Positions 1 to 64,000 of a stretch of 64,000 nt of DNA are shown here, one piece after another. How positions within the stretch are numbered: the stretch's first letter is position 1; the number at the start of each line of letters is the position of its first letter. The notes beneath the pieces are model-generated. The model worked only from the letters and a program-made list of their open reading frames with translations. It did not search any database and had not been told where the DNA came from. Made by a program: the position numbers and the translations under genes. The stretch lies in sequence record OR836606.1; one strand, given 5' to 3'.

Positions 1-372
1 TAAGTCTATTAAAGATATTTTAGTTGCATGTAAATCATAATATACACCTAAATCTAATTTCAATTCAATATCAGAACGATACTTAGTGAATAATATAGAA
101 ATAAAATTATTATTATCAATATCACTTGAAAATACTAATGACACATCATTTTTATTTAAATTATTCGAAATAAAATCTTGGATTAAAATTTTAAAATATA
201 AGAAAAAGCTGATTTTATCATTTAATTTAAACACATTATTTTTTCTTAAGTTTACATCTTTAGAAAAATTGAAGTTCAAATAATTAATTTTTAATCTATA
301 ATAAAAAGAATCATCGTTGAATCTCAATAAATTTGTATAGTGATTTATTAATTCATCTCTAAATTTTTCCAT
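1..372 (-). CDS. Hypothetical protein, partial (runs off window start)
   Basis: Manual translation from ATG at 372 (MEKFRDELINHY...) is open to position 1; SD-like GAAAGGA upstream; not in the ORF track because no stop is reached. Confidence 0.75.
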   Translation of the reverse strand, partial: MEKFRDELINHYTNLLRFNDDSFYYRLKINYLNFNFSKDVNLRKNNVFKLNDKISFFLYFKILIQDFISNNLNKNDVSLVFSSDIDNNNFISILFTKYRSDIELKLDLGVYYDLHATKISLIDL

Positions 373-394
373 TCAAAATTTCCTTTCTCACTGT

Positions 395-1108
395 TTATTC
401 TAATTCTAATCTTTCGTATCCTAAATAACCTTTAGCTTCTTGTATATTATTGTACTTATTAATTACATTAACTAAACTATGTCTTAATCTATGATAAATA
501 GGTCCTTTAAGACCATCTATTTCATAATCAATGAACATGATCCATTTATTTAATAATTGATCATCAATTTCAATTATTAAATTACTATTCATCAAATATT
601 CAAATAATGATGTTAAATGAGGATTAGACATTAAACCTTTTAATCTATCCAATGGAACATCTTCTCTAAAATTAGTATATAAAAAATAAGCTAAGTCTTT
701 GCTATCAGTTTCTTTTATATTAGATTTAATATTTTTTAATCTAGTAATAAATAAATTTTCATTACTGATAGTTTTATCAATTGGATCAATCATTTTAAAT
801 AATCTAGAGATAGAAGCTTTTCTTATTAAATTAGTTAGAAATTCATCTGGTTTTTTATTTATAAATAAACCATTTGATTCGAAATTATCTATAACAAAAT
901 CTATAAATCTATTATATTTATCTAATTCTTTTTTAGTAAATAGAGTAGTATCTAAGTTGTTATTAATATAACAACTTAAAATATTACTTTCTATTAATAA
1001 TTGAAATGAAACCATATTAAGCGCAGAAGGATCATCTAAATTAATACTCATGATATGGTCTATTCTAATATCATTTCTATTTTTTAATTTTTCTTCTTTA
1101 ACTAGCAT
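395..1108 (-). CDS. Hypothetical protein (237 aa)
   Basis: Long ORF, SD AAGGAG upstream, co-oriented with neighbours. Confidence 0.8.
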   Translation of the reverse strand: MLVKEEKLKNRNDIRIDHIMSINLDDPSALNMVSFQLLIESNILSCYINNNLDTTLFTKKELDKYNRFIDFVIDNFESNGLFINKKPDEFLTNLIRKASISRLFKMIDPIDKTISNENLFITRLKNIKSNIKETDSKDLAYFLYTNFREDVPLDRLKGLMSNPHLTSLFEYLMNSNLIIEIDDQLLNKWIMFIDYEIDGLKGPIYHRLRHSLVNVINKYNNIQEAKGYLGYERLELE

Positions 1109-1122
1109 AAGCGGATTCTCCT

Positions 1123-2313
1123 TTAAATAAATGTCTTTTTAATTGTTTCATTCATAATTAATCTCTTTAATTTTCCTTTAGACATTTTAACAAGTGTAGA
1201 TGTTTTACTGTATTTCTCATTTGAAATATTAAATGTATTGTCTTTCATATTCATGTATTCTTTAACAAATTGTCTTTTCTGATTTTCCGTAAAATTATTT
1301 TCAATTAATTTTAATATCTCTTTAACTGCAATATCAGTATATTTATTAGCTGATTTAAAAGATAATAAGAATGATACCTCTTTATAAATATTATCTATTA
1401 ATGTAAAGAAACCAATTTTTGAAAAATATTTAACTTTATCTTCATTCTCAGCTTCCTGTATTTTATCGGTAAAATAATTATAATTTATTCCATTATTATA
1501 TCCTAAGAATTCATGTCCATATAAATTATCTATACCTAATACAAATCTTTCATATAAATAATATTTATTAAATTCATCATATTTAAGACTATTTATTTTA
1601 GACTCCATTAATAAATCTGCGTACTCTAGATCTTCTTTACTATTAATATGATTATTAAATAATTTATAAAAATTGTTTATAATTTTTAATTTAAGCACAT
1701 TATCTTTATGTGAAATATCCAAATCTATTAAACTAGATAATAGTTTCATAAATTTCTTTTTATCACCATTAAACGATAATTTAGTATCTAATAATTCTTT
1801 ATTTAAATTAAAAAATTTATTATTACTTATTTCATCCATATCATTAATGAATTCATCTATATATTCTTCTTTTAATAATCCAAATGAAAAATTTTCATAA
1901 GAAGATTTAAAACTATAAAGGAATTTAATGTTTTTAATATCATTATCTTTACAAAATTTATTTATATAAAATATTAAAGGTAATTGAGATATATTTAAAA
2001 TTATATTTCTATCTTCTTTATAACCATGCATAATAATATCTTTAATAACATTCTTTAAAAATGCTTTTAGTGATTCATTATCTGTATAGTAATAATTAAA
2101 TACAAAACTTATTAAAGAATTACCGTTAAAATTATTTAATATAATATTATCACTTATTGAAATATCAATCTTCTTTTCGAATACAATATCAATATCTGGT
2201 ATTTTTAATAATTTTTCTTTATCAATTTCATTAAGTTCATGATCTTCACTAACATCAATATAACCAATATCATAGTTAATAAAGAAATCTTTCATTGATT
2301 CACTCATATCCAT
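1123..2313 (-). CDS. Hypothetical protein (396 aa)
   Basis: Long ORF with SD AGGAG; no recognisable motif. Confidence 0.8.
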   Translation of the reverse strand: MDMSESMKDFFINYDIGYIDVSEDHELNEIDKEKLLKIPDIDIVFEKKIDISISDNIILNNFNGNSLISFVFNYYYTDNESLKAFLKNVIKDIIMHGYKEDRNIILNISQLPLIFYINKFCKDNDIKNIKFLYSFKSSYENFSFGLLKEEYIDEFINDMDEISNNKFFNLNKELLDTKLSFNGDKKKFMKLLSSLIDLDISHKDNVLKLKIINNFYKLFNNHINSKEDLEYADLLMESKINSLKYDEFNKYYLYERFVLGIDNLYGHEFLGYNNGINYNYFTDKIQEAENEDKVKYFSKIGFFTLIDNIYKEVSFLLSFKSANKYTDIAVKEILKLIENNFTENQKRQFVKEYMNMKDNTFNISNEKYSKTSTLVKMSKGKLKRLIMNETIKKTFI

Positions 2314-2386
2314 TTCACTCTCCTATTAATTAAAAATTAAATTGAGTTGATAATTTAACTTACCAACTCAATTATATAATATATAT

Positions 2387-4453
2387 TTAAATAAATATTC
2401 TAGAAACTAAATACTTAGATCTTACCTTTTTAAATTTCTTTTTAAAATCAGGTGTTATATTTTTATTATTATTGATTATATTAATATAACTATCAACTTC
2501 TAATTCATTTTCTTCATTAATATATTCAAATTTATTGTAATATAAAATACTATAGATATATTTATCTTCTTCAAAAGAATTATCTGATAAAGCCAACAAA
2601 TTATAAATCAAAGACATATATTTAGATAAACTTTCCCCATCCAAATCAGTAAAGATATTATCCATATTATTTATAAATTTATTTATATCTTTTCTAAAGA
2701 AATAACTTCCATCATTGATATCCAATTTTTTGTCTGGGTATAGACTGATTTCTCTATGCGAATATAAAAAGATAGTAGCAATATCCTCATCAGTTAATTT
2801 TTTCTTAAAAGTAACTCCTTGCATCATTATTTCTATTTTTTTAATATGCGTCCTATTTCCTATTACAGTAAAATTAATATTAAAGTTATCAAATTCAATA
2901 ATAGCGTTGGAATTTACTTTAGATGCATCATTAAAATTTTCTAATAATTTTTGCTCCATATACTGCATATTATTTTTTAATATATCACGATTTAATTCTT
3001 TTTTCACACTTAACTTATAGAAATATTCCATATTGATTTCGCTAGGTTTCATAAGAAGATTATTTACTTCTCCATTTGTTATGAAATCATCTAATAATGC
3101 AAAAGAGCTATCCTTCAATTTACTTACATCAACATTGGATAAATCTAAATATAATTTTTTAGTGTTATTTTTAAAATAATCAATTATTCTATTCATAACT
3201 TTTTCTTTTGATTCTCTAACATCTCTAATTACAGGCTTATATACACTATCATCTAAAACTTTGTATATACTTCTAATCATTAAAATTTCGAGATCGTCCA
3301 ATTCTATAAAGAAATCAAATAAACTTTCACCTATTAAAATCTTAGATGAGTCTTTTAATAGATTGGTATCATCTTTAATATATTTTCTAAAATTAGATAA
3401 TGTATTGTCAATATAATCTCTCAATATTTTTTCAAGGTCTTCATCTAATTCATTTTCTTTAATTATTAAATTAATATTATCTTCTATATTATCCGAATCA
3501 CTCTGTTCTATAAATTTATTAATAGAATCTGTTTTCATTTTAATACTTCTAATTAAATTAAACATGATTTCAATATCATCATTATTAGATAAAGATAATT
3601 CAGCATTTTCTAAGTGTTTTGGATTTTTATTTAAATAATCCTTATCTATTAAATCTAATATTAATTTGTAATTGATATTAGATGTTAAAGATAATATTGA
3701 TTTCAAAACTTCCGAAATACTTCTATCTACATTGATAATACTTCTATCCATGTTTGATAATTTGAAATCTGACCCTTCATATATGCTATTCGCTAATATA
3801 AATACTACTTCTGGAACTTCTTTAAATATAATATTCATGTCAGGTAATTCTTCATTTTCAATTGAATTTAGCCATTTTTTTCTTAATGAATTAGATACCA
3901 TTGTATCGATAGCTAGTAAAGATTCTAAACTAACTTGTTTATTTTTGTTTAAAAAATCTTTTTTCACATTTTTATCTAAAAATTCTATAGGTAGGCCATT
4001 ATCTGTTTTAAAAATATTAATATTTGTATTTCCATTTCTTAATAAGAAAGAGTCTTCCAATTTGGAGTTATTTTCTATAGATTGATGTATTTGATGTTTA
4101 CTTCTTTTAATTATGTCTACATCGTATATAAAAGATCTGAAAAATTTATCTGTACGACCAATACTATTCTCATCTAATAAATCTCCTTTATCAAGTCTAT
4201 TTATTAGGAAATTAATATATTTATCTTTATATTCATTAGAGCGAGTTAAAAACATATGTGTCATTCCCGCTTTAGAATAATTAATGAAATTTATTAAATT
4301 CTCATATACTCTAGAATTTTGATTATCATTTAATTTATCCCTAGTATTAGTATTTTTTCTATTATACATAGGTTTTAAATTAGAAAATTCTTTATTATAA
4401 ATAGTGACATTAAATAATTTTTCTAATTCATTTTTTACATTCTTATTTAACAT
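2387..4453 (-). CDS. Hypothetical protein (688 aa)
   Basis: Long ORF with SD AAGGAG; no recognisable motif. Confidence 0.85.
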   Translation of the reverse strand: MLNKNVKNELEKLFNVTIYNKEFSNLKPMYNRKNTNTRDKLNDNQNSRVYENLINFINYSKAGMTHMFLTRSNEYKDKYINFLINRLDKGDLLDENSIGRTDKFFRSFIYDVDIIKRSKHQIHQSIENNSKLEDSFLLRNGNTNINIFKTDNGLPIEFLDKNVKKDFLNKNKQVSLESLLAIDTMVSNSLRKKWLNSIENEELPDMNIIFKEVPEVVFILANSIYEGSDFKLSNMDRSIINVDRSISEVLKSILSLTSNINYKLILDLIDKDYLNKNPKHLENAELSLSNNDDIEIMFNLIRSIKMKTDSINKFIEQSDSDNIEDNINLIIKENELDEDLEKILRDYIDNTLSNFRKYIKDDTNLLKDSSKILIGESLFDFFIELDDLEILMIRSIYKVLDDSVYKPVIRDVRESKEKVMNRIIDYFKNNTKKLYLDLSNVDVSKLKDSSFALLDDFITNGEVNNLLMKPSEINMEYFYKLSVKKELNRDILKNNMQYMEQKLLENFNDASKVNSNAIIEFDNFNINFTVIGNRTHIKKIEIMMQGVTFKKKLTDEDIATIFLYSHREISLYPDKKLDINDGSYFFRKDINKFINNMDNIFTDLDGESLSKYMSLIYNLLALSDNSFEEDKYIYSILYYNKFEYINEENELEVDSYINIINNNKNITPDFKKKFKKVRSKYLVSRIFI

Positions 4454-4535
4454 CGTTTATTCTCCTTTAAGTAAAAAATTTTAAATATGAACGTCAATGG
4501 ATATTAATATTTATCCATTGACGTAAAATTTAAAA

Positions 4536-6524
4536 TTATCTATTATTGTCTATTTTTAATTCCAATACTTTACCTTTTGGCTCTCTAACTGAAAGATTAT
4601 TTTCATTTTCAGTGATAACCCAAATAACATCAGTTAATAGACCATATTCCACTTCAGGTTCACCAAATCCGTCTGAGAAGAATAGTAATGTGTCATCTTT
4701 TGATACTGAATATTTACGTTTATTATCTTTATTATTCAAGAAATTAAATACAGAACTGAAATAAGTTCCACCACGACCCATTACATAATCATTAAATTGA
4801 TTTGGTCTTTTCACTTCAACTACTTCTTCAACATCAGTTGAGAAGAATAATAAAACTAAATCAATTTTCATATCATTACTAATGTAATATAATTCAGCAA
4901 TAATTTCTTCAATTTCATTTCTACTCATTGAACCTGAAGTATCAATAGCTGCAAATAATTTACCTAATTTTCTACCAGGTAAAGTTCCACGTACATCATT
5001 ACGATAAGGTTGTCTTCTATTTCTTCTTAAGATAGTTTTTGTACTAGAAGAACGTTTTTTACCTACCTTAGCTTTAAGATAATCTTGCCATTTAATCTTA
5101 GGTTTACGTTTTAGAATTTCAATTTGTTCTTTAATATGAGCAGGTGTATCACCACGACTGTTATTACTAGCAGTTTCTAATAAATCATATAACTGATCTT
5201 TCATTCTCTCTTCTGTAGCATCTCCTTCAAGAGGATTAGAATCAAATTTATCTGCATATTTAGAATTTCCATCTAAAGAAGATGACATAGCCATATTACT
5301 TCCCATATCAGAAACATTTTGCCCGTCTTGCATACCGCCATCTTCACATTGCATACCTTGAGAACCTTGTTGCATATTATTTTGAATCATTTGATTTAAT
5401 ATATCTGATTTCATTTCTTGTATTTTATCAGATAAATCACTATTGTCTTTACTATCAAATTTATTATCTGAAGTATTATTTCTCATTGAATCTAGTAAAT
5501 CATTCATTTTCTCTTCTATATTTTTCTGATTTTGAGTATCATTACTGTTGTTTTCATCATTTTGATTCATTTCATCTAATTTATTCATATACTCTTGAGC
5601 TTTATTTTCAAAATCATCAACTTTGTTTTCTTCTAATTTGTTATCTTCTAATTTACTAGATAAATCATTTTTATCTTCAATATCTTTTAAATCTTCTAAC
5701 ATGTCTTTCAACATTTCGTTTTCTTCTTTCAATGAATCTTCATCACGTCCATTTTGTTTTTCTGAAGACTCTTGAATCATATTTTGCATAGATTCACCCA
5801 TAGAATCAAATATATCTTCTTCATTATTCTCTTTGTAGACATCTACTAATTTCTTAATATAATAGTGAGAAGCGTCATTATGATTTAATTTAAAATCTGT
5901 TTTATTAAATTTATCTTGAATATATCTTTCAATCTTGTCTACGTTAGGTGCAATTTCAGGTAAAACTTTTTTACTTGTATTAGCTTCACGTTTACCTAAT
6001 TGAAAGTCTTCTTCAATTTCAAATATAGATAAATCCATTCCTAAGTGACTTAACATTTTCAATTGAGAATCTTCTTTATTTCTTAGCATTCTAAATTCAA
6101 TTAAATGTCCATGAGCTACATGGATAACTTCATGTAGGAATATAGAAACTATTTCTTCATCTTTATCAACCATAGTAGCTAATAATACTGGATTAATGCC
6201 AATCTTATAACCTTTTTCTTCATCAAATACTGAAAAAGTTGGTTCTGGAACCTCAATATCAATAATCTTTTCTACAGTCATTAACATTACTCCATAAATA
6301 TCAACATCGGAAGTATATAACACAAAAATACTATTTTCAATTAATTCTTTTCCAAGTTTAGTTAATTTCTTTTTATCTAATTGTCTATCATTTACAATTG
6401 ATTCTTGTACTTCGTCTAATATTTCTTTTCTAATTACTTTAATTGTTCTATTATCGTTCATTATCAAATTCACTCTCCTAATTATAAAAAATAAATGAAG
6501 ATAATGGAGACTAATAATCTCCAT
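4536..6524 (-). CDS. HEXXH metallopeptidase-like / vWA domain protein (DUF2201-type MoxR partner)
   Basis: FLHEVIH motif, acidic low-complexity linker, C-terminal vWA MIDAS (AIDTSGSMS, GRGGT, FSDG). True start probably the internal MNDNRTIK downstream of an AGGAG SD. Confidence 0.8.
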   Translation of the reverse strand: MEIISLHYLHLFFIIRRVNLIMNDNRTIKVIRKEILDEVQESIVNDRQLDKKKLTKLGKELIENSIFVLYTSDVDIYGVMLMTVEKIIDIEVPEPTFSVFDEEKGYKIGINPVLLATMVDKDEEIVSIFLHEVIHVAHGHLIEFRMLRNKEDSQLKMLSHLGMDLSIFEIEEDFQLGKREANTSKKVLPEIAPNVDKIERYIQDKFNKTDFKLNHNDASHYYIKKLVDVYKENNEEDIFDSMGESMQNMIQESSEKQNGRDEDSLKEENEMLKDMLEDLKDIEDKNDLSSKLEDNKLEENKVDDFENKAQEYMNKLDEMNQNDENNSNDTQNQKNIEEKMNDLLDSMRNNTSDNKFDSKDNSDLSDKIQEMKSDILNQMIQNNMQQGSQGMQCEDGGMQDGQNVSDMGSNMAMSSSLDGNSKYADKFDSNPLEGDATEERMKDQLYDLLETASNNSRGDTPAHIKEQIEILKRKPKIKWQDYLKAKVGKKRSSSTKTILRRNRRQPYRNDVRGTLPGRKLGKLFAAIDTSGSMSRNEIEEIIAELYYISNDMKIDLVLLFFSTDVEEVVEVKRPNQFNDYVMGRGGTYFSSVFNFLNNKDNKRKYSVSKDDTLLFFSDGFGEPEVEYGLLTDVIWVITENENNLSVREPKGKVLELKIDNNR

Positions 6525-6536
6525 TATCTATAATTA

Positions 6537-8087
6537 TTAACCTAAGCTTCCCACCATTTGTTCATATAGTGCAAATGCTTTATCACTGTATAATTCATTA
6601 TCAGTGAATTTTTCATATAATTCTTGGTCTGACTCTTCAGTAGATTCTGAAAGTCTAGAAATTAATCTAATTGGCGTAGCATTAGTTTCAACTTTACCTA
6701 ATAATAAAGCTTCTACAGCAATTTGAATAACTTGTTCTTCAGTTAAATCAGGATTATTTTTAAGATAGTTAATCATTGAAGTTTTTAATGTTAATTGTCT
6801 GATAGTTGATTGACTTTCAATAACTTCAATATGTTGTTTAGCTAATTCTTTACGAGGAACCATTTTACCTTTATCATATTCAAATAAAATATCACTTGGA
6901 CGAGGTAATTTAGCTTGTTTTTCAATATAGAATTTAACAAATAAGTTTGCTAAATCACTATTAATTTTACCTTCAGTGAAGAATTGTAACGTATCTTTCT
7001 TTTTACGTTTTTCTTCTTCTCTATTAGAGAATTTAAATAAATCGTCTTCTTCTAATACATATAACATATTAGAAATCATTTCCCAAGAACGTGGGTTAGT
7101 ATCATTGAAATCTTTACCAGCTTCTTTTTGAGGTCTGAATAAATATTCAGTACTCTCTTTTTCTGTAATAAATTCAACAATTGAAGGATGAATATTTTGT
7201 TTTTCTGAATCGTCTTTATATTTAGTTGCAAAATCTACCCAACTTTCAATATCAGGAACCATGTGTACAAATGTAATACGTGAACTTACAGCGTTATCCA
7301 TAGAAGTTGCTGCGTATTCTGAATCTTCAAACCCTGGCATATCTGAAGACGGGTTTTGTGCTAGTGCAATTTTAACATTAGGTGGTAAATGATAACCGTT
7401 TACTTGACGTTCTAATAAGAAGTTCATTAATTCTGATTGAACTTGTTGATCTGTACGTCCAATTTCATCGATGAATAATAAAGTATAAGGTCTTGGAACT
7501 GCTTCTAAAATTTCTTTAATATAGAAACCTTTACCAATTTTATCTCTTAATTCCTTACCAGTTAAATCTACAAAAATTTCATTCAATTCATCAAACGATT
7601 TTTTCATTAAATCATTTTTATTATATTTAACATTTTTAACTCTAGCTTTGTTAAATACTTTATTAACATAGTTTTCATGAGTATCCTCATAATAATCAAC
7701 AATATCTTTACCAGTCAATTTCACATAAATCTCTTTTAATTCATCAATAGATTTTAAAGAAAGATCTTTACGTGAATATTGTTTTCCACCTTCTTTTTGA
7801 TATTCTTTGTATTTTTCAAAAAGGTCATTAGCTAATTTAATTTTATCCATTGGAGCATAGATAACTTCATTATCCTTCTGTGATAACATTGGTAAAGACA
7901 ACTCCCCTTCTTTAAGGTTATTTGCTGCAATTGTAATGAAGTTCATATTGTCCTCTTCAGCAATATCTCTCATCATTTGTGTTTTACCAATTCCTCCGTC
8001 ACCAACTACGTTAATAATTTCATCTGCTCTAAATGCAGCTCTTACCAATAATTTTGTTTGTGAGTATTTTACTTTTGCCATATCCAA
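6537..8087 (-). CDS. MoxR-like AAA+ ATPase
   Basis: Walker A GDGGIGKT, Walker B LLFIDE, AQNP sensor, DNAVSSR arginine-finger region, NPRSWE motif; adjacent to vWA gene. Confidence 0.85.
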   Translation of the reverse strand: MDMAKVKYSQTKLLVRAAFRADEIINVVGDGGIGKTQMMRDIAEEDNMNFITIAANNLKEGELSLPMLSQKDNEVIYAPMDKIKLANDLFEKYKEYQKEGGKQYSRKDLSLKSIDELKEIYVKLTGKDIVDYYEDTHENYVNKVFNKARVKNVKYNKNDLMKKSFDELNEIFVDLTGKELRDKIGKGFYIKEILEAVPRPYTLLFIDEIGRTDQQVQSELMNFLLERQVNGYHLPPNVKIALAQNPSSDMPGFEDSEYAATSMDNAVSSRITFVHMVPDIESWVDFATKYKDDSEKQNIHPSIVEFITEKESTEYLFRPQKEAGKDFNDTNPRSWEMISNMLYVLEEDDLFKFSNREEEKRKKKDTLQFFTEGKINSDLANLFVKFYIEKQAKLPRPSDILFEYDKGKMVPRKELAKQHIEVIESQSTIRQLTLKTSMINYLKNNPDLTEEQVIQIAVEALLLGKVETNATPIRLISRLSESTEESDQELYEKFTDNELYSDKAFALYEQMVGSLG

Positions 8088-8264
8088 ATCTCTCCTTATA
8101 ATTAAAAAATTTTATTTTTGAGTATTAAGATTGATTTCATCTCAATCTCATTAAAATAATATATATTTAAAATATTAGTTGAAATTTTTAGTTTTTTATA
8201 ATATGTCTATTCGAACTTTAACATGCATTTATTATAACAAAATAAGAATGGAAGTGAAATAATT

Positions 8265-10493
8265 TTGCTTATTCGTGATGTAGGAAATAACAATATGGGT
8301 AGAAATGATGTACCTGAAATGTCTGATGAAATAGAATATTCCAAGACGAATAAAATATTACTTAATAATATATCAGAATGGTATTTGTTTGAAAAACAAG
8401 CGATCTTTAGTTTACCATTACTAAAAAAATATGAAAATGTGCTTAAAAGAGATTTAATAGATTATGATTTACCAAAATCATATCACTATAGACCTGAATA
8501 TCTATCTAATGAATTATATGGAACTACAGATCTTTGGTATCTTTTACTTTTCGTCAATGATATGCAAACAGTTGATCAATTTAATACAGATACCGTAAAA
8601 ATTTTTCCAGAGGTTGTCATTAATAGTTTAAATAAGATTATTAATGAAGAAAATGAAATACTGGGCACTGAAAATAACCCTAAACCTATTTTTAAACATA
8701 TGATGAAAAGTACTGAAGAAAAATCAGACAGAGTTACTCCGGGATATAACGATCCTAGAATTATACCATTTGTACCTGAAACTGACTTTGAAGATAAATT
8801 AGAAAATATTACTTCAGATAGATACTTAAGAGAAAGACATGAAGTTCACGAGCATAAATTCTATAGACCTGATACGGATAATAAAGATTTGGTAGAGCCA
8901 TTTACACTTAATAATGATGGTTTAAGAACTCTACCACATCTATTTTACAAAAAAGGTTTTTCACGTAAATTTCAAGGTAAAATGTATTTTAAACCGGGGG
9001 AAAGGTATTTATTTGCGCCTTTACAAAATGGTATGTCTAAATTAAAAATAACAGACCGAAAAGGTTTTAATATAATTAATGCTACAGAGAACTATCAATT
9101 TAAAGCACCTACAGCTATATTTGATTTAAGAAAAGCTAATGATGAAGATGTAAGTCATTCTAATCTTGAATCAACAAGATTATCTTCAGTAAGTTTTAAT
9201 CAAGAAACCGGTTTATATGAAGTTAAAGGAGATATTTTAAGTAAATCTGATAAAGAAGATGAAAATTCTGCATCATTTGTTAAAATAACTTTAGATGATG
9301 AAAATGAAAATCCTAGAATGAATATTAAACGTTTATTAAATTATGATTTCTTTGCATTTAATATGGGGTATTCTACGAACTTTAAAGATAATAATCACCC
9401 TACGGCTAAATTAGTTTATGATATCACATTAACATCAAATACTGGTAAAGTTAAAAAAGTAAAGAATATATTCCCTTCAAATAATAAAAATTATAACACA
9501 CAAGGTCAAAAATCATATCTTAAACATATGATGTACAATATAAAGAATATTAAGAAAATGGAAATAGAAGTTAAATTAACAGATTTCATTGATAATGTTG
9601 ATCCAAATGAAATAATTCAAGTTAGTTTAGATGAATTTGAAATTGCAGGAGTTAGTCATAAAGAATTCGATAATACATTTATTGTAACTAAGGAAGATTG
9701 GTATAATATCGAGCTAGAATATAATTATTCACTTAAAAATCCAGATGGGTCGGATTATTTCTATGATGAAAGTAGATCAGGAATATATTTTAATCCTATG
9801 ATAGTTGCATTGAGATCATATGGTACATTTCCTGTAAAAACTCAAACTTATACTGGATTTTATAATAAAACTTTATCTAAACAATCGTTAGGTAATTATG
9901 GGTATATTAGTTTCATGGAAGGAACAACTAAATTTGATGATGACGCATTGAACTATGTGTATAGTCAAAACTTTAAATTCCCTAAAAATTACATTATGAC
10001 ATTTAAATTAATTAATAAGAATAAAACTGGCGGAGCAGGAATTGTATTCGATTATAATACTCAACTTAATTCAGGTTATATGTTTTGGATATCTTCTCAA
10101 CAAGAAAATTGGGATGTTCCTTACTTTGATTTGAATGATGAAGATGTTATGACAGATCCTGACCGTATCATGAAAACTGGTTTCTATGAAATTGATAAAG
10201 TATTTGGAAAACCTAAAGAATTATTCCAAGATGAATCAGAAAAACAATTATTTGTTACTAATCACGTTCCATTGGATATTAATAATAAATATATTAAAAT
10301 AATTAAAAATGAAAATAGAATTAGAGTATTCATAGATAAGAATAAAAATTTTAATTACCGTAAACCAGATATCGATATTAAAGATATTGAAAATATCAAT
10401 ATGGAAGGTAAAATGGGTTTCATTTCTGCATTTTCAGGTTTAGAAGTCCAATTCGATAGTTATTATGAATATAAAGATAAATATGATGACTAA
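8265..10493 (+). CDS. Putative baseplate wedge protein (T4 gp53/LysM-like N-terminus) with long C-terminal extension
   Basis: YRPEYLSNELYGTTDLWYLLLFVN resembles the gp53-like motif; beta-rich C-terminus. Confidence 0.55.
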   Translation: MLIRDVGNNNMGRNDVPEMSDEIEYSKTNKILLNNISEWYLFEKQAIFSLPLLKKYENVLKRDLIDYDLPKSYHYRPEYLSNELYGTTDLWYLLLFVNDMQTVDQFNTDTVKIFPEVVINSLNKIINEENEILGTENNPKPIFKHMMKSTEEKSDRVTPGYNDPRIIPFVPETDFEDKLENITSDRYLRERHEVHEHKFYRPDTDNKDLVEPFTLNNDGLRTLPHLFYKKGFSRKFQGKMYFKPGERYLFAPLQNGMSKLKITDRKGFNIINATENYQFKAPTAIFDLRKANDEDVSHSNLESTRLSSVSFNQETGLYEVKGDILSKSDKEDENSASFVKITLDDENENPRMNIKRLLNYDFFAFNMGYSTNFKDNNHPTAKLVYDITLTSNTGKVKKVKNIFPSNNKNYNTQGQKSYLKHMMYNIKNIKKMEIEVKLTDFIDNVDPNEIIQVSLDEFEIAGVSHKEFDNTFIVTKEDWYNIELEYNYSLKNPDGSDYFYDESRSGIYFNPMIVALRSYGTFPVKTQTYTGFYNKTLSKQSLGNYGYISFMEGTTKFDDDALNYVYSQNFKFPKNYIMTFKLINKNKTGGAGIVFDYNTQLNSGYMFWISSQQENWDVPYFDLNDEDVMTDPDRIMKTGFYEIDKVFGKPKELFQDESEKQLFVTNHVPLDINNKYIKIIKNENRIRVFIDKNKNFNYRKPDIDIKDIENINMEGKMGFISAFSGLEVQFDSYYEYKDKYDD

Positions 10494-10506
10494 AAGCAGT
10501 ATAATT

Positions 10507-10537
10507 GAGGTAATGACATATAATTTGTCATTACCTC
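10507..10537. terminator. Bidirectional intrinsic terminator hairpin
   Basis: 12-bp stem GAGGTAATGACA/TGTCATTACCTC between convergent genes, T-tract follows. Confidence 0.75.
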
Positions 10538-10559
10538 TTATTTTTTGCTAAATCAACTT

Positions 10560-10784
10560 TTATTTCATATTTTTTCTAACTAAATAATCTTTTATTTCTT
10601 TAATGTCATATTTTTTAGATACTTCAAACATAAGTTCTCTAAGTTCTTTTAATTCTTTTTCTAGAGAATATTCTTCTTTATCTTTTAATATATCTTTTTC
10701 TACTTGCTTAGCGAATCTAAGTTGCATTCTTGAATAAAGTTCATCCATAGAAGAACCATTATCATTAAAAATATCTGGATTCAT
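10560..10784 (-). CDS. Small coiled-coil protein (tandem family)
   Basis: ORF in tightly packed operon; C-terminus resembles neighbours. Confidence 0.7.
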   Translation of the reverse strand: MNPDIFNDNGSSMDELYSRMQLRFAKQVEKDILKDKEEYSLEKELKELRELMFEVSKKYDIKEIKDYLVRKNMK

Positions 10785-10789
10785 AACTG

Positions 10790-11071
10790 TTATTTCCCTC
10801 CATTTTTATATAATAATCTATTATATCGGGATTTTATGCTTCTGTTATTAATTTTTTCTTTAGATAAAGCTTCTTTTAGCTCTTTAATTTTTCTTTCTTT
10901 TTCTTTATTATCTTCAACAACTTTACTAGCCAAAGATAAAGCTTTATCAACTCTATTATTTAAATTATAAAATTTCTCTTCTGCTTTCTTAGTTCTAGCT
11001 ATAGTTTTCTTTACCGTATTGATAAATTCTTCTGAACTAATTATTCTTTTAATAGCATTCATATACTTCAT
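10790..11071 (-). CDS. Small coiled-coil hypothetical protein
   Basis: ORF with AAGGA SD, tightly packed. Confidence 0.7.
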   Translation of the reverse strand: MKYMNAIKRIISSEEFINTVKKTIARTKKAEEKFYNLNNRVDKALSLASKVVEDNKEKERKIKELKEALSKEKINNRSIKSRYNRLLYKNGGK

Positions 11072-11075
11072 TCCT

Positions 11076-11351
11076 TTATTTAAGATTATCTCTGATAAAA
11101 TTCTTTAAATACTTTTTAGTTACTTCAGAATGTGAATTTAATTCGTTAGAAAGACGAACTAATTCTAGTTTCACTTCATTCAATTTCTTTTCATTAGTTT
11201 GATTAGAACTTTCTATTCTATTAATTAATGTACATATGATATCATTTAAATAATGATAATTATCTTTCATAGTATTTAATTTAATTTCATTCATTCTAGT
11301 ACGTTCTTCTAATTCGTCCATACGCTTAATTAAACTTTTTTCATTATTCAA
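11076..11351 (-). CDS. Small coiled-coil hypothetical protein
   Basis: ORF in operon; ends NFIRDNLK. Confidence 0.7.
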   Translation of the reverse strand: MNNEKSLIKRMDELEERTRMNEIKLNTMKDNYHYLNDIICTLINRIESSNQTNEKKLNEVKLELVRLSNELNSHSEVTKKYLKNFIRDNLK

Positions 11352-11371
11352 AATAAAATCACATCTCTTTA

Positions 11372-11620
11372 TTATTTAAAGTTTTCTTTAACAATTTCGT
11401 TAGACAATTTATTTATATAATCATTCTTAAATTCTGTATGCTTAGAAATTGACACTATTGCTTCTTTAAGAAGTTTATTTTCTTTTTTAAGATTTTCATT
11501 ATATGCATAAAGATTATTTACAGCTTTATTTAATTTTTCAATTTCAAAATTAAGACGATCTAAATTAGCTATGCTCCTAAATTCAATAGTTTTCAATTTT
11601 TCTTTAATTTCTTTATCCAT
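11372..11620 (-). CDS. Small coiled-coil protein (tandem family)
   Basis: ORF in operon; ends NEIVKENFK. Confidence 0.7.
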   Translation of the reverse strand: MDKEIKEKLKTIEFRSIANLDRLNFEIEKLNKAVNNLYAYNENLKKENKLLKEAIVSISKHTEFKNDYINKLSNEIVKENFK

Positions 11621-11632
11621 TTTTAATCACCC

Positions 11633-12088
11633 TTATTTAATTAATTTAAATAAATTACGTCCAAATTCCTTATACTTTTTATTTTCTAATATACTGAAAT
11701 CAACTAAGCTGCTATCAACTCTAAGTAAATATATTGAATCATCTTTTTTATTTTTATTATTTAATATAAAACTTCCAAAATAGATATTACCTTCATTAGG
11801 TTTTTCTTTTTTAACGTTTACTGCATTTTCATTAAATTCAAATTTATAAATGAAACCTAGTAATTGTATTGGACCGTTTTTAAATATATGATAATCGAAA
11901 TTATTTTCAAATTTATGGTCTTCATTATTAATTTTCTCAATTAATTCATCTTTAATAACTTCATTATAAAAAGATTCATCCACTTGACTTAATGGCCTTA
12001 AATATGATTCTTCATCTACCTTTGGTTCTAACATTTTAATTTTTTGATCTAAAGTTAATTCTTTGGCAATAACTTTTTCATTTGACAT
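11633..12088 (-). CDS. Hypothetical protein (151 aa)
   Basis: Start overlaps upstream stop (TAATG); SD AAGGAG. Confidence 0.75.
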   Translation of the reverse strand: MSNEKVIAKELTLDQKIKMLEPKVDEESYLRPLSQVDESFYNEVIKDELIEKINNEDHKFENNFDYHIFKNGPIQLLGFIYKFEFNENAVNVKKEKPNEGNIYFGSFILNNKNKKDDSIYLLRVDSSLVDFSILENKKYKEFGRNLFKLIK

Positions 12089-12276
12089 TATTTTAAATTC
12101 TCCTTAACAATTTCATTTACTATTTTATTTAATTCCTTTTCATCATAACCACTATTCTTTTTAATATTAATTATAAATTTTTTTAATTCTTTATTTTCTT
12201 CTTTTATCTTATTTGTATAGAAATTATCTATGCTCATGGAAATACCTTTTGAATTTACGTTTATAATTGAAGACAT
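12088..12276 (-). CDS. Small coiled-coil protein (tandem family)
   Basis: Ends NEIVKENLK; coupled to next gene. Confidence 0.7.
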   Translation of the reverse strand: MSSIINVNSKGISMSIDNFYTNKIKEENKELKKFIINIKKNSGYDEKELNKIVNEIVKENLK

Positions 12277-12288
12277 CTTAAATTCCCC

Positions 12289-12552
12289 TTACATGAATTT
12301 TTTATTTAAATCTTTATAAATTAATTTTTTTAATTCTTTTCTATCATATTTATTTTCTTGATATAGTTTAAAAAGGAAACGATTGAGTTCCCTATTCTCT
12401 TCTTTAAGTTTATTAATCTCATCAATTTTATCTCGCCCTGATAAATTTCTACCTATACTATTTATATTTTTAGAAATATTATTCATTGCTGCTTGTAAAT
12501 GATTTTTATTAATTTTACTACTCGCATTATTATTATTATTATTATTATCCAC
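12289..12552 (-). CDS. Small coiled-coil protein (tandem family)
   Basis: KEENRELNRF..YDRKEL similar to the 12088-12276 product; SD AAGGA. Confidence 0.7.
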   Translation of the reverse strand: MDNNNNNNNASSKINKNHLQAAMNNISKNINSIGRNLSGRDKIDEINKLKEENRELNRFLFKLYQENKYDRKELKKLIYKDLNKKFM

Positions 12553-12572
12553 TTATATCATCCTTATACATA

Positions 12573-13799
12573 TTATTGAACTACAATCAAATTCTTTTTA
12601 GCACGAGTGATAGCTGTGTATAATGACTTAAATCTATCTTTACTCATATTTTCACTAAATACTATTACATTATCAAATTCAGAACCTTGAGATTTATGAA
12701 TAGTGATTCCGTATGCAAAATTAAATGGATTTACTTTCATACCAAAATCAGACATCTCAGTTACATATCGTTTCTTAAATATTTTATTAATTTCATTATC
12801 TCTGTGTCTTAGATCAAATAATTCTTGTTGATCTCCAATAGTGCCTTCAAAAATTAAATCATCATAATATATTCTACTAAATCTTTCCTTTTCAAAACCT
12901 TTAGGTTTAAAATCCATTTGAGTTGATTTAGTCATAGGTTTTTTCTTACCAGATCTAGTTATATTTCCAATTAGACCGTTAGTTAAATATTGAGTTATAT
13001 CACCTTCATTAACTACTTTAGACCAATTATTTTTTAAACACATAATTTTTTCATCCTCTTTAGGGAATGGATTATTTTCAACATCGATATTTAATATTTG
13101 ACTTCTATAGAATCTATTAAATTGATCTACCGTTCTATTATAGCTCATTAAAACTTGATCTGCATTCTTATACATGTCTAAAGTTAATTCATCTGAAGTA
13201 ATTACATGTACATTATCTCCATAAGAACCGTATTCTAAATCTTTACCATTACGAACTAAATTAGCTGCAACAAGTATAGGATTATCTAATGACTGTCTTA
13301 CTGGTTCATCTAAGAATATGTCAGGTTTATCTAATAATTCATTTCTTCCTGATAAGCTTTTAAGCTGTGCGGGGTCTCCTAAACAAAGTATAGGTATACC
13401 AAAACTTTGAATTTCTTCTATCATCTTCATAGGAACCATTGAAACTTCGTCTATGATTATTAACTTAATATCACTTGGTAACTCATCTTTTAATGTAAAA
13501 TTTACTTTACCAGTTTTCTCATCCATAAAATGATTATAAATAGTTCTATGGATTGTAGTTGCATTTAATCCTCTTTTGACTAACACACCTGCAGCCATTC
13601 CTGTATATGCTATAAAAGAAACATTAGCTTCATGTAAACCTAAAGAATCGATTATTTTAGTCATTGTATAGGACTTCCCACTTCCAGCGATGCCTGATAA
13701 TACAAAAGGTCTATGACTATCATTATTATACCATTCTTTAGCTAATCTTAACCCTTCTTCTTGTTTTTTATTTAACCCCATTATCTTAATACACCTCAA
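12573..13799 (-). CDS. Dda/RecD-like SF1B DNA helicase
   Basis: GIAGSGKS (Walker A), IIIDEVSMV, GDPAQL, TIHKSQGSEFDNV, LYTAITRAK. Confidence 0.9.
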   Translation of the reverse strand: MRCIKIMGLNKKQEEGLRLAKEWYNNDSHRPFVLSGIAGSGKSYTMTKIIDSLGLHEANVSFIAYTGMAAGVLVKRGLNATTIHRTIYNHFMDEKTGKVNFTLKDELPSDIKLIIIDEVSMVPMKMIEEIQSFGIPILCLGDPAQLKSLSGRNELLDKPDIFLDEPVRQSLDNPILVAANLVRNGKDLEYGSYGDNVHVITSDELTLDMYKNADQVLMSYNRTVDQFNRFYRSQILNIDVENNPFPKEDEKIMCLKNNWSKVVNEGDITQYLTNGLIGNITRSGKKKPMTKSTQMDFKPKGFEKERFSRIYYDDLIFEGTIGDQQELFDLRHRDNEINKIFKKRYVTEMSDFGMKVNPFNFAYGITIHKSQGSEFDNVIVFSENMSKDRFKSLYTAITRAKKNLIVVQ

Positions 13800-14125
13800 T
13801 CAAATTTATTATATTTTTAAACGTCATTGATCTTTAATTAATATAAATTGGTTATTCAGATTTTATAAAATTTTTACTTATAAATTTTTAAAATTCTGTA
13901 CTAATATATTACTTATATTAGTAAGTAATTATAAATTTAATAATTAGTATTAATATAAATATTATTAATAAATATATTTTTAATTAATAAAATATATTAA
14001 TACTTTGGATCATAGAAAACTCTAATAATAAAAATTTATAAACTTCAATTAATAATATAAATATATATTATTTTAATGGAGTTAGTAAGAATATTAACTT
14101 CAAATAATTTTATATAAGGAGAGAT

Positions 14126-15016
14126 TTGGATATGGCAATTACAAGAAAGAAAATTACAAAAGAAAAAGAGGATTTAACTGTATTAGAATCGGCTAAGATC
14201 AAATTATCAGAGGAACAAGGATATGAGGGAGATACAATTACATTTGATATCGAAACTATTCCAGAGAAATATGACAGAAAGAATTTAGTTTTAATCCCTG
14301 AAGATGATAATGTTATTAAGATTAATTATGATAAAAAAGAAATTTTCATCAATTCAGATGAACTTAAAGATGTTGAAATTAATCTTAAAGATATTCCAAC
14401 AGAAAGTTCTTATGATAAAGTAACTGTAACAGCTTCAGGTATAAATCCAGAAAAAGCAAAAGAAATTAAGCAAAAAGAAACTAAGCAAGAAGAAGTTAAA
14501 GAAGAAGTTAAGAATCCAGTATTAAAAGAGAAAAAACAAAGTACAAAAGCTAAATCAAATCAGAAGGTTGGTAAAAAGAAAATGACTAATAAAAAGAAGA
14601 ATGTTAAAAAATTCAGTGAGAAATCTTATACTAAAGAAGAACTTATTAACGACTTATTATTAAATCTAGAAGAGAATGAATATTCTAAAAAAGAATTAAG
14701 TGATATTATTAATAAAATTGATGAACTTAGAGAAAATGCATTAGTTAAAGGTAAAACAGTAACTATGAAAAATGTACATTTCTCTCGTAAATTAGTTAAA
14801 GGTCGTATTCATAACGCTAAAATGGAAACAATTAAACAAGCATCATTTGTACCACCTCATATTGCTATGGTAGCTAAAGTGGAAAATGAAGATAAAAAAG
14901 TAATTAAAGGTGAAGAAATTAATAAAGATAACTTTAAAACAGATGATGGTAAAGATATTAAAGTTTCAGATGTCAATGCCAAATATGAAGAAGAATACAA
15001 AAAACGTTTTAGATAA
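14126..15016 (+). CDS. Lysine/glutamate-rich protein with possible HU/IHF-like C-terminal domain
   Basis: C-terminal YTKEELIN...SKKELSDIIN...ALVKGKTVTMKNVHFSRK resembles the HU fold pattern; SD AAGGAG. Confidence 0.45.
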   Translation: MDMAITRKKITKEKEDLTVLESAKIKLSEEQGYEGDTITFDIETIPEKYDRKNLVLIPEDDNVIKINYDKKEIFINSDELKDVEINLKDIPTESSYDKVTVTASGINPEKAKEIKQKETKQEEVKEEVKNPVLKEKKQSTKAKSNQKVGKKKMTNKKKNVKKFSEKSYTKEELINDLLLNLEENEYSKKELSDIINKIDELRENALVKGKTVTMKNVHFSRKLVKGRIHNAKMETIKQASFVPPHIAMVAKVENEDKKVIKGEEINKDNFKTDDGKDIKVSDVNAKYEEEYKKRFR

Positions 15017-15030
15017 GACCAATTAAAAAT

Positions 15031-15699
15031 ATGGGGGAATTGTCAATGAAACATTTTTATAAGAAAAGAGAATCTATTGAATTAGATTTAAAAGCTATGT
15101 ATACAAATCATGTAGATGTAATTTCTCGTTACGATTTTGGTGATGAGGAGTTACATCAAATGGTAGATAGATTCATACCTCAAATAGTTGAAGAAATTCA
15201 TGAATTCAATTATGAAATAAATCAAATTACTAATAATCCTGAATGCAATCAATCTCGAAAGTTTGAATATATTAATAATGCATCAAAAGAATTATTAGAT
15301 ATTGTCCTTTACTTAATATCTATCAATTCAACATTATTAAGTAAGTATATGGACAATAAATTTCTTCAAAAAGATATTATCAATTATAATGAGACTCTCC
15401 TTTTAGCTAACGATAAAAGTATTAATGATTATAATAGACTTAATGGTATTAAAATGAAATTGAATGAATATTTAGTTGAATATATGGGATTGATTAGACG
15501 TTCATTACCTAATAGAAAATATCATCAAGATAAAGAAGAAATTAGTCAAGAAGAACAAAATAAAATAGTGAATAATTCATTTTATATCACTCACAAAATG
15601 ATCGTATCTTTATTAGATACATTATTTACTAATTTAGTTTATACTAAAAATCTAGATGATGTATTGAATAAAATACAAGATGTAGTTAAAAATAAATAA
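15031..15699 (+). CDS. Hypothetical protein, possible all-alpha NTP pyrophosphatase (MazG/dimeric dUTPase-like)
   Basis: VEEIHEF and KELLDIVLY resemble EExxE/ExxD motifs; weak. Confidence 0.35.
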   Translation: MGELSMKHFYKKRESIELDLKAMYTNHVDVISRYDFGDEELHQMVDRFIPQIVEEIHEFNYEINQITNNPECNQSRKFEYINNASKELLDIVLYLISINSTLLSKYMDNKFLQKDIINYNETLLLANDKSINDYNRLNGIKMKLNEYLVEYMGLIRRSLPNRKYHQDKEEISQEEQNKIVNNSFYITHKMIVSLLDTLFTNLVYTKNLDDVLNKIQDVVKNK

Positions 15700-15704
15700 T
15701 ATTA

Positions 15705-15756
15705 ATTCATCCTAACACATTTAGTCCTTAACTGGATTATTTGTGTTAGGATGAAT
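15705..15756 (+). terminator. Intrinsic terminator hairpin
   Basis: ATTCATCCTAACACA/TGTGTTAGGATGAAT stem followed by long T tract. Confidence 0.75.
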
Positions 15757-15805
15757 ATTTTATTTTTTTTTTATCTTTTAATTTAATCTATATGATTCTG
15801 ATAGA

Positions 15806-15817
15806 AACATATATGTA
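15806..15817 (+). promoter_or_regulatory. Candidate phage late promoter AACA-N6-TA
   Basis: AACATATATGTA upstream of the giant tail lysin; same motif recurs upstream of other structural genes. Confidence 0.45.
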
Positions 15818-15851
15818 TTAAGAAAATCATGTTAGGGGGGAATTATGAAAC

Positions 15852-18800
15852 TTGGCTAAAAATAATAAAAATAAAAAGAATATTAGACAATTAGAAAATA
15901 ACAATAAATCAACTGTTATTAAAAATTCTTCTAAAAATACCGGCCGTATTCTTTTTAATGCGTTTATAAAATCTAACCCGTCATTAGATGCTATAGTGGG
16001 AGATTCAGGTTTAAAATTATTTAACAATGATGAAAGAAGATTAAAAAATTTTTCTGAAGTTAAAGGTTCTACTAATGATCTAATAAAAACTTTAAAAAAT
16101 AAATCTAATGAAAACGATCTTTTTTCAAGTAGTAATGAAAAATTATCTAATGAAAAACCTGAATATGAATCAGTAACAGAATATATTGATAATCCTGATG
16201 GAACTAAATCTGAAATTGTTAGTCTGTCAGATAAAAAGAAATCTAAAATAACAAATTCACCTCTAATAGCGATGAATAATTTGGCTGAGATAAATCAAAG
16301 AGGATTTGTTGGAACGAATATTGCAATGAACAATTATTCTCTATCAATACAAGCAACTAATAGCCTTATATATTCAGCCTTATCAAATTTAAGTACAATA
16401 CAAAATGGTATATATCAAAATACTCTAATGGAAGAAAATACTAAAAGAGATAAACAATCTAAATTACAATCCATAATAAATGGAAATATTAGTTTATTAA
16501 AATATTTAGATGAGAAAACTAATCCTGAAAATTTATTAATGGGTATGATGACCGGAGAACAACTTAAATCAATGTTAATGGGAGTAGCTAAAAACCCTAT
16601 TGAATTTGCTGCAACTCAAGGAGCTAAAATTGCATTTAATAAACTTCTATATGGTGATATTGGCGGGTATGATCCTGAAGGTAGTAATAAAAACATATTT
16701 AACAGATTGAATAAAAGATTTGATCCTCAAAATATAGGATCTATGCTTATTAATAGAAATCTTGTTGAAGATAATAAACTTACTAAAGGTTTAGAAAGAT
16801 TAACCGGTAATGATAATAAGTATATATCTAATTTAGGAAATGCTCTTTCAGATAGACTAAATCAATTAAAAGAAGAAGTATTGGGTGACGGTAAGGGCAG
16901 TATTTCTCTAAAAAATAAACGTAAAAAAGATACTCCGGTTCAATTTGATATGGAATCTCATACGTCTATTAATAAAGTTATACCGGACTTCTTATCTAGA
17001 ATTCAAGGTAATTTGATAGCTAAAAAAGAAGGTCGTTCAGGCGGATTAGCAGATAATGCTGAATTAGGTAGTATTTATAATTATCGAAAAGGTATTTGGG
17101 AAAATCGAAGATCTGCTAAGAAAAATGCATTAGATGAAATTAAATCAGAATCTTTATTCAATTTTAAAGATACTTATTTAGGTAAAGAATTATTATCTAA
17201 ATTAGATAATGATGAAGAAAGAACTAAAGAAGTTTTAACTGAATTAACTAAAATAGACAAACCTATTAAAGAAATTTCTAAACTTAAAGAGATAATTAAT
17301 CAAAAAAATATAAATGTTAGCACTGAATCATTATCGGAAGTGTTTGAAAAGAATTCAGCTAAATTCAATACTGATTTATTCAATATTAAGAAATCTATTT
17401 CAAATACTCTTGATAAAAAAGATAATTCAAGAATAATGTCATTTACTGAAATAGAAGGTTTAAATAAATCTAATTCAACATATTCTAGATCTAACAATGA
17501 TGATGATATTAATCAGATTAAAGATTTTGGCAATATTAACTGGGAAAATAGTGATTTAGAAGAAATTAAAAATATTTTCTTAGAAATAGAAAGAAAATTA
17601 AATAATGACTTCAGTAGCGGTAATATTAATAATAATAAAGAATTTATTAATAATAAAGTCGATACAATCAATAATATTATAGACAAAGGCAAAATTTTCT
17701 CTGTTTTAAGTGGGAATAATGAATCTCATGCTTCTGTAATGGATAAGTTAAATAGTCTTTCTAATGCAGTTAATAAAGCTAAAGAATATAAAGAAAATCC
17801 TACAAGTGCTATTAAAGATATAGCCTCTTCCTTAACTAACAGTGTCAGTCTTCCTCAAGAAAACAACCAATTAATGCGAAATAATGAATATCAATATCAA
17901 AATGTAAATCATCAATCTAGCATTATAGATAATAATCCAGTAATGGATTTAATGAATAATATTCCCGTCTTAAATAGTTTAACGATTAATAACAATGAAG
18001 CTAATAAAGATGCTTACATTAAAGAACCAAGTAAAACTATAGATGATTTAACCAAAGAAGAAAAAGAAAAGAAAGCTAAAAGCACGATAATTGATTTAGT
18101 TAACACTGCTTTTGGTAATGACCCAACTATTAAAAAAGATATGGAAGATTCCCAAGATACTGGAGCTTTAGAAAGAATGAAACAAGGTCTTTCAACTGCT
18201 GATGCTGGAAAACTTGGAGAAAATGTTATGTCTACAATGACTGGGTCTAGTAAGAAAGAAATTGCTGAATCTATTAGAGGTAATATAAACTTTGGAAAAG
18301 GCGGAGAAGCTGAGAAATCTATTGGCACTAAAAAGATGATGAACGGAATGCTTGATTTTAGTAAAATGGGACCAGTTTTATTTGCTGGAACTTCTGCAGC
18401 TGTATTAGGTTCATTAATGAAAGGTAGAAATAGTAAGAAAGATTTAGAAGTCAGTGAAAAAGGATTTTTATCATCTGCTGGAGGATTTTTAGGTAACGCC
18501 GCTATGCTAGGTGCTGGAGGATTCTTGGCTGCTAAATTTGGTCCTAAACTATTATCTAAATTATTACCGGGTGGAGTAGGTAAATTCTTCACTAGTATGC
18601 CTGGTATGTTAGGTAAAATAGGCGGCGGAATTAAAAATATAGCTGGGAAATTTGGATTAGGAAAATTATTTAGAGGTATTAAAGGTGCTCCTAAAAAAAT
18701 AGGTAACGTATTTAAAGGTATTGGAAAATTTGCTAAAGATAAACTACCTACTGTTAAGTCTTTAGGTAAAATGGTTATAGGTAAAGGTGCAGGATTGGTT

Positions 18801-21797
18801 AAAAAGGGATTAAGTACCGGTAAAACTATAGGTAAAGTAGCTAAAAGTGGTATATCTAAGATATTTAATAAAAAGAATGCTTCAGCTGCTACTAAAGGAT
18901 TAAGCAAATTTGCTTCTAAAGGTTTTAACAGAGCTAAATCTATCGGTAAAGGTTTATTTGGTGGTTCTAAGAAACTTGGAGGGAAAGCTTTTGGTGCTAT
19001 AGGTAAAGCTAAAAATAAATTATTTGGTAAAGGTGCAGCGAAAGCTGGAGGAAAATTTGCATTAAAGGCAGGATTGAAAACAGCATTACCATTCATACCA
19101 TTTGTTGGACCAGTGATTGGTGCAGCGATGTGGGCTCCTGATATCATTAAGACTATTAAACACCCTATAGAATCATTAAAACATCCAATTAAAACATTGG
19201 GCAGCTTTTTCGGAATTGGAGAACATCCAGGTGATAAAATAGAAGATGAAGCTAAAAGTAAAGAAGAAAAACATACTGAAGATGAAACAGGTTTAGGACG
19301 ACTAATATTAAGCACGACTAAGCTAATGTTTAGAGCTTCCCCTATGTTCCCACTAGCTAAAGTTGGAGGGAATATGTTTAAAACAGTTACTGATAATAAA
19401 ATGCAATCCGGTCCAAAAGCTGAAGAAAATATTCAAAAAGATATATTCATGAGCACTCCTTTAGGTAGTTTATATCAAATTGCTAAAGGCGGAATCGATT
19501 TCTCTAAATATGGTAAAGGTGAAATTGGAGATTGGTTCAGTCGTTTCTTAGTTAAAATGGAAGAAATGGTTGTTGCAATGTCTAAAATGAGAAATTCTAG
19601 TGGTTCTGGAAGTTCAAGTGGTAGTAGCTCAGGTGGAGATCAGCTTAAAGGAGATGAAATAGAAATAGATAAAAATGCTCCTTCTATTACTTCACAAGGT
19701 ATTTTAAATAAAATACCTGATGACGCTGCCGGCGCTTGGTTGAAGAAACATGAGTTCTGGCAACCATTTGGTAATTATCAAGGATTAGCATTTAATGGAA
19801 GCTCAAAACACTGGGGTATAGATATTGGTATGCCTACAGGAACTGATGTATTGGCAATTGTACCGGGTACTGTTTCTAATGTCTTCGTTGATCATGGCGG
19901 AGGTAATATAATAGAGATTAAAAATGGCGGAATATACACTTGGTATATGCATAATAGTAAAATAATTGCCAAAAAAGGTGACAAAGTCCAAGTAGGTCAA
20001 AAAATCTCAGTTTCAGGTAATACAGGAGCTCAAACAACCGCACCTCACCTTCACTTCCAAGTCATGAAAGGTAGACCTTCAAATGAAACTGCTATAGATC
20101 CAGCACCATATGTTTTCGCAAAAGTTAAAGGAAAAGGCGGAGACAAAGATGATGATAAAAAATCTGATAGTAGTGCTAAAAAAAGTAAGAAGAAAAAAGG
20201 TGATGATGGCGGTGGACACTCTGTTATCGGTGATTTAAATTCACATTCCATTCAGAGGGATATTAAAAGAAAAAGAGCTCAAGATATTAAAAATAGAAAA
20301 ATCCAAGATCGCGTTATTAGACGAGAAGAACAAAGCTTAGCTAAGGCTGAAAGAGAAGACGCATTAAATGTTAAAAAAGTAGCCAAAAAAGTTAATAATA
20401 TATTCAAGAAATTAAAAGATTTAAAAGGAACTAAAGGTACACTTAAATCTTCAAATCAATTTAATAAAGTATTAATTGTTGGTGATGATACAATTAATGA
20501 TGCATCCGTAGATCTTAAAAAGAAAATTAAAGGTGCTAAAGTCGAATCTTCTAATGGTAAAGCATATAGTTTTGGACCATCATCAGGTAGAAAAATACTT
20601 CAAGAAAATGTTTCTGAATATAATAAGAAAGGTATAGCTATTGTTATACAGCTAGGTATGAATGGTGGATTATCGACAGGAGAAGTTACAGAAATACAAC
20701 ATATGTATGATAAAGCACATGTATACTTTGTGACTAATGCAATTAGTAAAAAATTAGAGAATGATACAGAACTATCTAATGCAATAGATGATCTGAATGA
20801 TTCATTAAAGATGTCTGCTGAAAATATAATCGAATGGGATAAAAAAGCATCTGAATCATTGTTTAATGAAGACGGAATCACTCTTAATAATAGAGGTAGA
20901 ATGATCTTTGTTGATCTTATTAAATTGTATATAAACCCATATATTGGCGGAGGCGGTAGCTCTGATGAAGAAAAAATAGATAAGGATATAGATAAAGAAG
21001 AATCTAAAGCTGAGAAGAAAAAATCTAAAGAAAAAGATGAAGAGGAAAATAATGAAGAAACTTCAGATGATGAAGATAAAGGCTCTTCTGCCGAAGGATC
21101 TTCTGAGTATAGTTTTAAAAATGGTACTTGGTACGGATCTATAACTGGAAGAGATGATAGAAGAATGGATGAAGAAGAACAAGAGGAATTAAATGATCGT
21201 TTAATGAAACGATACGCTAAAATTTATGGCATTGATTACGAAGAAGCTAAAAGAATTGATCAAGAACAACAAGAAAAGAAAAAATCTGAAGCAGGAAACA
21301 AAAAGTCTGAATCAAGTGCATCAAGTTCTAATAGCGATAGTTCTTCTGAAAATTCATCAAATAATTCTAGTTCCTCAGCATCAACTTCTAAACCAAATAG
21401 CAATGTAAATATCGGAAACCCTCCTATATTCCAATTACCTACATTAGCTAACAGCGGATTTTCCAATATTAATAGAGGTAATAATACTTTTAATAATCAA
21501 GGTAGTAAAAATACTCAAACAATTAATAATAATTATCAAACCGGACAAAGTGGTATTATTAATAATGAAAAAGTAAATAAAGAATTTATAAAAGGTAAGA
21601 ATAGAGTAACTAACCATTATAATAAAATTGTAAATAATCATAAAAATTCTAAAATTGAAAATGGCAATTCTGGTTATACTTATGATTATGAAAAATTATG
21701 GTATTCAGATGATTTAGTAAGAATGTTAGCTAATATTGATAGAAACACATTAGAGTCTACTAAAGAATTAGATCGTTTATTAGAAGAATTGAAATAG
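15852..21797 (+). CDS. Giant tail-associated lysin / tape-measure-like protein A (M23 peptidase + degenerate SGNH domain)
   Basis: M23 motifs HWGID, WYMHNS, TAPHLHFQV (~19750-20120); Gly/Lys amphipathic region; OatA-like SGNH block ~20469-20921. Confidence 0.75.
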   Translation: MAKNNKNKKNIRQLENNNKSTVIKNSSKNTGRILFNAFIKSNPSLDAIVGDSGLKLFNNDERRLKNFSEVKGSTNDLIKTLKNKSNENDLFSSSNEKLSNEKPEYESVTEYIDNPDGTKSEIVSLSDKKKSKITNSPLIAMNNLAEINQRGFVGTNIAMNNYSLSIQATNSLIYSALSNLSTIQNGIYQNTLMEENTKRDKQSKLQSIINGNISLLKYLDEKTNPENLLMGMMTGEQLKSMLMGVAKNPIEFAATQGAKIAFNKLLYGDIGGYDPEGSNKNIFNRLNKRFDPQNIGSMLINRNLVEDNKLTKGLERLTGNDNKYISNLGNALSDRLNQLKEEVLGDGKGSISLKNKRKKDTPVQFDMESHTSINKVIPDFLSRIQGNLIAKKEGRSGGLADNAELGSIYNYRKGIWENRRSAKKNALDEIKSESLFNFKDTYLGKELLSKLDNDEERTKEVLTELTKIDKPIKEISKLKEIINQKNINVSTESLSEVFEKNSAKFNTDLFNIKKSISNTLDKKDNSRIMSFTEIEGLNKSNSTYSRSNNDDDINQIKDFGNINWENSDLEEIKNIFLEIERKLNNDFSSGNINNNKEFINNKVDTINNIIDKGKIFSVLSGNNESHASVMDKLNSLSNAVNKAKEYKENPTSAIKDIASSLTNSVSLPQENNQLMRNNEYQYQNVNHQSSIIDNNPVMDLMNNIPVLNSLTINNNEANKDAYIKEPSKTIDDLTKEEKEKKAKSTIIDLVNTAFGNDPTIKKDMEDSQDTGALERMKQGLSTADAGKLGENVMSTMTGSSKKEIAESIRGNINFGKGGEAEKSIGTKKMMNGMLDFSKMGPVLFAGTSAAVLGSLMKGRNSKKDLEVSEKGFLSSAGGFLGNAAMLGAGGFLAAKFGPKLLSKLLPGGVGKFFTSMPGMLGKIGGGIKNIAGKFGLGKLFRGIKGAPKKIGNVFKGIGKFAKDKLPTVKSLGKMVIGKGAGLVKKGLSTGKTIGKVAKSGISKIFNKKNASAATKGLSKFASKGFNRAKSIGKGLFGGSKKLGGKAFGAIGKAKNKLFGKGAAKAGGKFALKAGLKTALPFIPFVGPVIGAAMWAPDIIKTIKHPIESLKHPIKTLGSFFGIGEHPGDKIEDEAKSKEEKHTEDETGLGRLILSTTKLMFRASPMFPLAKVGGNMFKTVTDNKMQSGPKAEENIQKDIFMSTPLGSLYQIAKGGIDFSKYGKGEIGDWFSRFLVKMEEMVVAMSKMRNSSGSGSSSGSSSGGDQLKGDEIEIDKNAPSITSQGILNKIPDDAAGAWLKKHEFWQPFGNYQGLAFNGSSKHWGIDIGMPTGTDVLAIVPGTVSNVFVDHGGGNIIEIKNGGIYTWYMHNSKIIAKKGDKVQVGQKISVSGNTGAQTTAPHLHFQVMKGRPSNETAIDPAPYVFAKVKGKGGDKDDDKKSDSSAKKSKKKKGDDGGGHSVIGDLNSHSIQRDIKRKRAQDIKNRKIQDRVIRREEQSLAKAEREDALNVKKVAKKVNNIFKKLKDLKGTKGTLKSSNQFNKVLIVGDDTINDASVDLKKKIKGAKVESSNGKAYSFGPSSGRKILQENVSEYNKKGIAIVIQLGMNGGLSTGEVTEIQHMYDKAHVYFVTNAISKKLENDTELSNAIDDLNDSLKMSAENIIEWDKKASESLFNEDGITLNNRGRMIFVDLIKLYINPYIGGGGSSDEEKIDKDIDKEESKAEKKKSKEKDEEENNEETSDDEDKGSSAEGSSEYSFKNGTWYGSITGRDDRRMDEEEQEELNDRLMKRYAKIYGIDYEEAKRIDQEQQEKKKSEAGNKKSESSASSSNSDSSSENSSNNSSSSASTSKPNSNVNIGNPPIFQLPTLANSGFSNINRGNNTFNNQGSKNTQTINNNYQTGQSGIINNEKVNKEFIKGKNRVTNHYNKIVNNHKNSKIENGNSGYTYDYEKLWYSDDLVRMLANIDRNTLESTKELDRLLEELK

Positions 21798-21820
21798 ATA
21801 ACAGGAGGTGGAACTAATAA

Positions 21821-24800
21821 TTGGCTAGAAATAAAAAATTTAACACTAGTAAGATAGAGAAGGAGTTTAGAAATAACTCCTCCTCTAAATCTTCTAGAAA
21901 ATATATAGATACTGAATTTAATAAAAATTTAAATAATATAAATTCTAACGATATGAAACGTATGATGGATCAAAACAATCCATTAAAAGCAGTTAAAGAA
22001 TTAAAGAATAAAAAGAAAAAGCAACTACAAAAGATAAGTGAATCAACTAGAGATTTATCTAAAGAAGCTTTAGAATCTACTAAAAATACCTTTAAAACTG
22101 GAGAAACAATTCAAGATAAAGGATCATTAAAAAACTTCAATAGTATGGGTATGGATTTCAGTGGAGATTTTGAAGATTTTAGTTTTGATGATAGTTTTTC
22201 AGATATAGATTCCGACATAGATAATTCTTTAGATGATGGAGATTTCAAATTTGATGACTTTGATAAGGAAGATGATAATAAATCTAAAATAGTGTCTTCC
22301 ACAACAATTATCAATAATGACGGTTCTTCTGCTAAATCTACAGCACTATTAACTTCTTCTGTTTCTAATCTTTCTCAAATAAACACTACTGGATTTACTT
22401 CTATGATTAATAACCTTAATTTAATGAGGGAAGCTAATGATAATATTAGAGAAAGTATGTTCCAGAACTTAAACGGATTAATTCAAACTAGTAATGCTAT
22501 TAGACAAAATACTAAAATTAAAAATATATCCGAAATAAAGAATAGTAATTCATTAGAAGACTTATTTTTATCAAATATAACTTTATCAAATATATTAGAA
22601 GGATCTCAAGAAGAAGGATTTAAAGATAAAGCTAAAGACTTCATCAAAAAACAAGGAACAGAATTACTTAAAGAAGTTATTGGTTCTAAAAAACAAGGAA
22701 TTAAAAGTTCAGGTTTAGTTGATTTAGCTAAAGGTAAAGCTTTTGATTTCCTTAATAATGAAGATACTTTTATAGAGAAAGCGGTTGGCAAATTTGCTAA
22801 TAAAAAACTTAGTCCTTTTAGAGATAATGATAATGGTACTAAACAAAGGAAAAGAGATAAAAGAAGAGATGATTTACTTGAAGACGTTAAATTAGGTAAA
22901 AGCAAGTTAATTGATAAAATATTTGATAATGTAACTGGCGGTATATCAACTGCTAATAAAAAAGATAGAAATCAAAAAGTTGCTTTTGATGTGGAAACTC
23001 ATAATACAATTAATACAGTTATCCCTGGCTATTTATCTAAAATAGTTGGTTTAACTTCAGAAGATGGTCAAGAAATCCACTATGATTATGATTCAGGTTC
23101 TTTTAAAACTTCCAAATCTATTAAAAATGATATAGAAAAAAGAGTTAATAAAACTATCAAAGAATCTAGTTTTACTAAAGAATTTGAAAATATGGCTTCT
23201 GAAATGGGTATTGATCTGTTTAATAATGAAAGTAATAAAAATAAAGCCACATCTAAAATTAAAGAAATTATTTCTAGAAATATTAACAAAAGTGATGAAC
23301 TTGATCAAATTAAATCTAATGACCCAAATGACCCATTTAATATTCTTCTAGATAAAATATTTAATGATAAAGAAGCTAAAACTAGTTTAACTAAAACTAG
23401 AATGCAATTAAATAAAGAATCTAAAGATATTAAGAGAAAATTATCGGGTAGTTCTATAAATGCTCTTAATGACAAGAGTAAAAGAAAAGGTACTTCTAAA
23501 AATATTACATCCAAATTAAGTAATGGAAATAAAAGTGGTATTCTTAGTACTAACAAAGATACTTTATACGATAATATTAACTTTAATATCGTTAATAGAG
23601 ATATAAGTGAGATCAAAAAGATTGTTTCTAGAATAAATAATAAAATACCTGAGAAAAGATATAATAATTCTAACGATAGTAAGTCAAGTGACTTTATTAA
23701 TAATACAAATCAATCTAATGATAATATTTCCAGAGAAATAGATCCTAGAGAGCAAACTTTAAACCAAAATACTTCTTCTAGATCAAATCAGAATAGAGAA
23801 TATGATAATACTAAAAATGGAGATAATGGATCTACTATTATTCCTAATGAACAAATTTTAGAAGATGGACAAACAAAATCGTCTGAAAGTTCAGATAATA
23901 AAGATTTTATAGATAGAATAGAAGAAGCTCAAGATCTTATCGATAGCAATAAATATGTTAAAGAGAAATTTGACAAATATAAAAATAAAGGTAAAAACTT
24001 TGCTAAAGAAAAAATAGGTAAATTGTCCAATACTAAATTAGGTAGTAAAATAACTAGTATGGGCGGTGCTTTAACTGGTAAATTTGCTGCTGGCGGTGCT
24101 TTAATGGCAGGTGCAGGTAGTAGACTTAAAGGAAAACTTAAGGCTAGAGCTACTAGAATGGCTGCTGGAAAAGGTACTAAAAAAGCTATAGGTAAAGGAT
24201 TACTTAAAGCAGGTTCTAAAGTAGGTGCTCGTGTTGGGTTAAATGCTATTCCCGTAGTTGGACAAATTGCATCATTAGCATTAGCCGGTCCAGATATTAT
24301 TAGAACAATAGCCAATCCAATAGAATCGTTAAAACATCCAATTAAAACATTAGGTAGTATTATTGGTTTCAATGACCACCCTTCTAAAACTAAAAAAGAA
24401 CAAGAAAAGTTAGATTCAACTCAACCTGGCGGAGAAAATTTTGCAATTGATCCTTTAGTTGATACTAAAATGAATGGATCTATAGATAAATCTTCAATTA
24501 TTGGAGATTTTATTAAAGATAATCCATTATTAGCTTCCACTCCTTTATTAGGATTAGCAGGAATGGGTTTATATAAATCAATTGTAAAACCGGCATTCGG
24601 TTTAGGTATGAATATGGTTCAAAAAACTACCGGTATGGCTAAGAGTTTTGGAGATCAAACTGATATGGCTATGGAAGAGAAAACAAGTGGCTTTGGCGGT
24701 TTGATTAAAAAAGTTGTCGGCGGTGCTTCTATGTTAATGATGGCACCTTTGGCATTGGCTGGTAAAGGTTTAAGTAATTTAACTGGTATGACTTCAACGC

Positions 24801-27523
24801 TTCTTCAAGGAGGAACTGGTCTAATTAAATCTGGTTGGAATTGGTTAAACGAAAAATTCTCTAGTTATGAAGAAGAAATGGGAAATATGAGTAAAGAAAT
24901 GACTGAAGCTAGTAAAGAAGAATTAAGTTCATATCAAGAAGGAATTGAAAGTGAAGCATCTGATAGAGCTAAAAAAGAGATAGCGGAAATGCAAGGTATG
25001 TCAGATAAAGCTAATAAAGATGCTGAAAAACAAGTAAAAGAATCCGCAGAAAAAACCAGAGACGATATTAAAAAAGATGTAGATGAAACTATGAAGAATT
25101 CACCATTATCAATAATGGGTAGAATTGGTCATCAAATGAATAAATTGATGCCTAAAAATCTTATGAGTAAACTTAAGAAAACTCCTAAAAAATTAGCTGA
25201 AACTATGATGCGTATGTCTCCTTTTTATACTTTATTAAGTAAGAAGAAAAAGAAAAAATCTAAATTAGATATAAATGAGCCAGGCGGAGAAGTAGTTAAT
25301 ACTATTGGAGACTGGTTTGATAAGCTCGGCGGTATGATGAATGATATCATGGCTGGTTTTATGGCCGGCTCTGGATCAAGTTCAGCGGAAGCCTCTGAAA
25401 TCTCAGATGGCGATGCAGCTTCAGTAGGCGGAGAAGGCGCTGAGAAAATATGGAATTTCCTAACTGGTAAGGGACTATCAGAAGAACAAGTTGCAGGTAT
25501 ATTAGGTAACTTTGAACATGAATCTGGAAATAGACCAGATAGAGTTCAAGGAGATGTAGCATTTGACGAAGCAAAAGCAAATAGTTCTATATCAGGTTAT
25601 GGTATAGGTATTGCTCAATGGGATAATGTCCGTAGACAAGGTTTAATGAAGTATGCTAAAAAACAAGGTAAAAAATGGAGTGACTTGGATTTACAATTAG
25701 ATTATTTATGGTATGAATTACAAGGTCCCGAAAGTGCTGCGTTTTCACATCTTAAATCTACTAAAACAGTAGAACAAGCTGCTGCTTCATGGGTGAGTAA
25801 ATATGAAAGAGCGGGTGTACCTGCATTAGGAAACCGTGTATCCTCAGGAAATGCTTTTCTTAAAAAATTTAGTGGTTCTTCTAAAAAATCAACTAAGAAA
25901 AAAGGCGGCGGTGGAGGAGGCTCTAATACAATAGATACTGCTTACTTAAAACAATTTTCTAATATGAGTTCTTCCACTAAAAATATTAATGTAAGAAAAG
26001 TTGCTTATAAAAATAAAGGACTAATTAAAGGAAATCCTCCTATTCAAAAAGGCGGCGGTGGAGGAGGCAGTAGTGGCAACGTTCAAGCTAAAATTAAGAA
26101 AGCTGTAGAATGGGCCAAGAAACAAGTTGGAGCTTCTTACTCACAACCTAACCGTGATGGTGCTAATTCATTTGACTGTTCAAGTTTAGTCTATCGTTCT
26201 TATAGAAAAGCAGGATTAACTGATGTTCCACAAGGTGCTACTACACATACTTTTTGGGATGGAGGTACTCCTTTCGAAAAAATAAACCCTAAAAAAGATG
26301 GATTAAAAGTTGGAGATATTATTTTATGCGCTAATGTGGAACACGTAACAATCTATATCGGTAATGGAAAACAAGTAGAGTCAAATGGAGTTGAAGGCGT
26401 TGTTATCAACAGTGCGAATAAATATAAAAATCAATTTGGTATAGATGGATACATGCGTTATAAAGGCGGCGGACCAAGTGATGGAGGATCTGATAGTGAA
26501 GAGTCTGGAGGAGATTCTCCAGGCGCTTCAGAATACAGCTTTAAAAATGGCACTTGGTACGGATCAATTACTGGTCGTGATGATAACCGTATGGATGAAG
26601 AAGAACAAGAAGCTTTAAATGACCGTTTAATGAAACGTTATGCTCAGATATATGGAATTGATTATGAAGAAGCTAAGAAAATTGACCAAGAACAACAAGA
26701 AAAACTTAAATCTGAAGCTGGCAAGAAAAAATCTGAGTCAGGATCTTCATCTGGTTCGGAAGGATCAACGGGTTCATCTAGTTCAAGTGGATCTGATGGA
26801 AGAGATGGGTCAAATGGACAAGATGGATCATCTTCATCAACTTCAGGTCAATCTCAACAACAAGGTTCAGGAAATTCTTCTGGAGGAAGTACTGTAATTA
26901 ACAATGGAGGAAATACTAATTCTACTATAGTTAATAATAATTATACTTCACCAGGTGCCGCTACTAGTAATTCAACTACCCAACAAATAATTCAAGGGAA
27001 TAATAATACTGTAAGAAATATTTATAATATCACTAATAATTATAATAATTCCACGGTATCTTACAAAAATGGTCCTATGAAAGTTGATAATCAAAAACGC
27101 ATGGATTTAGATGAAATTACTAAGCATACAAGCAATATTGATAAGAATACGGCTAAAATGTTAGAACAGCTTAAGAAAATGTCATTTAAAGGTAATAACT
27201 CTATTATTAATAATAAAGGTAATAATATCTTTAATAACACTACTATCAATGATAAAGGTGACTTAGTTGACCCTAAAGGTAATGTAATTATCAAAGAAAT
27301 TAATAAAGAAATTGATAAAATCATTAAGGACAATTTACAAAATAACCCAGATATTATTAATAATGGTAATATTAATCCTAATGATTCATATAATCCTGGT
27401 ACTGGTGGAAATAACGGTCCTTCACAAGGAGATCCAGATCTTCAAGAAGCTATTAATAGATCTTATGGAGATCAATTTAATATTGACGTGAGATCTGCTA
27501 TACCAGTATTTTCAGGTAAATAA
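21821..27523 (+). CDS. Giant tail-associated lysin / tape-measure-like protein B (phage tail lysozyme + NlpC/P60)
   Basis: AGILGNFEHESG..GIAQW..QLDYLWYEL lysozyme-type motif (~25440-25870); FDCSSLV..GDIIL..HVTIYIGNG NlpC/P60 (~26080-26465); paralog of protein A. Confidence 0.8.
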   Translation: MARNKKFNTSKIEKEFRNNSSSKSSRKYIDTEFNKNLNNINSNDMKRMMDQNNPLKAVKELKNKKKKQLQKISESTRDLSKEALESTKNTFKTGETIQDKGSLKNFNSMGMDFSGDFEDFSFDDSFSDIDSDIDNSLDDGDFKFDDFDKEDDNKSKIVSSTTIINNDGSSAKSTALLTSSVSNLSQINTTGFTSMINNLNLMREANDNIRESMFQNLNGLIQTSNAIRQNTKIKNISEIKNSNSLEDLFLSNITLSNILEGSQEEGFKDKAKDFIKKQGTELLKEVIGSKKQGIKSSGLVDLAKGKAFDFLNNEDTFIEKAVGKFANKKLSPFRDNDNGTKQRKRDKRRDDLLEDVKLGKSKLIDKIFDNVTGGISTANKKDRNQKVAFDVETHNTINTVIPGYLSKIVGLTSEDGQEIHYDYDSGSFKTSKSIKNDIEKRVNKTIKESSFTKEFENMASEMGIDLFNNESNKNKATSKIKEIISRNINKSDELDQIKSNDPNDPFNILLDKIFNDKEAKTSLTKTRMQLNKESKDIKRKLSGSSINALNDKSKRKGTSKNITSKLSNGNKSGILSTNKDTLYDNINFNIVNRDISEIKKIVSRINNKIPEKRYNNSNDSKSSDFINNTNQSNDNISREIDPREQTLNQNTSSRSNQNREYDNTKNGDNGSTIIPNEQILEDGQTKSSESSDNKDFIDRIEEAQDLIDSNKYVKEKFDKYKNKGKNFAKEKIGKLSNTKLGSKITSMGGALTGKFAAGGALMAGAGSRLKGKLKARATRMAAGKGTKKAIGKGLLKAGSKVGARVGLNAIPVVGQIASLALAGPDIIRTIANPIESLKHPIKTLGSIIGFNDHPSKTKKEQEKLDSTQPGGENFAIDPLVDTKMNGSIDKSSIIGDFIKDNPLLASTPLLGLAGMGLYKSIVKPAFGLGMNMVQKTTGMAKSFGDQTDMAMEEKTSGFGGLIKKVVGGASMLMMAPLALAGKGLSNLTGMTSTLLQGGTGLIKSGWNWLNEKFSSYEEEMGNMSKEMTEASKEELSSYQEGIESEASDRAKKEIAEMQGMSDKANKDAEKQVKESAEKTRDDIKKDVDETMKNSPLSIMGRIGHQMNKLMPKNLMSKLKKTPKKLAETMMRMSPFYTLLSKKKKKKSKLDINEPGGEVVNTIGDWFDKLGGMMNDIMAGFMAGSGSSSAEASEISDGDAASVGGEGAEKIWNFLTGKGLSEEQVAGILGNFEHESGNRPDRVQGDVAFDEAKANSSISGYGIGIAQWDNVRRQGLMKYAKKQGKKWSDLDLQLDYLWYELQGPESAAFSHLKSTKTVEQAAASWVSKYERAGVPALGNRVSSGNAFLKKFSGSSKKSTKKKGGGGGGSNTIDTAYLKQFSNMSSSTKNINVRKVAYKNKGLIKGNPPIQKGGGGGGSSGNVQAKIKKAVEWAKKQVGASYSQPNRDGANSFDCSSLVYRSYRKAGLTDVPQGATTHTFWDGGTPFEKINPKKDGLKVGDIILCANVEHVTIYIGNGKQVESNGVEGVVINSANKYKNQFGIDGYMRYKGGGPSDGGSDSEESGGDSPGASEYSFKNGTWYGSITGRDDNRMDEEEQEALNDRLMKRYAQIYGIDYEEAKKIDQEQQEKLKSEAGKKKSESGSSSGSEGSTGSSSSSGSDGRDGSNGQDGSSSSTSGQSQQQGSGNSSGGSTVINNGGNTNSTIVNNNYTSPGAATSNSTTQQIIQGNNNTVRNIYNITNNYNNSTVSYKNGPMKVDNQKRMDLDEITKHTSNIDKNTAKMLEQLKKMSFKGNNSIINNKGNNIFNNTTINDKGDLVDPKGNVIIKEINKEIDKIIKDNLQNNPDIINNGNINPNDSYNPGTGGNNGPSQGDPDLQEAINRSYGDQFNIDVRSAIPVFSGK

Positions 27524-27582
27524 AGTTAATGATTTAAATAAATAGAAGAACAACTTTTTTATATAGTAAAAATTATGCGGAT

Positions 27583-29142
27583 ATGACAATTTATTATATG
27601 TCATATCCGCATATATTATTTCAGAAATTAAAAAAGGATGTGAAATCTAAATTGCCTAATGAAAAAGATATAAAAGAACAAATTGAAAAAGCTGAGAAAA
27701 AAGCCAAAGAAAAAGAAATGGAAAAGCTTAATATTAGAGATGAAGATATAGCATTAATACCTCAGCCTGATGAAGGTAAAGGAGATTACGATTTCCATGA
27801 ATATGATCCTAGTCAAAATGATTTAGGTGTATTTAAAGACGCTACAGGTAATACTCGTGACATTTCTGAGTATGGAGCTTCTGATAAAACTAAATTGAGA
27901 AATGTTAAAGGGGAGTTAGATGTATTTGGAATGCCTATGTACTATTCTAGCTTAGATGATCCTAATAGAAGAATATATAAAAGAACATTTGAGTTAGATT
28001 TGCCTTTAGTATTTATAATGCCAGGTATGCCTAAATTAAATGGTAAACTATTTGGTAAACCGGGTGAAGGAAAATTATGGAGTTTTGGAGAAGGTTTAGA
28101 CAGATTAGCAAATACTACTGCTGGTTTAGTCGGTATAGGTAATACTAAAGATGGGCGTATGGTTAGTTTTGAACCTAAAATGAGTGAGTACTATAAATAC
28201 GTGCAAACTATGGGAAGTCAATTACATGCTTCTATGGGTTTAAAAGGTTCATTTGATTTGGGTGGCTCTCTAGATGATAAAAACTATGGATTAGCTTATT
28301 ATGCTGATAAAGCTACTAGTGTATCTGAATCTGGAATGCATGAATATAATCAATCTGATATAGCTTCTCAAATTAATAATAAAAACCAAGAAATTCGTGA
28401 AGAAAAAGAAATGGCTCGTATTGGAGGAGCTTCTATTTTAGGTAAAATTACAAGATCTATTAAAGATAGTATCAATGATATGGTTGCAAGTATGCCAGTA
28501 TTGGGTGGTATAGTTGGTAACTTTATGGAAAACCTAGATGGTGCGTCTATGTATTATCCTGATATTTGGATGAATTCAACTTTTGACCGTACTTATAATT
28601 TAGAATTTAAATTCTATAGTGCGTATGGAGATCCTCAATCTATTTTTGAAAATGTATACTTGCCATTTATGTCATTATTAGTATTAGCTTTACCTTTACA
28701 AGATTCTATTTTCTCATATAAACAACCATTCATTGTTAGAGCAAATTGTCCTGGTAGATTTGAATGCCATACAGGTATTATAACATCAATGAATATAGTT
28801 CGTGGAGAAGAAGGTACATGGACAGCAGATGGTTTCCCTAGAGAAATAACAGTTTCACTAAATGTAAGAGATATGTACCCTAACTTAATGGCATCAAAAT
28901 CATTCCAACGTATGAAATTTAATACAGGTTTAATTTCTTATATTGATTGTTTAGCAGGTATTAGAAGAGATCAACTATCAATTATAGATAAAGCTCAAAT
29001 TAATATGCAAAATCAATATTCAAGAAGTATGCAAGTGTTAAAAGGAAGAGTATTTAAACAGCAAATAGATGATACAATTTATGGTTATAAATCTCAAACA
29101 AACCCTCATCCTAACAGTGCTATTGGAAGTACATTATCATAA
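27583..29142 (+). CDS. Putative baseplate/tail tube initiator (T4 gp48/gp54-like)
   Basis: C-terminal CPGRFEC..IITSMNIVRG..WTADGFPREITVSL pattern; follows tail lysins. Confidence 0.5.
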   Translation: MTIYYMSYPHILFQKLKKDVKSKLPNEKDIKEQIEKAEKKAKEKEMEKLNIRDEDIALIPQPDEGKGDYDFHEYDPSQNDLGVFKDATGNTRDISEYGASDKTKLRNVKGELDVFGMPMYYSSLDDPNRRIYKRTFELDLPLVFIMPGMPKLNGKLFGKPGEGKLWSFGEGLDRLANTTAGLVGIGNTKDGRMVSFEPKMSEYYKYVQTMGSQLHASMGLKGSFDLGGSLDDKNYGLAYYADKATSVSESGMHEYNQSDIASQINNKNQEIREEKEMARIGGASILGKITRSIKDSINDMVASMPVLGGIVGNFMENLDGASMYYPDIWMNSTFDRTYNLEFKFYSAYGDPQSIFENVYLPFMSLLVLALPLQDSIFSYKQPFIVRANCPGRFECHTGIITSMNIVRGEEGTWTADGFPREITVSLNVRDMYPNLMASKSFQRMKFNTGLISYIDCLAGIRRDQLSIIDKAQINMQNQYSRSMQVLKGRVFKQQIDDTIYGYKSQTNPHPNSAIGSTLS

Positions 29143-29172
29143 AATATTATAGAAAAGAGTTGAGTTATTATA

Positions 29173-31338
29173 ATGAAGCTTTATAGAATAGAAGAATTAA
29201 TTGACAGAAATAATAATGGTGAAATTGTTATTACTAAAATTAAAGATAATGAAAATAGACCATTGATTACAACCAAAACTAAAAAGAAAGAAAAATTATT
29301 ATTAAAAATAGAATTTGATTCTGAAGAATATAAAAAATTATCTTTTAATGAATATGAAGAGGTTAATCTATTTGAATCAACTTCATATATTAAAAAAGAA
29401 TATGGTATTGAAAATCCCATATTAAAACAAAACGAATTAACTAAAGATGTTTTAGTATATGAAGAAAGACCTTATGAATTAATTGGTGAATTAAAATATG
29501 ATTTATTCACTATTTATTATAATTACTTAGGTAAAATGGAAAGAATATACGATACCAACTATATAGGTAATATCGAGTATGAAGATTTAAATTTTAATAA
29601 TTTGGTAGAAAGAGAGGTGAAAATTGAGCCGTATCCGCCAATTTATAGAGATAATAATAAATACCCTAAAGATTATGCGTTTAATCAAAAAATATTAAAA
29701 GAATCTGAATTAGTAGATGGAATTATATATAATGGTTTAATAGAAGATGGAAGAATATTCTATGATGCATATTTAGGAGATACTTATAGAACTAGAGAAA
29801 GTGATTTCGATGGAGCATATAAGCGTAATTCAGGATATGACAGGTTCTTAGGAAAAGGATATGTGACTATAGAAGATGGAATATTAGAAATGAAAATTAA
29901 TATCCCTAAATCTTCTTATTATGAAGTAAGATTTGGTGCTGGAAACCATTATAATAATGGTACAGTAAATAAAGTGTTTATAGATAATGTAGGAAGTTAT
30001 TTTAGAACTCCTACGAATAGAAGTTTAGTTTGGTTTAGATCTATATTAGAAAAATATAATGACACAACAGATGAATATTTTGAAGAGGAACCAATATATT
30101 TAGAAAAAGGAACTCATACATTTAAATTTGAATATGATAAAAACTTCTCTACTAAAGAAAATGATATAGATGTTATATTACTAAAAGAAGTTGAATTTCC
30201 TGAAGCTAAAAATCCTTTCTATTCTAAAAAAGAAAATTATTTCAAAGTAGGAACTAGAACTATAATACCTATCAAAGATTTCTATATAGATAACGATTCT
30301 TATAATCAAGGAACTGGTAAAACTTTAGAGACTTTTAAAATAGATAATAATGCCACGAATATAGAAGAAGTTAGTAGTTTATCTGATAAATTTTCTTTAA
30401 CTACAGGAACTGTCAAGAATATTGTAACTTTAACTGAATCTGGAATGTATGATTTTAAAATATTGTTTAGAAGAAAATTTAATAATGATGAAATAAAGAA
30501 TTCTAAACAAGAGGAAGCTGTAGTAAATATTAATGGTAAAAACTATATTGCTAAGGTTCATGAAGATCATAACAATTTGTGTACTTTAGGTCTTTATAAA
30601 AGATTTCCCGAAATGAATATAGATGAATATATCAATGAAATTTATCTTAGAAAAGAAAATAATATACAAATAACTACAGCTGATGAAAATAATTTCTTAT
30701 TTGATTCTCTTATTATAAATTCAAATACTGTTAAGAAACATTCAGATGTTAATAAAAAGGCATTAGTATATCCTAATATTAAAAATTATTATTTTATATA
30801 TGAAGATTATGTAATGACCAATGGAAATAATGAATTAAATAATATTGATTCAGATACTGACCCTAGATCATTTGATAGTATTCAATCATACAGTAATGAA
30901 GGAATTGAGTATTATATTAAAGAAGAACCAATACATTATGCGCTTAATAATTTTGACTGGAAAGATAAAAAATTAAAATATGAAGTTCATTATAAGAATA
31001 ATATTCAAGGATTAGAAATTAAAGTTCCTATTGAATCTTATTACTTGCCTAAATTATTAATGATTCATGATGATATGGATTTTGATAGATATATGATATT
31101 TAAGCCTTATATATTTGAATCTATCAAATATACATCTAATGATTTAAGTTATGAAAATTATATACAAAAATTTAGTAAATATGATTCTAAATTAGTTCCT
31201 TTACAAAATTATACAGATGAATTATTATCAGAAATGATATATGACCTTGGAGAAGATTGGAAAGATAGACTATTGAACGAGGTAGTAAATCTGGATGACA
31301 TAACATTTTGTCATATTTACAGCAGAATTAATAAATAA
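29173..31338 (+). CDS. Hypothetical virion-associated protein (721 aa), beta-sandwich-like segments
   Basis: Long ORF; YYEVRFG / IYLEKGTHTF patterns reminiscent of carbohydrate-binding modules. Confidence 0.6.
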   Translation: MKLYRIEELIDRNNNGEIVITKIKDNENRPLITTKTKKKEKLLLKIEFDSEEYKKLSFNEYEEVNLFESTSYIKKEYGIENPILKQNELTKDVLVYEERPYELIGELKYDLFTIYYNYLGKMERIYDTNYIGNIEYEDLNFNNLVEREVKIEPYPPIYRDNNKYPKDYAFNQKILKESELVDGIIYNGLIEDGRIFYDAYLGDTYRTRESDFDGAYKRNSGYDRFLGKGYVTIEDGILEMKINIPKSSYYEVRFGAGNHYNNGTVNKVFIDNVGSYFRTPTNRSLVWFRSILEKYNDTTDEYFEEEPIYLEKGTHTFKFEYDKNFSTKENDIDVILLKEVEFPEAKNPFYSKKENYFKVGTRTIIPIKDFYIDNDSYNQGTGKTLETFKIDNNATNIEEVSSLSDKFSLTTGTVKNIVTLTESGMYDFKILFRRKFNNDEIKNSKQEEAVVNINGKNYIAKVHEDHNNLCTLGLYKRFPEMNIDEYINEIYLRKENNIQITTADENNFLFDSLIINSNTVKKHSDVNKKALVYPNIKNYYFIYEDYVMTNGNNELNNIDSDTDPRSFDSIQSYSNEGIEYYIKEEPIHYALNNFDWKDKKLKYEVHYKNNIQGLEIKVPIESYYLPKLLMIHDDMDFDRYMIFKPYIFESIKYTSNDLSYENYIQKFSKYDSKLVPLQNYTDELLSEMIYDLGEDWKDRLLNEVVNLDDITFCHIYSRINK

Positions 31339-31350
31339 TTCAAAAATATT

Positions 31351-31380
31351 CCCCTAATACTAAATTAATAGTATTAGGGG
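31351..31380. terminator. Bidirectional terminator hairpin
   Basis: CCCCTAATAC/GTATTAGGGG stem between convergent genes. Confidence 0.8.
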
Positions 31381-31400
31381 ATTTTATTTGAGAAAATCTA

Positions 31401-32207
31401 TTATTTAAGATCTCCGTTACCAGAGCCGGTGATTCCGCCTTTATTATAGTCGAAATCAGATAAGTTGTCACCAGCAGTTTTAGGTGCAGCTGGATCGAAC
31501 ATACCTTGTTCAGTGAAGCTGTAAATTTCATTAAGTTTAGATTTAGCAAAATCATTTACACGTGAAGAGATTTCCATATTACCTGCAAAGTCTTGCTCAA
31601 TTTGTGCTTCTTCATGAGTTTCCATAGTGTAGTTATGGTGATCAAGAGAAATACGAGTAGGCATTACTGCAGTGTAATAAGCAGCGAATTCAATATTATT
31701 TTTAGATGTATTATTAGCATCCGGACGAGTTTGGATATATAATAATTCACCTGTATGGTTTTTAGCAGCATATTCTAAATTATGAATTTTAGGATAAGTT
31801 GCAATACCAGTACGAGGATCACGGATACCAGATACCCAATATTGATACATATTTTTAATTGGACTACCAGAAAATTCTTGGTGAGTCATTTGGAAACCAG
31901 TGTTTCCTTTTGTAATACTAGCGGCTGTACGATAGTTATTACCATTAAACGTATGCATATATTCATTTGTAGTCATTTCAATATTTTCTAAACCTTGGAA
32001 TGATTTAAAGTTCTTTTGTGTCATAGCTTTAAATCCAGGGAATTGTTTTTCAACCCAAGAAGGAATTTTAGTCCATACTATGAACGAATAACCAGTTACG
32101 AATGGATCAAACTCAAGAGTTTGAAGGTTCATATGTCCATTATAGAACCATTTGTTCTTAGCGATGTTATTGTCAAACACACGCTGATTTTTACTTGGTA
32201 AAATCAT
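31401..32207 (-). CDS. Tail tube protein
   Basis: 268 aa gene directly downstream of the sheath; host-like high-expression codon usage. Confidence 0.65.
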   Translation of the reverse strand: MILPSKNQRVFDNNIAKNKWFYNGHMNLQTLEFDPFVTGYSFIVWTKIPSWVEKQFPGFKAMTQKNFKSFQGLENIEMTTNEYMHTFNGNNYRTAASITKGNTGFQMTHQEFSGSPIKNMYQYWVSGIRDPRTGIATYPKIHNLEYAAKNHTGELLYIQTRPDANNTSKNNIEFAAYYTAVMPTRISLDHHNYTMETHEEAQIEQDFAGNMEISSRVNDFAKSKLNEIYSFTEQGMFDPAAPKTAGDNLSDFDYNKGGITGSGNGDLK

Positions 32208-32318
32208 ATATTATTTTCTCCTTTTCATTAATCTTATTTACATAAATGTATATTATAGAAGTTTATATATCATCTTCATACTTATAATTTAATATAAGAT
32301 CTTTATTTATATAATAAA

Positions 32319-32352
32319 ATAGGATACGACTGTATATTAAGTCGTATCCTAT
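32319..32352 (-). terminator. Terminator hairpin after sheath gene
   Basis: ATAGGATACGACT/AGTCGTATCCTAT inverted repeat. Confidence 0.65.
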
Positions 32353-32360
32353 AAATTTAA

Positions 32361-35300
32361 TTATTTTTCAACATTAATGTCAATGAAGATACGTTCAATA
32401 ACATTATTGAATTTAACAGAAATTTTAATACGTACAATACGTTGAGATTTATCATATTCATCTGCGCTAACTTCAGCTTGAATAGTTTCACAGCTACGGT
32501 TAGATACATAACGAGTAAGATAAGCATTCAACTCTGTACTCATAATTGAACGAGTTTCATCATCATTTAATTCAAATTGGTAATCAGAAACAAGAGTTTC
32601 TGCATCACGTTTAATTTGGTTTAATGTAAAGATATTATTCAAGTTAGATAATGGACCATCAGATTTAATAGAAGTCATCTGTGCACCAAATTTAGTTTTA
32701 TCAATATCTTTTTCAATGTAGTTGATTTTAGAAGTATAAAGTTTTTCTTTATAAGGTTCATTAGGAGCCCAAGATAAAGCTTTATGGCCTTCAACTAAAC
32801 CACGTCTAGGACCCGCAATTGGGAAATGTAAACCAGAGTTAACAGCTTGATAAGGAATCATTGAAGCTAAACGATAAGTTGGAGTGAAACGAATGTCTCT
32901 ACCAGTGTACTCATCATAATAAGTTAAATCTTGAGAGTAAATAGCTGTATACTCAGAAGAAACAGCAAATTCTTCTTTTCTCCATCTAATTGCATCTTCA
33001 GGACTAACTGGATAACGATCAGTAACTGTGTCGGCTAAGAATACAAAGTCTTTACGAACATTTTTAGCTAATTCAGAGATAGCGAACTTAACTTCATTAG
33101 AATAACGAGCATCAAGTACAACATCAAATGGATAAGCTTTAGTGTTTGTAATTTCTTCGTCTACTAAACCTTTATAAGCTTTAATTAATTCACGATTAAC
33201 TGCATTTTTACGATCCTTATATGAAATATCTTCAGCATATGAGAAGTCGCCATCAGAACCGAATAAGAATTTAACTGGACTAGAAATATCAATAAGGTTT
33301 GTATTGAAGTATTTAGAGTTAGCCTTATTCAAGTTAGCAACTGCTAATTCAATATTTTGATGAGCGTTTAATGTAATATCTCTTTCTGTATAGTTAGAAC
33401 GAGTTTGAATCATTTCGTCAATATTTTTACGGAAGATAGAAATATCATAATAGATTGTATTAACCGCAATACGGACTGCACGAGCAACTTTGTATACAGA
33501 AGCCACTGATACAGCTCTATTAATTAAATCTACTAATTGATTAGCAATTTCATTACAAGTTACGAATACTTCTTCACGGTTAACAGCGTTATCTTCCATT
33601 AATCCTAATGTAATATCGTCAACTAACATTTGTTTGTCAGCCAATGAATTTAACATGGATTCTGGAGAAACTAAGTCACGTTCTGAATCTTCATCGTCAC
33701 CATCAGGAGTAGTGTTAATAAAATTAATTGCTTCTTCAGGGAGTCCTTCACGTACTGCTGGCATTAAGTTATCTATTACATAACGTAATTCTGTTTCAGT
33801 ATCATTTAATACTTTAGCCATTCCTTCTAAGTTAGTTACAGATTTCATACCAATACGTAATTCAGCGATATCATTTGTAATATCTAAGATATTAGATTTA
33901 TGTTGAATACCGAAGATACGGATTTGGTCTTTCTGAGCTAATACATCACGTAATTCTTTAACATCAGCTTGATATTTAGGATTTGAAGAAATACCTGAAT
34001 TAGATTTATAAACTAATTCGTAAGCAGCATTAAGTTTATTACCATTATCTAAGAATTCATTTAATAATAAAGAACCAATTTCTTCTGTTCCAGAAAGAAC
34101 TGCAGAAAGGTTTTCTTCATTTGAATCTTCAAAATAAGTGTTATAATCTTGAACTAAACGTTCAGCTGCTCCAGCAGGTTTACCACCGAAATTAATTTCA
34201 GAAGGTTTGAATTTTCCAGCTAATTCTTCTTCAACTGCTTCTGCATCATTAATATCTGCAGATACATCTTCTTGATTTAATTTTTCAGAAACTAAATTAT
34301 CTTTAATAATTTTAGGTAAGTTACCTGTATCATCATCAAATAAACCATTAGATGGCACAATAATTTTATTCAATAATGATTTAAATTCTGTAAAATTATC
34401 AGAACGTAAAGTTTTGTATTGATCTCTCATATAAGAAAGACGGTCTGAATCTGTAACGAAAGTTTTTTCACGCATACCATTATCTAATGAAATTAATGCG
34501 TTTTCAACTGGATCATTAAAATCAGGTTTATTCAATACGTGTTTACCACTAATAGTTACTGGTAGACCTTTGTTATTATAACGGTGTAAAGCAATATGAA
34601 CATCTTCCGTTTGTTTAGTTTCTTCTGAATAGAAAGTTTCAGGAGTTCCATCAATACTAATTTTAGATTTACCAGAAATAACATCAATACTTGCAGGATG
34701 TACATTAGGGTTAATTTCTTTAGCTAGATTTTGGAAGTTTTCTAGATTAAATTTGATGTTAATGTATTTAGAATAACGATTAACAACTTCTTCAATAAAC
34801 ATTGATTCACCGGTATCTGAAATCGAATCTGGATCAAATGTAACTAAGAATGGACCATCAATTACGTTAACGTTACCAAAATCATCAAATTCAAGAACTT
34901 CTAAGTTGTAAACACGTTCAGTACGACCACTAGTGTCATAAGAAGTATTTAGAGTTAAACGAATACCTAAATCATTATAAGATTCACCACGACCATTAGG
35001 ATAAGCTAAAAGTAAGAAGTTATTGTTATAACCATCTACTGTTTGCTCATTACCACGGTCTAAAGTAATTTCATTAACTAATTCTTCAATATTTCTATTA
35101 TTTTTCTTAACAAATGCAATTGTTGGACGAATTTTGACATCGTCAATTTTAACCAATTCATTTGATTCTGTTAAAACTTTTTTACCATCTTTTTGTACTC
35201 TACTTTGTACGTTTAATATAGCATGTGAATAAGTTGCATTTTGCGGTAGAATACGTAATACATAAGCTTGACCACCAGAACGTAACCAGTTCACGATGTT

Positions 35301-35513
35301 ATAAGCAGATTGACCGTATTTCGTATAGTTTGGTTCACCATATTTAAAAATAAATTCTTCTTCAGTACCTACAAAATCAATAACTCCATCTTTACCTTTT
35401 TCAAAAGTGTCTGCAGCAAATAATGTTACTGGACCTTCAGCTGTTTGATAACTATTTTGATAAGAGTTGATTTGTGTTTGTACAGAAGGATGGAGATACA
35501 TAAAGTCTGCCAT
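32361..35513 (-). CDS. Contractile tail sheath protein (1050 aa)
   Basis: N-terminal HPSV..FIFKYGEPNY..WLRSGGQAYVLR and C-terminal PIAGPRRG..LY..KINYI..FELND sheath patterns; large central insertion. Confidence 0.9.
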   Translation of the reverse strand: MADFMYLHPSVQTQINSYQNSYQTAEGPVTLFAADTFEKGKDGVIDFVGTEEEFIFKYGEPNYTKYGQSAYNIVNWLRSGGQAYVLRILPQNATYSHAILNVQSRVQKDGKKVLTESNELVKIDDVKIRPTIAFVKKNNRNIEELVNEITLDRGNEQTVDGYNNNFLLLAYPNGRGESYNDLGIRLTLNTSYDTSGRTERVYNLEVLEFDDFGNVNVIDGPFLVTFDPDSISDTGESMFIEEVVNRYSKYINIKFNLENFQNLAKEINPNVHPASIDVISGKSKISIDGTPETFYSEETKQTEDVHIALHRYNNKGLPVTISGKHVLNKPDFNDPVENALISLDNGMREKTFVTDSDRLSYMRDQYKTLRSDNFTEFKSLLNKIIVPSNGLFDDDTGNLPKIIKDNLVSEKLNQEDVSADINDAEAVEEELAGKFKPSEINFGGKPAGAAERLVQDYNTYFEDSNEENLSAVLSGTEEIGSLLLNEFLDNGNKLNAAYELVYKSNSGISSNPKYQADVKELRDVLAQKDQIRIFGIQHKSNILDITNDIAELRIGMKSVTNLEGMAKVLNDTETELRYVIDNLMPAVREGLPEEAINFINTTPDGDDEDSERDLVSPESMLNSLADKQMLVDDITLGLMEDNAVNREEVFVTCNEIANQLVDLINRAVSVASVYKVARAVRIAVNTIYYDISIFRKNIDEMIQTRSNYTERDITLNAHQNIELAVANLNKANSKYFNTNLIDISSPVKFLFGSDGDFSYAEDISYKDRKNAVNRELIKAYKGLVDEEITNTKAYPFDVVLDARYSNEVKFAISELAKNVRKDFVFLADTVTDRYPVSPEDAIRWRKEEFAVSSEYTAIYSQDLTYYDEYTGRDIRFTPTYRLASMIPYQAVNSGLHFPIAGPRRGLVEGHKALSWAPNEPYKEKLYTSKINYIEKDIDKTKFGAQMTSIKSDGPLSNLNNIFTLNQIKRDAETLVSDYQFELNDDETRSIMSTELNAYLTRYVSNRSCETIQAEVSADEYDKSQRIVRIKISVKFNNVIERIFIDINVEK

Positions 35514-35591
35514 ATGTTTTGTAACCTTCCTTTCGAATATTTACATCTATGTGATTAATTTCAATAGATTTTATATTATAATCAAATTTTA

Positions 35592-35603
35592 TAATAGTAT
35601 GTT
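35592..35603 (-). promoter_or_regulatory. Candidate phage late promoter AACA-N6-TA
   Basis: Minus strand AACATACTATTA upstream of the sheath gene. Confidence 0.4.
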
Positions 35604-35640
35604 TAATTTAGAAAACTATATACAGCGATGTGTTTTATGT

Positions 35641-35859
35641 TTATTTTAAACTTTCTTCCATTATTCTTAAAACTTCATCCTTAAATTCATCAGGTATTTG
35701 GTTCCAATTAATTATCTCATGAAATAATAAGAATGACAAATAAGGAGGATATTTCTTTTTATTAAAGTTAAACTCAATAAATGTTAATACACTTCTAGAT
35801 AATTTAAGTAATACTTTTGATACTTTCCAGAATATTTCCATAATATATTTCACTTCCAT
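35641..35859 (-). CDS. Small hypothetical protein (72 aa)
   Basis: Short ORF coupled to upstream gene. Confidence 0.55.
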   Translation of the reverse strand: MEVKYIMEIFWKVSKVLLKLSRSVLTFIEFNFNKKKYPPYLSFLLFHEIINWNQIPDEFKDEVLRIMEESLK

Positions 35860-35862
35860 TAA

Positions 35863-36609
35863 TTAGTATTTCATAACATCTTCTAAAGGAGATCGTTTCT
35901 CTTTACCACCCTTAGCAGTTCTACCTATAGATGTTACAATTGTATCATCCATGCCTTCAAATGTAAATGAAGCAAATGTGGAGTTAAGGTTAGGTAATTT
36001 CTTAAGGTTATAGTTAATATAATCTAAAGGTCCAACATTCTGATTTTTATTTAAAGCTATTCTGTAAGGTGTTTCTACATTTTCTTTATATCTACATAAT
36101 TCAGCAATAATCAATTCATAAGTTAATGAATTAGATTTAAGGTTTACTTTATTACTATCTAATACATCATAATGGAGTTTAATAATATCATTATAATCTA
36201 TGAAGGTAGGTAGTTTCCCTGCATGGAATAAGAATAAGAAATTTTTAACCGTTTCAGCAGATTGTTCAATGTTAACATTAGCTACAAATTGACAACCTGT
36301 TCTTAATCTAAAAACTTCATACTGTATTGAATCCATATTGTCTGATAATTTTCCATCAAACTTAAAATTCTCTACATAATTAAAATCAATAGGATTAGGA
36401 TATTTCATCTTTCTTAGTACACCTTGTTTACCTTCTTCAGCCTGTTTTTCAGTTTTAATTTCAAATTGGAACATTCCATAAGTATTAATATATTCACCAC
36501 GGTGTTCAGATAAACCTTTTTTAAATTGCTCCCTTGGAATATAAATGTCTAATATTTCACCAGTGAATATAATAGAATTTCCATCTCTTTTAAGTTCTTT
36601 AAGTTTCAA
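35863..36609 (-). CDS. Putative split multisubunit RNA polymerase beta-prime C-terminal fragment
   Basis: ELIIAELCR...STFASFTFEGMDDTIVTSI...SPLEDVM parallels bacterial beta-prime EVIVRQM...SFISAASFQETTRVLTEAA...GLKENV; comparison by eye only. Confidence 0.45.
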   Translation of the reverse strand: MKLKELKRDGNSIIFTGEILDIYIPREQFKKGLSEHRGEYINTYGMFQFEIKTEKQAEEGKQGVLRKMKYPNPIDFNYVENFKFDGKLSDNMDSIQYEVFRLRTGCQFVANVNIEQSAETVKNFLFLFHAGKLPTFIDYNDIIKLHYDVLDSNKVNLKSNSLTYELIIAELCRYKENVETPYRIALNKNQNVGPLDYINYNLKKLPNLNSTFASFTFEGMDDTIVTSIGRTAKGGKEKRSPLEDVMKY

Positions 36610-36643
36610 TCCATTTTATCTCCTTTCTCATTAATTGAATTAA

Positions 36644-36655
36644 TATATCTTTGTT
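36644..36655 (-). promoter_or_regulatory. Candidate phage late promoter AACA-N6-TA
   Basis: Minus strand AACAAAGATATA. Confidence 0.45.
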
Positions 36656-36680
36656 ACAGATCAAAATTTAGCGTAAAAAA

Positions 36681-36712
36681 TCCCCTAACAATCAATTAAG
36701 AATGTTAGGGGA
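36681..36712 (-). terminator. Terminator after nrdF
   Basis: TCCCCTAACA/TGTTAGGGGA stem with U tract on minus strand. Confidence 0.8.
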
Positions 36713-36723
36713 ATACATGTAAA

Positions 36724-37794
36724 TTAATCTATATAATAACTATGACTAAATCTATCATCCGCTTTATTTTTATATGAATCGATTATATTCTTATTAAGTT
36801 CATTAATATCAATTGAATCATAATCTTCTTCTTTAGTATTTTCAGCTTTACCTAATAAATAACCATTTCCTTCTTGAGAGAAGAAATCGTGATTTCCAGT
36901 TGATGTCTTTAATCCTGCCATTACAATAGGATTTACATCTTCGTCAGTAGTTTCGAAAATAGGATCTAATTTAAGGTTTAATAATGCTTTATTGGCATTG
37001 TATTGAGCAAACAATTTAACATCTTCAGCCCAACCAATTTCAGTATAAACTTCTTCAATGAATTCACATTCAACTTGATAAAGTTCAAATAGTAAGTTAG
37101 TTACCCACATTTTAGTTTCATTTTTTTCTTCTTCACTTAATTTTTCAAATCTCTTACTGAATTTATATCCAATATATGAACCATGAACAGACTCATCTCT
37201 TAAAATTAATTTTATAATTTCAAGAACTGATTTAAGACTATCTTTCAATCTTAAAGGAGTATAGAAACCTGAATAGAATAAGAATGATTCTAAAAATACT
37301 GAAGCTGCTTGAACTTTAAGAATGTCTCCAGATTGATAAGCTTCATTTATTAATTTAATTTTCTTTTGTACATATTTATTATTTTCTGCCCATTCAAAGT
37401 TTTCATCTACTTCTTTTGAAGTACATAATGTAGTAAAAATAGTACTATAACTACGAGCATGAATTGATTCCATAAAACCAATATTTCTTAATACGTCTTC
37501 TTCTAATGTAGTTAATGCGCTATGCATTAAAGCATCAGAACCTTCACGAGACTGAAGTGTATCTAAAATAGTTAATTCAGCAAATACTTTATTAACTACC
37601 CCTTTAGTAACATCATCAGTGTTAGACCAAGCTTTAATATCATTTGAGACTGGAATACGTGTTGATGTCCAAAATTGAGACACTAAAGTATCATATGTCA
37701 TAATATCTACATAATCATCTACTCTATTCCAGTTTACAGGTGTATAATAACCTTTATCTTTTGTATAACTTGTTAAGAAATCTCCTCTATCCAT
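36724..37794 (-). CDS. nrdF: Ribonucleotide reductase class Ib beta subunit
   Basis: LTILDTLQ, ESIHARSYS, ESFLFYSGFY, RDESVHG metal-ligand motifs; NHDFFS. Confidence 0.95.
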   Translation of the reverse strand: MDRGDFLTSYTKDKGYYTPVNWNRVDDYVDIMTYDTLVSQFWTSTRIPVSNDIKAWSNTDDVTKGVVNKVFAELTILDTLQSREGSDALMHSALTTLEEDVLRNIGFMESIHARSYSTIFTTLCTSKEVDENFEWAENNKYVQKKIKLINEAYQSGDILKVQAASVFLESFLFYSGFYTPLRLKDSLKSVLEIIKLILRDESVHGSYIGYKFSKRFEKLSEEEKNETKMWVTNLLFELYQVECEFIEEVYTEIGWAEDVKLFAQYNANKALLNLKLDPIFETTDEDVNPIVMAGLKTSTGNHDFFSQEGNGYLLGKAENTKEEDYDSIDINELNKNIIDSYKNKADDRFSHSYYID

Positions 37795-37872
37795 ATTATC
37801 TTAAACTCCTTCTTTTAATTTTAAATATTATGAATTAGGATAGAATAAACATCTATCCTAATATTTCATTAA

Positions 37873-40236
37873 TTATATACTACAGCTTTCACATTCAACA
37901 ATACCTTGAGAACTTTCATCATGATCAGGTGAATAAATACGAGTATAATACATAGATTTAATACCTTTACTATAAGCATAGTTACGTAATCTACTAATAT
38001 CACGAGTAGTAGTTTCTTTATCTAAAGAATCTTTTTTCCATTCATAAAGTTCTGGATCAAGTTCATTCATTAAGTAAATATTCATAGAAATACCTTGATC
38101 TACGTGATATTGAGCTTCTGAATATAAATCAATCATATCTCTCATATCTAATTGGTAAGCATTTTTCTTAAAGTATTCAAAGTTGTCTGGTGTAATACCT
38201 GGCGCTGGATAGAAAGTAGTGCCTGTTTTACCTTCTACACGTTCTTCAATTAACTCAACAATAGGATGAATTGAAGGCGATACTTCTCTAACATAGCCAA
38301 TAGACCCATTAGGAGCTACAGCTAATCTATTCTGATTGTATAAACCATCCATAACAATATTATTTCTTAATTGTTCCCAATCGCTATCAGATGGAATAAA
38401 AATGTCTTTAAATAATTCTTTAACTTTTTCAGTACGTGGTTGAATATTTTTACCAATATAACGTTTATCAAAATAAGAACCATCAGCATATTCAGTTTTC
38501 TCAAATAAATAGAATGATTCATTTTTCTCTTTAGCAATTTTATTTGATTCAACTAATGTCCAATAATTTAATAACATGAAATAAATATTAGTGAAATCTT
38601 TAGATTCTTCAGAACCATATTGAATGTGGTTTTCAGCTAAGAAAGTGTGTAATCCCATAGCACCTAAACCAACTGTATGAAATAAATCATTTCCTTTTTT
38701 AATTGTAGGTACAGCTTCGATATTAGATTTTTCAGATACTGAATTTAAACTTCTTAACATAGTTCCTACTGATTTACCAAAATCTTCCGATTTCATTAAA
38801 CCGGATACAATAGTTGAAGCTAAGTTACATGAAATATCTGTTCCTGTTTTAACATATTGTTGATTATCATCAACTAATGAAGGATATTGTACCTGCAAAA
38901 TTTCTGAACACAAATTACTCATTTTAATTTTACCATGACTGATTGGATTAGCTCTATTAGCTGTATCAATATTAATGATATAAGGATATCCAGATTCTTG
39001 TTGTAATTTACTAATTGTGGTTTCTAAATCACGAGCATACATTTTATCTTTACTAATACGTTTATCATCTACAAAGATATCATAATAAGTATTAAAGTCA
39101 ATACTGTCGAAATCCAAATCGTAATATTTTTTAATGTCATATGGGCTAAATGTATATAATGATTTATTTTCTTTAACTAACTGATAATATTTGTCTGGAA
39201 CGGTTAAACCTAATGAAATAGTTTTTAATCTCACTTTCTCATCAGCATTTTCTTTCTTAGTATCTAAGAATTTCACTACATCTTTATGGAAAATATTTAA
39301 ATAGAGCGCACCTGCACCATTACGTTGCATTTATATTAACTATATGAATTTCATATAGATTAGACTATATCTTATACTTCTAATAAGTATTATTATATTT
39401 AATCGTTGGACAATCATAAAGATTGATGCTGATTAAGTTTATAAACTTTTCCAGCAATTAATAATATTTATACTGAGCCATTAAAATTAACCCAGTTGAT
39501 TTACATATGATAATGTATCTTCAAATACTTTCATAACCGGAACTACTCCTGAAGCGGCACCTTCTACACCTTTAATTGGATCATTATCTGCACGTAGATT
39601 TGATAAACTGATTCCACAGCCTCCGCCTCTTTTACTTAATTGAGCTACGTTAGTAACAGTTCTATAAATTGAAGCTAGAGAATCTTCCATTGTAACTAAG
39701 AAACAACTTATTAACTCACCAGAACGTTTTCTACCTGAATTGAGAAATGTCGGTGTAGCGGGTTGGAAAGTTCCTGTAATGATTTCTTTAGCGATATTCT
39801 TAGCTAATTCTTCATCTCCATCAGCTAAATATAAAGCTACAAATAAAATTCTATCTTCATATAGTTCTAATAAAATCTCCCCAGCATCATCTTTCATTGC
39901 ATACTGTTCATAGAATTTTTTAGCCCCCAATAAGCGAGTAAATCTATGCTTATAAGCCATTAATTCTTTCATTAATCCTTTAATGAACTCAAAATCATAA
40001 TTATTGATCATATCGCCATCAATATAATCATTATCAACTAGATAATTAATTTTTTCTTTATATGTTTTAAAGTATCTTACATTCTTATTAACTGAATCTA
40101 AGAAATATTTTTTAACTGAAGCTAATTCAAATTCTAAATCTAAATTACCGTCTTTTAATTGTGACCCTCTTGAGTTTAATTCGTTATATGAATAATCTTT
40201 AAATTTTTCTGAAGTTAAATCAATTTCTTTTGGCAT
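37873..40236 (-). CDS. nrdE: Ribonucleotide reductase class Ib alpha subunit, spliced (exons 40236-39490, 39327-37873; ~733 aa)
   Basis: FQPATPTFLN, SCF, SNLCSEI, APNGSI, YYTR motifs; removing 39328-39489 restores NQLG-QRNGAG in frame. Confidence 0.93.
39328..39489 (-). ncRNA. Miniature group I intron in nrdE (162 nt)
   Basis: P1 CUGGGU/GGCUCAG with U-G; P4 UGCUG/CAGCA; R GUCCAACGAUUAAA; S AAGAUAUAGUCU; P8 and P9 hairpins; terminal G. Confidence 0.9.
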
Positions 40237-40265
40237 TTTATTAAAGTCTCCTTTTATATAGCTTA

Positions 40266-40979
40266 TTAATTTATTTCTTGTATTGCTTTTAAAATTTCTC
40301 TTTTATTATAATTTATCATTTCTTTATCATACTTCATGATAACTTTTTCCAAATTCTTTACAATATCTTCGAAAATTTTTTCTGACTTTGGATATTTTAA
40401 ACCAAATCTTGTTGGTTCATAAACTAATATATGTTCGATACTACTTAAAGTGTTAGAAAAAGAGTACCAAAATGATATTTGATCTGAAGATTTCCTAAAA
40501 GATAAAGTTCTTAAATCTTTTATCTTAGATTTTTTAGATATTTTTGTAGGTTTACCATTTGGTTTAAAATAATATGATACGTCTGAAGAGTTTATTTTCT
40601 TATCCTTCAAAAAACCTCCATTTTTATTAATTTCAGAAATTCCTTCTTTTATATAATTCGGAGAATTTTCTATAAAATTAATCATAAGTTTTTTACCGGA
40701 TTTCTGAAATTGTTCATGGTCCATTGTATTTAATTTATCTTCTTTTAATTCATTCCATTTATCAATAAATAATTTTAATATATTTTCTTCTATATGAGAA
40801 TTGGAGGTTTTTATAGAAAATGAATTATTTTTTATATTTCCATTCTTTTTATAATCTTCATTTACTTTTTGATAATATTTTAATATACCCTTACTGATAT
40901 TATCATTTTCATTTTCTATTTTTTGACTATTGTTTTTAAATGATTTAACTGAGCTGTAATGAATTATATTTTCTTCCAT
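40266..40979 (-). CDS. Hypothetical protein (237 aa) within nrd cluster
   Basis: ORF with AAGGAG SD. Confidence 0.75.
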   Translation of the reverse strand: MEENIIHYSSVKSFKNNSQKIENENDNISKGILKYYQKVNEDYKKNGNIKNNSFSIKTSNSHIEENILKLFIDKWNELKEDKLNTMDHEQFQKSGKKLMINFIENSPNYIKEGISEINKNGGFLKDKKINSSDVSYYFKPNGKPTKISKKSKIKDLRTLSFRKSSDQISFWYSFSNTLSSIEHILVYEPTRFGLKYPKSEKIFEDIVKNLEKVIMKYDKEMINYNKREILKAIQEIN

Positions 40980-41003
40980 ATTTTAAATTCTCCTTACGGT
41001 ATG

Positions 41004-41408
41004 TTAACTTATAATACTAGAGTTACTTAACATTTCTAATTTTTTATTTAATTCTAAATGCTCATTTTTTATTCCATGAAGCTCAATTCCCATTATTAAT
41101 TTTTTATTGAAATCTTTACATAATTTTTTAGGTGTAGTCAAGAATTCATAATTGAGATTTCTATTACCTGAACCAACTATACCTACACAGTTCATTAAAT
41201 TATTACCCTTATTAAAGAATTTTTCTATATGATTATATACTGCATGCGGAGTATTATAAGAACCGCAAATAAGAACATATTCTTCATTAATTTCTATATC
41301 TTCACAATTATTTTTATTAAGTTCAATAGGTTCGCCGATTATTGATTTATCTAATTTATGTGCAAATATTTTACTATTACCTGTTAATGTAAAATAAACT
41401 AATCTCAT
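41004..41408 (-). CDS. nrdI: Flavodoxin-like NrdI
   Basis: VYFTLTGNSK, GIVGSGNRN, ELHG motifs; nrd cluster. Confidence 0.85.
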   Translation of the reverse strand: MRLVYFTLTGNSKIFAHKLDKSIIGEPIELNKNNCEDIEINEEYVLICGSYNTPHAVYNHIEKFFNKGNNLMNCVGIVGSGNRNLNYEFLTTPKKLCKDFNKKLIMGIELHGIKNEHLELNKKLEMLSNSSIIS

Positions 41409-41447
41409 TTAAATCTCTCCAAAATATAAAATTTTTCGTTAAAAAGA

Positions 41448-41478
41448 GATCCATCATAGGTTATCCCTATGATAGATC
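41448..41478 (-). terminator. Terminator-like hairpin
   Basis: GATCCATCATAGG/CCTATGATAGATC, U tract on minus strand. Confidence 0.6.
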
Positions 41479-41489
41479 AATTATATTTC

Positions 41490-41690
41490 TTAATATCCTA
41501 CTTGACGATAATCCCATTTCCAATAAGTTCCATCTGATGAGAATGAATAATTCCAACCTTCAATACTAAAGTTATAGTTGTATTCTCCTTCATGAACAGC
41601 TTTTGTATTTAATTCATTATCGTTATTTCTAGCTTTCTCAGCTAATTTTTTAAAATCCACTTCTTCTGGACTGTTAAAAATAGTTTGCAT
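41490..41690 (-). CDS. Small hypothetical protein (66 aa)
   Basis: ORF with AAGGAG SD; Trp/Tyr-rich C-terminus. Confidence 0.7.
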   Translation of the reverse strand: MQTIFNSPEEVDFKKLAEKARNNDNELNTKAVHEGEYNYNFSIEGWNYSFSSDGTYWKWDYRQVGY

Positions 41691-41716
41691 AACTAAAATC
41701 TCCTTTATTATATTAA

Positions 41717-41956
41717 TTAAGCATTAACTGTAGATAAAATTTGATTTAATTTAGCAGGATCATTACCAACGATTACATCTGTTCCAAAATCAATTACAGG
41801 CAATGATTGATAACCTTTAGATAAAAGTTCTTCTTTAGCACTTTCATCTTCATCAATATTAATTTCAGTATAATCAACACCTTTATTATTTAAAAACATT
41901 TTACTGAAACCACATTTAGCGCAGTTATTCTTAGTATAAAATTTAATTTGTTCCAT
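41717..41956 (-). CDS. nrdH: Glutaredoxin-like NrdH redoxin
   Basis: YTKNNCAKC CxxC motif, GYQSLPVI. Confidence 0.9.
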   Translation of the reverse strand: MEQIKFYTKNNCAKCGFSKMFLNNKGVDYTEINIDEDESAKEELLSKGYQSLPVIDFGTDVIVGNDPAKLNQILSTVNA

Positions 41957-41998
41957 CTTTTAATCAAACCTCTTTCTTATAATTTTTAATAATATATT

Positions 41999-42745
41999 TT
42001 AGTATTTCTTAAGAATACCATTTATTACTTTGATAAAGTCTTCGTTCTGATCTAATTTATTGCCGAATTTTCCAATATAGTCAACATTTTCAGAAAGAGA
42101 TTTTATATAGTAAGGATATTTTTCATAATTTTGCGACATGTATGAACCTAATGAACACATAAATTTGTATAATATATTTGATTCTTTAAAACTATCATTA
42201 TCTAAAGCATTTTTTAAATTATCATAAATTCCTTCTAAATCAATGTAGTTATATTCATTATTTTCATTTCCATGTAACTTATTATATCTATAAATTTTCA
42301 TATTTAATTTTTCATTTAATTTTTTAAGTTTATTTTCACTAACAGGCAATTTACTAATATTAATATTCTCTACAAGATGTTTAGCTTCTTTACTATCTTT
42401 AATTTGCTGAATAATATTTTCAATATATTTAGTGTCTTTTATCTTTATATTTTTAAGAGGTTTAAGTCTTTCAGGAATATCATCTTCACTATCAAAACTT
42501 AAATCACCATTGATAAAGTCCAATTTTTCTTGGTATCTATTAACTTTAGCATCTACTGAAATAGTATCATTAAGACTAATACTGTCTTTACCATAATATG
42601 AAGCTATTTCTTTATTAATCTTTTCTTTAGTTTCTTCTAATTCTTTCTCAATTTTTTCATTTTCTTTTTCAAATTCCTCATTAGCCCGTTCTATATCTTG
42701 TTCTAATTTTTCTAAATTCAATTCTTTGTTCTTATCTTCAGTCAT
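41999..42745 (-). CDS. Hypothetical protein (248 aa)
   Basis: ORF with AAGGAG SD; coiled-coil N-terminus. Confidence 0.8.
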   Translation of the reverse strand: MTEDKNKELNLEKLEQDIERANEEFEKENEKIEKELEETKEKINKEIASYYGKDSISLNDTISVDAKVNRYQEKLDFINGDLSFDSEDDIPERLKPLKNIKIKDTKYIENIIQQIKDSKEAKHLVENINISKLPVSENKLKKLNEKLNMKIYRYNKLHGNENNEYNYIDLEGIYDNLKNALDNDSFKESNILYKFMCSLGSYMSQNYEKYPYYIKSLSENVDYIGKFGNKLDQNEDFIKVINGILKKY

Positions 42746-42769
42746 TTTAGTTTTTCTCCTTATATATTA

Positions 42770-43579
42770 TTATTTATACTTATTTATAAAATAATATTGA
42801 ACTTCTCGATGTAATACATTATTTTCTATAAAAGAATCTTTAAATACATTAATTAAATGGTTTTCAAATCTAACATCTGTTACAGACTGTTCTACTAACA
42901 TTCTATCAATTTGATAGTTGTTTAATTCAGATTCTTCATCATAGATAATGGTCTCTATTACATCTTCATTATCAGGAATATGAATACTGTCAATAATCTC
43001 AGGAATGGAATATACTAAAGGAGTATAATCGTTATCAATAACTTTCTTTAAGTTATTATATGAAAGAGAATTAATGACATCATCGTCCATACTGTCTTTA
43101 TAAGTTTTAGCTAATTGCATTATATTCTTTTCAATATAGTTAATAAATAAATTATTTAAAGTTTCTTTTTTATTTAATACAAAGAAATTATACAATGATT
43201 TAATGTATTGAGCTTTATCTTCAATTAAAATATCTTCTGGAAATTCTAAAGAAAACTGGTAAGTAGTTTCAATAGATTCTTGAATTTCATTAAGAATATC
43301 ATGATAAACTTGTTTAGTTTTAATTAAAATATCATTATCTTCTTTATATCTTTCTAAAATAAATTTAAATCTAATTTCAAAGTATTCAAAAAAATCTTTA
43401 TGGTATTGATTAATATAAAATTGTCTTGTATTTGAATTTTCAATTTGTTCCTTAATATTATCAATCATAATATCTTCAGATATATTCATAATGACTTCAT
43501 CATATTCTTCTTTTACCATTTCTAAATCATCTTTATCGTCAATTAAATATGTTTTTGTCAATTTATTTTCACCATCCAT
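42770..43579 (-). CDS. Hypothetical protein (269 aa)
   Basis: Long ORF, co-oriented. Confidence 0.75.
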   Translation of the reverse strand: MDGENKLTKTYLIDDKDDLEMVKEEYDEVIMNISEDIMIDNIKEQIENSNTRQFYINQYHKDFFEYFEIRFKFILERYKEDNDILIKTKQVYHDILNEIQESIETTYQFSLEFPEDILIEDKAQYIKSLYNFFVLNKKETLNNLFINYIEKNIMQLAKTYKDSMDDDVINSLSYNNLKKVIDNDYTPLVYSIPEIIDSIHIPDNEDVIETIIYDEESELNNYQIDRMLVEQSVTDVRFENHLINVFKDSFIENNVLHREVQYYFINKYK

Positions 43580-43654
43580 TTTTTATATACTATTTTACTA
43601 AAATATCTAATACAATCTAGTTAGATTTGTTTTATAAAAATTTGCGATAATAAA

Positions 43655-43685
43655 TAGGTAATGACAAATAATATGTCATTACCTA
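43655..43685 (-). terminator. Terminator after terminase
   Basis: TAGGTAATGACA/TGTCATTACCTA stem, same sequence family as 10507-10537. Confidence 0.75.
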
Positions 43686-43693
43686 TAATATAT

Positions 43694-46600
43694 TTAATCT
43701 AATAGATTCATTATTCTTTTTGATTTCTGATCTGGAGAAGAATTGTTATTCTGTAATAAAGGATTACTAGGGAGATTACCATCAATAATTCCACTAATAC
43801 GTTTCATGGATGCAATATCTTTTCTTCTAGCTTGTCTTTCTTTTTCAATTTCTTCTGCATTATCTCCATCTGCAGATACCATTGAACCGTATTTAACTTT
43901 AACAAATTTCTTAATGTCTTTCTCATAGTAATAAGCATATAAACAAAATAGATAACTCATAAGTAAATCGTCATGTCCGCCATCAGGGTGATCAATTCTA
44001 CCTTTTTTCATTTGAAGGGATTTTATTTGTTGGAATAATGGTTTATTATTAACTAAATAAGGTTTTTCTTCAACAATCATTGATAAAATTTCATTGAGCA
44101 TTAGATCTGCTATATAAATTCATGAGTTTAATTTAATTAAAATGAATTTATTCGACTTCGTCATCACTCTGACTTACTTTGCACTTTAAGTTTTTTCGTT
44201 ATAAACTACTTCAACAGAAAGCTTTAATCAAAGCAGAGGTTAAAGCTCTTAAGTCATCGCATTTGGACATTTAGAGGAATAAGACCTCATTTAGCCTGCC
44301 CAACAAAACGCTTACCATACAGTTTTAAATTGACAGCAGCGTTATAATCTCTATCCATTTTATGTCCACAATCACAGGAATACCATCTATCTGATAGTTT
44401 CAACTTATCTTCTTTAGTTAGAATTTGGCCACAATTAGAACATAATTGAGTTGATGGAAACCATCTGTCAGCTACAATAATAGTATTACCATTGCTTTCA
44501 GCTTTTTGTTCAAGTAAAGTCCTAAACTGTCTCCAATTGGACTGTGCGATTGATTTGGATAGTTTTCTATTTTTAATCATATTTGAAACCTGTAAATCTT
44601 CAATAGTTATATATTGATAATTGTTAATCAAGTTAGTAGTAATCTTATGAAGATAATCTTTTTTAATATTATTAATTCTATACCATACTTTTTGTATTTT
44701 GGTTTTCAATACATTGTATTTATTAGAACCATAAACTTTTTTAGATAATCTTTTTTGGTAGTATTTGATTTTATTATAGAGTGAGATTAGTTTATTATTT
44801 AATGAATGGTATTTTTTAAATTTACCGAAATCATCATTAATAATAGCTAAATCTTTTACACCTAAATCAATACCTACATGACTATTGTTATGAATTAATT
44901 TTTTACTGTTATCAACTTTCATTACTATCGAAGCGAAATACCTACCAGCATATTTGGATATAGTTACTTCTTGTATAGAATTATAATCTTTGTTTAAAGG
45001 TTCTTTCATTTTAATTAATGAATTTACACCACGCAATTTAAGTTTATTATTTTTCTCACCTTTAATTTGAATAGCGTAAGGATCTTTCCTATAGAACCTT
45101 GCTCTTAATTTAGATTTCTTTTTAGATTTAAATTTAGGATATTTACCATATCCTTTCCACATCATATTAAATGCTTTACCTAGATCTTCTGTAGAAGTTT
45201 CAATTATCATGATAATTTGATCTTTCTCCCAATCTTCTTTACATTTTTTAAGTTCATCACGAACTCTACGATGAGTTGGTTTTGGTAAAGATTTATCAAT
45301 TTGATAATTATTCCACATATATTTCCATTTATTAAGTGCCTTGTTATAAATATAACGACTATATCCAAAAGCTTGATTAAATATCTCTCGTTGTTCTTTA
45401 TTAGGTTTCAATTCGATTTTTATAGATTTGTACATGTGATTTTCACCTCGATTCATATTTCTAAATGATTTAGAATTTATAATTCATTGTTTAATATATC
45501 GAGGTAAAAATTATTTTAATTAAATTAAACTCACGAATTCCAGAAATCCCTTTCAGGTTCTGTTAAATAGCAAGACTATATCATGATCCATTAAATCAAT
45601 GGACCCCTCGCACTTCGAAAAACTTCTGATGAAGTTAATCTACTCTACTCACTTCACATAGTATTTCAACTATGCTTATTCAGGTTAATCAAACCTGTGC
45701 TTTCGATAGTCGTTGAACGTTTATCCATCATGTGGACACTTCGCTGCTAGACTTCCCATTGTTTACAAACTTTAGCGATCTAGGGTTTTCACCTAGACTT
45801 GTTTTCAGCATAGTTCATCTTAGAGATTTTTTCTGTCTTTCGACTGCATGTCACGCTATCCATTACTGGCATACGTTGTAGCTCTCTAAGCTTTAGGGTT
45901 TTACAAGCAATTCACGAGGTATTTTTACCACTAATTTCATGAATTAAAATTAGTTTAATTTACTTATATAGTAGCAGAGCGTGAAACATGAATTAATAAG
46001 AATTTAAGTCTTAATTCACTTAAAATATCTTAAATTAAAACTGTTTCGTTACTCTAGATTTTTTAGTTGTATCAATACCATATCTTCTTACTTGTTTGGT
46101 AACTTTATTAGTGCTATTTCTAGGAATTTCATTAAATACTTGCTTATTAACTTCAACTTGTTTTTCTGCTACTCTATTCTTTAATGAGTAGAAAATATTG
46201 TCTCCAATACCATCAGTTTGAATCATATCTTCTATCATTACAGTACCTGCATAGTTACGTTCAGGTATTAATACTGCATTAGGTATATAAAGCGTAATAA
46301 GTTCTTTAATTAATTTTCTAAAAGTAGGTCCATTAATTACATTATTTTGGAAAATCATTACAGGCTCTAATGTACCTGGATCAACTACAGTAAATGCAGT
46401 ATTATCTCGACCAAGACCACCAGATATATCAATACCAACAAGCCAGTTCTTTTCATGCATATTATCCATCTTTTTAACCATATAAACATAATAAGTTTTA
46501 CCATTTATTTTAAAATCAATAGTATTATATATCTCTTTATTTGCATATAATGATAATTCTGACATTTGTTGTTCATCAAATAAAGAATCATCGTTACTAA

Positions 46601-48276
46601 ACGCCCATTCAAGAAGTATCTCACGTTTAACTGCTTCTAAAGAACCAATTTGACGTTTTTGCTTTTCTAACCAAGCATCATCTTTACCTAATTCTTTATA
46701 TGAATATTCTATATAGATGAATGAATTGCCTGAATTACTTTCCATATACTCTTCTAATTTTTCATTACCCTCTTCTTCAGAATTAATGTAATAATCATAT
46801 ATTTTTTCTGTCCATTGTGCTGCATCATTCATTTGCTCAAAGAAGAACTGTCCTTGAGGTACATCCAAAGTACTCATATTTTTTATCCTATATTAATTTA
46901 ATATAGATAAGACTATATCTTAGTATATTATAATACCATTTATTATTTAGTCGTTAAACAAGTATTATCAACTTGATGCTGATTGTCTTAATAAAGATTT
47001 TCCAGCAATTAAATAAATAAGCCCAGTTTAATTTTAGGCGTTGTTGTAATTAGAAGACCATAAGGTGTGCCATTTTTCTTAGCTATTGCAGATGCTGTAG
47101 AAACTGCCTTTTAATATTAATCTACATGGATTCCATATAGAATAGACTATATCTTAGTATTATATTAATACTATTTATTATTTAGTCGTTGAACACTATA
47201 AATAGCGATGCTGATCGTCTTAATAAAGATTTTCCAGCAATTAAATAAATAAGCCCGCATTAATTTCAGGCCTCATTGCTTCAAACATTGTTTGGTTGTG
47301 TGGAATGAATGCCCACTCATCCAACCAGACCATAGGTCATTATGTTAACTATATTTAAAAAATATAGATCAGACTATATCATACTCATATAAATAAGTGA
47401 ATATATTTAGTCGTTGAACACTATAATTAGTGATGCTGATTAAGATAATAATCTATTCCAGCAATTAATATTCTTTTACTACTGCAACTATCTACAGTAG
47501 AACCACGCTATTTTAGACTATATCTTCAATTTTATAATTGTCTTTTATTTAGTCGTTGAACACATATGTGATGCTGATCAAATTAAATAATTTGTCCCAG
47601 CAATTAAAAAGATTTATAGCAAGCCATGATATTAACCTGCTTTATTTGCACTCTCACTGTTAGTCGGAGGTGAAACTGTTTTAATAGTATTGTTATTACT
47701 AGCTAATTGAAATTCGTTGATCTTATCTCTATCATTTTTATCTCCAAAATTAGCTAATACATATTCAGGTAAACATTTCTCTTTAAATAAGTTTTTAAGA
47801 CGTTTTAAGTTCTCAGTTGTATCTGAATAAGATTTGTGTGTAAATAACATTGTATAGTTACTACCTACTAATAACATTATCCATGAATAATAACATACTG
47901 CTGAATATGTTTTATAGTGCTGACGTGGAAGCATTATAGCTGTATCTAAATTGTGTAACATACAAAATGTCATCGCCATATTACCTCTATGAAGTTCATA
48001 CATAACCTTACCGCCAGGAACAGGAACTCTTATAACTTCCCTTAAATAAAACCATATATTAATTTTAGCTTCCCTTAATACACGGGTTTTCATTTCATCA
48101 GAAAGTTCAGGATCCCAAGGATCTACTCCTACAAGATTTTTATCATATAGAGTTAATGGAATCCCATAATTTCTGACGTTGTTCTTCTTAAGATCCCTAG
48201 CCACTCTTAAAAAACTAACATTATTAGTTTTATAATCGTAATAAACTTTTTTCTTTAATTTTGGTTTAATTGTCAT
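43694..48276 (-). CDS. terL: Terminase large subunit, spliced from six exons (48276-47635, 47507-47494, 47337-47268, 47107-47036, 46874-46052, 44106-43694; ~677 aa)
   Basis: Walker A-like PRQHYKT; spliced product restores GRGSTVPMVWLDEWAF (Walker B), LLITTTP-STLD, nuclease VGIDISGG and GGHDDLLMS; exon sum 2034 nt is a multiple of 3. Last junction is the least certain. Confidence 0.88.
44287..45435 (-). CDS. tnpB: TnpB RNA-guided endonuclease (IS200/IS605/IS607 OrfB family)
   Basis: N-terminal HTH (KIELKPNKEQ..FGYSRYIYN), RuvC GIDLG / TIEDL / DRDYNAAVNL, Zn finger CSNC..CDC; likely start ATG 45435 after GAGGTG (track start 45456). Confidence 0.93.
   Translation of the reverse strand: MYKSIKIELKPNKEQREIFNQAFGYSRYIYNKALNKWKYMWNNYQIDKSLPKPTHRRVRDELKKCKEDWEKDQIIMIIETSTEDLGKAFNMMWKGYGKYPKFKSKKKSKLRARFYRKDPYAIQIKGEKNNKLKLRGVNSLIKMKEPLNKDYNSIQEVTISKYAGRYFASIVMKVDNSKKLIHNNSHVGIDLGVKDLAIINDDFGKFKKYHSLNNKLISLYNKIKYYQKRLSKKVYGSNKYNVLKTKIQKVWYRINNIKKDYLHKITTNLINNYQYITIEDLQVSNMIKNRKLSKSIAQSNWRQFRTLLEQKAESNGNTIIVADRWFPSTQLCSNCGQILTKEDKLKLSDRWYSCDCGHKMDRDYNAAVNLKLYGKRFVGQAK
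45480..45491 (-). promoter_or_regulatory. Candidate late promoter for tnpB inside an RBS-sequestering hairpin
   Basis: Minus strand AACAATGAATTA lies between hairpin arms 45498-45509 and 45441-45452; the 3' arm contains the GAGGUG SD. Confidence 0.6.
46875..47035 (-). ncRNA. Miniature group I intron T4 in terminase (161 nt)
   Basis: P1 GCCU/GGGC; P AAUUGCUGGAAA, Q AAUCAGCAUC, R GUUUAACGACUAAA, S AAGAUAUAGUCU; ends AUG; restores TTTP-STLD. Confidence 0.85.
47108..47267 (-). ncRNA. Miniature group I intron T3 in terminase (160 nt)
   Basis: P1 AGGCCU/GGGCUU; full P/Q/R/S set; terminal G; restores EAMRP-AVSTA. Confidence 0.88.
47338..47493 (-). ncRNA. Miniature group I intron T2 in terminase (156 nt)
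   Basis: P1 CUACUGU/GCAGUAG; P/Q/R/S; phase-2 junction GT|A restores GSTVPMVWLDE. Confidence 0.9.
47508..47634 (-). ncRNA. Miniature group I intron T1 in terminase (127 nt, no P9)
   Basis: P1 GCAGGU/GGCUUGC; P3 UCUUUU/AAAAGA; P4; R GUUCAACGACUAAA; S AAGAUAUAGUCU followed only by AAAAUAG; restores KAG-RG. Confidence 0.88.
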
Positions 48277-48295
48277 ATTTATTTCAACTCACTTT

Positions 48296-49459
48296 CTATA
48301 CATTTAATCTATCTGATTTTTTAATTAATGTTTGAATATCAGAAAGTTGTTGTTTTAATTCATTTTTAACTTCTTTATCATTATTAGGGTTACTTATTTC
48401 AAATTTTAATGTTTTAATAATAGCTTCAATTGAATCCGTTGGATAGTCTCTATAGTCTCTAATAAACAATCTACTTGGATATAATAATTTCCTAACAATT
48501 TTACCTAATAAAGTTTTACCTTTTTTATTTTCAGATTTAGTTCTAAATGATTTGTATATGATATCATAAAAATTTATAATTTCAGTAGAATAACCGTATA
48601 ACGTAGGTAACTGATTAGCCGATCTTTCTGAAAGGTTGTAGTTCATTTTACCCACTCTTTCATTATCTAAAAGATTTAAAGTTACATTAGCTATAAAAGA
48701 ACTGCCTAACACCAGTGGTAATACTCCTGTCAATGAAGTTAATCCAGCAACTAAAACTGTCATAGCTATAATCATAGGACCTGCGAATTTTAAATTTCTA
48801 GTTGTATCAGATTCAATGTCCTTAGTATACTGAAATTGAACTGGCTTGTTATCTTTATATTTTAATTCAAAAGCGGGTTCTTTTCCTTGGCTTAATACTT
48901 TAATTTCGATAGGTAAAAATAGATTATGTCCCATTTCATGCAATAATAATGCAGTACACATTCTTTCATTAAAATTACTAAAAGTCACTTCTTTAGAAGA
49001 TTTTTTCTTTTCTAAAAAGTATCTTATTGAAGATAACTCAATAAATACCTCAATTTCCCTAGGTTTAGCGTAATGTATACCATTTTTCTCTTCCATAACT
49101 ATTTTTGTTATGCCATCAATAGTATCTCTTATTTGTTCTGGCTTAATTAAAGTATAAGCCACTGATCTTACTCTAAATTTATCTTTACCTTTAGGATCAG
49201 CTTCAACAAATTTTAATTGCATATTAGCATTAAATAATTTTTTAGTAATTTTAGAAATATTATTAGCTATTTTATTTATTTCATGTTTATCAATTAAATC
49301 AAATTCAGATTTATCGAAATTATAGCTATCTAATAAAGTTTTAAATTCTTCATCTATTTCTCTAAGTAATGAAGTATTTTTACTGAAATTAAAAGCATCT
49401 TCATTAATATTCATTATTTTATTAATTTTATTCAATTGGCATTCTTTTCGTAAATCCAT
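48296..49459 (-). CDS. HEXXH metallopeptidase-like protein, paralog 1 (probable virion/head protein)
   Basis: LLHEMGH, hydrophobic hairpin, ERSANQLPTLYGY; located between terminase and capsid genes. Confidence 0.65.
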   Translation of the reverse strand: MDLRKECQLNKINKIMNINEDAFNFSKNTSLLREIDEEFKTLLDSYNFDKSEFDLIDKHEINKIANNISKITKKLFNANMQLKFVEADPKGKDKFRVRSVAYTLIKPEQIRDTIDGITKIVMEEKNGIHYAKPREIEVFIELSSIRYFLEKKKSSKEVTFSNFNERMCTALLLHEMGHNLFLPIEIKVLSQGKEPAFELKYKDNKPVQFQYTKDIESDTTRNLKFAGPMIIAMTVLVAGLTSLTGVLPLVLGSSFIANVTLNLLDNERVGKMNYNLSERSANQLPTLYGYSTEIINFYDIIYKSFRTKSENKKGKTLLGKIVRKLLYPSRLFIRDYRDYPTDSIEAIIKTLKFEISNPNNDKEVKNELKQQLSDIQTLIKKSDRLNV

Positions 49460-49486
49460 AATTAAATAATAATCTCCCTTCTTTAT

Positions 49487-50593
49487 TTATATATCAGGTG
49501 TTAACCTATCAGACATTTTTATTAATTTCTGAATGTCACTAATAGTTTTCTTTATTTCTTCTTTAGTTTTAGCATCATTATTACTATTAGATAATTCTTT
49601 TTGTAATATTTTCACATTACTCTCTATTATATCTGTTTCCCAATCTTTATAATCTCTTATAAAAAGGTTGAAAGGATATAATAATTTATTTTTAATTTTA
49701 TTAATTTTACTGTTGTTATATATTGGTGGTTTACTACCTTCTAATTTATCTATCTCTCTAACTATTATTGTAGTTTTAGTTAATTCTCTAGCATAACCAT
49801 ATAAATTAGGAAGATAATCTGCAGTTCTTTCAGTTAAATTATAATCTTTATTATTTTTATTTTTCTTTATATTTCTGTTTAAAAAAACAGTTGTAACCAT
49901 TCCACTTCCGATACCTATAGGTGCATTAACAATACTTAAAAAGATAAAGAATAAAGTCATAGCAGATATCATAGGTATAGCAAATTTTTTATTTCTTTTT
50001 TCATCTTCTTCAATATCTTTTGAGTAAGAAAACATTTGAGGTGGATTATCTTTATATTTCAATTCAAATTTAGGAGTTTTTCCTTTATTAAGTACATTTA
50101 ATTCTAAAGGTAAAATTAAATTATGTCCTATTTCATGAAGTAAGACTGAAGTTAATAAACTTCCATCAAATAGATTGTCTATTATTTTATTTTTACCTTT
50201 TAATAAAATACAGTATCTTATAAAGTTTAACTCCATATCAACTATTATTTTAGTCGGTTTAGCATAATATATCCCATTTTTTTCTTCAGAGACTATTTTT
50301 AATAATCCCAATGCTATATCTTTTGCTTGTTTTTCATTCCATCTTGTTTGACCTATGAAATTACATGAATAATATTTAGAATCATTCAATTCTAAGAAAT
50401 TAAATCTCAAATCAGTGTTAAATAATTCATTACATATTTTCTCTATTTCTTTTTCTTTATTTTTAAAATTAAAGTCAATAAATTCTTCTTTATTAAGATC
50501 ATATGAATTTATTAATTCATTAAATACATTATCAATTAATTTTAGCTTATTCTTATTTTTACTATTAATAAACATATCTTCGTTAAGAAGCAA
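49487..50593 (-). CDS. HEXXH metallopeptidase-like protein, paralog 2
   Basis: LLHEIGH, FELKYKDN, ERTADYLPNLYGY, LLYPFNLFIRDYKD shared with paralog 1. Confidence 0.65.
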   Translation of the reverse strand: MLLNEDMFINSKNKNKLKLIDNVFNELINSYDLNKEEFIDFNFKNKEKEIEKICNELFNTDLRFNFLELNDSKYYSCNFIGQTRWNEKQAKDIALGLLKIVSEEKNGIYYAKPTKIIVDMELNFIRYCILLKGKNKIIDNLFDGSLLTSVLLHEIGHNLILPLELNVLNKGKTPKFELKYKDNPPQMFSYSKDIEEDEKRNKKFAIPMISAMTLFFIFLSIVNAPIGIGSGMVTTVFLNRNIKKNKNNKDYNLTERTADYLPNLYGYARELTKTTIIVREIDKLEGSKPPIYNNSKINKIKNKLLYPFNLFIRDYKDWETDIIESNVKILQKELSNSNNDAKTKEEIKKTISDIQKLIKMSDRLTPDI

Positions 50594-50627
50594 GTTCTCT
50601 CACACCTTTTTCTTTTTATAAAATAAA

Positions 50628-50655
50628 CCCATACATTCACTAAGGAATGTATGGG
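50628..50655 (-). terminator. Terminator after major capsid gene
   Basis: CCCATACATTC/GAATGTATGGG stem, U tract on minus strand. Confidence 0.75.
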
Positions 50656-50686
50656 TAATATAAATAACAAAAATAAAGTATTACTC

Positions 50687-52291
50687 TTATCGAGCGTATA
50701 CTGAACCGTTGTTGTTTTTGATTGTAATACGTCCAATGATCGGAACGAATGATTCAACTGTATATCTACGAGTCATCATCATGTTAGGAACATTAGGGTT
50801 ACGAGTATTTAAGTAACCTCCACCATTTACAACATTGAATGTGTAAGGGTAGAACATAAATGTTTTATAGTTATCTTGTTGAGGGACAGCAATAATAGTC
50901 AATTCACCTTGACGAACTAAGTCAGAACCGATAATACGGTAGTTAGCAGTACCTGAAGCAGCACCTAATGAATAGTTAATTTTGATTCCGTTAGAATACG
51001 CATCAGCGTTACGGTCTCCACCATTGAAAGTCCAAGAAACGTTAGGAATTAAACGAACGTCTAATGGGTTACCAACGATAACGAATTGAACATCATATAA
51101 TTTATAATCATTTTTCATTGATTGAGTAGTGTGGTCGATTACTTCACGTAAACCTTCTAACCAATCTTTAGGATGTGCGCTGTAATCACTATGTGGGAAT
51201 ACATCGAAGCTGAAATGATATTTAGCATCAGTTTCTTTATATTCACGATCTAAGAATTCAATAATGTCTAAGTCAACTTTTTGACTAGATAATTGAGACA
51301 TAGTTTCTGATAAACGAGCAACGCCATCGATATCATAAGTAGCTTTCATATCTTGAATTACTTCAAGAGGTACTGTAGCTTCGATGTGTTGAGCTGTATC
51401 AATAACAACATCTTTACGAGTTAATCCAAGTTCAACGTTTGTAGCTGAAGTATGTTGTTCTGAAGCTACATAACCTTTGACTTTAACATCAGTTAATTTA
51501 CCTGAAGCAGAAGTCAAAGTAAGTTCACCTGAAGAAACATCCACTTTACCTAAGATAGTGTCAGTTTCAACTTCACCATCACCATTTGTAGGATATTTAA
51601 TTTGTCCTACTAATGTGTCATTGTCTTGTAATTTAACTACGTTAGAACCTAATTCAACGAATCCAGCTTCAGAAGTACGTTCATCATATGAATCGCTCCA
51701 TTTAGCTTCAACGATTTTGAATTTACGATCTAAACGGTCAATACCTTTACGAACTTCTTTACCTTCTTTTAATCCAGTAAATAAATCGTAGTCAGTAATT
51801 TTTCCACCGTCAACTTGGATATCTTCTTTAATTTGAACTAATCCAACTAGAGTTTCAGGAGTGTTGTTAATTGATTCTGGTAAAGCATGTCGGTTACCAT
51901 CTGCATCTACAACATATGGAGTTAAGATTGGAACTGTAAAGTTTGGTTTATTAGCAACTTGAGTTGGTAGAGCTTCAGTTAAAGCTAAACGAGCCCATAG
52001 TTTAACTAAAATAGGCATAGAAAGTGAAGCGTAAGGTTGGATAGGACCCATTGAAGATTCCATTAAGATTTCTTCACGAGTATTGTCTAACATTCCAGCT
52101 AAAGCTTCTCCTTCAGCAGCGTCAAAACCTTCTAATAATTGATCTTTATAACTTTCAAATACTGCATCATCAGTAGCAATAGCAGCGAAATCTCCGCCGA
52201 TAGTACTAAGATTATATGATTCATTAATAGAATTTTCAATATCTTCTAAACGAATCGAAAATTCATCTTTAATTCTGTTTGGGTTTAACAT
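50687..52291 (-). CDS. Major capsid protein precursor (534 aa)
   Basis: Strongly biased high-expression codon usage, acidic propeptide ending near ILMES, GPIQPY..MP pattern, own terminator, near the prohead protease. Confidence 0.8.
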   Translation of the reverse strand: MLNPNRIKDEFSIRLEDIENSINESYNLSTIGGDFAAIATDDAVFESYKDQLLEGFDAAEGEALAGMLDNTREEILMESSMGPIQPYASLSMPILVKLWARLALTEALPTQVANKPNFTVPILTPYVVDADGNRHALPESINNTPETLVGLVQIKEDIQVDGGKITDYDLFTGLKEGKEVRKGIDRLDRKFKIVEAKWSDSYDERTSEAGFVELGSNVVKLQDNDTLVGQIKYPTNGDGEVETDTILGKVDVSSGELTLTSASGKLTDVKVKGYVASEQHTSATNVELGLTRKDVVIDTAQHIEATVPLEVIQDMKATYDIDGVARLSETMSQLSSQKVDLDIIEFLDREYKETDAKYHFSFDVFPHSDYSAHPKDWLEGLREVIDHTTQSMKNDYKLYDVQFVIVGNPLDVRLIPNVSWTFNGGDRNADAYSNGIKINYSLGAASGTANYRIIGSDLVRQGELTIIAVPQQDNYKTFMFYPYTFNVVNGGGYLNTRNPNVPNMMMTRRYTVESFVPIIGRITIKNNNGSVYAR

Positions 52292-52354
52292 AAATTTTTT
52301 CTGCTCCTTTTCTTAAATATATTAGCGTGTAGTTTATATTTATTAATTTTATTA

Positions 52355-52366
52355 TATAAATTTGTT
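52355..52366 (-). promoter_or_regulatory. Candidate late promoter for major capsid gene
   Basis: Minus strand AACAAATTTATA. Confidence 0.5.
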
Positions 52367-52478
52367 TATAAAAAATAATCATTATTTGTAATGAAATATT
52401 TCTTTTTATATGTTAATGTTATTAATGTTATTAATTTTATAAATATTAACAAAAAAGAATAAAATCTGAAATATAAAA

Positions 52479-53087
52479 CTATTTGCTTTTTTTGTCTTTA
52501 TTCAATTTATTATATTCTTTTAAATAAATATTGAAGATTTCATTATAAGTATTTTCAAACTTCTTATAAAGTTTTTTACATTTATCAGCATCAATATTAT
52601 TTATAAATTTATTGTTAAATAAATTAATACTGTCAATTAAACTGTCTAAGTTATTTGAAGTTTGTATTGTAATTTCATTCATTTTTTCTTTTTCATTTTT
52701 ATCAAATAATTTCATATTTTTTTCATTTATAATATCTTTAAATTTTAATGAAACAGATATCAAATCATTTAGTTTATTAAATATTTGTAATTTTAGATAT
52801 TTATCAGAATTAGTTTCTTTAGGTTCATTATTTTCTTCTTCAGATTGATCATCTTCATTATTGTTATCTTGACTATCTTCTTCGGTTTCTGTATTTTCTT
52901 CTGAAGATTCTTCATTATCACTATTGGCATCTTCAGAACTTGTATCATCTGTATTAGTATCTGGAGAATCATTATTAGTTTCATCATCTTCAGCTTCATT
53001 AAGAATATTATTACCATTTAATAATTTTTTAATTGATTCAGATAAAAGATCTCTATTATTAATAGTCATATGATGACCCACTATCAT
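52479..53087 (-). CDS. Acidic hypothetical protein, possible scaffold/internal head protein
   Basis: ILNEAEDD then acidic low-complexity tract; head gene cluster. Confidence 0.6.
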   Translation of the reverse strand: MIVGHHMTINNRDLLSESIKKLLNGNNILNEAEDDETNNDSPDTNTDDTSSEDANSDNEESSEENTETEEDSQDNNNEDDQSEEENNEPKETNSDKYLKLQIFNKLNDLISVSLKFKDIINEKNMKLFDKNEKEKMNEITIQTSNNLDSLIDSINLFNNKFINNIDADKCKKLYKKFENTYNEIFNIYLKEYNKLNKDKKSK

Positions 53088-54078
53088 TTACATCTCCACG
53101 AGAAATCGCATTCTTAGTTTTTTCAATAGATTTCTTTTGGAAATTAGCTTTCTTAAGTTGAACTTCTAAATCTGATTTTAATATTCTTAATTCTTTTCTT
53201 TTTTCTTCATCATCAGTTGAATCAATTCTGTTTTCTAAAGTTTGAATTCTTTCTTCTAATACAATGATAAGTCTATTAAGTTCATTACCTTTAGTTGCAT
53301 TATAAACAATTACAGTCAATAAACCTATTAAAGCCGTTTTAGCTTTACCAATACCTGCTGAACTAATTTTTAAACCAATACAGAATAAAATTCCAGTTAA
53401 TAGAGCTCTTACGAATCTAATACGATTAGCTTTAGCTAATTGTTTATCATTCATATTTTTAGAAGAAGCTGTTGCTTTTTTAACAGAGCTAATTAATTTA
53501 TTTAAATTTTTTTCAGCAACTTTGGGGTCTTTAGAAGTTTCAAAACTACTATCAAGACCATCAAGATAATCTTCATCATCGTCATCATCATAAGCTTCAT
53601 TAAGATAATTCATATTACCCTCCATTAAGAAGTTAATAACAGCTTTTCTTTCTAATTTAGAATCAGCAGGGCTTTCAGCTAGTGCTACAGTCAATTGTTT
53701 AAAATTAAATTCTGTATTAATATTAGAACTAAAATCTTCTTTATATAAACTATCTATGTATCCGTTATTTGGGACACGTTTATTAATATAAAGAGTGTTA
53801 TATTTATCTTTTAAAAATTCTATTTTATGAAGAACCATATTAACTGCCATTTCAGACTGTTCATTTTCAATTTCAAATCTTTCTAACGAATCTTTTAAAG
53901 TAACAAGATATTTAACAGATTTTCTAACTTGATCGCTTGTAAAAGAATCCACATCTGCATACTTTTCAATGTCAATTAATTTATCATATAAATCAACAGG
54001 AAAAGAATCATTATCTGTTTGTTCTATGAAATATTTTAAATCACTTTCTACTTCATTGAAATTCTTCAAGTATTTCAC
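53059..54078 (-). CDS. Hypothetical head-cluster protein (339 aa)
   Basis: YLNEAYDD motif, hydrophobic hairpin, coiled-coil C-terminus. Confidence 0.7.
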   Translation of the reverse strand: MKYLKNFNEVESDLKYFIEQTDNDSFPVDLYDKLIDIEKYADVDSFTSDQVRKSVKYLVTLKDSLERFEIENEQSEMAVNMVLHKIEFLKDKYNTLYINKRVPNNGYIDSLYKEDFSSNINTEFNFKQLTVALAESPADSKLERKAVINFLMEGNMNYLNEAYDDDDDEDYLDGLDSSFETSKDPKVAEKNLNKLISSVKKATASSKNMNDKQLAKANRIRFVRALLTGILFCIGLKISSAGIGKAKTALIGLLTVIVYNATKGNELNRLIIVLEERIQTLENRIDSTDDEEKRKELRILKSDLEVQLKKANFQKKSIEKTKNAISRGDVNDSGSSYDY

Positions 54079-54106
54079 ATCCTATTCATATTTTCATTAA
54101 GGTTAA

Positions 54107-54144
54107 TATTCTATTGTTAAAATTGCTTATCAAACATTTAAATA
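54107..54144. promoter_or_regulatory. Divergent pair of candidate late promoters
   Basis: AACAATAGAATA (minus, 54107-54118) and AACATTTAAATA (plus, 54133-54144) between divergent head genes. Confidence 0.5.
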
Positions 54145-54180
54145 TTCTAAATTTAATATATGAAAGGAAGTTAAATAAAT

Positions 54181-55542
54181 ATGTCTAAAGATATAAAAGC
54201 TTATCTTATTAATGAATCTAACACAACTTCTCAACCAGAAGTAGTTCAAGATAATAATAAATCGGTTAGATTCATTGCTGAGTTACAAGAAGCTGATAGA
54301 CAAAACCGTAATGGTCGTGTTTATCGTAAAGATGTTATTCAAAGTGGTTTAGATAGTCCAGTAATACAAGAAAAATTAGCAAGAAAAACTTTTTATGGTG
54401 AGTTTTAGGTTAAATGGCTCACATTAAATTATATTAATTGCTGGAAAAGATTATTATCTTAATCAGCATCAACTTAATACAAGTTGTTCAACGACTAAAT
54501 ATATAGCCTAGATGATATAGTCTAACCTTTATTAAAATGATAAAGAATAATAATTTGCAGGACATCCTTTAAGTGATGAACCTAAACGACAAATGTATAT
54601 TGATCAACGTAATATTTCTCATATCGTTACTAGAACATGGTGGAATGGTAATAAATTAATGGCAGAAGTAGAAACGGCACAAACAGCAGCTGGTAAAGAT
54701 ATGAAAGGTTTAATCGGACAAAAGTCTGACGTATCTTTCTCAATGCGTGGTTTCAGTAAAATTAATAGAACACCTTCTGGCGAAGTTGAAGTTACTAAAC
54801 CTTTAAGATTAATCTGTTAAATTGTAGCAGCTTTATATAGAAATATATATTGAAAAAGAATATTAATTGCTAAGAAGTTTAATTAAGCCAATTAGCATCA
54901 ACTTAATACAAGTTGTTCAACGACTAAATATATTTACTCTTAATAAGAGTATGATATAGTCTAATCTTAATAGTAAGATCTATTAAGTTAATATAATGTA
55001 CGATAAAATAAACCTTGTCGCTTCTTAAAGCAATTTAAGAATGATAAAACTATTAATTGCTAAAATCTTTTATTAAAGTAATTAGCATCAACTTAATAAA
55101 AGTTGTTCAAAGACTAAATATAGTTTATCCTTTTATAGGATAATGATATAGTCTGATCTATATTATACTAATATAGATAACATAAATGTGGGTAGTAATT
55201 CCATCTCATCAAGATTCTTACATTCAAAATATTATTTCAGAAGGACACAATAATTATAATCCTAATGATTTACAAATGGTAAATGAATCAATTGATATGT
55301 TCACTAATGGTAAAATTACTGAATTTTCTCCTAGAGAAGTTTTAACTTATATTAAAGAAAATTCAGATAATGTAAAATACATTGCTGAAGATATGGGGTT
55401 TGCTGGAGTTGATGAATCTAATATCAGTTATGATAAAGGATCTCAATTAGCTTCAATTAGAGAAAGTAATAAAACTATTAAAGTTTTCTTAGAAGAATCT
55501 GTTCTTAATGGACTTGATGATTTCTATAGAAACTTTAAATAA
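54181..55542 (+). CDS. Prohead (capsid maturation) protease, spliced from four exons (54181-54403, 54558-54817, 54999-55004, 55189-55542; 280 aa)
   Basis: ADRQNRNGRVY; spliced YGESGHP (catalytic His), FSMRG (Ser), LICYDWVVIPSH (Asp); exon sum 843 nt in frame. Confidence 0.9.
54404..54557 (+). ncRNA. Miniature group I intron P1 in prohead protease (154 nt)
   Basis: P1 GUGAGU/GGCUCAC; AAUUGCUGGAAA, AAUCAGCAUC, GUUCAACGACUAAA, GAUAUAGUCU; terminal G. Confidence 0.88.
54818..54998 (+). ncRNA. Miniature group I intron P2 in prohead protease (181 nt)
   Basis: P1 CUGU/GCAG; P4 variant UGCUA/UAGCA; R and S motifs; ends AUG. Confidence 0.88.
55005..55188 (+). ncRNA. Miniature group I intron P3 in prohead protease (184 nt)
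   Basis: P1 CGAU/GUCG; P4 UGCUA/UAGCA; R GUUCAAAGACUAAA; S GAUAUAGUCU; ends AUG. Confidence 0.88.
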
Positions 55543-55566
55543 TATGTATGGATGTGATTAAAGGTT

Positions 55567-56280
55567 ATGTTAACCAATACAGAAATACTTAATTATATTG
55601 AACGTGATGTAGGTTTCATGTTCACTGATTTAGAATTAAAACCTGATGATATTATTAAAACAGTGGAAAGATTCACTATTCCTACATTTAGTAAATTTCA
55701 TCCTAAACAAGAAAGAGTAATTGTAAAACCAGAAGATAAAGTAGAAGGTACTACAAATATATATTATATTGATTCTGAAAATCCTATAGTTAATATTAAT
55801 AGAGTAATTGGAGCTAATAATCCTATTACTAATTTAACAGGGTATGCAGGTAACATGAGCTCTTATGCAGGATTTGCTATGGGTAACCCAATTGATGGAC
55901 AAATGATGTCTGATTTAATGGCGATCAATTTATCTCCATCTACTTTTAGATATCATCATCCTAATAAAATAGAAATATTGAATTCTGCTGTAATCGGTTC
56001 AGTTAATTTACTAATTGTTCTAAATACTTATCATGATAAACATTTTGGTTCTATACCAAATAATATGCATGATTATTTCTTAGAATTAGCTTCTTATGAT
56101 GTTCAAATATCATTATATGCTATGAGAAGTAGATTCCAGAACTTACAAACTACTTTTGGAGAGTTAAATCTTAATATGGATGATTTACGTGAAGCAAAAG
56201 ATAAACGTAAAGAATTAGTAGAAAAGATGGAAAATTATTCTATATTTAATAGTAACAGAAAGAAATTATATTTCGGTTAA
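55567..56280 (+). CDS. Putative neck/head-completion protein (237 aa)
   Basis: Follows the protease in the head cluster; function inferred from position only. Confidence 0.45.
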   Translation: MLTNTEILNYIERDVGFMFTDLELKPDDIIKTVERFTIPTFSKFHPKQERVIVKPEDKVEGTTNIYYIDSENPIVNINRVIGANNPITNLTGYAGNMSSYAGFAMGNPIDGQMMSDLMAINLSPSTFRYHHPNKIEILNSAVIGSVNLLIVLNTYHDKHFGSIPNNMHDYFLELASYDVQISLYAMRSRFQNLQTTFGELNLNMDDLREAKDKRKELVEKMENYSIFNSNRKKLYFG

Positions 56281-56287
56281 TAAAATA

Positions 56288-56317
56288 CCCCAATACCATT
56301 TTTCTATGGTATTGGGG
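56288..56317 (+). terminator. Intrinsic terminator
   Basis: CCCCAATACCAT/ATGGTATTGGGG then T tract. Confidence 0.8.
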
Positions 56318-56649
56318 ATTTATTTTTTATTTATATAAGGAGTAAATCATAAATAAAGATTAAAATAGAAATTTAATCATTAAGCGAGCAATTTTTTATT
56401 ATAAAAACTTAATACGCTAATATATTGTAAGTTATTTATAAATTTGACATGGCAGTTTGTCCAATAAAGCTTATAAGCTTTATCAAATTAGCTAAAAAAA
56501 TTATAAATAGCAAAGTTTTATACTATACGAAGTTAATAGCAAAATGACTTTGAAATCAGAGCACAAACATAAGACAAAACAAAAGGTAAAACAATATAGA
56601 AATCTAAATTTCTATATTTATATTGTTAGTAACAAAATATAAATAAATT

Positions 56650-57273
56650 TTATTTCATTACATTATAAATATTAAATTGATTTTTTAATCGCTGTTTATC
56701 AAATCTATTCATAGGTTTAGTTTCAAAACGATTTTCATCAAGATGATCGAGATAATCATCTCTATAAATTTCATCTAACAATTTTATCTCATGAAAACTT
56801 AATCTATGTCTTTTACATAAAGGTACTAGTAATTTATCTGCTAAATGTTTAAACATACGCGTATCAGGGTTATATAAATTAAAATCATCAGCTATAGCTA
56901 TTAAAAGACTATTCCTATACTTCTGAGGTATAATTCCTTTATCTGCTAATTCTTGAAGATAATAACTAGGTTTATAATCAGATAATCCTTCCATAACAGC
57001 GTAATCTTTATCTATCAATTCTACATAATAGTGCATAGGTAATGCTCTAATATTAGCATGTCTAATTAGATAATTCTGAACTTTACCCCAAGAATATTTA
57101 TAAGATCCTTTAAGTAAATCTCTATCACTAAATTTATTTTCCTTAAGTATTAAATTATTCATATGAGTAATTATTACATGTGTTTGAAAAGTATTACTTC
57201 TTCTTCGTCTATCTTGTTTAATTTCATAATACATTTTTTTAGTAACCTCGTTTCTAACAATAACTAATTGCAT
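56650..57273 (-). CDS. Hypothetical protein with possible degenerate amidase-2-like fold
   Basis: VIITHM, PMHYYV, LLIAIADDFN patterns; weak. Confidence 0.4.
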   Translation of the reverse strand: MQLVIVRNEVTKKMYYEIKQDRRRRSNTFQTHVIITHMNNLILKENKFSDRDLLKGSYKYSWGKVQNYLIRHANIRALPMHYYVELIDKDYAVMEGLSDYKPSYYLQELADKGIIPQKYRNSLLIAIADDFNLYNPDTRMFKHLADKLLVPLCKRHRLSFHEIKLLDEIYRDDYLDHLDENRFETKPMNRFDKQRLKNQFNIYNVMK

Positions 57274-57922
57274 TGTATTTTTCTATTAATTTGTTAAATG
57301 TAATTGGGCCAACTTCTCCATCTTGTTTAAGGTTATTATCTTTTTGGAATTGTAATAATGATTCTAACATAGTTCTATCGAATATATAGTTTTTACTATC
57401 ATATTTATTGACAGAATATCCTAGACCATACAATGTTATTCCTACTACATTAACGTCATTTCCTGTCATGTTTTCTTCTCTATACATAAGCAATCTATAA
57501 TAATTCCCTTTTATTTGTCTTCTATTAGGAATATGAGGTTCTTCAGGTTTATATTTTCTTGGAAGATGCATGTCATAATAGTATGGAAATTTAGGATTTC
57601 CATTATGGAATTTAAGTAAAACTCTGTCATATAATTCAGGTTTTCTTAAAGGTTTATCAAGATCATTATTCATCAAAGGTTGACAAACTAAATAATTTCC
57701 AATATCAATATTCTCAGATATATTTAAATCTTCTATATTGATAATATTCGATGCATATAGGTTTCTTTTGATATTTCTTGGGGAATCCTGCAAGTTAGTC
57801 ATTATCAGCTCAAACACAAATAGCTTAACTTCATATTTTGTATCAAAATCTGAGTTATCTATAACTACGGCTTCAAAATCCCTTCCGAAGTCAAATTCTT
57901 TAAACGATTTTTTATAATTCAT
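57254..57922 (-). CDS. Baseplate hub-like protein: gp5-type OB-fold N-terminus + peptidoglycan-binding domain
   Basis: VIDNSDF..KPELYDRVLLKFHNGNPKFPYY (gp5 OB pattern); C-terminal LLQFQKDNNLKQDGEVGPITF (PG_binding_1). Confidence 0.6.
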   Translation of the reverse strand: MNYKKSFKEFDFGRDFEAVVIDNSDFDTKYEVKLFVFELIMTNLQDSPRNIKRNLYASNIINIEDLNISENIDIGNYLVCQPLMNNDLDKPLRKPELYDRVLLKFHNGNPKFPYYYDMHLPRKYKPEEPHIPNRRQIKGNYYRLLMYREENMTGNDVNVVGITLYGLGYSVNKYDSKNYIFDRTMLESLLQFQKDNNLKQDGEVGPITFNKLIEKYNAISYC

Positions 57923-57991
57923 AGTATCTTCATCAATGCTCCTTTTTTCTATAAATTTTTTCTATAATGTAAGTACTGGAGGAAAACGCTA

Positions 57992-58210
57992 TTGATACAG
58001 CTTATTATCCTTTGCCTCTTAATATATTTCTTATTGATAAGTCTACCATTAATTATAAGAACTAAATTAATTCTTAATTATTTAGAAGACATATCTATAA
58101 GAATTAATATAATAGAAAAAGAAAATAGAAATCAAAGAAAAATAATAGATAAATTATCTACTTTTAATGAAATCTTGTTAGAAGAGATAAAAGAACAAGA
58201 TAAAAAATAA
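57992..58210 (+). CDS. Small membrane protein
   Basis: N-terminal hydrophobic helix followed by a charged coil; SD GGAGG; followed by terminator. Confidence 0.65.
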   Translation: MIQLIILCLLIYFLLISLPLIIRTKLILNYLEDISIRINIIEKENRNQRKIIDKLSTFNEILLEEIKEQDKK

Positions 58211-58214
58211 ATAT

Positions 58215-58244
58215 ACCACAACGATATCAATTTATCGTTGTGGT
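58215..58244. terminator. Bidirectional terminator
   Basis: ACCACAACGATA/TATCGTTGTGGT between convergent genes. Confidence 0.8.
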
Positions 58245-58251
58245 TATTTTA

Positions 58252-59088
58252 TTAAATATAAATAATATATTCTATATCTAATCCATCTGATAAGTTCTTC
58301 AAAGAACGACTATCAAATGTAAGTCTTGTAGCCAATTCAGTACCATCAAATTTATTTTCATTTTCATTATATTTAGCTAACCATAAACCTAACTCATTTA
58401 CAATAGAACCTCTAGCTTCATCTGGTTCCACTGACATTTTTAATGAAAATGCAACTGATCCATCTTCATTATCAATAATCCATCCTTTTGAATCTCCAAG
58501 AGGATTTTCTTTAGTCGCATTAGTAAAACGTTTACCATAGAAACTAGTAGTTCCATCTTGTTTATCTTCAGGGAGATAATATTTTTTTCTCTGTTCTTCA
58601 GATAATTCTTCAATCATACTAGGATTATTTGCAGTTAAATCGGAATTTTCTTTATCCGGATTTTCTACTACAAATGGAATTGGTCTGTTTAATTTTTGAT
58701 CTGAATACTTAACCGTATAAGGTGAAAAGGCGGCATTGTTAACATCCGCACCACCTGACCCAATTGAAAATAAACAAATTGTACGATCAGGGGTATCATC
58801 TGCATTATAATTTGAAGGTACACCTTTACCAAATAATTTTTCTAATAACCAAACACGAGTTCTCATTAAAACTAAATTTTCTTCTTGATGTATTAATTCA
58901 CCCGTTTTAGGATTAGAAAATTTAACAATACCTTTAATATAATTCCCGATATTTTCTTTAAAATCTGATTTGTTATCAATAGCATTAGACACTCTTGATT
59001 CTACTCTTGAGCTTATCTCATCTATTTTTTCTTGTTCCATAGCTTTACTTTCAACAAGTCTTCTTGAAAATCTATCAAAATTAAACAA
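58252..59088 (-). CDS. Putative baseplate structural protein (278 aa)
   Basis: EENLVL, VNELGLW, TRLTF patterns typical of baseplate/tail-collar genes; context. Confidence 0.5.
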   Translation of the reverse strand: MFNFDRFSRRLVESKAMEQEKIDEISSRVESRVSNAIDNKSDFKENIGNYIKGIVKFSNPKTGELIHQEENLVLMRTRVWLLEKLFGKGVPSNYNADDTPDRTICLFSIGSGGADVNNAAFSPYTVKYSDQKLNRPIPFVVENPDKENSDLTANNPSMIEELSEEQRKKYYLPEDKQDGTTSFYGKRFTNATKENPLGDSKGWIIDNEDGSVAFSLKMSVEPDEARGSIVNELGLWLAKYNENENKFDGTELATRLTFDSRSLKNLSDGLDIEYIIYI

Positions 59089-59092
59089 GCTT

Positions 59093-61657
59093 TTAATCTC
59101 CCTTCTTAACTATTGAGAATTTCAGTTCATCTCTAATCTCAATATTTTCTTTTCTATTAATTTTGTCAGTAATATTTTTATTATCAAGCGTATTTATTTT
59201 ATCTACTTTTTTAGAGTTTCCATTATATTTAATATTAGATTCATCTATCAAATTTATACTATTTTCAAATTTATCATCTAATTTAAATAATAGACTAGTA
59301 TAAATTAAATCAGTTGAATAGGATTTAAATAATGTAATTAAAATAGTGATATAGTCTCTGATAAAATTAACTATACCTACAAAATTACTATTAGTAAAAT
59401 ACTGTTCTTTTAAATTTAAATGGTTATCAATACTGCTGACTAATTCAAAAATCCGTTCTCTAAAAATAGTTTCTCTATCAAATGTATCTTCATCGTATAT
59501 TTCCGATTCTACAATAGTATAATAATACAAATCAGGTTCTTTAAATTTAAGATAATCTGAATAAGTCTTAAAACCATTAAATACATCATTACTAGAATTA
59601 TTAATAAATAGTTGTTTATGCAGTGTAATAAATTTTTTTCTTAAATGTGGATCATCTGCATTATATATTAGTTCTTCTAGTTCTTTACGGAATTTCTCAT
59701 TATGTTTATACATATCAATAATATCATAAATATTTATTAAGTCTTTATCAGAATCATCGTAAACTAATATATCTGAAATATATGATTTTAATGCAGGATA
59801 TCTAGATATTTGTTTTTTAGAAGTGTATTGATTATTTTTAATTGAATAATCTATAGATTTCCTAATTGCATTAACTATATTTTCGATAGTTTCTCCATTT
59901 TTATTATCTTTATATCTTTTATATGATTCATTTAAAAATCTAACATTCATAACTTTAACAAAATCTTTTAATTCTTTATCAATTGAATCATCTTCAATCA
60001 TTATTTTATATACATCTTCTCTATTAATTCTTCCATCTCTTACCATTACATTTAAGAATTTCTTATATATTTTCATAAAGTTTTCATAATAAGAAATATT
60101 TTTAAATAAAAAGTTTCTTTCTGGTTTTGATATTTGAGTCCATAAATATCTCATGCCATCAATGATTAAATCATTTTCAATATAATATTCTAATTGTGTT
60201 GATCCATTTTCACCAGTTAGCATTTCAGAAATAAATTTAAATTGTCTTTGAGCTAAATCAGAAGATTCATATTCATTTATAATATCTTCATAACTTAATG
60301 TATTTCTATTTTTAAATTTCTTAATATTAAGAAAATTTAGTTCTCTAGCAAAAACGATATAATCCGATTTATCAAATTGTCTAGAATAAATATAACTACG
60401 AATATCATCTACAGTTTCTTTTATATCTGAATTAAAATTATACGCATATATATTCATATTTTTATCATTTTTAATTCTATCATTCCATTTAATATAATTT
60501 ATGACAAGAGTATTAAGCGTAACAATTCCGTCAAAAACATTAAACTTCCTAGAACTAATTCTTGTATTAGTCATATTAAAACTATCATCTTCAATAATAT
60601 TTTTATCTTCTTTCATTGAGTTAATTAAACTGTATAGAAATGATAAAGATTTACTATTATTAATTATATCTATGACAGCATCAGTAGAAAGATATTTAGT
60701 TTGTATTACGTTAAATGCTTTATCCATAATTTCTTCTTTAGTATTTCTCCAATATGGATCAAGATCAACAATTTCATTGTAACTATACTGATTATCTTTA
60801 TATGGATTAAAATTGTCATTTACATTGGTTTTATAAAATTTTAAATCATTTGAATGTTTAGCTAAGTAATATTTATTAATATCAATAGAATTAATAGAGA
60901 ATATTTCTTCAATTATAGGAAATATTTCATTAGTGCCTTTATTTCTAATTAATTCATTTAATCTCTTGTAAGTTCTTCTTTGATATTCAAGCGGGAACTC
61001 GTCAAAATAATCCAAACCATTAGATATAAATGCATTTTTAAGATCCCTCTTTGTATATCTATCAACATCAAATATTCTATACATAGTTTTATTAATATAT
61101 CTATGTAAAGTTGCATTAATTAGATACATATAAAACATTTCTCTGTAATATATTTGATTATTAAATGCTCTAGTGTGAGTTACTTTTTTAAAATATTCAA
61201 CTGATTCTGTATAGCTTTCCAATAATAAAGATTCTTCTTTACTATCTAGAGTCTTATTAAGTGCCTTTATTATTTGAAAATCACTAGTCGTTCTTGAATC
61301 GTACGGATCAATATTATATAAATTTTTTAACTTACCATAATATGGATTTTTTTCTTTATATGTTCTTAATATACTATCTCTATCGAAAACTGAATAATAA
61401 TCGTCAAGAGTGTTATCTTTAGCTCTTATATATAAATCAGATTCCATCATTGAATCATTTGATTCTAATTTATCTGCCATTGATTGATCTTTAATAATTA
61501 GACCTTGACAATACTTAATGACATCATCTAAATTTTCTATATCTTCTTCAGTAAATGCTTTATAAAAATAGAGAGGATTGTATTTTCTTAAATCATCTTT
61601 ACTGAATCTATTAAAATCATTAAATTCTATAGCCATTATATCTCTTTTAATCCTCAC
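59093..61657 (-). CDS. Putative baseplate wedge protein (~850 aa)
   Basis: Long ORF with LIRNKGT motif typical of wedge proteins; likely start MAIEF at 61636. Confidence 0.5.
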   Translation of the reverse strand: MRIKRDIMAIEFNDFNRFSKDDLRKYNPLYFYKAFTEEDIENLDDVIKYCQGLIIKDQSMADKLESNDSMMESDLYIRAKDNTLDDYYSVFDRDSILRTYKEKNPYYGKLKNLYNIDPYDSRTTSDFQIIKALNKTLDSKEESLLLESYTESVEYFKKVTHTRAFNNQIYYREMFYMYLINATLHRYINKTMYRIFDVDRYTKRDLKNAFISNGLDYFDEFPLEYQRRTYKRLNELIRNKGTNEIFPIIEEIFSINSIDINKYYLAKHSNDLKFYKTNVNDNFNPYKDNQYSYNEIVDLDPYWRNTKEEIMDKAFNVIQTKYLSTDAVIDIINNSKSLSFLYSLINSMKEDKNIIEDDSFNMTNTRISSRKFNVFDGIVTLNTLVINYIKWNDRIKNDKNMNIYAYNFNSDIKETVDDIRSYIYSRQFDKSDYIVFARELNFLNIKKFKNRNTLSYEDIINEYESSDLAQRQFKFISEMLTGENGSTQLEYYIENDLIIDGMRYLWTQISKPERNFLFKNISYYENFMKIYKKFLNVMVRDGRINREDVYKIMIEDDSIDKELKDFVKVMNVRFLNESYKRYKDNKNGETIENIVNAIRKSIDYSIKNNQYTSKKQISRYPALKSYISDILVYDDSDKDLINIYDIIDMYKHNEKFRKELEELIYNADDPHLRKKFITLHKQLFINNSSNDVFNGFKTYSDYLKFKEPDLYYYTIVESEIYDEDTFDRETIFRERIFELVSSIDNHLNLKEQYFTNSNFVGIVNFIRDYITILITLFKSYSTDLIYTSLLFKLDDKFENSINLIDESNIKYNGNSKKVDKINTLDNKNITDKINRKENIEIRDELKFSIVKKGD

Positions 61658-61676
61658 TTTCTTATTTTATATTTAA

Positions 61677-61688
61677 TAAAAAGTTGTT
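61677..61688 (-). promoter_or_regulatory. Candidate late promoter AACA-N6-TA
   Basis: Minus strand AACAACTTTTTA. Confidence 0.45.
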
Positions 61689-62080
61689 AAGTAACATTAT
61701 ATATTTTATATAATATTTTAATTTATTATAAAGGTATCAGGATAATACATATATAAGAAATCTTCTTACAATTATATTAACTTGATATAGATTTATTAAA
61801 ACTTAATATTATAAAGAAGAATTAATATATTTATATTTAAATATAAATATATTAATTCACACTTTTAATTTTTTATAATTAAAGAATCTTTATTAAGTTA
61901 ATATAAATTACTGTATTTATTAATTTTATCATAATTTTTTTAATAATTGAATTAATAATTAATTATAGTTGCTTTTGAATAACTATTTAAATATAAATTT
62001 TTAATAAATTGATATAATAATTATATATAGATTAGTAAATAATAATTTTTAAAAATAAGGGGGATTAGGGGGTAGAAAAT

Positions 62081-62170
62081 TTTTTAATAAATATATTTTT
62101 AATTAATAAATTTTTAATAAATATATTTTTAATTAATAAATTTTTAATAAATATATTTTTAATTAATAAA
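62081..62170 (+). repeat. Three perfect tandem copies of a 30-bp A/T-only unit
   Basis: TTTTTAATAAATATATTTTTAATTAATAAA x3, preceded by GGGGGATTAGGGGG. Confidence 0.95.
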
Positions 62171-62176
62171 AAGGAT

Positions 62177-62821
62177 TTGATAAATAAAATGAATAATATA
62201 GATATAAAATACAAAAGTGATAATATTAATAATAAAGTTAAATTAAATAGAAATAATAGAATCAATAATATATTAATTAAAAAAGATTCAAATAATAATA
62301 CAACATTAGTAAATAAAAAAAGTAAATTTCAAATATCAAGTTTATACTTTGAAATAGAATCAGAAAATAGTTTAAAGAAATTTATTAAGAATGTAGAAGG
62401 ATTGGTAAGAAGATCAAATGAATATAAAAAGTATTTATCAATATTAAAAGAAGAATATAATTTAAAAAATGATATAACAATGTCAAATTTATCGGATGAT
62501 ATGGTTACAATGGAATATCATCACTTTCCTTTTACATTATATGAAATTGTAGAAATAGTAGTTAATAGAGCTATTATGGAAGACGAACAATTCACATCAA
62601 TAGATATAGCAGAAAGAGTTATGAAATTACATTTCGATAATAAAGTAGGCTTAGTATTATTATCCAAAACAAATCATCAATTAGCTCATGCAGGTAAAAT
62701 TATCATTCCACTATCTTCAATATTTGGTAAAGTAAATGAATTTGTTTCGTATTATAAAGACTATATGTTAGATCATCAAATAGAACAGTATAATGAATTA
62801 TTAGACGCTTCAAATATATAA
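62177..62821 (+). CDS. Hypothetical protein with HNH-like histidine motifs
   Basis: MEYHHFPFTL...LSKTNHQLAH; SD AAGGA, TTG start. Confidence 0.65.
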   Translation: MINKMNNIDIKYKSDNINNKVKLNRNNRINNILIKKDSNNNTTLVNKKSKFQISSLYFEIESENSLKKFIKNVEGLVRRSNEYKKYLSILKEEYNLKNDITMSNLSDDMVTMEYHHFPFTLYEIVEIVVNRAIMEDEQFTSIDIAERVMKLHFDNKVGLVLLSKTNHQLAHAGKIIIPLSSIFGKVNEFVSYYKDYMLDHQIEQYNELLDASNI

Positions 62822-62901
62822 TAAAATTATAAACATTATTTAAATATATATTATATAAATGAGATTAATAATAGTTAAATAATCTTAAATAATTTTTATA
62901 A

Positions 62902-63705
62902 ATGGAGATGAAATGGATAATGGAAGAATTAAACCAAGCAATTGAATTATTTAATAATGACTTAGAAAGAATTAATGAAGATATTTCAAATGTATTAATG
63001 AAAGAGATGAAAGAAGAATCTAATAGAAAAGAATTAGAAATCTTAGAAGAACGATTAGGTTCAACTGGAGATAGTAAAACATTTAGAGATTTTTATAGTA
63101 TGAAAATGATTAGAAGAAAATCAGATAATATTACTGGTTTGTCATATTCTGATTTTATTAAATTCTTTACTGATGAAAATGAATTAAACAGTGAAGAAAA
63201 TTTTGCAAGAAATATTATGGATTTCTTATCTATGTCTAGAAGTGTAAATATTAGTGAATTTCTTCCAGAAGGACAAAGTAATATTAGTGAAAGAGTATTT
63301 GCATTAATGTTAAGTTATACCGATGAAAATATGGGAACTAATTTAAACTTTCAAGAAATATATAATATAATTTTAGTGACTTATATTGATTTATTTGTAT
63401 ACTATAATAAATCAGATTTAATTAAAGGTAATGATATCACTAAAAAAGATAATAAAATTATTAAGAATTTTTCAGATTCAATTATTAATGAATTTTTAAA
63501 TGAATCTATTAAAGCCATGCAAGCTAGTGAAGCTATTAAAATTAATTCAAGAAAAATTCCTAAGAATATTAATCCGATAGAAATGATATCTTTAGAACAA
63601 ATAGGCAAAATTAAAGCTGAAGAAGCTGAAGGAACTTCTAAAGAATTAAATGCTAATATGCTTTTAGTAAAAACTATTCTTGAATATAGAGCTAATGTAA
63701 AATAA
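62902..63705 (+). CDS. Hypothetical protein (267 aa)
   Basis: Long ORF, helical composition. Confidence 0.75.
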   Translation: MEMKWIMEELNQAIELFNNDLERINEDISNVLMKEMKEESNRKELEILEERLGSTGDSKTFRDFYSMKMIRRKSDNITGLSYSDFIKFFTDENELNSEENFARNIMDFLSMSRSVNISEFLPEGQSNISERVFALMLSYTDENMGTNLNFQEIYNIILVTYIDLFVYYNKSDLIKGNDITKKDNKIIKNFSDSIINEFLNESIKAMQASEAIKINSRKIPKNINPIEMISLEQIGKIKAEEAEGTSKELNANMLLVKTILEYRANVK

Positions 63706-63712
63706 TAAAATT

Positions 63713-63744
63713 GAGGTAACTATCATTAATTTGATAGTTACCTC
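63713..63744. terminator. Bidirectional terminator
   Basis: GAGGTAACTATCA/TGATAGTTACCTC between convergent genes. Confidence 0.8.
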
Positions 63745-63760
63745 TAATATTTTATTTTTT

Positions 63761-64000
63761 TTAAAATATATCCATTTTGTATAAATCTTTTTTTCTTCCT
63801 TGATTTATTAATTCATTTATCATATTAATCTTACGTGTATCTGTATACATTACAAGTGTATGAACTTTATTATCTTCAGGTTCTTTTACAATTAATTCAA
63901 AAGTATCATAATCAACAAAATATTCATTTTTACTCATAGGTTTATTATTCTTAAATAGTTTAAATTCTACAATTTTTTGAATATCTCCATTAATTTTATT
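63761..64000 (-). CDS. Hypothetical protein, partial (C-terminal 79 aa; starts beyond window)
   Basis: Manual translation open from 64000 to TAA at 63761-63763. Confidence 0.7.
   Translation of the reverse strand, partial: NKINGDIQKIVEFKLFKNNKPMSKNEYFVDYDTFELIVKEPEDNKVHTLVMYTDTRKINMINELINQGRKKDLYKMDIF

Follow-up and report, generated by a model that had tools for sequence, protein, structure and literature searches.

The terL Locus of Phage LY01

The window analysed here, a stretch of 64,000 nt, belongs to Staphylococcus phage LY01, a virulent jumbo phage. Positions in the window equal those in record OR836606.1 minus 186000. The terminase gene terL is composed of six exons, and between exons 5 and 6 it is interrupted by an element that combines a group I intron with an IS607-type module, an IStron (Table 1). 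The junctions were placed by alignment to the uninterrupted 677-aa terminase of phage S6. In the direction of the gene, the 5' exon ends in ...AAATCTAGAG (last base 46052), the intron runs from 46051 to 44107, and the 3' exon begins with ATCTAATGCTC... (first base 44106). Excision at these ends restores terL exactly, and the six joined exons form an open reading frame of 2034 nt that encodes a 677-aa TerL, with 657 of the 677 residues (97%) identical to S6 TerL. The position and exact ends thus obtained are identical to those given in an earlier note, which had been made from the letters of the DNA alone. The same note had placed the interruption in the terminase nuclease domain, and this agrees with a weak PDB match (E 0.0014), in which the insertion point corresponds to about residue 496 of T4 gp17, between the nuclease motifs DCSEG and HDDL. 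In the current annotation, a 'mobile element protein' stands beside several 'hypothetical' terL fragments.

Table 1. Features of the terL IStron of phage LY01 and its flanking exons (window positions).
Feature	Position	Strand	Basis
terL exon 5 (5' exon)	46052..46874	(-)	S6 alignment, exon joining
TAGAG, last 5 nt of 5' exon: predicted TAM, 5' strand of P1 and 'AG' core for a serine recombinase	46052..46056	(-)	RGAG at five sites; pairs with CUCUG
Whole IStron (group I intron and IS607-type module), 1945 nt, in terL	44107..46051	(-)	S6 alignment, exon joining
P1 (long extension hairpin) and P2	45926..46051	(-)	MFE folds of three homologues; P2 from Rfam alignment
CUCUG, the internal guide sequence; partner of exon UAGAG, with a G-C pair at the splice site	45975..45979	(-)	Covariation with the exon
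Group I core P2-P9 (P, Q, R and S elements; GAAA loop on P9)	45554..45956	(-)	Rfam RF00028, alifold covariation
Long AU-rich stem, 5' arm	45508..45539	(-)	Self-blastn, 33 nt at 94%; duplex prediction
tnpB, 382 aa, intact RuvC D-E-D and zinc finger, Shine-Dalgarno GAGGTG upstream	44287..45435	(-)	Pfam, NCBIfam, structure alignment, dN/dS
Predicted omega-RNA scaffold (about the last 60 nt of tnpB and the 180-nt 3' region)	44107..44346	(-)	Covariation, identity; start approximate
Long AU-rich stem, 3' arm; alternatively a local terminal hairpin of the omega-RNA	44117..44149	(-)	Self-blastn, folds
Right end / 3' splice site ...ATAGCAG	44107..44113	(-)	Kept in nine family members, unrelated flanks beyond
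Predicted guide/target, first 20 nt of 3' exon, ATCTAATGCTCAATGAAATT	44087..44106	(-)	Position beside the conserved right end
terL exon 6 (3' exon)	43694..44106	(-)	S6 alignment, exon joining

The Group I Ribozyme

The ribozyme takes up the 5' 510 nt of the element. A full-length match to the Rfam family Intron_gpI (RF00028; model positions 1-253) was found at 45956-45554(-), with an E-value of 1.3e-4 that is valid for a search space of 601 nt alone and a score of 26.1 bits, under the gathering score of 50. Rfam searches of the 64-kb window at the gathering threshold, and of 4.8 kb at E<=10, returned no group I match. RNAalifold applied to five homologous cores recovered P3, P4, P5, P6, P8 and P9 with its GAAA loop, with compensatory changes in 31 of 78 pairs. 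Among the conserved core elements, R reads GTTCAACGACTA and S reads GATATAGTCT. P1 was predicted independently in three homologues, with the pairing UAGAG/CUCUG in the terL element and GGAG/CUCC in the other two; the internal guide sequence CUCCC is combined with an exon ending in GGAG both in the copy in the LY01 DNA polymerase gene and in a related element of Listeria phage LPJP1. The group I core proposed earlier is therefore recovered in P1, P3, P4, P8 and the GAAA loop of P9 by Rfam alignment, folds and alifold together.

The splice-site pair of P1 is G-C and not U.G, which is atypical for group I introns in general and the rule for group B IStrons (PMC4227781). The intron ends in ...GCAG and thus has the required terminal G. 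A 5' splice site one base downstream, after a U that could form a U.G pair with the internal guide sequence, was considered and rejected, since no G-terminated 3' site then restores the frame.

TnpB and the Stem That Encloses It

The only Pfam-recognisable open reading frame of the intron is tnpB. Its conserved start is the ATG at 45435, preceded by GAGGTG, and the mechanical reading frame extends to 45456. The protein matches OrfB_IS605, a Cas12f1-like TNB and an HTH in Pfam, and scores 236 bits against the NCBIfam model guided_TnpB (cut-off 100). Alignment to the ISDra2 TnpB structures (8h1j/8bf8; E about 6e-41) shows that the three RuvC residues, D (GIDLG), E (ITIEDL) and D (MDRDYNAA), and the CxxC...CxC zinc finger are all retained. 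Against its paralogues, tnpB has a dN/dS of 0.14-0.17 at a dS of 0.56-0.71. By these comparisons, TnpB is catalytically intact and under purifying selection.

The gene is enclosed by a stem of 33 pairs with one bulge, which is 85% A-U (-32 kcal/mol) and whose arm lies about 70 nt from the tnpB start. This stem closes off tnpB and returns the right end, and with it the 3' splice site, to the vicinity of the ribozyme. Four observations of the earlier note stand up: tnpB is intact; its stop lies 180 nt from the intron 3' end (44287 against 44107); the five other small open reading frames of the intron have no Pfam match, and none encodes a homing endonuclease of the LAGLIDADG, GIY-YIG, HNH or His-Cys box type; and a peripheral stem loops out the gene, although it had been given as 28 bp long and not as the 33 pairs measured here.

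Predicted omega-RNA, Guide and TAM

The region 3' of tnpB is more conserved than the gene itself at silent positions: among paralogues, identity is 87-89% in the omega region and 54-60% at synonymous sites of tnpB, and 13 of 29 alifold pairs among eight homologues are compensatory. The 180 nt form a conserved, covarying RNA under selection that terminates exactly at the splice site. Nine family members align up to ...ATAGCAG and then diverge into unrelated 3' flanks, with no target duplication. The 5' flanks of five independent insertion sites all end in RGAG.

Since the predicted omega scaffold runs to the 3' splice site, the 3' exon would supply the guide with its first bases, and the 5' exon the TAM with its last. 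Both this assignment and a scaffold that reaches the splice site had been proposed in the earlier note, and they are consistent with the nine right ends and the five RGAG flanks. The bases of RGAG do double duty, in P1 pairing and as the recombinase core, so that the A at -2 is not assignable to the TAM alone.

Classification and Related Systems

With a probability that we put at about 80%, the terL element is a group B (IS607-type) IStron, belongs to the AG/CAG subtype typified by CsISt1, and has been deprived of its serine transposase by loss. This estimate covers the identity and anatomy of the element; the steps of its activity are less certain. Group B IStrons have a G as the last base of the 5' exon, insertion occurs after GG (AG in CsISt1), the element ends in CGG (or CAG), and an inverted repeat around the ORFs forms a stem of 15-34 bp with more than 80% A-U (PMC4227781). 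The LY01 element has the group B order (core 45956-45554, tnpB 45435-44287, right end as the 3' splice site at 44107) and the group B ends (...TAGAG/ and ...GCAG/, that is, a 5' exon ending in G, insertion after AG and a CAG terminus). Its stem, with 33 pairs and 85% A-U, falls in the same range. In addition, the 5' flank is conserved, the 3' flank is variable and no target-site duplication is present. The junction at the terL site has a 2-nt AG ambiguity, as expected for the core of a serine recombinase. The one group B feature that is absent, from both the element and the LY01 genome, is ORF A, a complete or remnant IS607 TnpA.

It follows that the element is no new kind of element. TnpB in the seat of a homing endonuclease had been put forward as a novelty, but this is the standard architecture of group B IStrons. 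The IS607-type IStron was described in 2014, in a survey that includes members with ORF B only, the AG/CAG variant seen in LY01 and examples from phages of C. botulinum (PMC4227781). Exon-guided, RNA-guided cutting of the empty site has been shown for CboIStron, including a construct without tnpA (PMC10690162), and TnpA-independent homing of TnpB-only IStrons is already a printed proposal (PMC13565253).

Multiple known systems resemble the LY01 element in part. CsISt1 of Clostridium sporogenes (Tourasse et al. 2014, PMC4227781) also carries a group I intron followed by tnpB alone, is inserted after AG, ends in CAG, has a 5' exon ending in G and has a long AU-rich stem around its ORF, a likeness drawn from the published description and not from sequence comparison. 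CsISt1 is bacterial and chromosomal, whereas the LY01 element belongs to a virulent jumbo phage, where it interrupts an essential late gene. CboIStron of Clostridium botulinum (IS607 family; Zedaveinyte et al., PMC10690162) shares the architecture as well, and here too the C. botulinum IStrons are set beside LY01 through published descriptions. CboIStron, and by prediction the LY01 element, has an omega scaffold overlapping the 3' splice site, a guide taken from the 3' flank and a TAM at the end of the 5' flank; the TAM and the right end differ at -3 by G against C in both (TGGG/TCGG in CboIStron, RGAG/GCAG in LY01). Splicing and guide formation are mutually exclusive in CboIStron and, by analogy, would be so in LY01. 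TnpA(S) is present in CboIStron, whose core is GG, whose TAM is TGGG and whose activity has been measured, whereas the LY01 element has an AG core and no TnpA and is known from its sequence alone.

Phage group I introns with homing endonucleases (T4 td/I-TevI, Twort, SPO1) are self-splicing and likewise found in essential genes, carry a nuclease gene that a peripheral stem loops out, and differ in presence or absence among relatives, as in LY01. In contrast to these introns, the LY01 nuclease is a transposon-derived, RNA-guided TnpB, the last base of the 5' exon is G and not U, and the target is predicted to be recognized by an exon-derived guide instead of by protein.

Transposase, Paralogues and Distribution

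The LY01 genome contains six tnpB genes, five of which lie behind group I ribozymes; three are type-1 tnpB modules. Two ribozyme-tnpB elements are inside essential genes, namely terL and the DNA polymerase gene, and one solo tnpB module lacks the entire left end. The copies are 81-89% identical. The paralogues appear to be old (dS about 0.6), and recent spread is not indicated.

No tnpA was found in the window or the rest of the record by tblastn with the IS607 TnpA of LPJP1 (best E 0.13). A regular-expression screen of LY01 for serine-recombinase and HUH motifs was also empty. That expression would miss the motif YYRVS of the LPJP1 TnpA, and tblastn with LPJP1 TnpA was used instead; HUH-type TnpA was screened by regular expression alone. 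The absence of tnpA claimed in the earlier note thus extends to the whole of LY01. A cognate tnpA together with dispersed copies had been named as the mark of an ordinary IS or IStron; dispersed copies are present, and a tnpA occurs in LPJP1, while LY01 itself is transposase-free.

The closest relative found is the IStron of Listeria phage LPJP1 (MZ422438.1, about 237-2710 of locus L005), with about 70% nucleotide identity, which shares the ribozyme and the right end ...ATAGCAG. Its internal guide sequence CUCCC is that of the LY01 DNA polymerase copy, and it is inserted after GTGGAG. Unlike the LY01 element, it keeps an IS607 serine transposase (NCBIfam 178 bits, cut-off 110; Pfam Resolvase 3e-18) and lies between a Shine-Dalgarno sequence and the groL start codon rather than in coding sequence. 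The tnpB of LPJP1, in contrast to the intact gene in terL, is broken within the zinc finger by an in-frame stop, which was not read through in the searches. The record of LPJP1 does not describe the element as an IStron.

The terL IStron was not found in any other phage; of ten sequenced relatives compared, LY01 alone has it. In IMG/VR, a search with the single LY01 TnpB gave no match, and a search with an alignment of nine TnpB sequences gave relatives at 25-31% identity only. The same alignment found no match in GTDB genomes, and the conserved TnpB peptide motifs and the omega-RNA DNA motif were not found in 185,579 representative bacterial and archaeal genomes; IMG/VR likewise gave no true match to these motifs. 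The omega-RNA motif TGACGAAGTYGANWAAATTC matched 129 stretches in three collections, and just two of these combine it with the upstream motif ACTTAAGAG and an ATAGCAG end. One of the two is a contig already in the sample; the remaining matches look like chance. None of the metagenomic relatives is in a terminase gene, and an exact-protein look-up in a metagenomic clade of about 240-kb phages returned occupied sites only and no empty alleles. The family may be under-sampled. Uracil-DNA phages have been reported to sequence poorly.

Intron-less Alleles

All seven intron-less terL alleles examined read ...TCGTG/, whereas LY01 reads ...TAGAG/. A T in place of A at -2 (GTG and not GAG) is found in these seven of seven terL alleles and in four of four DNA polymerase alleles; as the outgroups have the same, GTG looks ancestral at both sites. 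Cleavage of intron-less terL alleles had been presented as the expected outcome. This was overstated, since every sequenced one has ...TCGTG/ instead of ...TAGAG/, and the alleles of the sequenced relatives may be uncleavable. Of the 20 positions of the terL guide, 19 agree with the terL genes of MarsHill and Madawaska, the guide of the DNA polymerase copy has a 21-nt match to MarsHill and S6, and the empty site of the solo tnpB module in MarsHill has GGAG followed by a 14-nt perfect guide match. No co-conversion tract was seen at the terL site, where differences private to LY01 do not rise in density towards the junction. Related phages have uracil for thymine in their DNA, as reported or presumed (10.1101/2020.12.14.422802).

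Possible Mode of Action and Maintenance

By analogy with CboIStron, the element would be transcribed as part of the terL pre-mRNA, and the majority of transcripts would self-splice, with the G-ending 5' exon paired to the C of the internal guide sequence. The unspliced fraction would give rise to an omega-RNA with the first 16-20 nt or so of exon 6 as its guide. Splicing would compete with guide formation, because the 3' stem arm can either reach across to the far-off 5' arm or fold on itself locally. TnpB with this omega-RNA would cut RGAG followed by exon-6 sequence, i.e., the unoccupied terL site, while the occupied site would be protected because ...GCAG replaces ...RGAG (C and not G at -3). 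Recombinational repair of the cut from an IStron-bearing genome would then copy the element in, or the cut would merely harm a competing phage.

What has kept the element in LY01 can be read in several ways. TnpB may act as a transposase-free, RNA-guided homing endonuclease that converts the intron-less terL of related phages in mixed infections, a reading to be held tentatively. It is favored by the purifying selection on TnpB and the omega scaffold despite the absent tnpA, by the guide matches to the terL gene of MarsHill and Madawaska and to the DNA polymerase gene of MarsHill and S6, and by the solo-module site in MarsHill, where GGAG and a perfect guide match occur together; TnpA-independent, TnpB-dependent spread of IS605 in plasmid populations has also been reported, according to work cited in PMC13565253. 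The apparently ancestral GTG at the putative TAM of the intron-less terL and DNA polymerase alleles argues against it, as do the lack of a second phage with the terL IStron and of a visible co-conversion tract, and the uracil-DNA of related phages may affect how the TAM is read. TnpA-free homing is something that we infer for LY01. The deep divergence of the paralogues (dS 0.56-0.71) and the restriction of the element to LY01 among ten relatives would suit an immobile relic, inserted long ago by a since-lost TnpA and inherited only vertically. TnpB would then be kept because, bound to the intron 3' end, it tunes how an essential late gene is spliced, or for cutting competitors without copying. 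TnpB is known to repress IStron splicing through competitive binding (PMC10690162), and PMC13565253 cites a case in which interference between jumbo phages is mediated by an intron endonuclease. A relic of this kind is to be held just as tentatively. Against it, the scaffold is kept right up to the guide junction along with all RuvC residues, which argues for retained DNA targeting, and a functionless copy should decay, as the LPJP1 tnpB with its in-frame stop did.

An ordinary non-autonomous IStron that is still moved in trans, by an IS607 TnpA from a co-infecting phage or the host, appears unlikely. The AG core and RGAG context at five sites are what target choice by a serine recombinase predicts, tnpA is present in the LPJP1 relative, and spread of IStrons without ORF A has been inferred in bacteria (PMC4227781). 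LY01 has no tnpA, though, and its copies include no near-identical pair that would mark recent transposition; the solo copy is without its left end, and the TnpB and omega motifs were not found in the representative bacterial and archaeal genomes.

Implications for Jumbo Phages

IStron studies so far have dealt with clostridia and Bacillus, in which the intron works in concert with both TnpA and TnpB. In LY01, a virulent phage with recombination-based replication and contact with its relatives during mixed infections, nature provides a setting free of TnpA. The published idea of TnpB-only, 'non-restorative' homing becomes directly testable with existing isolates (LY01 against MarsHill or S6), because LY01 has six tnpB genes, two of them in essential genes, with intact nucleases and conserved guide scaffolds. 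For annotators, the finding gives reason to drop the 'mobile element protein' label beside 'hypothetical' terL fragments. On a wider and speculative view, TnpB-omega-RNA modules, whether embedded in introns or left on their own by loss of the ribozyme, might play, with RNA guidance, the part that homing endonucleases play in T-even phages, being spread and maintained without a transposase in AR9/S6-like uracil-DNA jumbo phages and in the large metagenomic clade of about 240-kb phages by cutting unoccupied alleles during co-infection. If this were true, susceptible alleles would be told apart by the synonymous difference between GAG and GTG beside the two sites in essential genes.

Structure of the interrupted terminase gene

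Staphylococcus phage LY01 (OR836606.1; 258,897 bp) is an S6/MarsHill-like jumbo phage of pig-farm origin, and the window covers its bases 186001-250000. The large terminase TerL of phage S6 consists of 677 amino acids and is encoded without interruption. Alignment of S6 TerL to the window divides LY01 terL into six exons and five introns, and joining of the exons gives an ORF of 2034 nt that matches S6 TerL at 657 of 677 residues. The fifth intron is an IStron, a group I intron combined with tnpB, and its boundaries match exactly those proposed in the earlier note.

Features of LY01 terL, its IStron and related loci (window positions unless a locus or record is named)
Feature	Position	Strand	Remark
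terL exon 1	48276-47635	-	S6 TerL alignment
Mini group I intron	47634-47508	-	127 nt
terL exon 2	47507-47494	-	S6 TerL alignment
Mini group I intron	47493-47338	-	156 nt
terL exon 3	47337-47268	-	S6 TerL alignment
Mini group I intron	47267-47108	-	160 nt
terL exon 4	47107-47036	-	S6 TerL alignment
Mini group I intron	47035-46875	-	161 nt
terL exon 5	46874-46052	-	S6 TerL alignment
Fifth intron, IStron	46051..44107	-	1945 nt; S6 TerL alignment
P1, intron strand	45979-45975		CUCUG
Rfam Intron_gpI alignment	45956-45554		full-length
Stem arms	45539-45508 / 44149-44117		33 pairs, 85% A-U
tnpB	45435-44287	-	382 aa; Shine-Dalgarno GAGGTG; inside the stem
terL exon 6	44106-43694	-	S6 TerL alignment
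R/S element pairs	54486-54514, 54915-54953, 55105-55145	+	
R/S element pair	39371	-	
R/S element pair	59348	+	
Other LY01 tnpB loci	L010:35831-37741; L008:13164-14497; L008:~4700-6600; L008:~31915-33555; L009:~36545-38208		outside the window
LPJP1 IStron	L005 ~237-2710, MZ422438.1		ribozyme + serine transposase + tnpB; complete

The four remaining terL introns are canonical, with T at the 5' exon end, G at the intron end and clear P, Q, R and S elements, and none of the four reaches any Rfam threshold. Their sizes (127-161 nt) and the 14-nt micro-exon flanked by two of them seem out of the ordinary. About 45 places in the LY01 genome (L007-L010, pieces of the record, included) show a group I R element (GTTCAACGACTA) and an S element (GATATAGTCT) separated by 30-40 nt, suggestive of dozens of group I mini-introns. 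In the GenBank record, the gene fragments are labelled as separate hypothetical proteins.

Ribozyme and TnpB of the IStron

The group I ribozyme occupies the first ~510 nt of the IStron. The Intron_gpI match (26.1 bits, E 1.3e-4; gathering score 50) was seen only when the search was confined to 601 nt and was absent from larger searches. Independent support for the core comes from covariation: RNAalifold of five homologous cores recovered P3, P4, P5, P6, P8 and P9 (GAAA loop), with compensatory changes in 31 of 78 pairs. The classical R and S elements are present. P1 is formed by exon-end UAGAG and intron CUCUG around a long extension hairpin, and emerges from MFE folding of each homologue singly; Listeria phage LPJP1 and the DNA polymerase copy of LY01 both pair exon GGAG with guide sequence CUCC, a compensatory change in this helix. 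The splice junction departs from the group I norm: the last base of the 5' exon is G (CTAGAG/, the slash marking the junction) instead of U, and it pairs with C. Boundary placement is ambiguous by 2 nt (AG/...AG/). An AU-rich stem encloses the remainder of the element, including tnpB, whose start codon lies ~70 nt from the stem arm.

The intact TnpB of the earlier note was confirmed by alignment to ISDra2 TnpB structures, with the RuvC acidic triad and the zinc finger in place and the stop codon, as claimed, 180 nt before the intron end. The protein scores 236 against NCBIfam guided_TnpB (cut-off 100) and its dN/dS is 0.14-0.17. The remaining ORFs of the IStron gave no Pfam match. The claimed lack of tnpA extends to the entire LY01 record (six pieces; best tblastn E 0.13 with LPJP1 TnpA).

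An IS607-type IStron without its transposase

Group B, IS607-type IStrons are recognized by a 5' exon terminating in G and a stem of 15-34 bp, >80% A-U, around the ORFs, where a short repeat allows alternative local folding of the 3' arm (Tourasse et al. 2014, PMC4227781). Since a G-ended 5' exon, junction ambiguity and an AU-rich stem define this group, the terL IStron belongs to it. Group B elements insert after GG and end in CGG, except for CsISt1, which has ORF B only, inserts after AG and ends in CAG (PMC4227781); the terL IStron has exactly this pattern. Its closest relative, in LPJP1 (~70% nucleotide identity), shares the ribozyme, the right end and the kind of insertion site (GTGGAG/) but differs in carrying a 209-aa serine recombinase between ribozyme and tnpB. 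This protein matches NCBIfam 'IS607 family transposase' (178 bits, cut-off 110) and Pfam Resolvase (3e-18), thus providing a direct IS607 link. By this comparison, the LY01 IStron has lost the recombinase gene that LPJP1 retained. The LPJP1 element lies between the Shine-Dalgarno GTGGAG and the start codon of groL, and its tnpB is broken by an in-frame stop within the zinc finger (CSCC*Y). The annotation of the record gives 'IS607 family transposase' for the tnpB fragment and 'hypothetical protein' for the recombinase.

The tnpB genes of LY01 number six and fall into three types; tnpA is absent. Two further copies are of type 1, as in terL: one is an IStron within the gene for the family B DNA polymerase, the other a solo tnpB with omega module but without ribozyme. 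For the tnpB of the type-2 IStron, phage Machias has a close homologue, which stands alone with upstream space too short for a ribozyme. The two type-3 IStrons have a mini-intron core, a 5' flank ...CG/ and a right end ...GACAG/. An ORF-less ribozyme relative (L010:~29830-30215; record ~176830-177215), with a core 79% identical to the IStron ribozyme, is inserted after GCCGGAG, has an AU-rich stem capped by a 3-nt loop, and resembles the IStron derivatives without ORFs known from Bacillus cereus.

Five further relatives were found in metagenomes (L012, L023, L024, L025 and L062). TnpBs 57-63% identical to that of LY01, more than 100 clusters at 90% identity, topped the protein search, mostly on ~230-255-kb contigs of jumbo-phage appearance. 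In a set of ENA metagenome contigs (L013-L022 and L169-L171; ~140-243 kb), L013 holds a full IStron without tnpA. In L015-L022 the IStron is truncated from its 5' side down to the 3' half of P9 plus the stem arm, and its right end, ...ATGACAG, runs into the start codon of the DUF8224 gene that follows.

Right end, predicted guide and target sites

The right ends of nine elements were compared (three LY01 type-1 copies, the five metagenome relatives and LPJP1). In all nine, conservation runs to ...ATAGCAG with unrelated sequence directly beyond, indicating that right end, 3' splice site and end of the conserved RNA coincide, as the earlier note had assumed. The 240 nt upstream share a fold in which 13 of 29 pairs show compensatory changes, and this non-coding segment is 87-89% identical among LY01 paralogues, against 54-60% at tnpB synonymous sites (pS 0.40-0.46).

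On the left side, RGAG closes each of five independent insertion sites: TCTAGAG (terL), AGTGGAG (DNA polymerase gene), AAGTGGAG (LPJP1 groL leader), TTAGGAG (solo tnpB) and GCCGGAG (ORF-less relative). With GCAG at the right end, an occupied site can be told from an empty one by position -3 (C vs G). CboIStron of Clostridium botulinum shows an equal relation, TAM TGGG against right end TCGG, and -3 is its most discriminated position (PMC10690162).

At the terL and DNA polymerase sites, both in essential genes, the IStron is missing from every other sequenced S6-like phage. The empty terL allele of seven relatives reads ...AAATCTCGTG/AT.. against ...AAATCTAGAG/AT.. in LY01 (Arg CGT vs AGA), and the predicted 20-nt guide has one mismatch in MarsHill and Madawaska, three in S6 and PALS_2, and four in SA1, AH12 and PB50. 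At the DNA polymerase site, four relatives have ...AGTGGTG/TTGATATTG... against ...AGTGGAG/ in LY01 (Gly GGT vs GGA); the 21 bases after the site are identical to LY01 in MarsHill and S6. At both sites, position -2 is A in the occupied allele and T in every empty allele, distant relatives included, so A is the derived state. Chance is an unlikely explanation (roughly <1e-3) for an identical private T-to-A change at two sites, because LY01-private differences average ~4% per site. The A may have come in with the element, or may be needed for insertion (AG core), P1 pairing (A-U) or the TAM, alternatives inseparable by sequence. In effect, both sites may be immune in the sequenced relatives.

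The solo tnpB lies between the Shine-Dalgarno and start codon of a small gene; the MarsHill empty site, TAGGAG/ATGACTTTATATG, keeps the motif and a 14-nt perfect guide match. The gene body downstream is deleted in LY01, and no intron rescues the gene. Of MarsHill gp221, only ~14 nt of the start and ~25 nt of the end survive in the LY01 homologue, which lies downstream of the solo tnpB (L008:13040-13163 vs L035:3227-3568 of MarsHill). This deletion begins about where a TnpB cut would be expected relative to the right end, which could be coincidence.

Homing and significance

The anatomy, boundaries, conservation and selection of the terL IStron are established at the sequence level. By analogy with CboIStron (PMC10690162), self-splicing would restore terL, and unspliced transcripts would yield an omega-RNA with exon 6 as guide; TnpB would cut unoccupied RGAG-target sites, into which recombination would copy the IStron. 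The 3' stem arm would toggle between intron fold and omega fold (PMC10690162; PMC13521648). TnpA-free homing is plausible; it has already been proposed for TnpB-only IStrons, and TnpB-dependent, TnpA-independent spread has been reported for IS605 in plasmids (PMC13565253).

Several observations weigh against current activity of the terL IStron. The empty terL and DNA polymerase alleles are mismatched at -2, the LY01 copies have long diverged (dS ~0.6), the terL IStron is found in no second phage, and no co-conversion tract was seen around the terL site. In addition, LY01-like phages likely have uracil-DNA (10.1101/2020.12.14.422802).

IStrons, ORF-B-only IStrons, the AG/CAG variant, C. botulinum phage IStrons and the exon-derived guide are all in print. 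For these phages, the searchable papers describe intron-split terL and DNA polymerase genes and make no mention of a transposase or TnpB. The novelty lies in the host: a virulent jumbo phage has the element in its essential genes, has several copies and lacks a transposase. The terL IStron is of moderate value as a test system.

Follow-up and report, generated by a model that had tools for sequence, protein, structure and literature searches.

How is a tnpB gene expressed when a hairpin is predicted to bury its Shine-Dalgarno (SD) sequence, and does such wiring mean that the gene has entered the service of the phage? This question was raised by the window analysed here (the whole stretch of 64,000 nucleotides from record OR836606.1), which comes from LY01, an AR9/PBS1-like Staphylococcus jumbo phage. 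An earlier note, made from the letters alone, had likened the tnpB leader to those of the T4 intron endonucleases and had concluded that TnpB was domesticated into the phage late programme.

An IStron in terL of LY01

Comparison with TerL of phage S6, which is uninterrupted (677 aa), indicated that terL of LY01 was split by a 1.95-kb tnpA-less group B (IS607-type) IStron on the minus strand, the insert lying exactly between R540 and D541. The terL exons were located as follows.

47635-48276, minus strand: terL exon 1, S6 TerL residues 1-214 (tblastn with intact S6 TerL, 99% identity)
46053-46874, minus strand: terL exon directly 5' of the IStron, S6 residues 267-540, 3' end ...AAAUCUAGAG
43694-44106, minus strand: last terL exon, S6 residues 541-677, 5' start AUCUAAUG

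The empty terL sites in S6 and MarsHill read AAATCTCGTGA(C/T)(T/C)TAATG. An IStron in terL also accounts for the difficulty of reconstructing TerL in MarsHill-like phages. Besides this element (copy A), a second IStron copy (copy B) interrupts the DNA polymerase gene of LY01. Overall, the insertion genes were terL, the DNA polymerase gene, and groL, and the hosts were virulent AR9-like jumbo phages. The LY01 tnpB copies covered were A, B, and C, of a total that also includes three more distant tnpB-like places.

Ribozyme, splice sites, and long-range stem

The following features were assigned to the 5' part of the element and to the long-range inverted repeat (IR stem) around its cargo.

46051-46054, minus strand: left junction and 5' splice site, with the AG core at 46053-46052, G46052 as the last exon base, and U46051 as the first intron base
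45975-45980, minus strand: candidate internal guide sequence GCUCUG, read from the sequence as forming P1 with exon UAGAG and U+1
46051-45541, minus strand: whole group I ribozyme region
45571-45919, minus strand: group I ribozyme core with P3, P4, Q, R, S, and P8 (six-sequence alignment)
45919-45915 and 45610-45606, minus strand: P3, CCUCG/CGAGG, with C-G, U-G, or U-A across elements
45910-45906, minus strand: P4, UUGCU, opposite AGCAG
45750-45742, minus strand: Q
45718-45707, minus strand: R, GUUCAACGACUA
45584-45574, minus strand: S, AUGAUAUAGUC
45541-45562, minus strand: P9-like hairpin CAGAACCUGAAAGGGAUUUCUG, with a stem that covaries in six elements
45508-45539, minus strand: 5' arm of the 33-nt IR stem
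44117-44149, minus strand: 3' arm of the IR stem, with a local hairpin as an alternative fold

The 5' splice junction at G46052/U46051 was the sole in-frame and scarless choice that also left a terminal intron G, and the AG core dinucleotide was present at both IStron junctions. A canonical U at -1 was tried and rejected; the alternatives all led to a frameshift, a 2-aa deletion, or a 5-aa insertion. It was abandoned because copy B, which obeys the same rule as copy A, also has G at -1, and because the literature confirms this base for group B IStrons, in which a G at -1 of the exon paired to C in the intron is a hallmark (PMC13565253). The guide and the exon covaried, with ...UAGAG/U... and GCUCUG in copy A and ...UGGAG/A... 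with CUCC opposite GGAG in copy B (the slash marks the junction). The predicted spliced junctions, ...UCUAGAG/AUCUAAUG in terL and GUGGAG/UUGAUAUU in the DNA polymerase gene, were in frame and scarless in these essential genes of a viable phage. Judging from these sequences, self-splicing would restore the host ORF.

An IA2-like group I ribozyme was recognized at the 5' end of the element by its P, Q, R, and S strings, and P3, P4, a bulged P7, P8, and P9 could be placed. The six-sequence alignment gave 56 consensus pairs, 24 of them compensatory, including those of the bulged P7 and P8, and the P9-like stem varied among CAG/CUG, CUGAU/AUCAG, CCAAU/AUUGG, CCGAU/AUCGG, and UUGAU/AUCAA. Rfam returned neither a group I nor an ωRNA family for the whole window at gathering thresholds, for 43600-48300 at E<=10, or for four relatives at E<=1, and RF00028 (group I) did not match the ribozyme even at E<=10; therefore, the ribozyme assignment rests on covariation.

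The arms of the IR stem (45539-45508 and 44149-44117) were complementary at 31 of 33 positions by self-BLAST, with a duplex energy of -29.3 kcal/mol, and in the related element L010 this stem was formed by a different complementary pair, GAGAAUUUAAUC / GAUUAAAUUCUC. Such a stem around the IS cargo has been described for group B IStrons (PMC4227781), and in LY01 it would loop out the cargo.

TnpB and the 3' segment

The cargo and the 3' end of the element comprised two features.

44287-45435, minus strand: tnpB, 382 aa, with RuvC motifs GIDLG, IEDL, and DRDYNAA and a zinc finger CxxC...CxC
44107-44300, minus strand: ωRNA-like 3' segment with an invariant ...GCAG end and the 3' splice site at 44107

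The tnpB product scored 236 bits with NCBIfam guided_TnpB (cut-off 100) and matched the structures PDB 8iaz (1.7e-49) and ISDra2 TnpB 8exa (8e-41); residues 2-371 aligned with both, and the D-E-D triad of RuvC was complete. LY01 TnpB is thus a putative RNA-guided nuclease. In the 3' segment, the nine-element alignment gave 22 consensus pairs, 13 of them compensatory, including a nexus-like long-range GACUU/AAGUC, and homology among the nine elements ended exactly after CAG. By the IS605/IS607 rule, the first ~16-20 nt of the last terL exon would serve as the guide of the ωRNA. Translation of tnpB would end ~140 nt short of the 3' IR arm, so that direct unwinding of the IR stem by ribosomes is not expected. 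The LY01 copies carry no tnpA, and the homologous element of Listeria phage LPJP1 carries a 209-aa serine-recombinase tnpA (phrog_6620, 1e-50).

A hairpin over the tnpB SD

The tnpB leader contained the following features.

45439-45511, minus strand: SD-sequestering hairpin, full stem (folding of 45425-45515)
45443-45448, minus strand: tnpB SD GAGGUG, with 7-nt spacing to AUG 45435
45480-45491, minus strand: late-promoter-type motif AACA-AUGAAU-UA, with its predicted start at A45480 (LY01 231480), 3' of the upstream arm

The start codon was assigned to AUG 45435 (MYKSIKIEL), and the paralogues use the same start. The arms named in the earlier note, UUUUACCUCGAU (45509-45498) and AUCGAGGUGAAA (45452-45441) on the minus strand, indeed formed 12 bp with one G-U pair. 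The full stem (45511-45439) folded with -20.2 kcal/mol, dinucleotide shuffles having a mean of -8.6 (z = -4.9), and none of 200 shuffles folded as well as the tnpB leader; the stem was also kept when folded in a 121-nt context. The burial of GAGGUG that had been proposed was reproduced in the model, the SD having a pairing probability of 0.99 in the folded leader. This value ranked first among 47 window genes, with the next gene at 0.82. These predictions suggest that the hairpin occludes tnpB translation on read-through RNA. As other functions of the hairpin, a σ70 promoter and an intrinsic terminator were considered and rejected: neither was found in the leader, and a U-tract was absent.

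A late-promoter-type motif in the loop

Between the arms, AACA (45491-45488), ATGAAT, and TA (45481-45480) followed by T were read as had been noted. In AR9, the experimentally defined late promoter is AACA-N6-T-A/G, its last base being +1, as given in the transcription study of that phage (PMC5312081), and the motif at 45491-45480 fits this consensus exactly. MarsHill-like phages encode both RNAP sets, and the late motif of MarsHill was previously not identifiable de novo. Phage S6, which is related to LY01, has dU DNA. By extension from relatives, LY01 DNA would contain dU, and the LY01 non-virion RNA polymerase (nvRNAP) would have AR9-like specificity.

AACA-N6-TA is a short motif. Its extended form AACA-N6-TAT occurred 15 times on both strands of the window, and 7 of these 15 were sense-oriented and preceded a gene start by <=150 nt, a class to which 3.4% of positions belong. 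Five occurrences lay in coding sequence, compared with 7-34 for 19 composition-matched control patterns. The motif had also been placed before the capsid and sheath genes, and it was found there, with a predicted transcript start at 52355, 64 nt upstream of the major head gene, and at 35592, 79 nt upstream of the tail sheath gene. From the control counts, the chance of AACA-N6-TAT in a loop of ~33 positions was about 1%. Taken as a sequence signal, the AACA-N6-TA in the loop is probably active as a promoter.

The module in diverged elements

An anti-SD arm, a phage promoter motif, and an SD arm followed one another in nine diverged elements from LY01, Listeria phage LPJP1, and uncultured jumbo phages, with the arms given below (5' arm / 3' arm).

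Copy A: UUUUACCUCGAU / AUCGAGGUGAAA
L010: AUUACCUCC / GGAGGUAAU
L011: UUUCACCUCU / GGGGUGAAA
L019: CACC.ACUUUUU / AAAGGU.GGUG
L023: ACCUCUU / AGGAGGU
L024: UCACCUCUC / GGAAGGGGUGA
LPJP1: CACUCUUUUU / AAAAAGGAGUG, preceding tnpA, the first ORF of the element
L018: arms identical to those of L010, promoter spacing N7
Copy B: same hairpin position, early-type promoter, predicted start at the G of TATATATTAT-N6-G

The arms differ in sequence between the elements yet covary, and the 5' arm is always anti-SD. The z-scores of the module hairpins were -2.5 to -4.9, whereas the leaders counted from the predicted starts had only 0 to -5 kcal/mol, i.e. were unstructured. A promoter-consensus motif was suitably placed in all nine elements (eight late-type and one early-type), the starts being predicted ones. 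In seven of the nine loops (A, LPJP1, L010, L011, L019, L023, and L024) it was AACA-N6-TAT, maintained at shifting positions amid diverging surrounding sequence. TnpB identity among the relatives was 42-86%, and the leaders had diverged. L011 lacks a ribozyme and nevertheless carries the module, so the gate does not depend on a position inside an intron.

SD occlusion was not robust in copy C, which had an early promoter. The idea of a gate common to every tnpB of these phages was rejected, as in the distant Machias tnpB and in copy C a self-contained 5' hairpin came after an early promoter. Since copy B has an early-type promoter and copy C an early promoter, the control is not specifically 'late'. 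An exact-string scan for the intron core gave no match in the viral or genome contig collections, and a search of the viral contig collection with a TnpB alignment found no related loci.

A probable translational gate with an internal promoter

Drawing on the observed structures, conservation and covariation, motif statistics, and insertion anatomy, we regard a translational gate with an internal promoter, carried by a selfish IStron within terL, as the best explanation and a probable one. The hairpin at 45511-45439 would be the gate. On read-through pre-mRNA from terL, the upstream arm would pair with the tnpB SD and keep tnpB silent, and the RNA could fold as an intron and splice. The nvRNAP would also use the AACA-N6-TA promoter within the loop and start at ~A45480, giving a short transcript that includes neither the ribozyme nor the anti-SD arm nor the 5' arm of the IR stem. 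Lacking these parts, such a transcript would leave the tnpB ribosome-binding site (RBS) open and the 3' end free to fold as ωRNA with an exon-derived guide, and would thus be devoted to production of TnpB-ωRNA. Since terL is itself presumably a late gene, this control would separate transcripts rather than infection times. The rationale that the gate protects splicing is borrowed by analogy from T4. A more tentative, though quite possible, extension is that the module resolves the published conflict of IStrons between splicing and guide-RNA formation, the read-through RNA splicing and staying silent and the internal transcript translating TnpB and leaving its 3' IR arm available for folding into the ωRNA.

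The T4-like wiring proposed earlier thus gains good computational support from the layout with covarying arms in nine elements, which matches the published T4 scheme. The analogy is more literal than the earlier note knew because tnpB lies inside a group I intron. Its conclusion of domestication into the late programme was not supported: the typical traits of a selfish group B IStron are present, namely a ribozyme, an ωRNA-like 3' end that is conserved, intact RuvC motifs, multiple copies, and sister phages whose sites are empty, in addition to the early-type promoter in copy B and the early promoter in copy C. The IStron looks like a selfish element adapted to the transcription of its host phage.

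Alternative readings of the hairpin and its motif

It may be that the SD-masking hairpin is real and the AACA motif is no promoter, the hairpin being opened by RNA processing, by excision and refolding, or by upstream ribosomes. The motif is short, and excised intron RNA retains tnpB and could refold. However, AACA-N6-TAT recurs in seven of nine diverged loops at shifting positions, behaves as a selected signal in the window, and gives way in copy B, at the corresponding place, to a promoter of the other phage class. We consider this reading unlikely.

Alternatively, the inverted repeat might work in DNA, its extrusion or melting offering the nvRNAP a single-stranded promoter, with SD occlusion being incidental. 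AR9 nvRNAP is reported to recognize the template strand of dU promoters (PMC5449584, PMC9209446), and in eight elements the arms flank a late-type promoter motif. Against this, the other strong late-type sites of the window (two for the capsid at 52355 and 52409, the sheath at 35592, and those at 36644 and 61677) had 0-3 enclosing pairs and weak folds, so a DNA cruciform as a general promoter feature was rejected. Moreover, it is invariably the SD of the first ORF that forms the 3' arm, the G-U pairs present in several stems are valid in sense RNA only, and copy B retains the hairpin with an early (virion RNAP) promoter. A role in DNA therefore appears quite improbable.

Equally doubtful is a purely structural role, in which the hairpin belongs to the transposon left end, for instance as a TnpA(S) binding motif, or to the intron periphery, as a P9 extension stacked on the IR stem, and overlaps the SD without regulating it. 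The hairpin directly abuts the IR stem (45508/45509), short inverted motifs occur at IS607 ends, and AT-rich IRs are present in group B IStrons (PMC4227781). Nevertheless, the module precedes tnpA in LPJP1 and tnpB elsewhere, and therefore goes with the SD of whichever ORF comes first, not with a set position at the element's end; L011 carries it without a ribozyme, and the flanking pairs covary around a 5' arm that is anti-SD in every case.

Finally, chance folding of an AT-rich leader around a low-information motif, for which the 26% G+C of the window and the 79 occurrences there of the looser AACA-N6-T[AG] might speak, is hardly credible given that 0 of 200 shuffles fold as well, that the leader ranks first of 47, that the module recurs with covarying arms in nine elements against an expected loop motif rate of ~1%, and that the relatives' leaders are not recent copies of each other (TnpB identity 42-86%).

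Significance of the proposed gate

An IStron sequence serves three overlapping demands, transposition, splicing, and guide-RNA formation, and in the published view the RNA fates compete within one transcript from one promoter. In the translational gate favored here, the promoter conserved within the anti-SD hairpin would add a solution at the transcript level, and would show convergent evolution of the gate in the protein-only homing endonucleases of T4 and in RNA-guided TnpB. If the two-transcript reading is true, TnpB would fill the role of an intron homing endonuclease in virulent jumbo phages, and could act on co-infecting relatives, e.g. S6 or MarsHill, by converting their empty terL and polymerase alleles. 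The elements also extend the range of IStrons to virulent jumbo phages with presumed dU DNA (in terL, DNA polymerase, and groL), and provide about nine natural candidate nvRNAP promoters outside AR9 as well as compact TnpB-ωRNA systems for which a native expression logic can be proposed.

Comparison with known systems

In the T4 scheme, which applies to I-TevI, I-TevII, I-TevIII, segB, and Aeh1 mobE, a stable hairpin hides the RBS on long read-through transcripts, and a phage promoter just upstream of the ORF gives transcripts without the inhibitory arm (PMC2988022). As in the T-even phages, the LY01 nuclease ORF belongs to a mobile element and lies within the group I intron that splits an essential gene. 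The LY01 cargo differs in being an RNA-guided TnpB with a putative ωRNA instead of a protein-only GIY-YIG or HNH enzyme, and the putative promoter is of the AACA-N6-TA type of a multisubunit nvRNAP instead of a gp55 late promoter. Unlike in T4 td, the LY01 host gene is probably late too, so that temporal separation would be absent, and, unlike in the T-even scheme, one paralogue uses an early promoter. No evidence of an operator or of autorepression was found for LY01 tnpB.

In IS200, a stem-loop in the 5'-UTR of tnpA occludes its RBS. There, as for LY01 tnpB, a transposon gene is silenced translationally by an SD-sequestering stem; the gene is tnpA, however, the host is another one, the loop carries no promoter, and no intron is involved.

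A precedent for an intron-borne ORF with its own phage promoter exists in the same phage group: AR9 g190 is an intron ORF inside the late gene g189 and has its own early promoter (PMC5312081). The account of g190 there describes an early promoter and, as far as it concerns this ORF, no hairpin, whereas LY01 copy A has a late-type motif within a hairpin.

The closest relatives in architecture are the known group B (IS607-type) IStrons, BcISt1, CbISt3/4 (C. botulinum phages c-st and D-1873), CboIStron, and CseIStron. The LY01 element shares with them the 5' IA2-like ribozyme, the IR stem, tnpB, an ωRNA-like segment overlapping the 3' splice site, a last exon base that is G and not U and is paired to C, and a core dinucleotide at both junctions; tnpA is often lost and tnpB kept in these IStrons, and LY01 is likewise tnpA-less. 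It differs in its AG core and in the 3' end CAG of all nine elements, compared with GG and CGG in the known ones, and its ribozyme, unlike theirs, escapes the Rfam model. The published IStron work consulted describes a single promoter and does not describe RBS occlusion, and we did not find the hairpin-promoter layout described for TnpB or IStrons. To the architecture of these elements, the LY01 IStron thus adds a putative internal, phage-specific promoter within an anti-SD hairpin.

The IStron in terL

The window (OR836606.1, 186001-250000) belongs to Staphylococcus phage LY01, whose relatives S6 and MarsHill are AR9-like jumbo phages encoding virion and non-virion RNA polymerases. TerL of S6 is an uninterrupted protein of 677 aa, and the same protein is fragmented in LY01. 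An IStron of 1,945 bp containing tnpB (copy A) was found in LY01 terL between R540 and D541. Copy B, with an 86% identical TnpB, interrupts the gene for the DNA polymerase I catalytic subunit (L008:32830-34745; LY01 record 182830-184745). The insertion sites are as follows.

terL, occupied, LY01: ...AAATCTAGAG / TAACG...TATAGCAG / ATCTAATG...
terL, empty, MarsHill: AAATCTCGTGATCTAATG
Polymerase, occupied, LY01 (L008 ~34741): AGTGGAG / ...GCAG / TTGATATT
Polymerase, empty, MarsHill: AGTGGTG / TTGATATT

The sole in-frame scarless junction of terL that leaves a terminal intron G has G, not U, at -1, and both copies obey one rule, with AG at both junctions and G at -1. Exon and candidate internal guide vary together, with AGAG/CUCU for terL and GGAG/CUCC for the polymerase gene. 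Both occupied sites (46053-46055; L008 ~34741) differ from the empty MarsHill/S6 sites by a synonymous T-to-A substitution at -2 (CGTG to AGAG, GGTG to GGAG), which fits either a left core dinucleotide derived from the donor, of the kind published for CboTnpA(S), or a difference in TAM that protects occupied alleles.

An inverted repeat of 33 nt flanks the cargo (45539-45508 pairing with 44149-44117; 31/33, -29.3 kcal/mol). Nine elements share the 3' 190 nt of the IStron, and 13 of the pairs there are compensatory. One is a long-range interaction in which GACUU/AAGUC and AACUC/GAGUU covary and which resembles the ωRNA nexus pseudoknot. The CAG terminus is invariant in 9/9 elements, and homology ends right after it. 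TnpB (NCBIfam guided_TnpB, 236 bits) retains the RuvC motifs GIDLG, IEDL, and DRDYNAA, and it can be aligned over its length with TnpB proteins of solved structure. The homologous element of Listeria jumbo phage LPJP1, adjoining groL, retains a serine-recombinase tnpA.

Five near-palindromic AATTCATG / CATGAATT strings (45932-45944, 45987-45994, 44114-44126, 44136-44150, and 45478-45489) lie in the P1-P2 region, both inverted-repeat arms, and the hairpin loop, where they overlap the promoter motif. Separately, terL is split further upstream of the IStron (46875-47634, minus strand): S6 TerL residues ~220-250 correspond to 47336-47244 and ~243-266 to 47107-47036, with gaps of ~300, 135, and 160 nt. 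The second and third gaps are very small by the standards of group I introns, although P-like AAUUGCUGG strings lie near 47590 and 47005. TerL reconstruction likewise failed for the MarsHill authors.

Group I ribozyme

Classic group I strings occur within 500 nt of the 5' end of the insert.

P: GAAUUGCUUG
Q: CUAGCAGCG
R: GUUCAACGACUA
S: AUGAUAUAGUC
P3: CCUCG/CGAGG

Alignment of six sequences (LY01 and relatives) gave 56 consensus pairs, among them pairs of the bulged P7, P8, and a P9-like hairpin. Compensatory double changes support 24 of the 56, and P3 shows C-G / U-G / U-A. Rfam matched neither the LY01 ribozyme nor any relative. This result carries little weight, because the Rfam group I search gave zero matches across the whole window despite the many intron-split genes reported in a published analysis of MarsHill-like relatives. 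A compact ORF-less group I-like core (L006:14230-14300, elsewhere in the LY01 record; AAUUGCUGG ... GUUCAACGACUA ... AAGAUAUAGUC) lies directly before the last gyrB exon, and a distinct ORF of 609 bp sits in the preceding gap. It is another LY01 intron, one that Rfam would probably miss.

Hairpin over the tnpB Shine-Dalgarno (SD) sequence

The two complementary arms described in the earlier note were borne out.

45509-45498, minus strand: anti-SD arm, UUUUACCUCGAU
45491-45480, minus strand: loop motif, AACA (45491-45488), ATGAAT, TA (45481-45480)
45452-45441, minus strand: SD arm, AUCGAGGUGAAA
45448-45443, minus strand: GAGGUG, buried within the hairpin
45435, minus strand: AUG, with GAGGUG 7 nt upstream

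Folding of 91 nt (window:45425-45515:-) gave a single dominant hairpin (45511-45439, -20.2 kcal/mol; z = -4.9, shuffle mean -8.6, equally stable shuffles 0/200), which was also retained in a 121-nt context. The AUG is the real start of the 382-aa TnpB, and the MYKSIKIEL start is the same in paralogues. The SD pairing probability of the tnpB leader, 0.99, was the highest of 47 window genes (runner-up 0.82). In the leader predicted from 45480, the SD is unpaired (-5.1 kcal/mol, z = -0.3). The hairpin with its loop motif is confirmed and far beyond chance.

Loop motif as a putative late promoter

For AR9, dRNA-seq and primer extension yielded the late-promoter consensus AACA-(6N)-T-A/G, with the start site at the last base (PMC5312081); the loop motif (45491-45480) conforms to it. 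The bare AACA-N6-T-A/G motif occurs 79 times in the window, approximately half the composition expectation, and alone is weak evidence. For AACA-N6-TAT, 7/15 window sites lie in sense orientation no more than 150 nt ahead of a gene start, where 3.4% of positions fall, and only 5 lie in coding sequence; 19 control patterns (tetramer permutations, spacings N4-N8, composition-matched) gave 0-4 upstream and 7-34 coding occurrences. AACA-N6-TAT therefore behaves like a selected signal in the window, and its coding depletion suggests selection against spurious late promoters. It also precedes the major head (phrog_20655) and tail sheath (phrog_19666) genes, as the earlier note had claimed for capsid and sheath. 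It is possible that the hairpin is real and the promoter non-functional.

The module in relatives

The same layout (anti-SD arm, promoter motif in the loop, SD arm, start codon) was found in every retrieved member of the cassette lineage, nine elements with TnpB identities of 42-86%.

Table. SD-masking modules: element; arms; loop motif; kcal/mol; z.
LY01-A; UUUUACCUCGAU / AUCGAGGUGAAA; AACA-N6-TAT; -20.2; -4.9
LY01-B; SD-masking hairpin; early TATATATTAT-N6-G inside; -16.4; -3.3
LPJP1, before tnpA; CACUCUUUUU / AAAAAGGAGUG; AACA-AUAUAA-UAU; -18.5; -2.7
L010; AUUACCUCC / GGAGGUAAU; AACA-UAAAUU-UAU; -21.1; -4.7
L018; as L010; AACA-N7-TA; -19.0; -3.0
L011, intergenic, without ribozyme; UUUCACCUCU / GGGGUGAAA; AACA-UCUAUU-UAU; -24.2; -4.8
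L019; CACC.ACUUUUU / AAAGGU.GGUG; AACA-UAAAAU-UAU; -20.4; -4.8
L023; ACCUCUU / AGGAGGU; AACA-UUAUAG-UAU; -18.3; -3.8
L024, adjoining a Cpn60 exon; UCACCUCUC / GGAAGGGGUGA; AACA-UAUGAA-UAU; -17.2; -2.5
(L010-L024, elements of uncultured jumbo phages)

Leaders cut at the predicted starts had fold energies between 0 and -5 kcal/mol. Divergence among the leaders is such that MAFFT did not bring the AACA motifs into register. That the hairpin is purely architectural in the transposon end is unlikely, since the module tracks whichever ORF comes first (tnpB, or tnpA in LPJP1) and persists in L011 despite ribozyme loss. A role of the hairpin's inverted repeat at the DNA level, in promoter opening, is also unlikely: the window's other late-type sites have no enclosing stems, and the SD forms the 3' arm in every case. 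Several module stems include G-U pairs, a pairing possible in the sense RNA alone. A terminator or σ70 promoter was excluded, neither being present in the leader, which lacks a U-tract.

Two free-standing tnpB genes, LY01 copy C and a distant one in Machias, are exceptions: each matches the early consensus perfectly, has a self-contained 5' hairpin behind it, and lacks an upstream anti-SD arm. In both (L006:12150-13640, LY01 record 62150-63640; L029:590-710), an early AAATATATATTAT-N6-G is followed by a stable hairpin from +1; copy C retains the 3' end of the IStron (...TATATAGCAG) with no ribozyme core upstream. The window's ATATATTA-AACAATGAAT-TA looks like a degenerate form of the copy C early promoter with late spacing acquired. 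Several cassettes per contig, with ~60%-identical TnpB, also occur in a large uncultured clade of jumbo-phage size (L011-L016, L019-L021, L023-L028; ENA and Logan metagenomes, 235-255 kb); the ribozyme is present in some and absent in others, and one cassette lies in a Cpn60/groL gene, as in LPJP1.

Proposed control and comparison with known systems

The terL read-through pre-mRNA would carry the ribozyme, both inverted-repeat arms, and the anti-SD arm, so that tnpB would remain untranslated and the RNA could splice. A start at A45480 would yield an RNA without the ribozyme, the 5' repeat arm, and the anti-SD arm, with the SD open; its 3' repeat arm region could form a local hairpin of the consensus fold as part of an ωRNA, which would take its guide from the initial bases of the final terL exon. 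The suggestion that TnpB was domesticated into the late programme is not supported. The element resembles a selfish IStron that is active, or was until recently, with expression signals fitted to host-phage polymerases and with paralogues using either promoter class.

The IStron literature (including PMC13565253) describes two mutually exclusive RNA fates of one transcript, which the two-transcript scheme would separate. No account of an internal promoter or of RBS occlusion was found in the IStron papers examined, and one published IStron study places tnpA and tnpB natively under a single promoter. The proposed scheme is the same as that of T4 homing-endonuclease control, in which deletion of the I-TevI hairpin impaired td splicing (PMC2988022), and strong comparative evidence supports a predicted T4-like wiring of tnpB. 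The promoter region AAACAATGAATTATA is similar to the right end AAACTCATGAATTTATA, recalling the operator/homing-site resemblance of I-TevI, and AT-richness may explain this similarity. The 33-nt repeat is the counterpart of the IR stem depicted for group B (IS607-type) IStrons (PMC4227781). The LY01 elements also show the hallmarks reported for group B, namely an exon-end G paired with C, which was confirmed in vivo for group B IStrons (PMC13565253), and the core dinucleotide at both ends (bioRxiv 2023.11.20.567912); published group B IStrons have GG/CGG, and LY01-type elements have AG/CAG.

Follow-up and report, generated by a model that had tools for sequence, protein, structure and literature searches.

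Four miniature ORF-less group I introns interrupting the terminase large-subunit gene of the Staphylococcus jumbo phage LY01: anatomy, distribution and probable splicing

Introduction

How can the large terminase subunit (TerL) of the Staphylococcus jumbo phage LY01 (OR836606.1) be read from a gene that holds four introns within 760 bp? The authors of the MarsHill genome were unable to reconstruct TerL. Intron-rich genes have been noted in this phage group by Korn et al., and the TerL of the Bacillus jumbo phage AR9 / PBS1 (Lavysh et al. 2016; KU878088, AR9_g121) is annotated as a CDS joined from five pieces, which bears out the remark in a preliminary description of the LY01 locus that such genes were already on record. 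The four-intron TerL layout is therefore not new, having been annotated in AR9 before; the novelty lies in how far the introns are miniaturized, including members that lack P8 or P9. The exon structure of TerL predicted here from sequence comparison is likewise new, reconstruction by the MarsHill authors having failed.

Exon structure of the terminase gene

The exons and interruptions of TerL in the window, the whole 64-kb stretch of DNA that was analyzed, are listed in Table 1. The lengths assigned in the preliminary description to the four introns (127, 156, 160 and 161 nt) and to the exons between them (14, 70 and 72 nt) are exact to the base, all on the minus strand. The introns, designated I1–I4, are located where TerL is most conserved, in the part that codes for the ATPase, and the WLDEW motif of exon 3 is presumably a Walker-B-type motif of the ATPase.

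Table 1. Exons and interruptions of the LY01 TerL gene, in reading order
Feature	Coordinates	Strand	Description
TerL exon 1	47635..48276	-	ORF, 214 codons, ending in ...ANKAG; 99% identity to S6 TerL aa 1-214
Intron I1	47508..47634	-	127 nt, ends in G; excision recreates the S6 sequence
TerL exon 2	47494..47507	-	14 nt, CGUGGUUCUACUGU, encodes RGST and part of V
Intron I2	47338..47493	-	156 nt; P3 GAAUAU/AUAUUC, P4-P8, one P9 hairpin
TerL exon 3	47268..47337	-	70 nt, encodes (V)PMVWLDEWAFIPHNQTMFEAMRP, including the WLDEW motif; peptide identical to S6
Intron I3	47108..47267	-	160 nt; P3 UAUUUAUU/AAUAAAUA, P4-P8, one P9
TerL exon 4	47036..47107	-	72 nt, encodes AVSTASAIAKKNGTPYGLLITTTP
Intron I4	46875..47035	-	161 nt; P3-P8, one P9
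TerL exon 5	46052..46874	-	STLDVPQGQ... through ...GIDTTKKSR
Fifth TerL interruption	44107..46051	-	∼1.95 kb, IStron-like; junction placement approximate
TerL exon 6	43694..44106	-	C-terminal end, DLMLNEIL...; 93% identity to S6 aa 541-677

The spliced frame reads ...ANKAG / RGSTV / PMVWLDEWAFIPHNQTMFEAMRP / AVSTASAIAKKNGTPYGLLITTTP / STLDVPQGQ, and the same stretch is identical in the uninterrupted 677-aa protein of phage S6, whose TerL is ∼94% identical to that of LY01. The splice junctions predicted beforehand agree with the intron-less TerL of S6, UFV_DC4 and SA1: the DNA of the joined exons is collinear with these genes without gaps, the peptide is identical across all four junctions, and precise excision restores the gene in silico. 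Sequence searches of Pfam and the PDB with TerL returned nothing useful; PHROGs matched, with a profile that identifies exon 1 as a terminase large subunit (E = 2.5e-55).

The 14-nt exon 2 is almost entirely shared with the introns on either side. Its CGUGGU can pair as P10 with AUCAUG of I1, on a hand reading of the sequence, and its CUACUGU is the P1 strand for I2; 13 of the 14 nucleotides are thus claimed by the flanking introns.

Anatomy of the four introns

The guide sequence (IGS) lies 8–12 nt inside each of the four introns, and its G pairs with a U at position -1 of the exon, which for I1 is the final base of exon 1 at 47635. In I1, exon AGCAGGU pairs with the IGS GCUUGCU at 47624-47618; in I2, the strand in exon 2 pairs with GCAGUAG at 47485-47479; in I3, AGGCCU pairs with GGGCUU at 47256-47251; and in I4, CGCCU pairs with GGGCUU at 47024-47019. 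The contiguous P1 pairs number 7, 7, 6 and 4 for I1 to I4, with the U.G pair included in the four of I4. All four introns end in the terminal guanosine (omega-G).

The core helices P3–P8, with P7 pseudoknotted with P3, and the conserved joining strands are present in every one of the four. In I1 the helices are P3 UCUUUU/AAAAGA, P4 UGCUGG/UCAGCA, P5, P6, P7 GACUA/UAGUC and P8 CAAUU/AAUUG. A stretch of 13–15 nt between P3' and the AAGAUAUAGUC / AUGAUAUAGUC string folds as a single P8 hairpin in I1–I4, and the first ∼50 core nucleotides of I4 are nearly identical to those of I3. The GC content of the four is 20–28%.

The preliminary description had classed these segments as group I introns on the basis of a U-G P1, P/Q/R/S motifs and a terminal G, had described them as devoid of ORFs, and had them retain P1, P3–P8 and at most a single P9 hairpin with no P2, P5abc or P7 extensions; each of these statements holds for I1–I4. 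No hairpin is found between the guide sequence and P3 in any of the four. I1 is the most reduced, as it lacks P9 in addition to P2 and has 8 nt alone (UAAAAUAG) after P7. The periphery typical of phage subgroup IA (P7.1/P7.2, P2 and often a P9.1 wrapping the core) is absent from I1–I4 and, because they are without P7.1/P7.2 and P2, they are not filed as ordinary IA2 members.

Conservation of the core and of the splice sites

The core strings AAUUGCUGG, AUCAGCA, GUUCAACGACUAAAU and GAUAUAGUC recur four times in register, far above chance. Searches with the Rfam model RF00028 in E-value mode detect I3 (47.8 bits, E = 8e-11), I1 (42.1 bits, E = 4e-9) and I4 (26.5 bits, E = 2e-4), and these matches align every conserved core string. 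The match to I2 is split in two pieces (17.1 bits; E = 0.12 and 4.9). At the gathering threshold of RF00028 (50 bits), none of the eight family copies in the whole 64-kb window is reported. Scores below 50 bits result from the deleted P2 and the shortened P6 and P8 rather than from core mismatches, and routine annotation misses I1–I4 because they fall below this threshold. A model of the family itself scores I1–I4 at 111.7, 135.9, 157.6 and 131.8 bits, respectively. In the window it finds exactly the eight introns mentioned in the preliminary description and no other signal above noise.

The genome of LY01 harbors 34 copies of the family. Across these copies, 96.0% of cells are paired, versus 76.4% when shuffled and 29–45% when the partners are slid, although the alignment was fitted to the model and the pairing percentages are therefore somewhat inflated. 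Double-sided changes number 218, versus 64 expected. Covariation is present in P3, P5, P6, P8 and P9, while P4 and P7 are nearly invariant. The covariation strongly supports the fold.

P1 is supported by a permutation test over the family and by comparison of exons and guides among phages. Cognate exon–guide pairs average 5.24 contiguous pairs, versus 3.38 ± 0.21 when permuted, with a maximum of 4.2 in 1000 permutations. The Ala codon of the exon at site 1 reads GCA in LY01, GCC in Madawaska and GCG in AH12, and the guide covaries with it as GCUUGCU, GCCGGCU and GCUCGCU; at site 4, exon ACG/ACA covaries with the guide GGGC/GGGU in LY01 and PALS_2. The mapping of twenty further family copies against the S6 sequence without them agrees with the rule of a U at -1 and a G at the intron end, a result that is partly circular in that this rule picked among near-equivalent alignment shifts. 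Tandem introns with tiny exons merge in the S6 mapping, and exact bounds are limited to these 20 further copies.

Distribution among phages

The 34 copies in LY01 measure 127–188 nt where mapped and fall in about 15 loci, a run being defined by copies <1.5 kb apart. Besides TerL, they are present in the genes for GyrB, NrdE and the head protease. Some copies are without P9, as are I1 and the copy at 27498-27338 of the LY01 genome, or without P8, as are those at genome positions 176338-176199 and 165158-165017; the copies of 140–142 nt lack both P2 and P8. The S6 genome has no copies. Synonymous divergence between LY01 and S6 amounts to 41/190 nt around the sites versus 92/1448 elsewhere.

I1–I3 are common to LY01 and MarsHill, both propagated isolates, and the same 127-nt I1 is found in the two phages. 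Across the sibling phages, the same TerL sites are empty, occupied by a mini-intron or occupied by an intron with an ORF; ORF-bearing introns occur at these sites in Madawaska, Machias, PB50 and PALS_2. The site-1 intron of Madawaska has its ORF in the P1 loop, while in the site-2 intron of Machias and PB50 an endonuclease ORF is housed in P8 of the same mini core. Site 1 holds introns of 1253, 206 and 127 nt, and site 2 holds introns of 1210 and ∼156 nt.

A separate observation concerns Machias and PB50, in which the intron at 'site 3' is shifted ∼4 nt upstream relative to that of LY01, so that G rather than U would precede its 5′ junction.

A fifth interruption of the gene

TerL of LY01 is interrupted a fifth time, between exons 5 and 6. 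Core strings of a full-size group I intron are recognized in this segment (AAUUGCUUG at 45912, GUUCAACGACUAUCG near 45720 and AUGAUAUAGUC at 45582), followed by a TnpB ORF at 45456-44287 with OrfB_IS605 and Cas12f1-like TNB domains and then by a ∼180-nt 3′ tail. The bases at the junction are ambiguous; keeping the reading frame places a G at -1. IStrons consist of a group I intron fused to an element of the IS200/IS605 family (Tourasse et al. 2014, PMC4227781). The fifth interruption resembles them in the order of a group I core and a TnpB gene within an essential gene, although Rfam gives no match to it. The likeness concerns this interruption only and does not extend to I1–I4.

Proposed splicing and spread

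We infer from the sequences that the TerL RNA must be spliced, because of the identity of the protein, the conserved residues encoded in the 14-nt exon and the fact that LY01 and MarsHill were both propagated. The best explanation overall, which we hold to be very probable, is that I1–I4 are true group I introns, devoid of ORFs and with a core of the phage type, that would splice through their own active site and belong to a miniaturized family, probably spread by homing.

Each intron would be removed after transcription by the canonical two-step, guanosine-initiated transesterification. The guide sequence would pair with the last 4–7 exon nucleotides to form P1, in which the U.G wobble would mark the cleavage site; the P3–P8 core with its P7 pseudoknot is the predicted guanosine-binding and catalytic site, and the terminal G would set the 3′ splice site. 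The ligated exons would then yield an mRNA for the same TerL as in the intron-less siblings. Miniaturization would have consisted of the loss of P2 and all peripheral domains, leaving the catalytic core alone, with the further loss of P9 (as in I1) or P8 from some copies. Splicing in vivo would use the active site of the ribozyme itself, and a dedicated maturase is not expected. Any aid to folding is probably non-specific, such as Mg2+, general RNA chaperones and phage growth below 37°C. Homing into conserved sites in mixed infections, with endonucleases supplied by ORF-bearing sibling copies, is the probable means by which the family spread, and reverse splicing directed by the guide sequence may be a route to new sites. 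The patchy occupancy of the sites and the elevated synonymous divergence around them are in keeping with mobility.

Folding and the need for a helper

Marginal predicted stability counts against own-active-site splicing, as do the P1 of I4, with only four contiguous pairs, and the Rfam scores below the gathering threshold. The predicted MFE of I1 is -16.5 kcal/mol, no better than that of shuffled sequences (z = -0.2), while I2–I4 have predicted MFE values of -27 to -30 kcal/mol (z of -1.6 to -2.9). Tetraloop-receptor-type peripheral contacts, which normally hold the group I core, are not recognized in the LY01 introns, so that unaided folding is doubtful, especially for I1. Given this marginal predicted stability, the need for a trans-acting helper, raised in the preliminary description, is plausible. 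On this view the introns are degenerate, have kept the core and lost the ability to fold on their own, and would need a dedicated phage or host protein, acting as maturase or chaperone, or another RNA; we regard this as a real possibility, though less likely than not.

The absence of P2, P5abc, P7.1/7.2 and P9.x, and in some copies even of P9 or P8, agrees with such dependence, as does the stability of I1, and a shared helper would be economical for thirty-four similar copies. The phage encodes a cold-shock-type protein (WRM43407.1) that could be considered for this role, but its gene has a match in S6. The LY01 ORFs without an S6 match include no maturase-like, LAGLIDADG, homing-endonuclease or other RNA-binding gene; the genes of LY01 absent from S6 are six TnpB genes and unrelated ORFs. 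A precedent for helper dependence is provided by the 'degenerate' group I introns in the rDNA of lichen fungi, which are ∼100 nt shorter than their relatives and are removed in vivo, yet show no self-splicing in vitro (PMC8527467). The lichen introns reside in eukaryotic nuclear rDNA and are missing parts that matter for catalysis, whereas the LY01 family has kept all core helices and joining strands, save for the copies without P8 or P9. The core pairings and joining strands of LY01 are tightly conserved, as would be expected of an active ribozyme. Engineered core-only group I ribozymes stay active at raised Mg2+, which also counts against a dedicated helper.

A bolder version of self-sufficiency is that no self-splicing group I ribozyme seen so far in nature is smaller than these, at 127 nt without P2 and P9, and that they work unaided or with general chaperones. 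The 34 copies would have spread in a MITE-like manner after LY01 split from the siblings that have none, partly by reverse splicing directed by the guide sequence. The reverse splicing would possibly be aided by the reverse transcriptase of the phage itself, with site-specific endonucleases not acting alone. This proposal is tentative, and we consider it less likely than not.

Other explanations

The introns could instead be decaying relics, recently inactivated and on the way to loss, spliced inefficiently and either tolerated or used to throttle late expression. The modular loss of P9 and P8 resembles a deletion series, as the lengths at sites 1 and 2 illustrate, and siblings have lost introns or never had them. 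However, introns are present in the genes for TerL, GyrB, NrdE and the head protease, up to four or five per gene, and poor splicing at each of them would compound into a heavy shortfall of the protein. The near-invariant core and the compensatory changes in the helices over 34 copies imply ongoing selection for function, and LY01 and MarsHill share 124 of the 127 nt of I1. Decay is an unlikely account.

It is highly improbable that the segments stay in the RNA, with TerL made as separate polypeptides or with the repeats acting as intergenic regulatory or repeat elements. GenBank entries for LY01, MarsHill, AH12, Machias and PB50 do list only separate N- and C-terminal CDSs, and PHROG 32359, a 'terminase' family of 210 positions, terminates exactly at site 1. 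Exons 2–4, however, have neither start codons nor ribosome-binding sites of their own, and they encode RGSTVPMVWLDEW...ITTTP, which is contiguous in S6, DC4 and SA1. The exons are conserved as protein, whereas the helices of the introns beside them show covariation of the RNA type, and the guide sequences covary with exon codons.

Inteins are ruled out by stop codons in all frames and by the RNA-type covariation, group II introns by the absence of domain V/VI and by the wrong size, and translational bypassing by four gaps of 127–161 nt.

Comparison with known introns

The closest parallel to the preferred reading, genuine group I introns in TerL, is AR9. Its TerL has four group I introns of ∼280–312 nt that pass the Rfam gathering score at 71–93 bits (the bounds of introns 2 and 3 are approximate). 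The two phages share the gene, the same ∼60 ATPase-coding codons, four introns in a row with short exons between them, and similar core strings. Two insertion points coincide with LY01 sites, namely site 1, which follows the ..G codon, and site 4, which follows TTTP; the other two differ. In contrast, the LY01 introns have 127–161 nt and score 17–48 bits, about half the AR9 size at the shared sites. The AR9 introns fit the whole Rfam consensus, including P2, P6 and P8, where the LY01 copies are shortened or gapped, and the model of the mini-family scores the AR9 introns weakly (29–36 bits).

Twort, also a Staphylococcus phage, has a gene of the structural module in which very short internal exons separate several group I introns that lack ORFs. 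Twort introns are ∼250 nt or more and have the peripheral elements P7.1/P7.2 seen in the crystal structure, which the LY01 family lacks; no DNA similarity between the Twort introns and the LY01 family is found at blastn sensitivity. The Azoarcus intron is also a compact natural group I intron with a core and minimal periphery. This GC-rich and highly stable RNA retains P2 and P9 together with tetraloop-receptor contacts, whereas the LY01 introns are some 40–80 nt shorter, have a GC content of 20–28% and lack P2. A literature search on the smallest known group I intron gave no usable result.

Significance

Essential genes of these phages, namely those for terminase, gyrase B, ribonucleotide reductase and head protease, are annotated as fragments because the introns, including all 34 copies in LY01, are invisible to routine pipelines. 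If the introns self-splice unaided, they would set a new natural lower bound for the size of a group I ribozyme; if assistance proves necessary, a so far unrecognized splicing helper would be implied in a bacterial virus. The family forms a natural deletion series, in which P9 and P8 may each be present or absent and an ORF may occupy the P1 loop or P8, and this series allows the needs of core folding and catalysis to be tested. Possible uses include structural work and compact ribozyme tools, for example the production of circular RNA by permuted introns. The presence of 34 copies in LY01 and none in S6 provides a clean system in which to study the rate of intron invasion and loss in phage genomes.

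The terminase gene and its four introns

The window matches Staphylococcus jumbo phage LY01 (OR836606.1) at 100% identity and covers record positions 186001-250000 (window position + 186000). I1-I4, four mini group I introns without ORFs, lie inside the large terminase gene, TerL, on the minus strand; GenBank represents this region by just two 'hypothetical protein' fragments. PHROG profiles identify a terminase large subunit in the LY01 N-terminal fragment (E 2.5e-55) and in the intact homologue of the sibling phage S6 (E 3.9e-54), a single CDS of 677 codons. Pfam and PDB sequence searches did not reach this divergent protein. The 210-position family phrog_32359, 'terminase large subunit', ends exactly at intron site 1 and was apparently assembled from the N-terminal pieces of genes split by introns.

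Reading of the minus strand and comparison with S6 TerL place the introns, and the exons of 14, 70 and 72 nt between them, exactly where the preliminary description had put them. The joined LY01 exons align with S6 DNA without a gap, and the spliced peptide ...ANKAG RGSTV PMVWLDEWAFIPHNQTMFEAMRP AVSTASAIAKKNGTPYGLLITTTP STLDVPQGQ... is identical to that of S6 across all four junctions; a mismatch with an intron-less homologue, named beforehand as the observation that would speak against the introns, is thus not seen. TerL is also uninterrupted in the siblings UFV_DC4 (DC4) and SA1.

Coordinates of introns and related features (LY01 window positions unless marked; L-numbers are sequence loci)
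Feature	Position	Strand	Length	P1 exon/guide
I1	47634-47508	-	127 nt	AGCAGGU/GCUUGCU
I2	47493-47338	-	156 nt	CUACUGU/GCAGUAG
I3	47267-47108	-	160 nt	AGGCCU/GGGCUU
I4	47035-46875	-	161 nt	CGCCU/GGGC
Fifth TerL interruption	46051-44107	-	about 1.95 kb	
nrdE copy	39328-39489	-	162 nt	ACUGGGU/GCUCAGU
Head protease copy	54408-54556	+		
Head protease copy	54840-54998	+		
Head protease copy	55030-55187	+		
P8-less copy	record 176338-176199		140 nt	
P8-less copy	record 165158-165017		142 nt	ACUGGGU/GCUCAGA
P8-less copy	record 65121-64966		156 nt	
P8-less copy	record 64374-64204		171 nt	
Second P9-less copy	record 27498-27338			
Divergent stretch, LY01	47036-47700	-		
Divergent stretch, S6	L001 3628-3817			
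Intron near site 3, Machias/PB50	L007 3232-3403; L008 about 5738-5909		about 171 nt	
Intron pair beside TnpB gene	L014 33253-33810			
IMG/VR compact cores	L022 1504-1679, 3385-3559; L025 363-536		about 175 nt	

Intron anatomy

An exon U precedes each 5' splice site and pairs with a G in the guide sequence, which lies 8-12 nt into the intron; the final intron base is G. Every one of I1-I4 contains P3, P4 (UGCUGG/UCAGCA), P5, P6, P7 (GACUA/UAGUC), which forms a pseudoknot with P3, and P8, linked by the usual conserved joining strands UAAU, GUUCAAC, AAU and AAGAUA (AUGAUA in I2). P2 is absent, as no hairpin lies between the guide and P3; P5abc is absent because P5 is a hairpin of 4-6 bp, and P7.1/7.2 because one P8 hairpin takes up the 13-15 nt that separate P3' from J8/7. 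A single P9 hairpin is present in I2-I4, and I1 has none because just UAAAAUAG remains after P7. Core anatomy, junctions and pairing constraints thus bear out the preliminary description, both in its interpretation as group I introns and in its details: the U-G pair in P1, the terminal G, the P3-P8 core with at most one P9, and the lack of P2, P5abc and P7 extensions.

The 14-nt exon 2 is almost entirely used by the flanking introns: its CGUGGU could form P10 with AUCAUG of I1, and its CUACUGU serves as the exon strand of P1 in I2. The 5' halves of I3 and I4 are nearly identical, with the guide GGGCUU in common, and both sites end in GCCU, the pattern expected if one derived from the other through guide-directed insertion (reverse splicing) or gene conversion.

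A family of 34 copies in LY01

The Rfam group I model matches I3 (E 8e-11), I1 (E 4e-9), I4 (E 2e-4) and I2, the last as two pieces, with all scores below the 50-bit gathering score; at that threshold Rfam reported nothing in the whole window. A family covariance model built from I1-I4 and run over the 64-kb window with filters off found exactly eight copies, the number counted initially, with the next-best matches at noise level. These are I1-I4, a copy, matched by the model at 39329-39487, that splits nrdE (class Ib ribonucleotide reductase alpha subunit) and three copies in the head maturation protease gene, with an exon of about 31 nt between two of them. S6_0080, an ORF for a LAGLIDADG endonuclease, lies in the S6 version of the protease gene and hints at an ORF-bearing intron in that phage. 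The nrdE copy has the exon heptamer and guide found at TerL site 1 of Bacillus phage AR9; the copy at record 165158 is preceded by the same heptamer.

A piecewise scan of the LY01 genome found 34 full-length copies, often clustered, in about 15 runs (<1.5 kb between copies) and in genes that include gyrB, nrdE, TerL and the head protease; S6, about 94% identical to LY01 in TerL, has zero. When the 34 copies are aligned with P7 added as a pseudoknot, standard pairs occupy 96.0% of cells vs 76.4% after columns were shuffled and 29-45% after partners were shifted by 1-3 columns, figures that are flattered by the fitting of the alignment to the model but leave a large margin. Double-sided changes number 218 vs 64 expected; covariation is rich in P3, P5, P6, P8 and P9, and P4 and P7 are nearly invariant.

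Comparison with S6 mapped 20 further copies (140-188 nt) to exact boundaries. All of these fit the rule of U at -1 and G at the end, a result that is partly circular as the rule helped to choose between near-equivalent alignment shifts. Mapped sizes including I1 and I2 are 127, 140, 142, 153, 153, 154, 156, 156, 160, 161, 161, 162, 165, 171, 173, 177, 180, 184, 184, 185 and 188 nt. Contiguous P1 pairs average 5.24 for cognate exon and guide vs 3.38 +/- 0.21 for permuted exon and intron (maximum 4.2, 1000 permutations). A P8-less subfamily, found in genes such as gyrB, has 13 nt (AUAUU-ACUAAG-AA) in place of P3' and P8 and no P8 hairpin, and a second copy lacks P9. With P2, P8 or P9 variously missing, the family therefore displays modular loss.

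Insertion sites in sibling phages

The same TerL codon positions are reused repeatedly among the siblings.

TerL insertion sites and their introns
Site	Insertion point	Introns
0	15 nt upstream of site 1	153 nt Machias, PB50
1	after ..KAG	127 nt LY01, MarsHill; 206 nt AH12; 1253 nt Madawaska
2	Val-219 codon after second base, following RGST	156-159 nt LY01, MarsHill, Madawaska; 1210 nt Machias, PB50
3	after MRP	160 nt LY01; 159 nt MarsHill
4	after TTTP	161 nt LY01; 156 nt AH12; about 1.5 kb PALS_2, Machias

Large forms occupy some of these sites: the Madawaska site-1 intron holds an endonuclease ORF inside the P1 loop, the 1210-nt site-2 intron shares the mini core and carries its endonuclease ORF within P8, and the site-4 introns of PALS_2 and Machias are full-size and ORF-bearing. 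Guides follow synonymous exon changes, GCUUGCU/GCCGGCU/GCUCGCU matching GCA/GCC/GCG at site 1 and GGGC/GGGU matching ACG/ACA at site 4. Places similar to I3 in blastn number 25 in LY01, 20 in AH12, 19 in Machias, 16 in PB50, 10 in Madawaska and 8 in MarsHill, with none in S6, DC4, PALS_2 or SA1; the paper describing DC4 found no Rfam introns in that phage. Machias and PB50 also carry an intron about 4 nt ahead of the position of LY01 site 3; if the reading frame is preserved (AG|A CCA = Arg-Pro), the base before the putative 5' splice site would be G, not U.

LY01 and S6 TerL differ at 41/190 nt around the sites vs 92/1448 nt elsewhere, with a single amino-acid difference in the 190 nt (Ser/Ala, residue 207, upstream of site 1); the S6 base equivalent to the splice-site U is not U at three of the four sites. 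Homing co-conversion, selection on P1/P10 or target-site recoding would produce such divergence.

In the fifth TerL interruption, downstream of I4, a TnpB gene (OrfB_IS605 and Cas12f1-like TNB domains) comes after a full-size group I core, an IStron-like layout; Rfam gave no match to this interruption. For the reading frame to be kept, the 5' junction has to follow a G (AGAG|UAACG); the best P1 would put the junction one base further on. Among LY01 genes without an S6 match are six TnpB genes, three of which were located, all in or beside intron-rich genes: in this interruption, beside gyrB fragments and beside another intron pair.

Splicing and the question of a helper

The anatomy, junctions, pairing constraints and patchy distribution are direct observations, and it is highly probable that I1-I4 are genuine group I introns and are spliced at these junctions. 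Splicing is expected because terminase is required for DNA packaging, because conserved residues are encoded in the 14-nt exon and because the viable isolates LY01 and MarsHill have I1-I3 in common. As judged from sequence, I1-I4 would use canonical guanosine-initiated self-splicing.

A strict requirement for a helper is possible but somewhat doubtful. The introns have a GC content of 20-28% and weak predicted stability, with an MFE of -16.5 kcal/mol for I1 (z = -0.2 vs shuffles) and -27 to -30 kcal/mol for I2-I4 (z -1.6 to -2.9), and no tetraloop-receptor-like contacts were seen in them. MarsHill-like phages form no plaques at 37 C (Korn et al.), and low growth temperature may help such weak folds. 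The LY01 genes without an S6 match include no maturase-like or endonuclease gene, and a dedicated family-specific helper is therefore without a candidate; a shared phage factor, e.g. a cold-shock-type protein (S6 match present), or a host factor is possible.

Relation to known introns

According to Korn et al., introns disrupt many genes of MarsHill-like phages, TerL included, in line with the preliminary description, and TerL was the sole one for which they could not reconstruct the mature peptide with confidence. The annotated TerL CDS of AR9 is a join of five pieces, and its four group I introns, about 280-312 nt each, pass Rfam (92.7, 83.2, 82.3 and 70.6 bits) in the same region as those of LY01, with identical codon positions at sites 1 and 4. 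A terminase gene with four introns is thus no novelty in this group of phages.

Searching IMG/VR with a strict core pattern returned nine contigs only, a few of them compact (about 160-176 nt); compact cores thus exist elsewhere and are not common at that stringency. The contigs L022 and L025, unrelated viral sequences of 31-44% GC, hold such matches, some in tandem, so small core-only group I introns may be commoner than annotation suggests. The mini-introns are a miniaturised version of a known element, their layout has an annotated precedent in AR9, and they are not categorically new. New features are the half-size core-only architecture, the natural P9-less and P8-less variants, the number of copies and a resolved TerL exon map for the Staphylococcus clade, of interest to specialists in RNA structure and ribozymes and to phage annotators.
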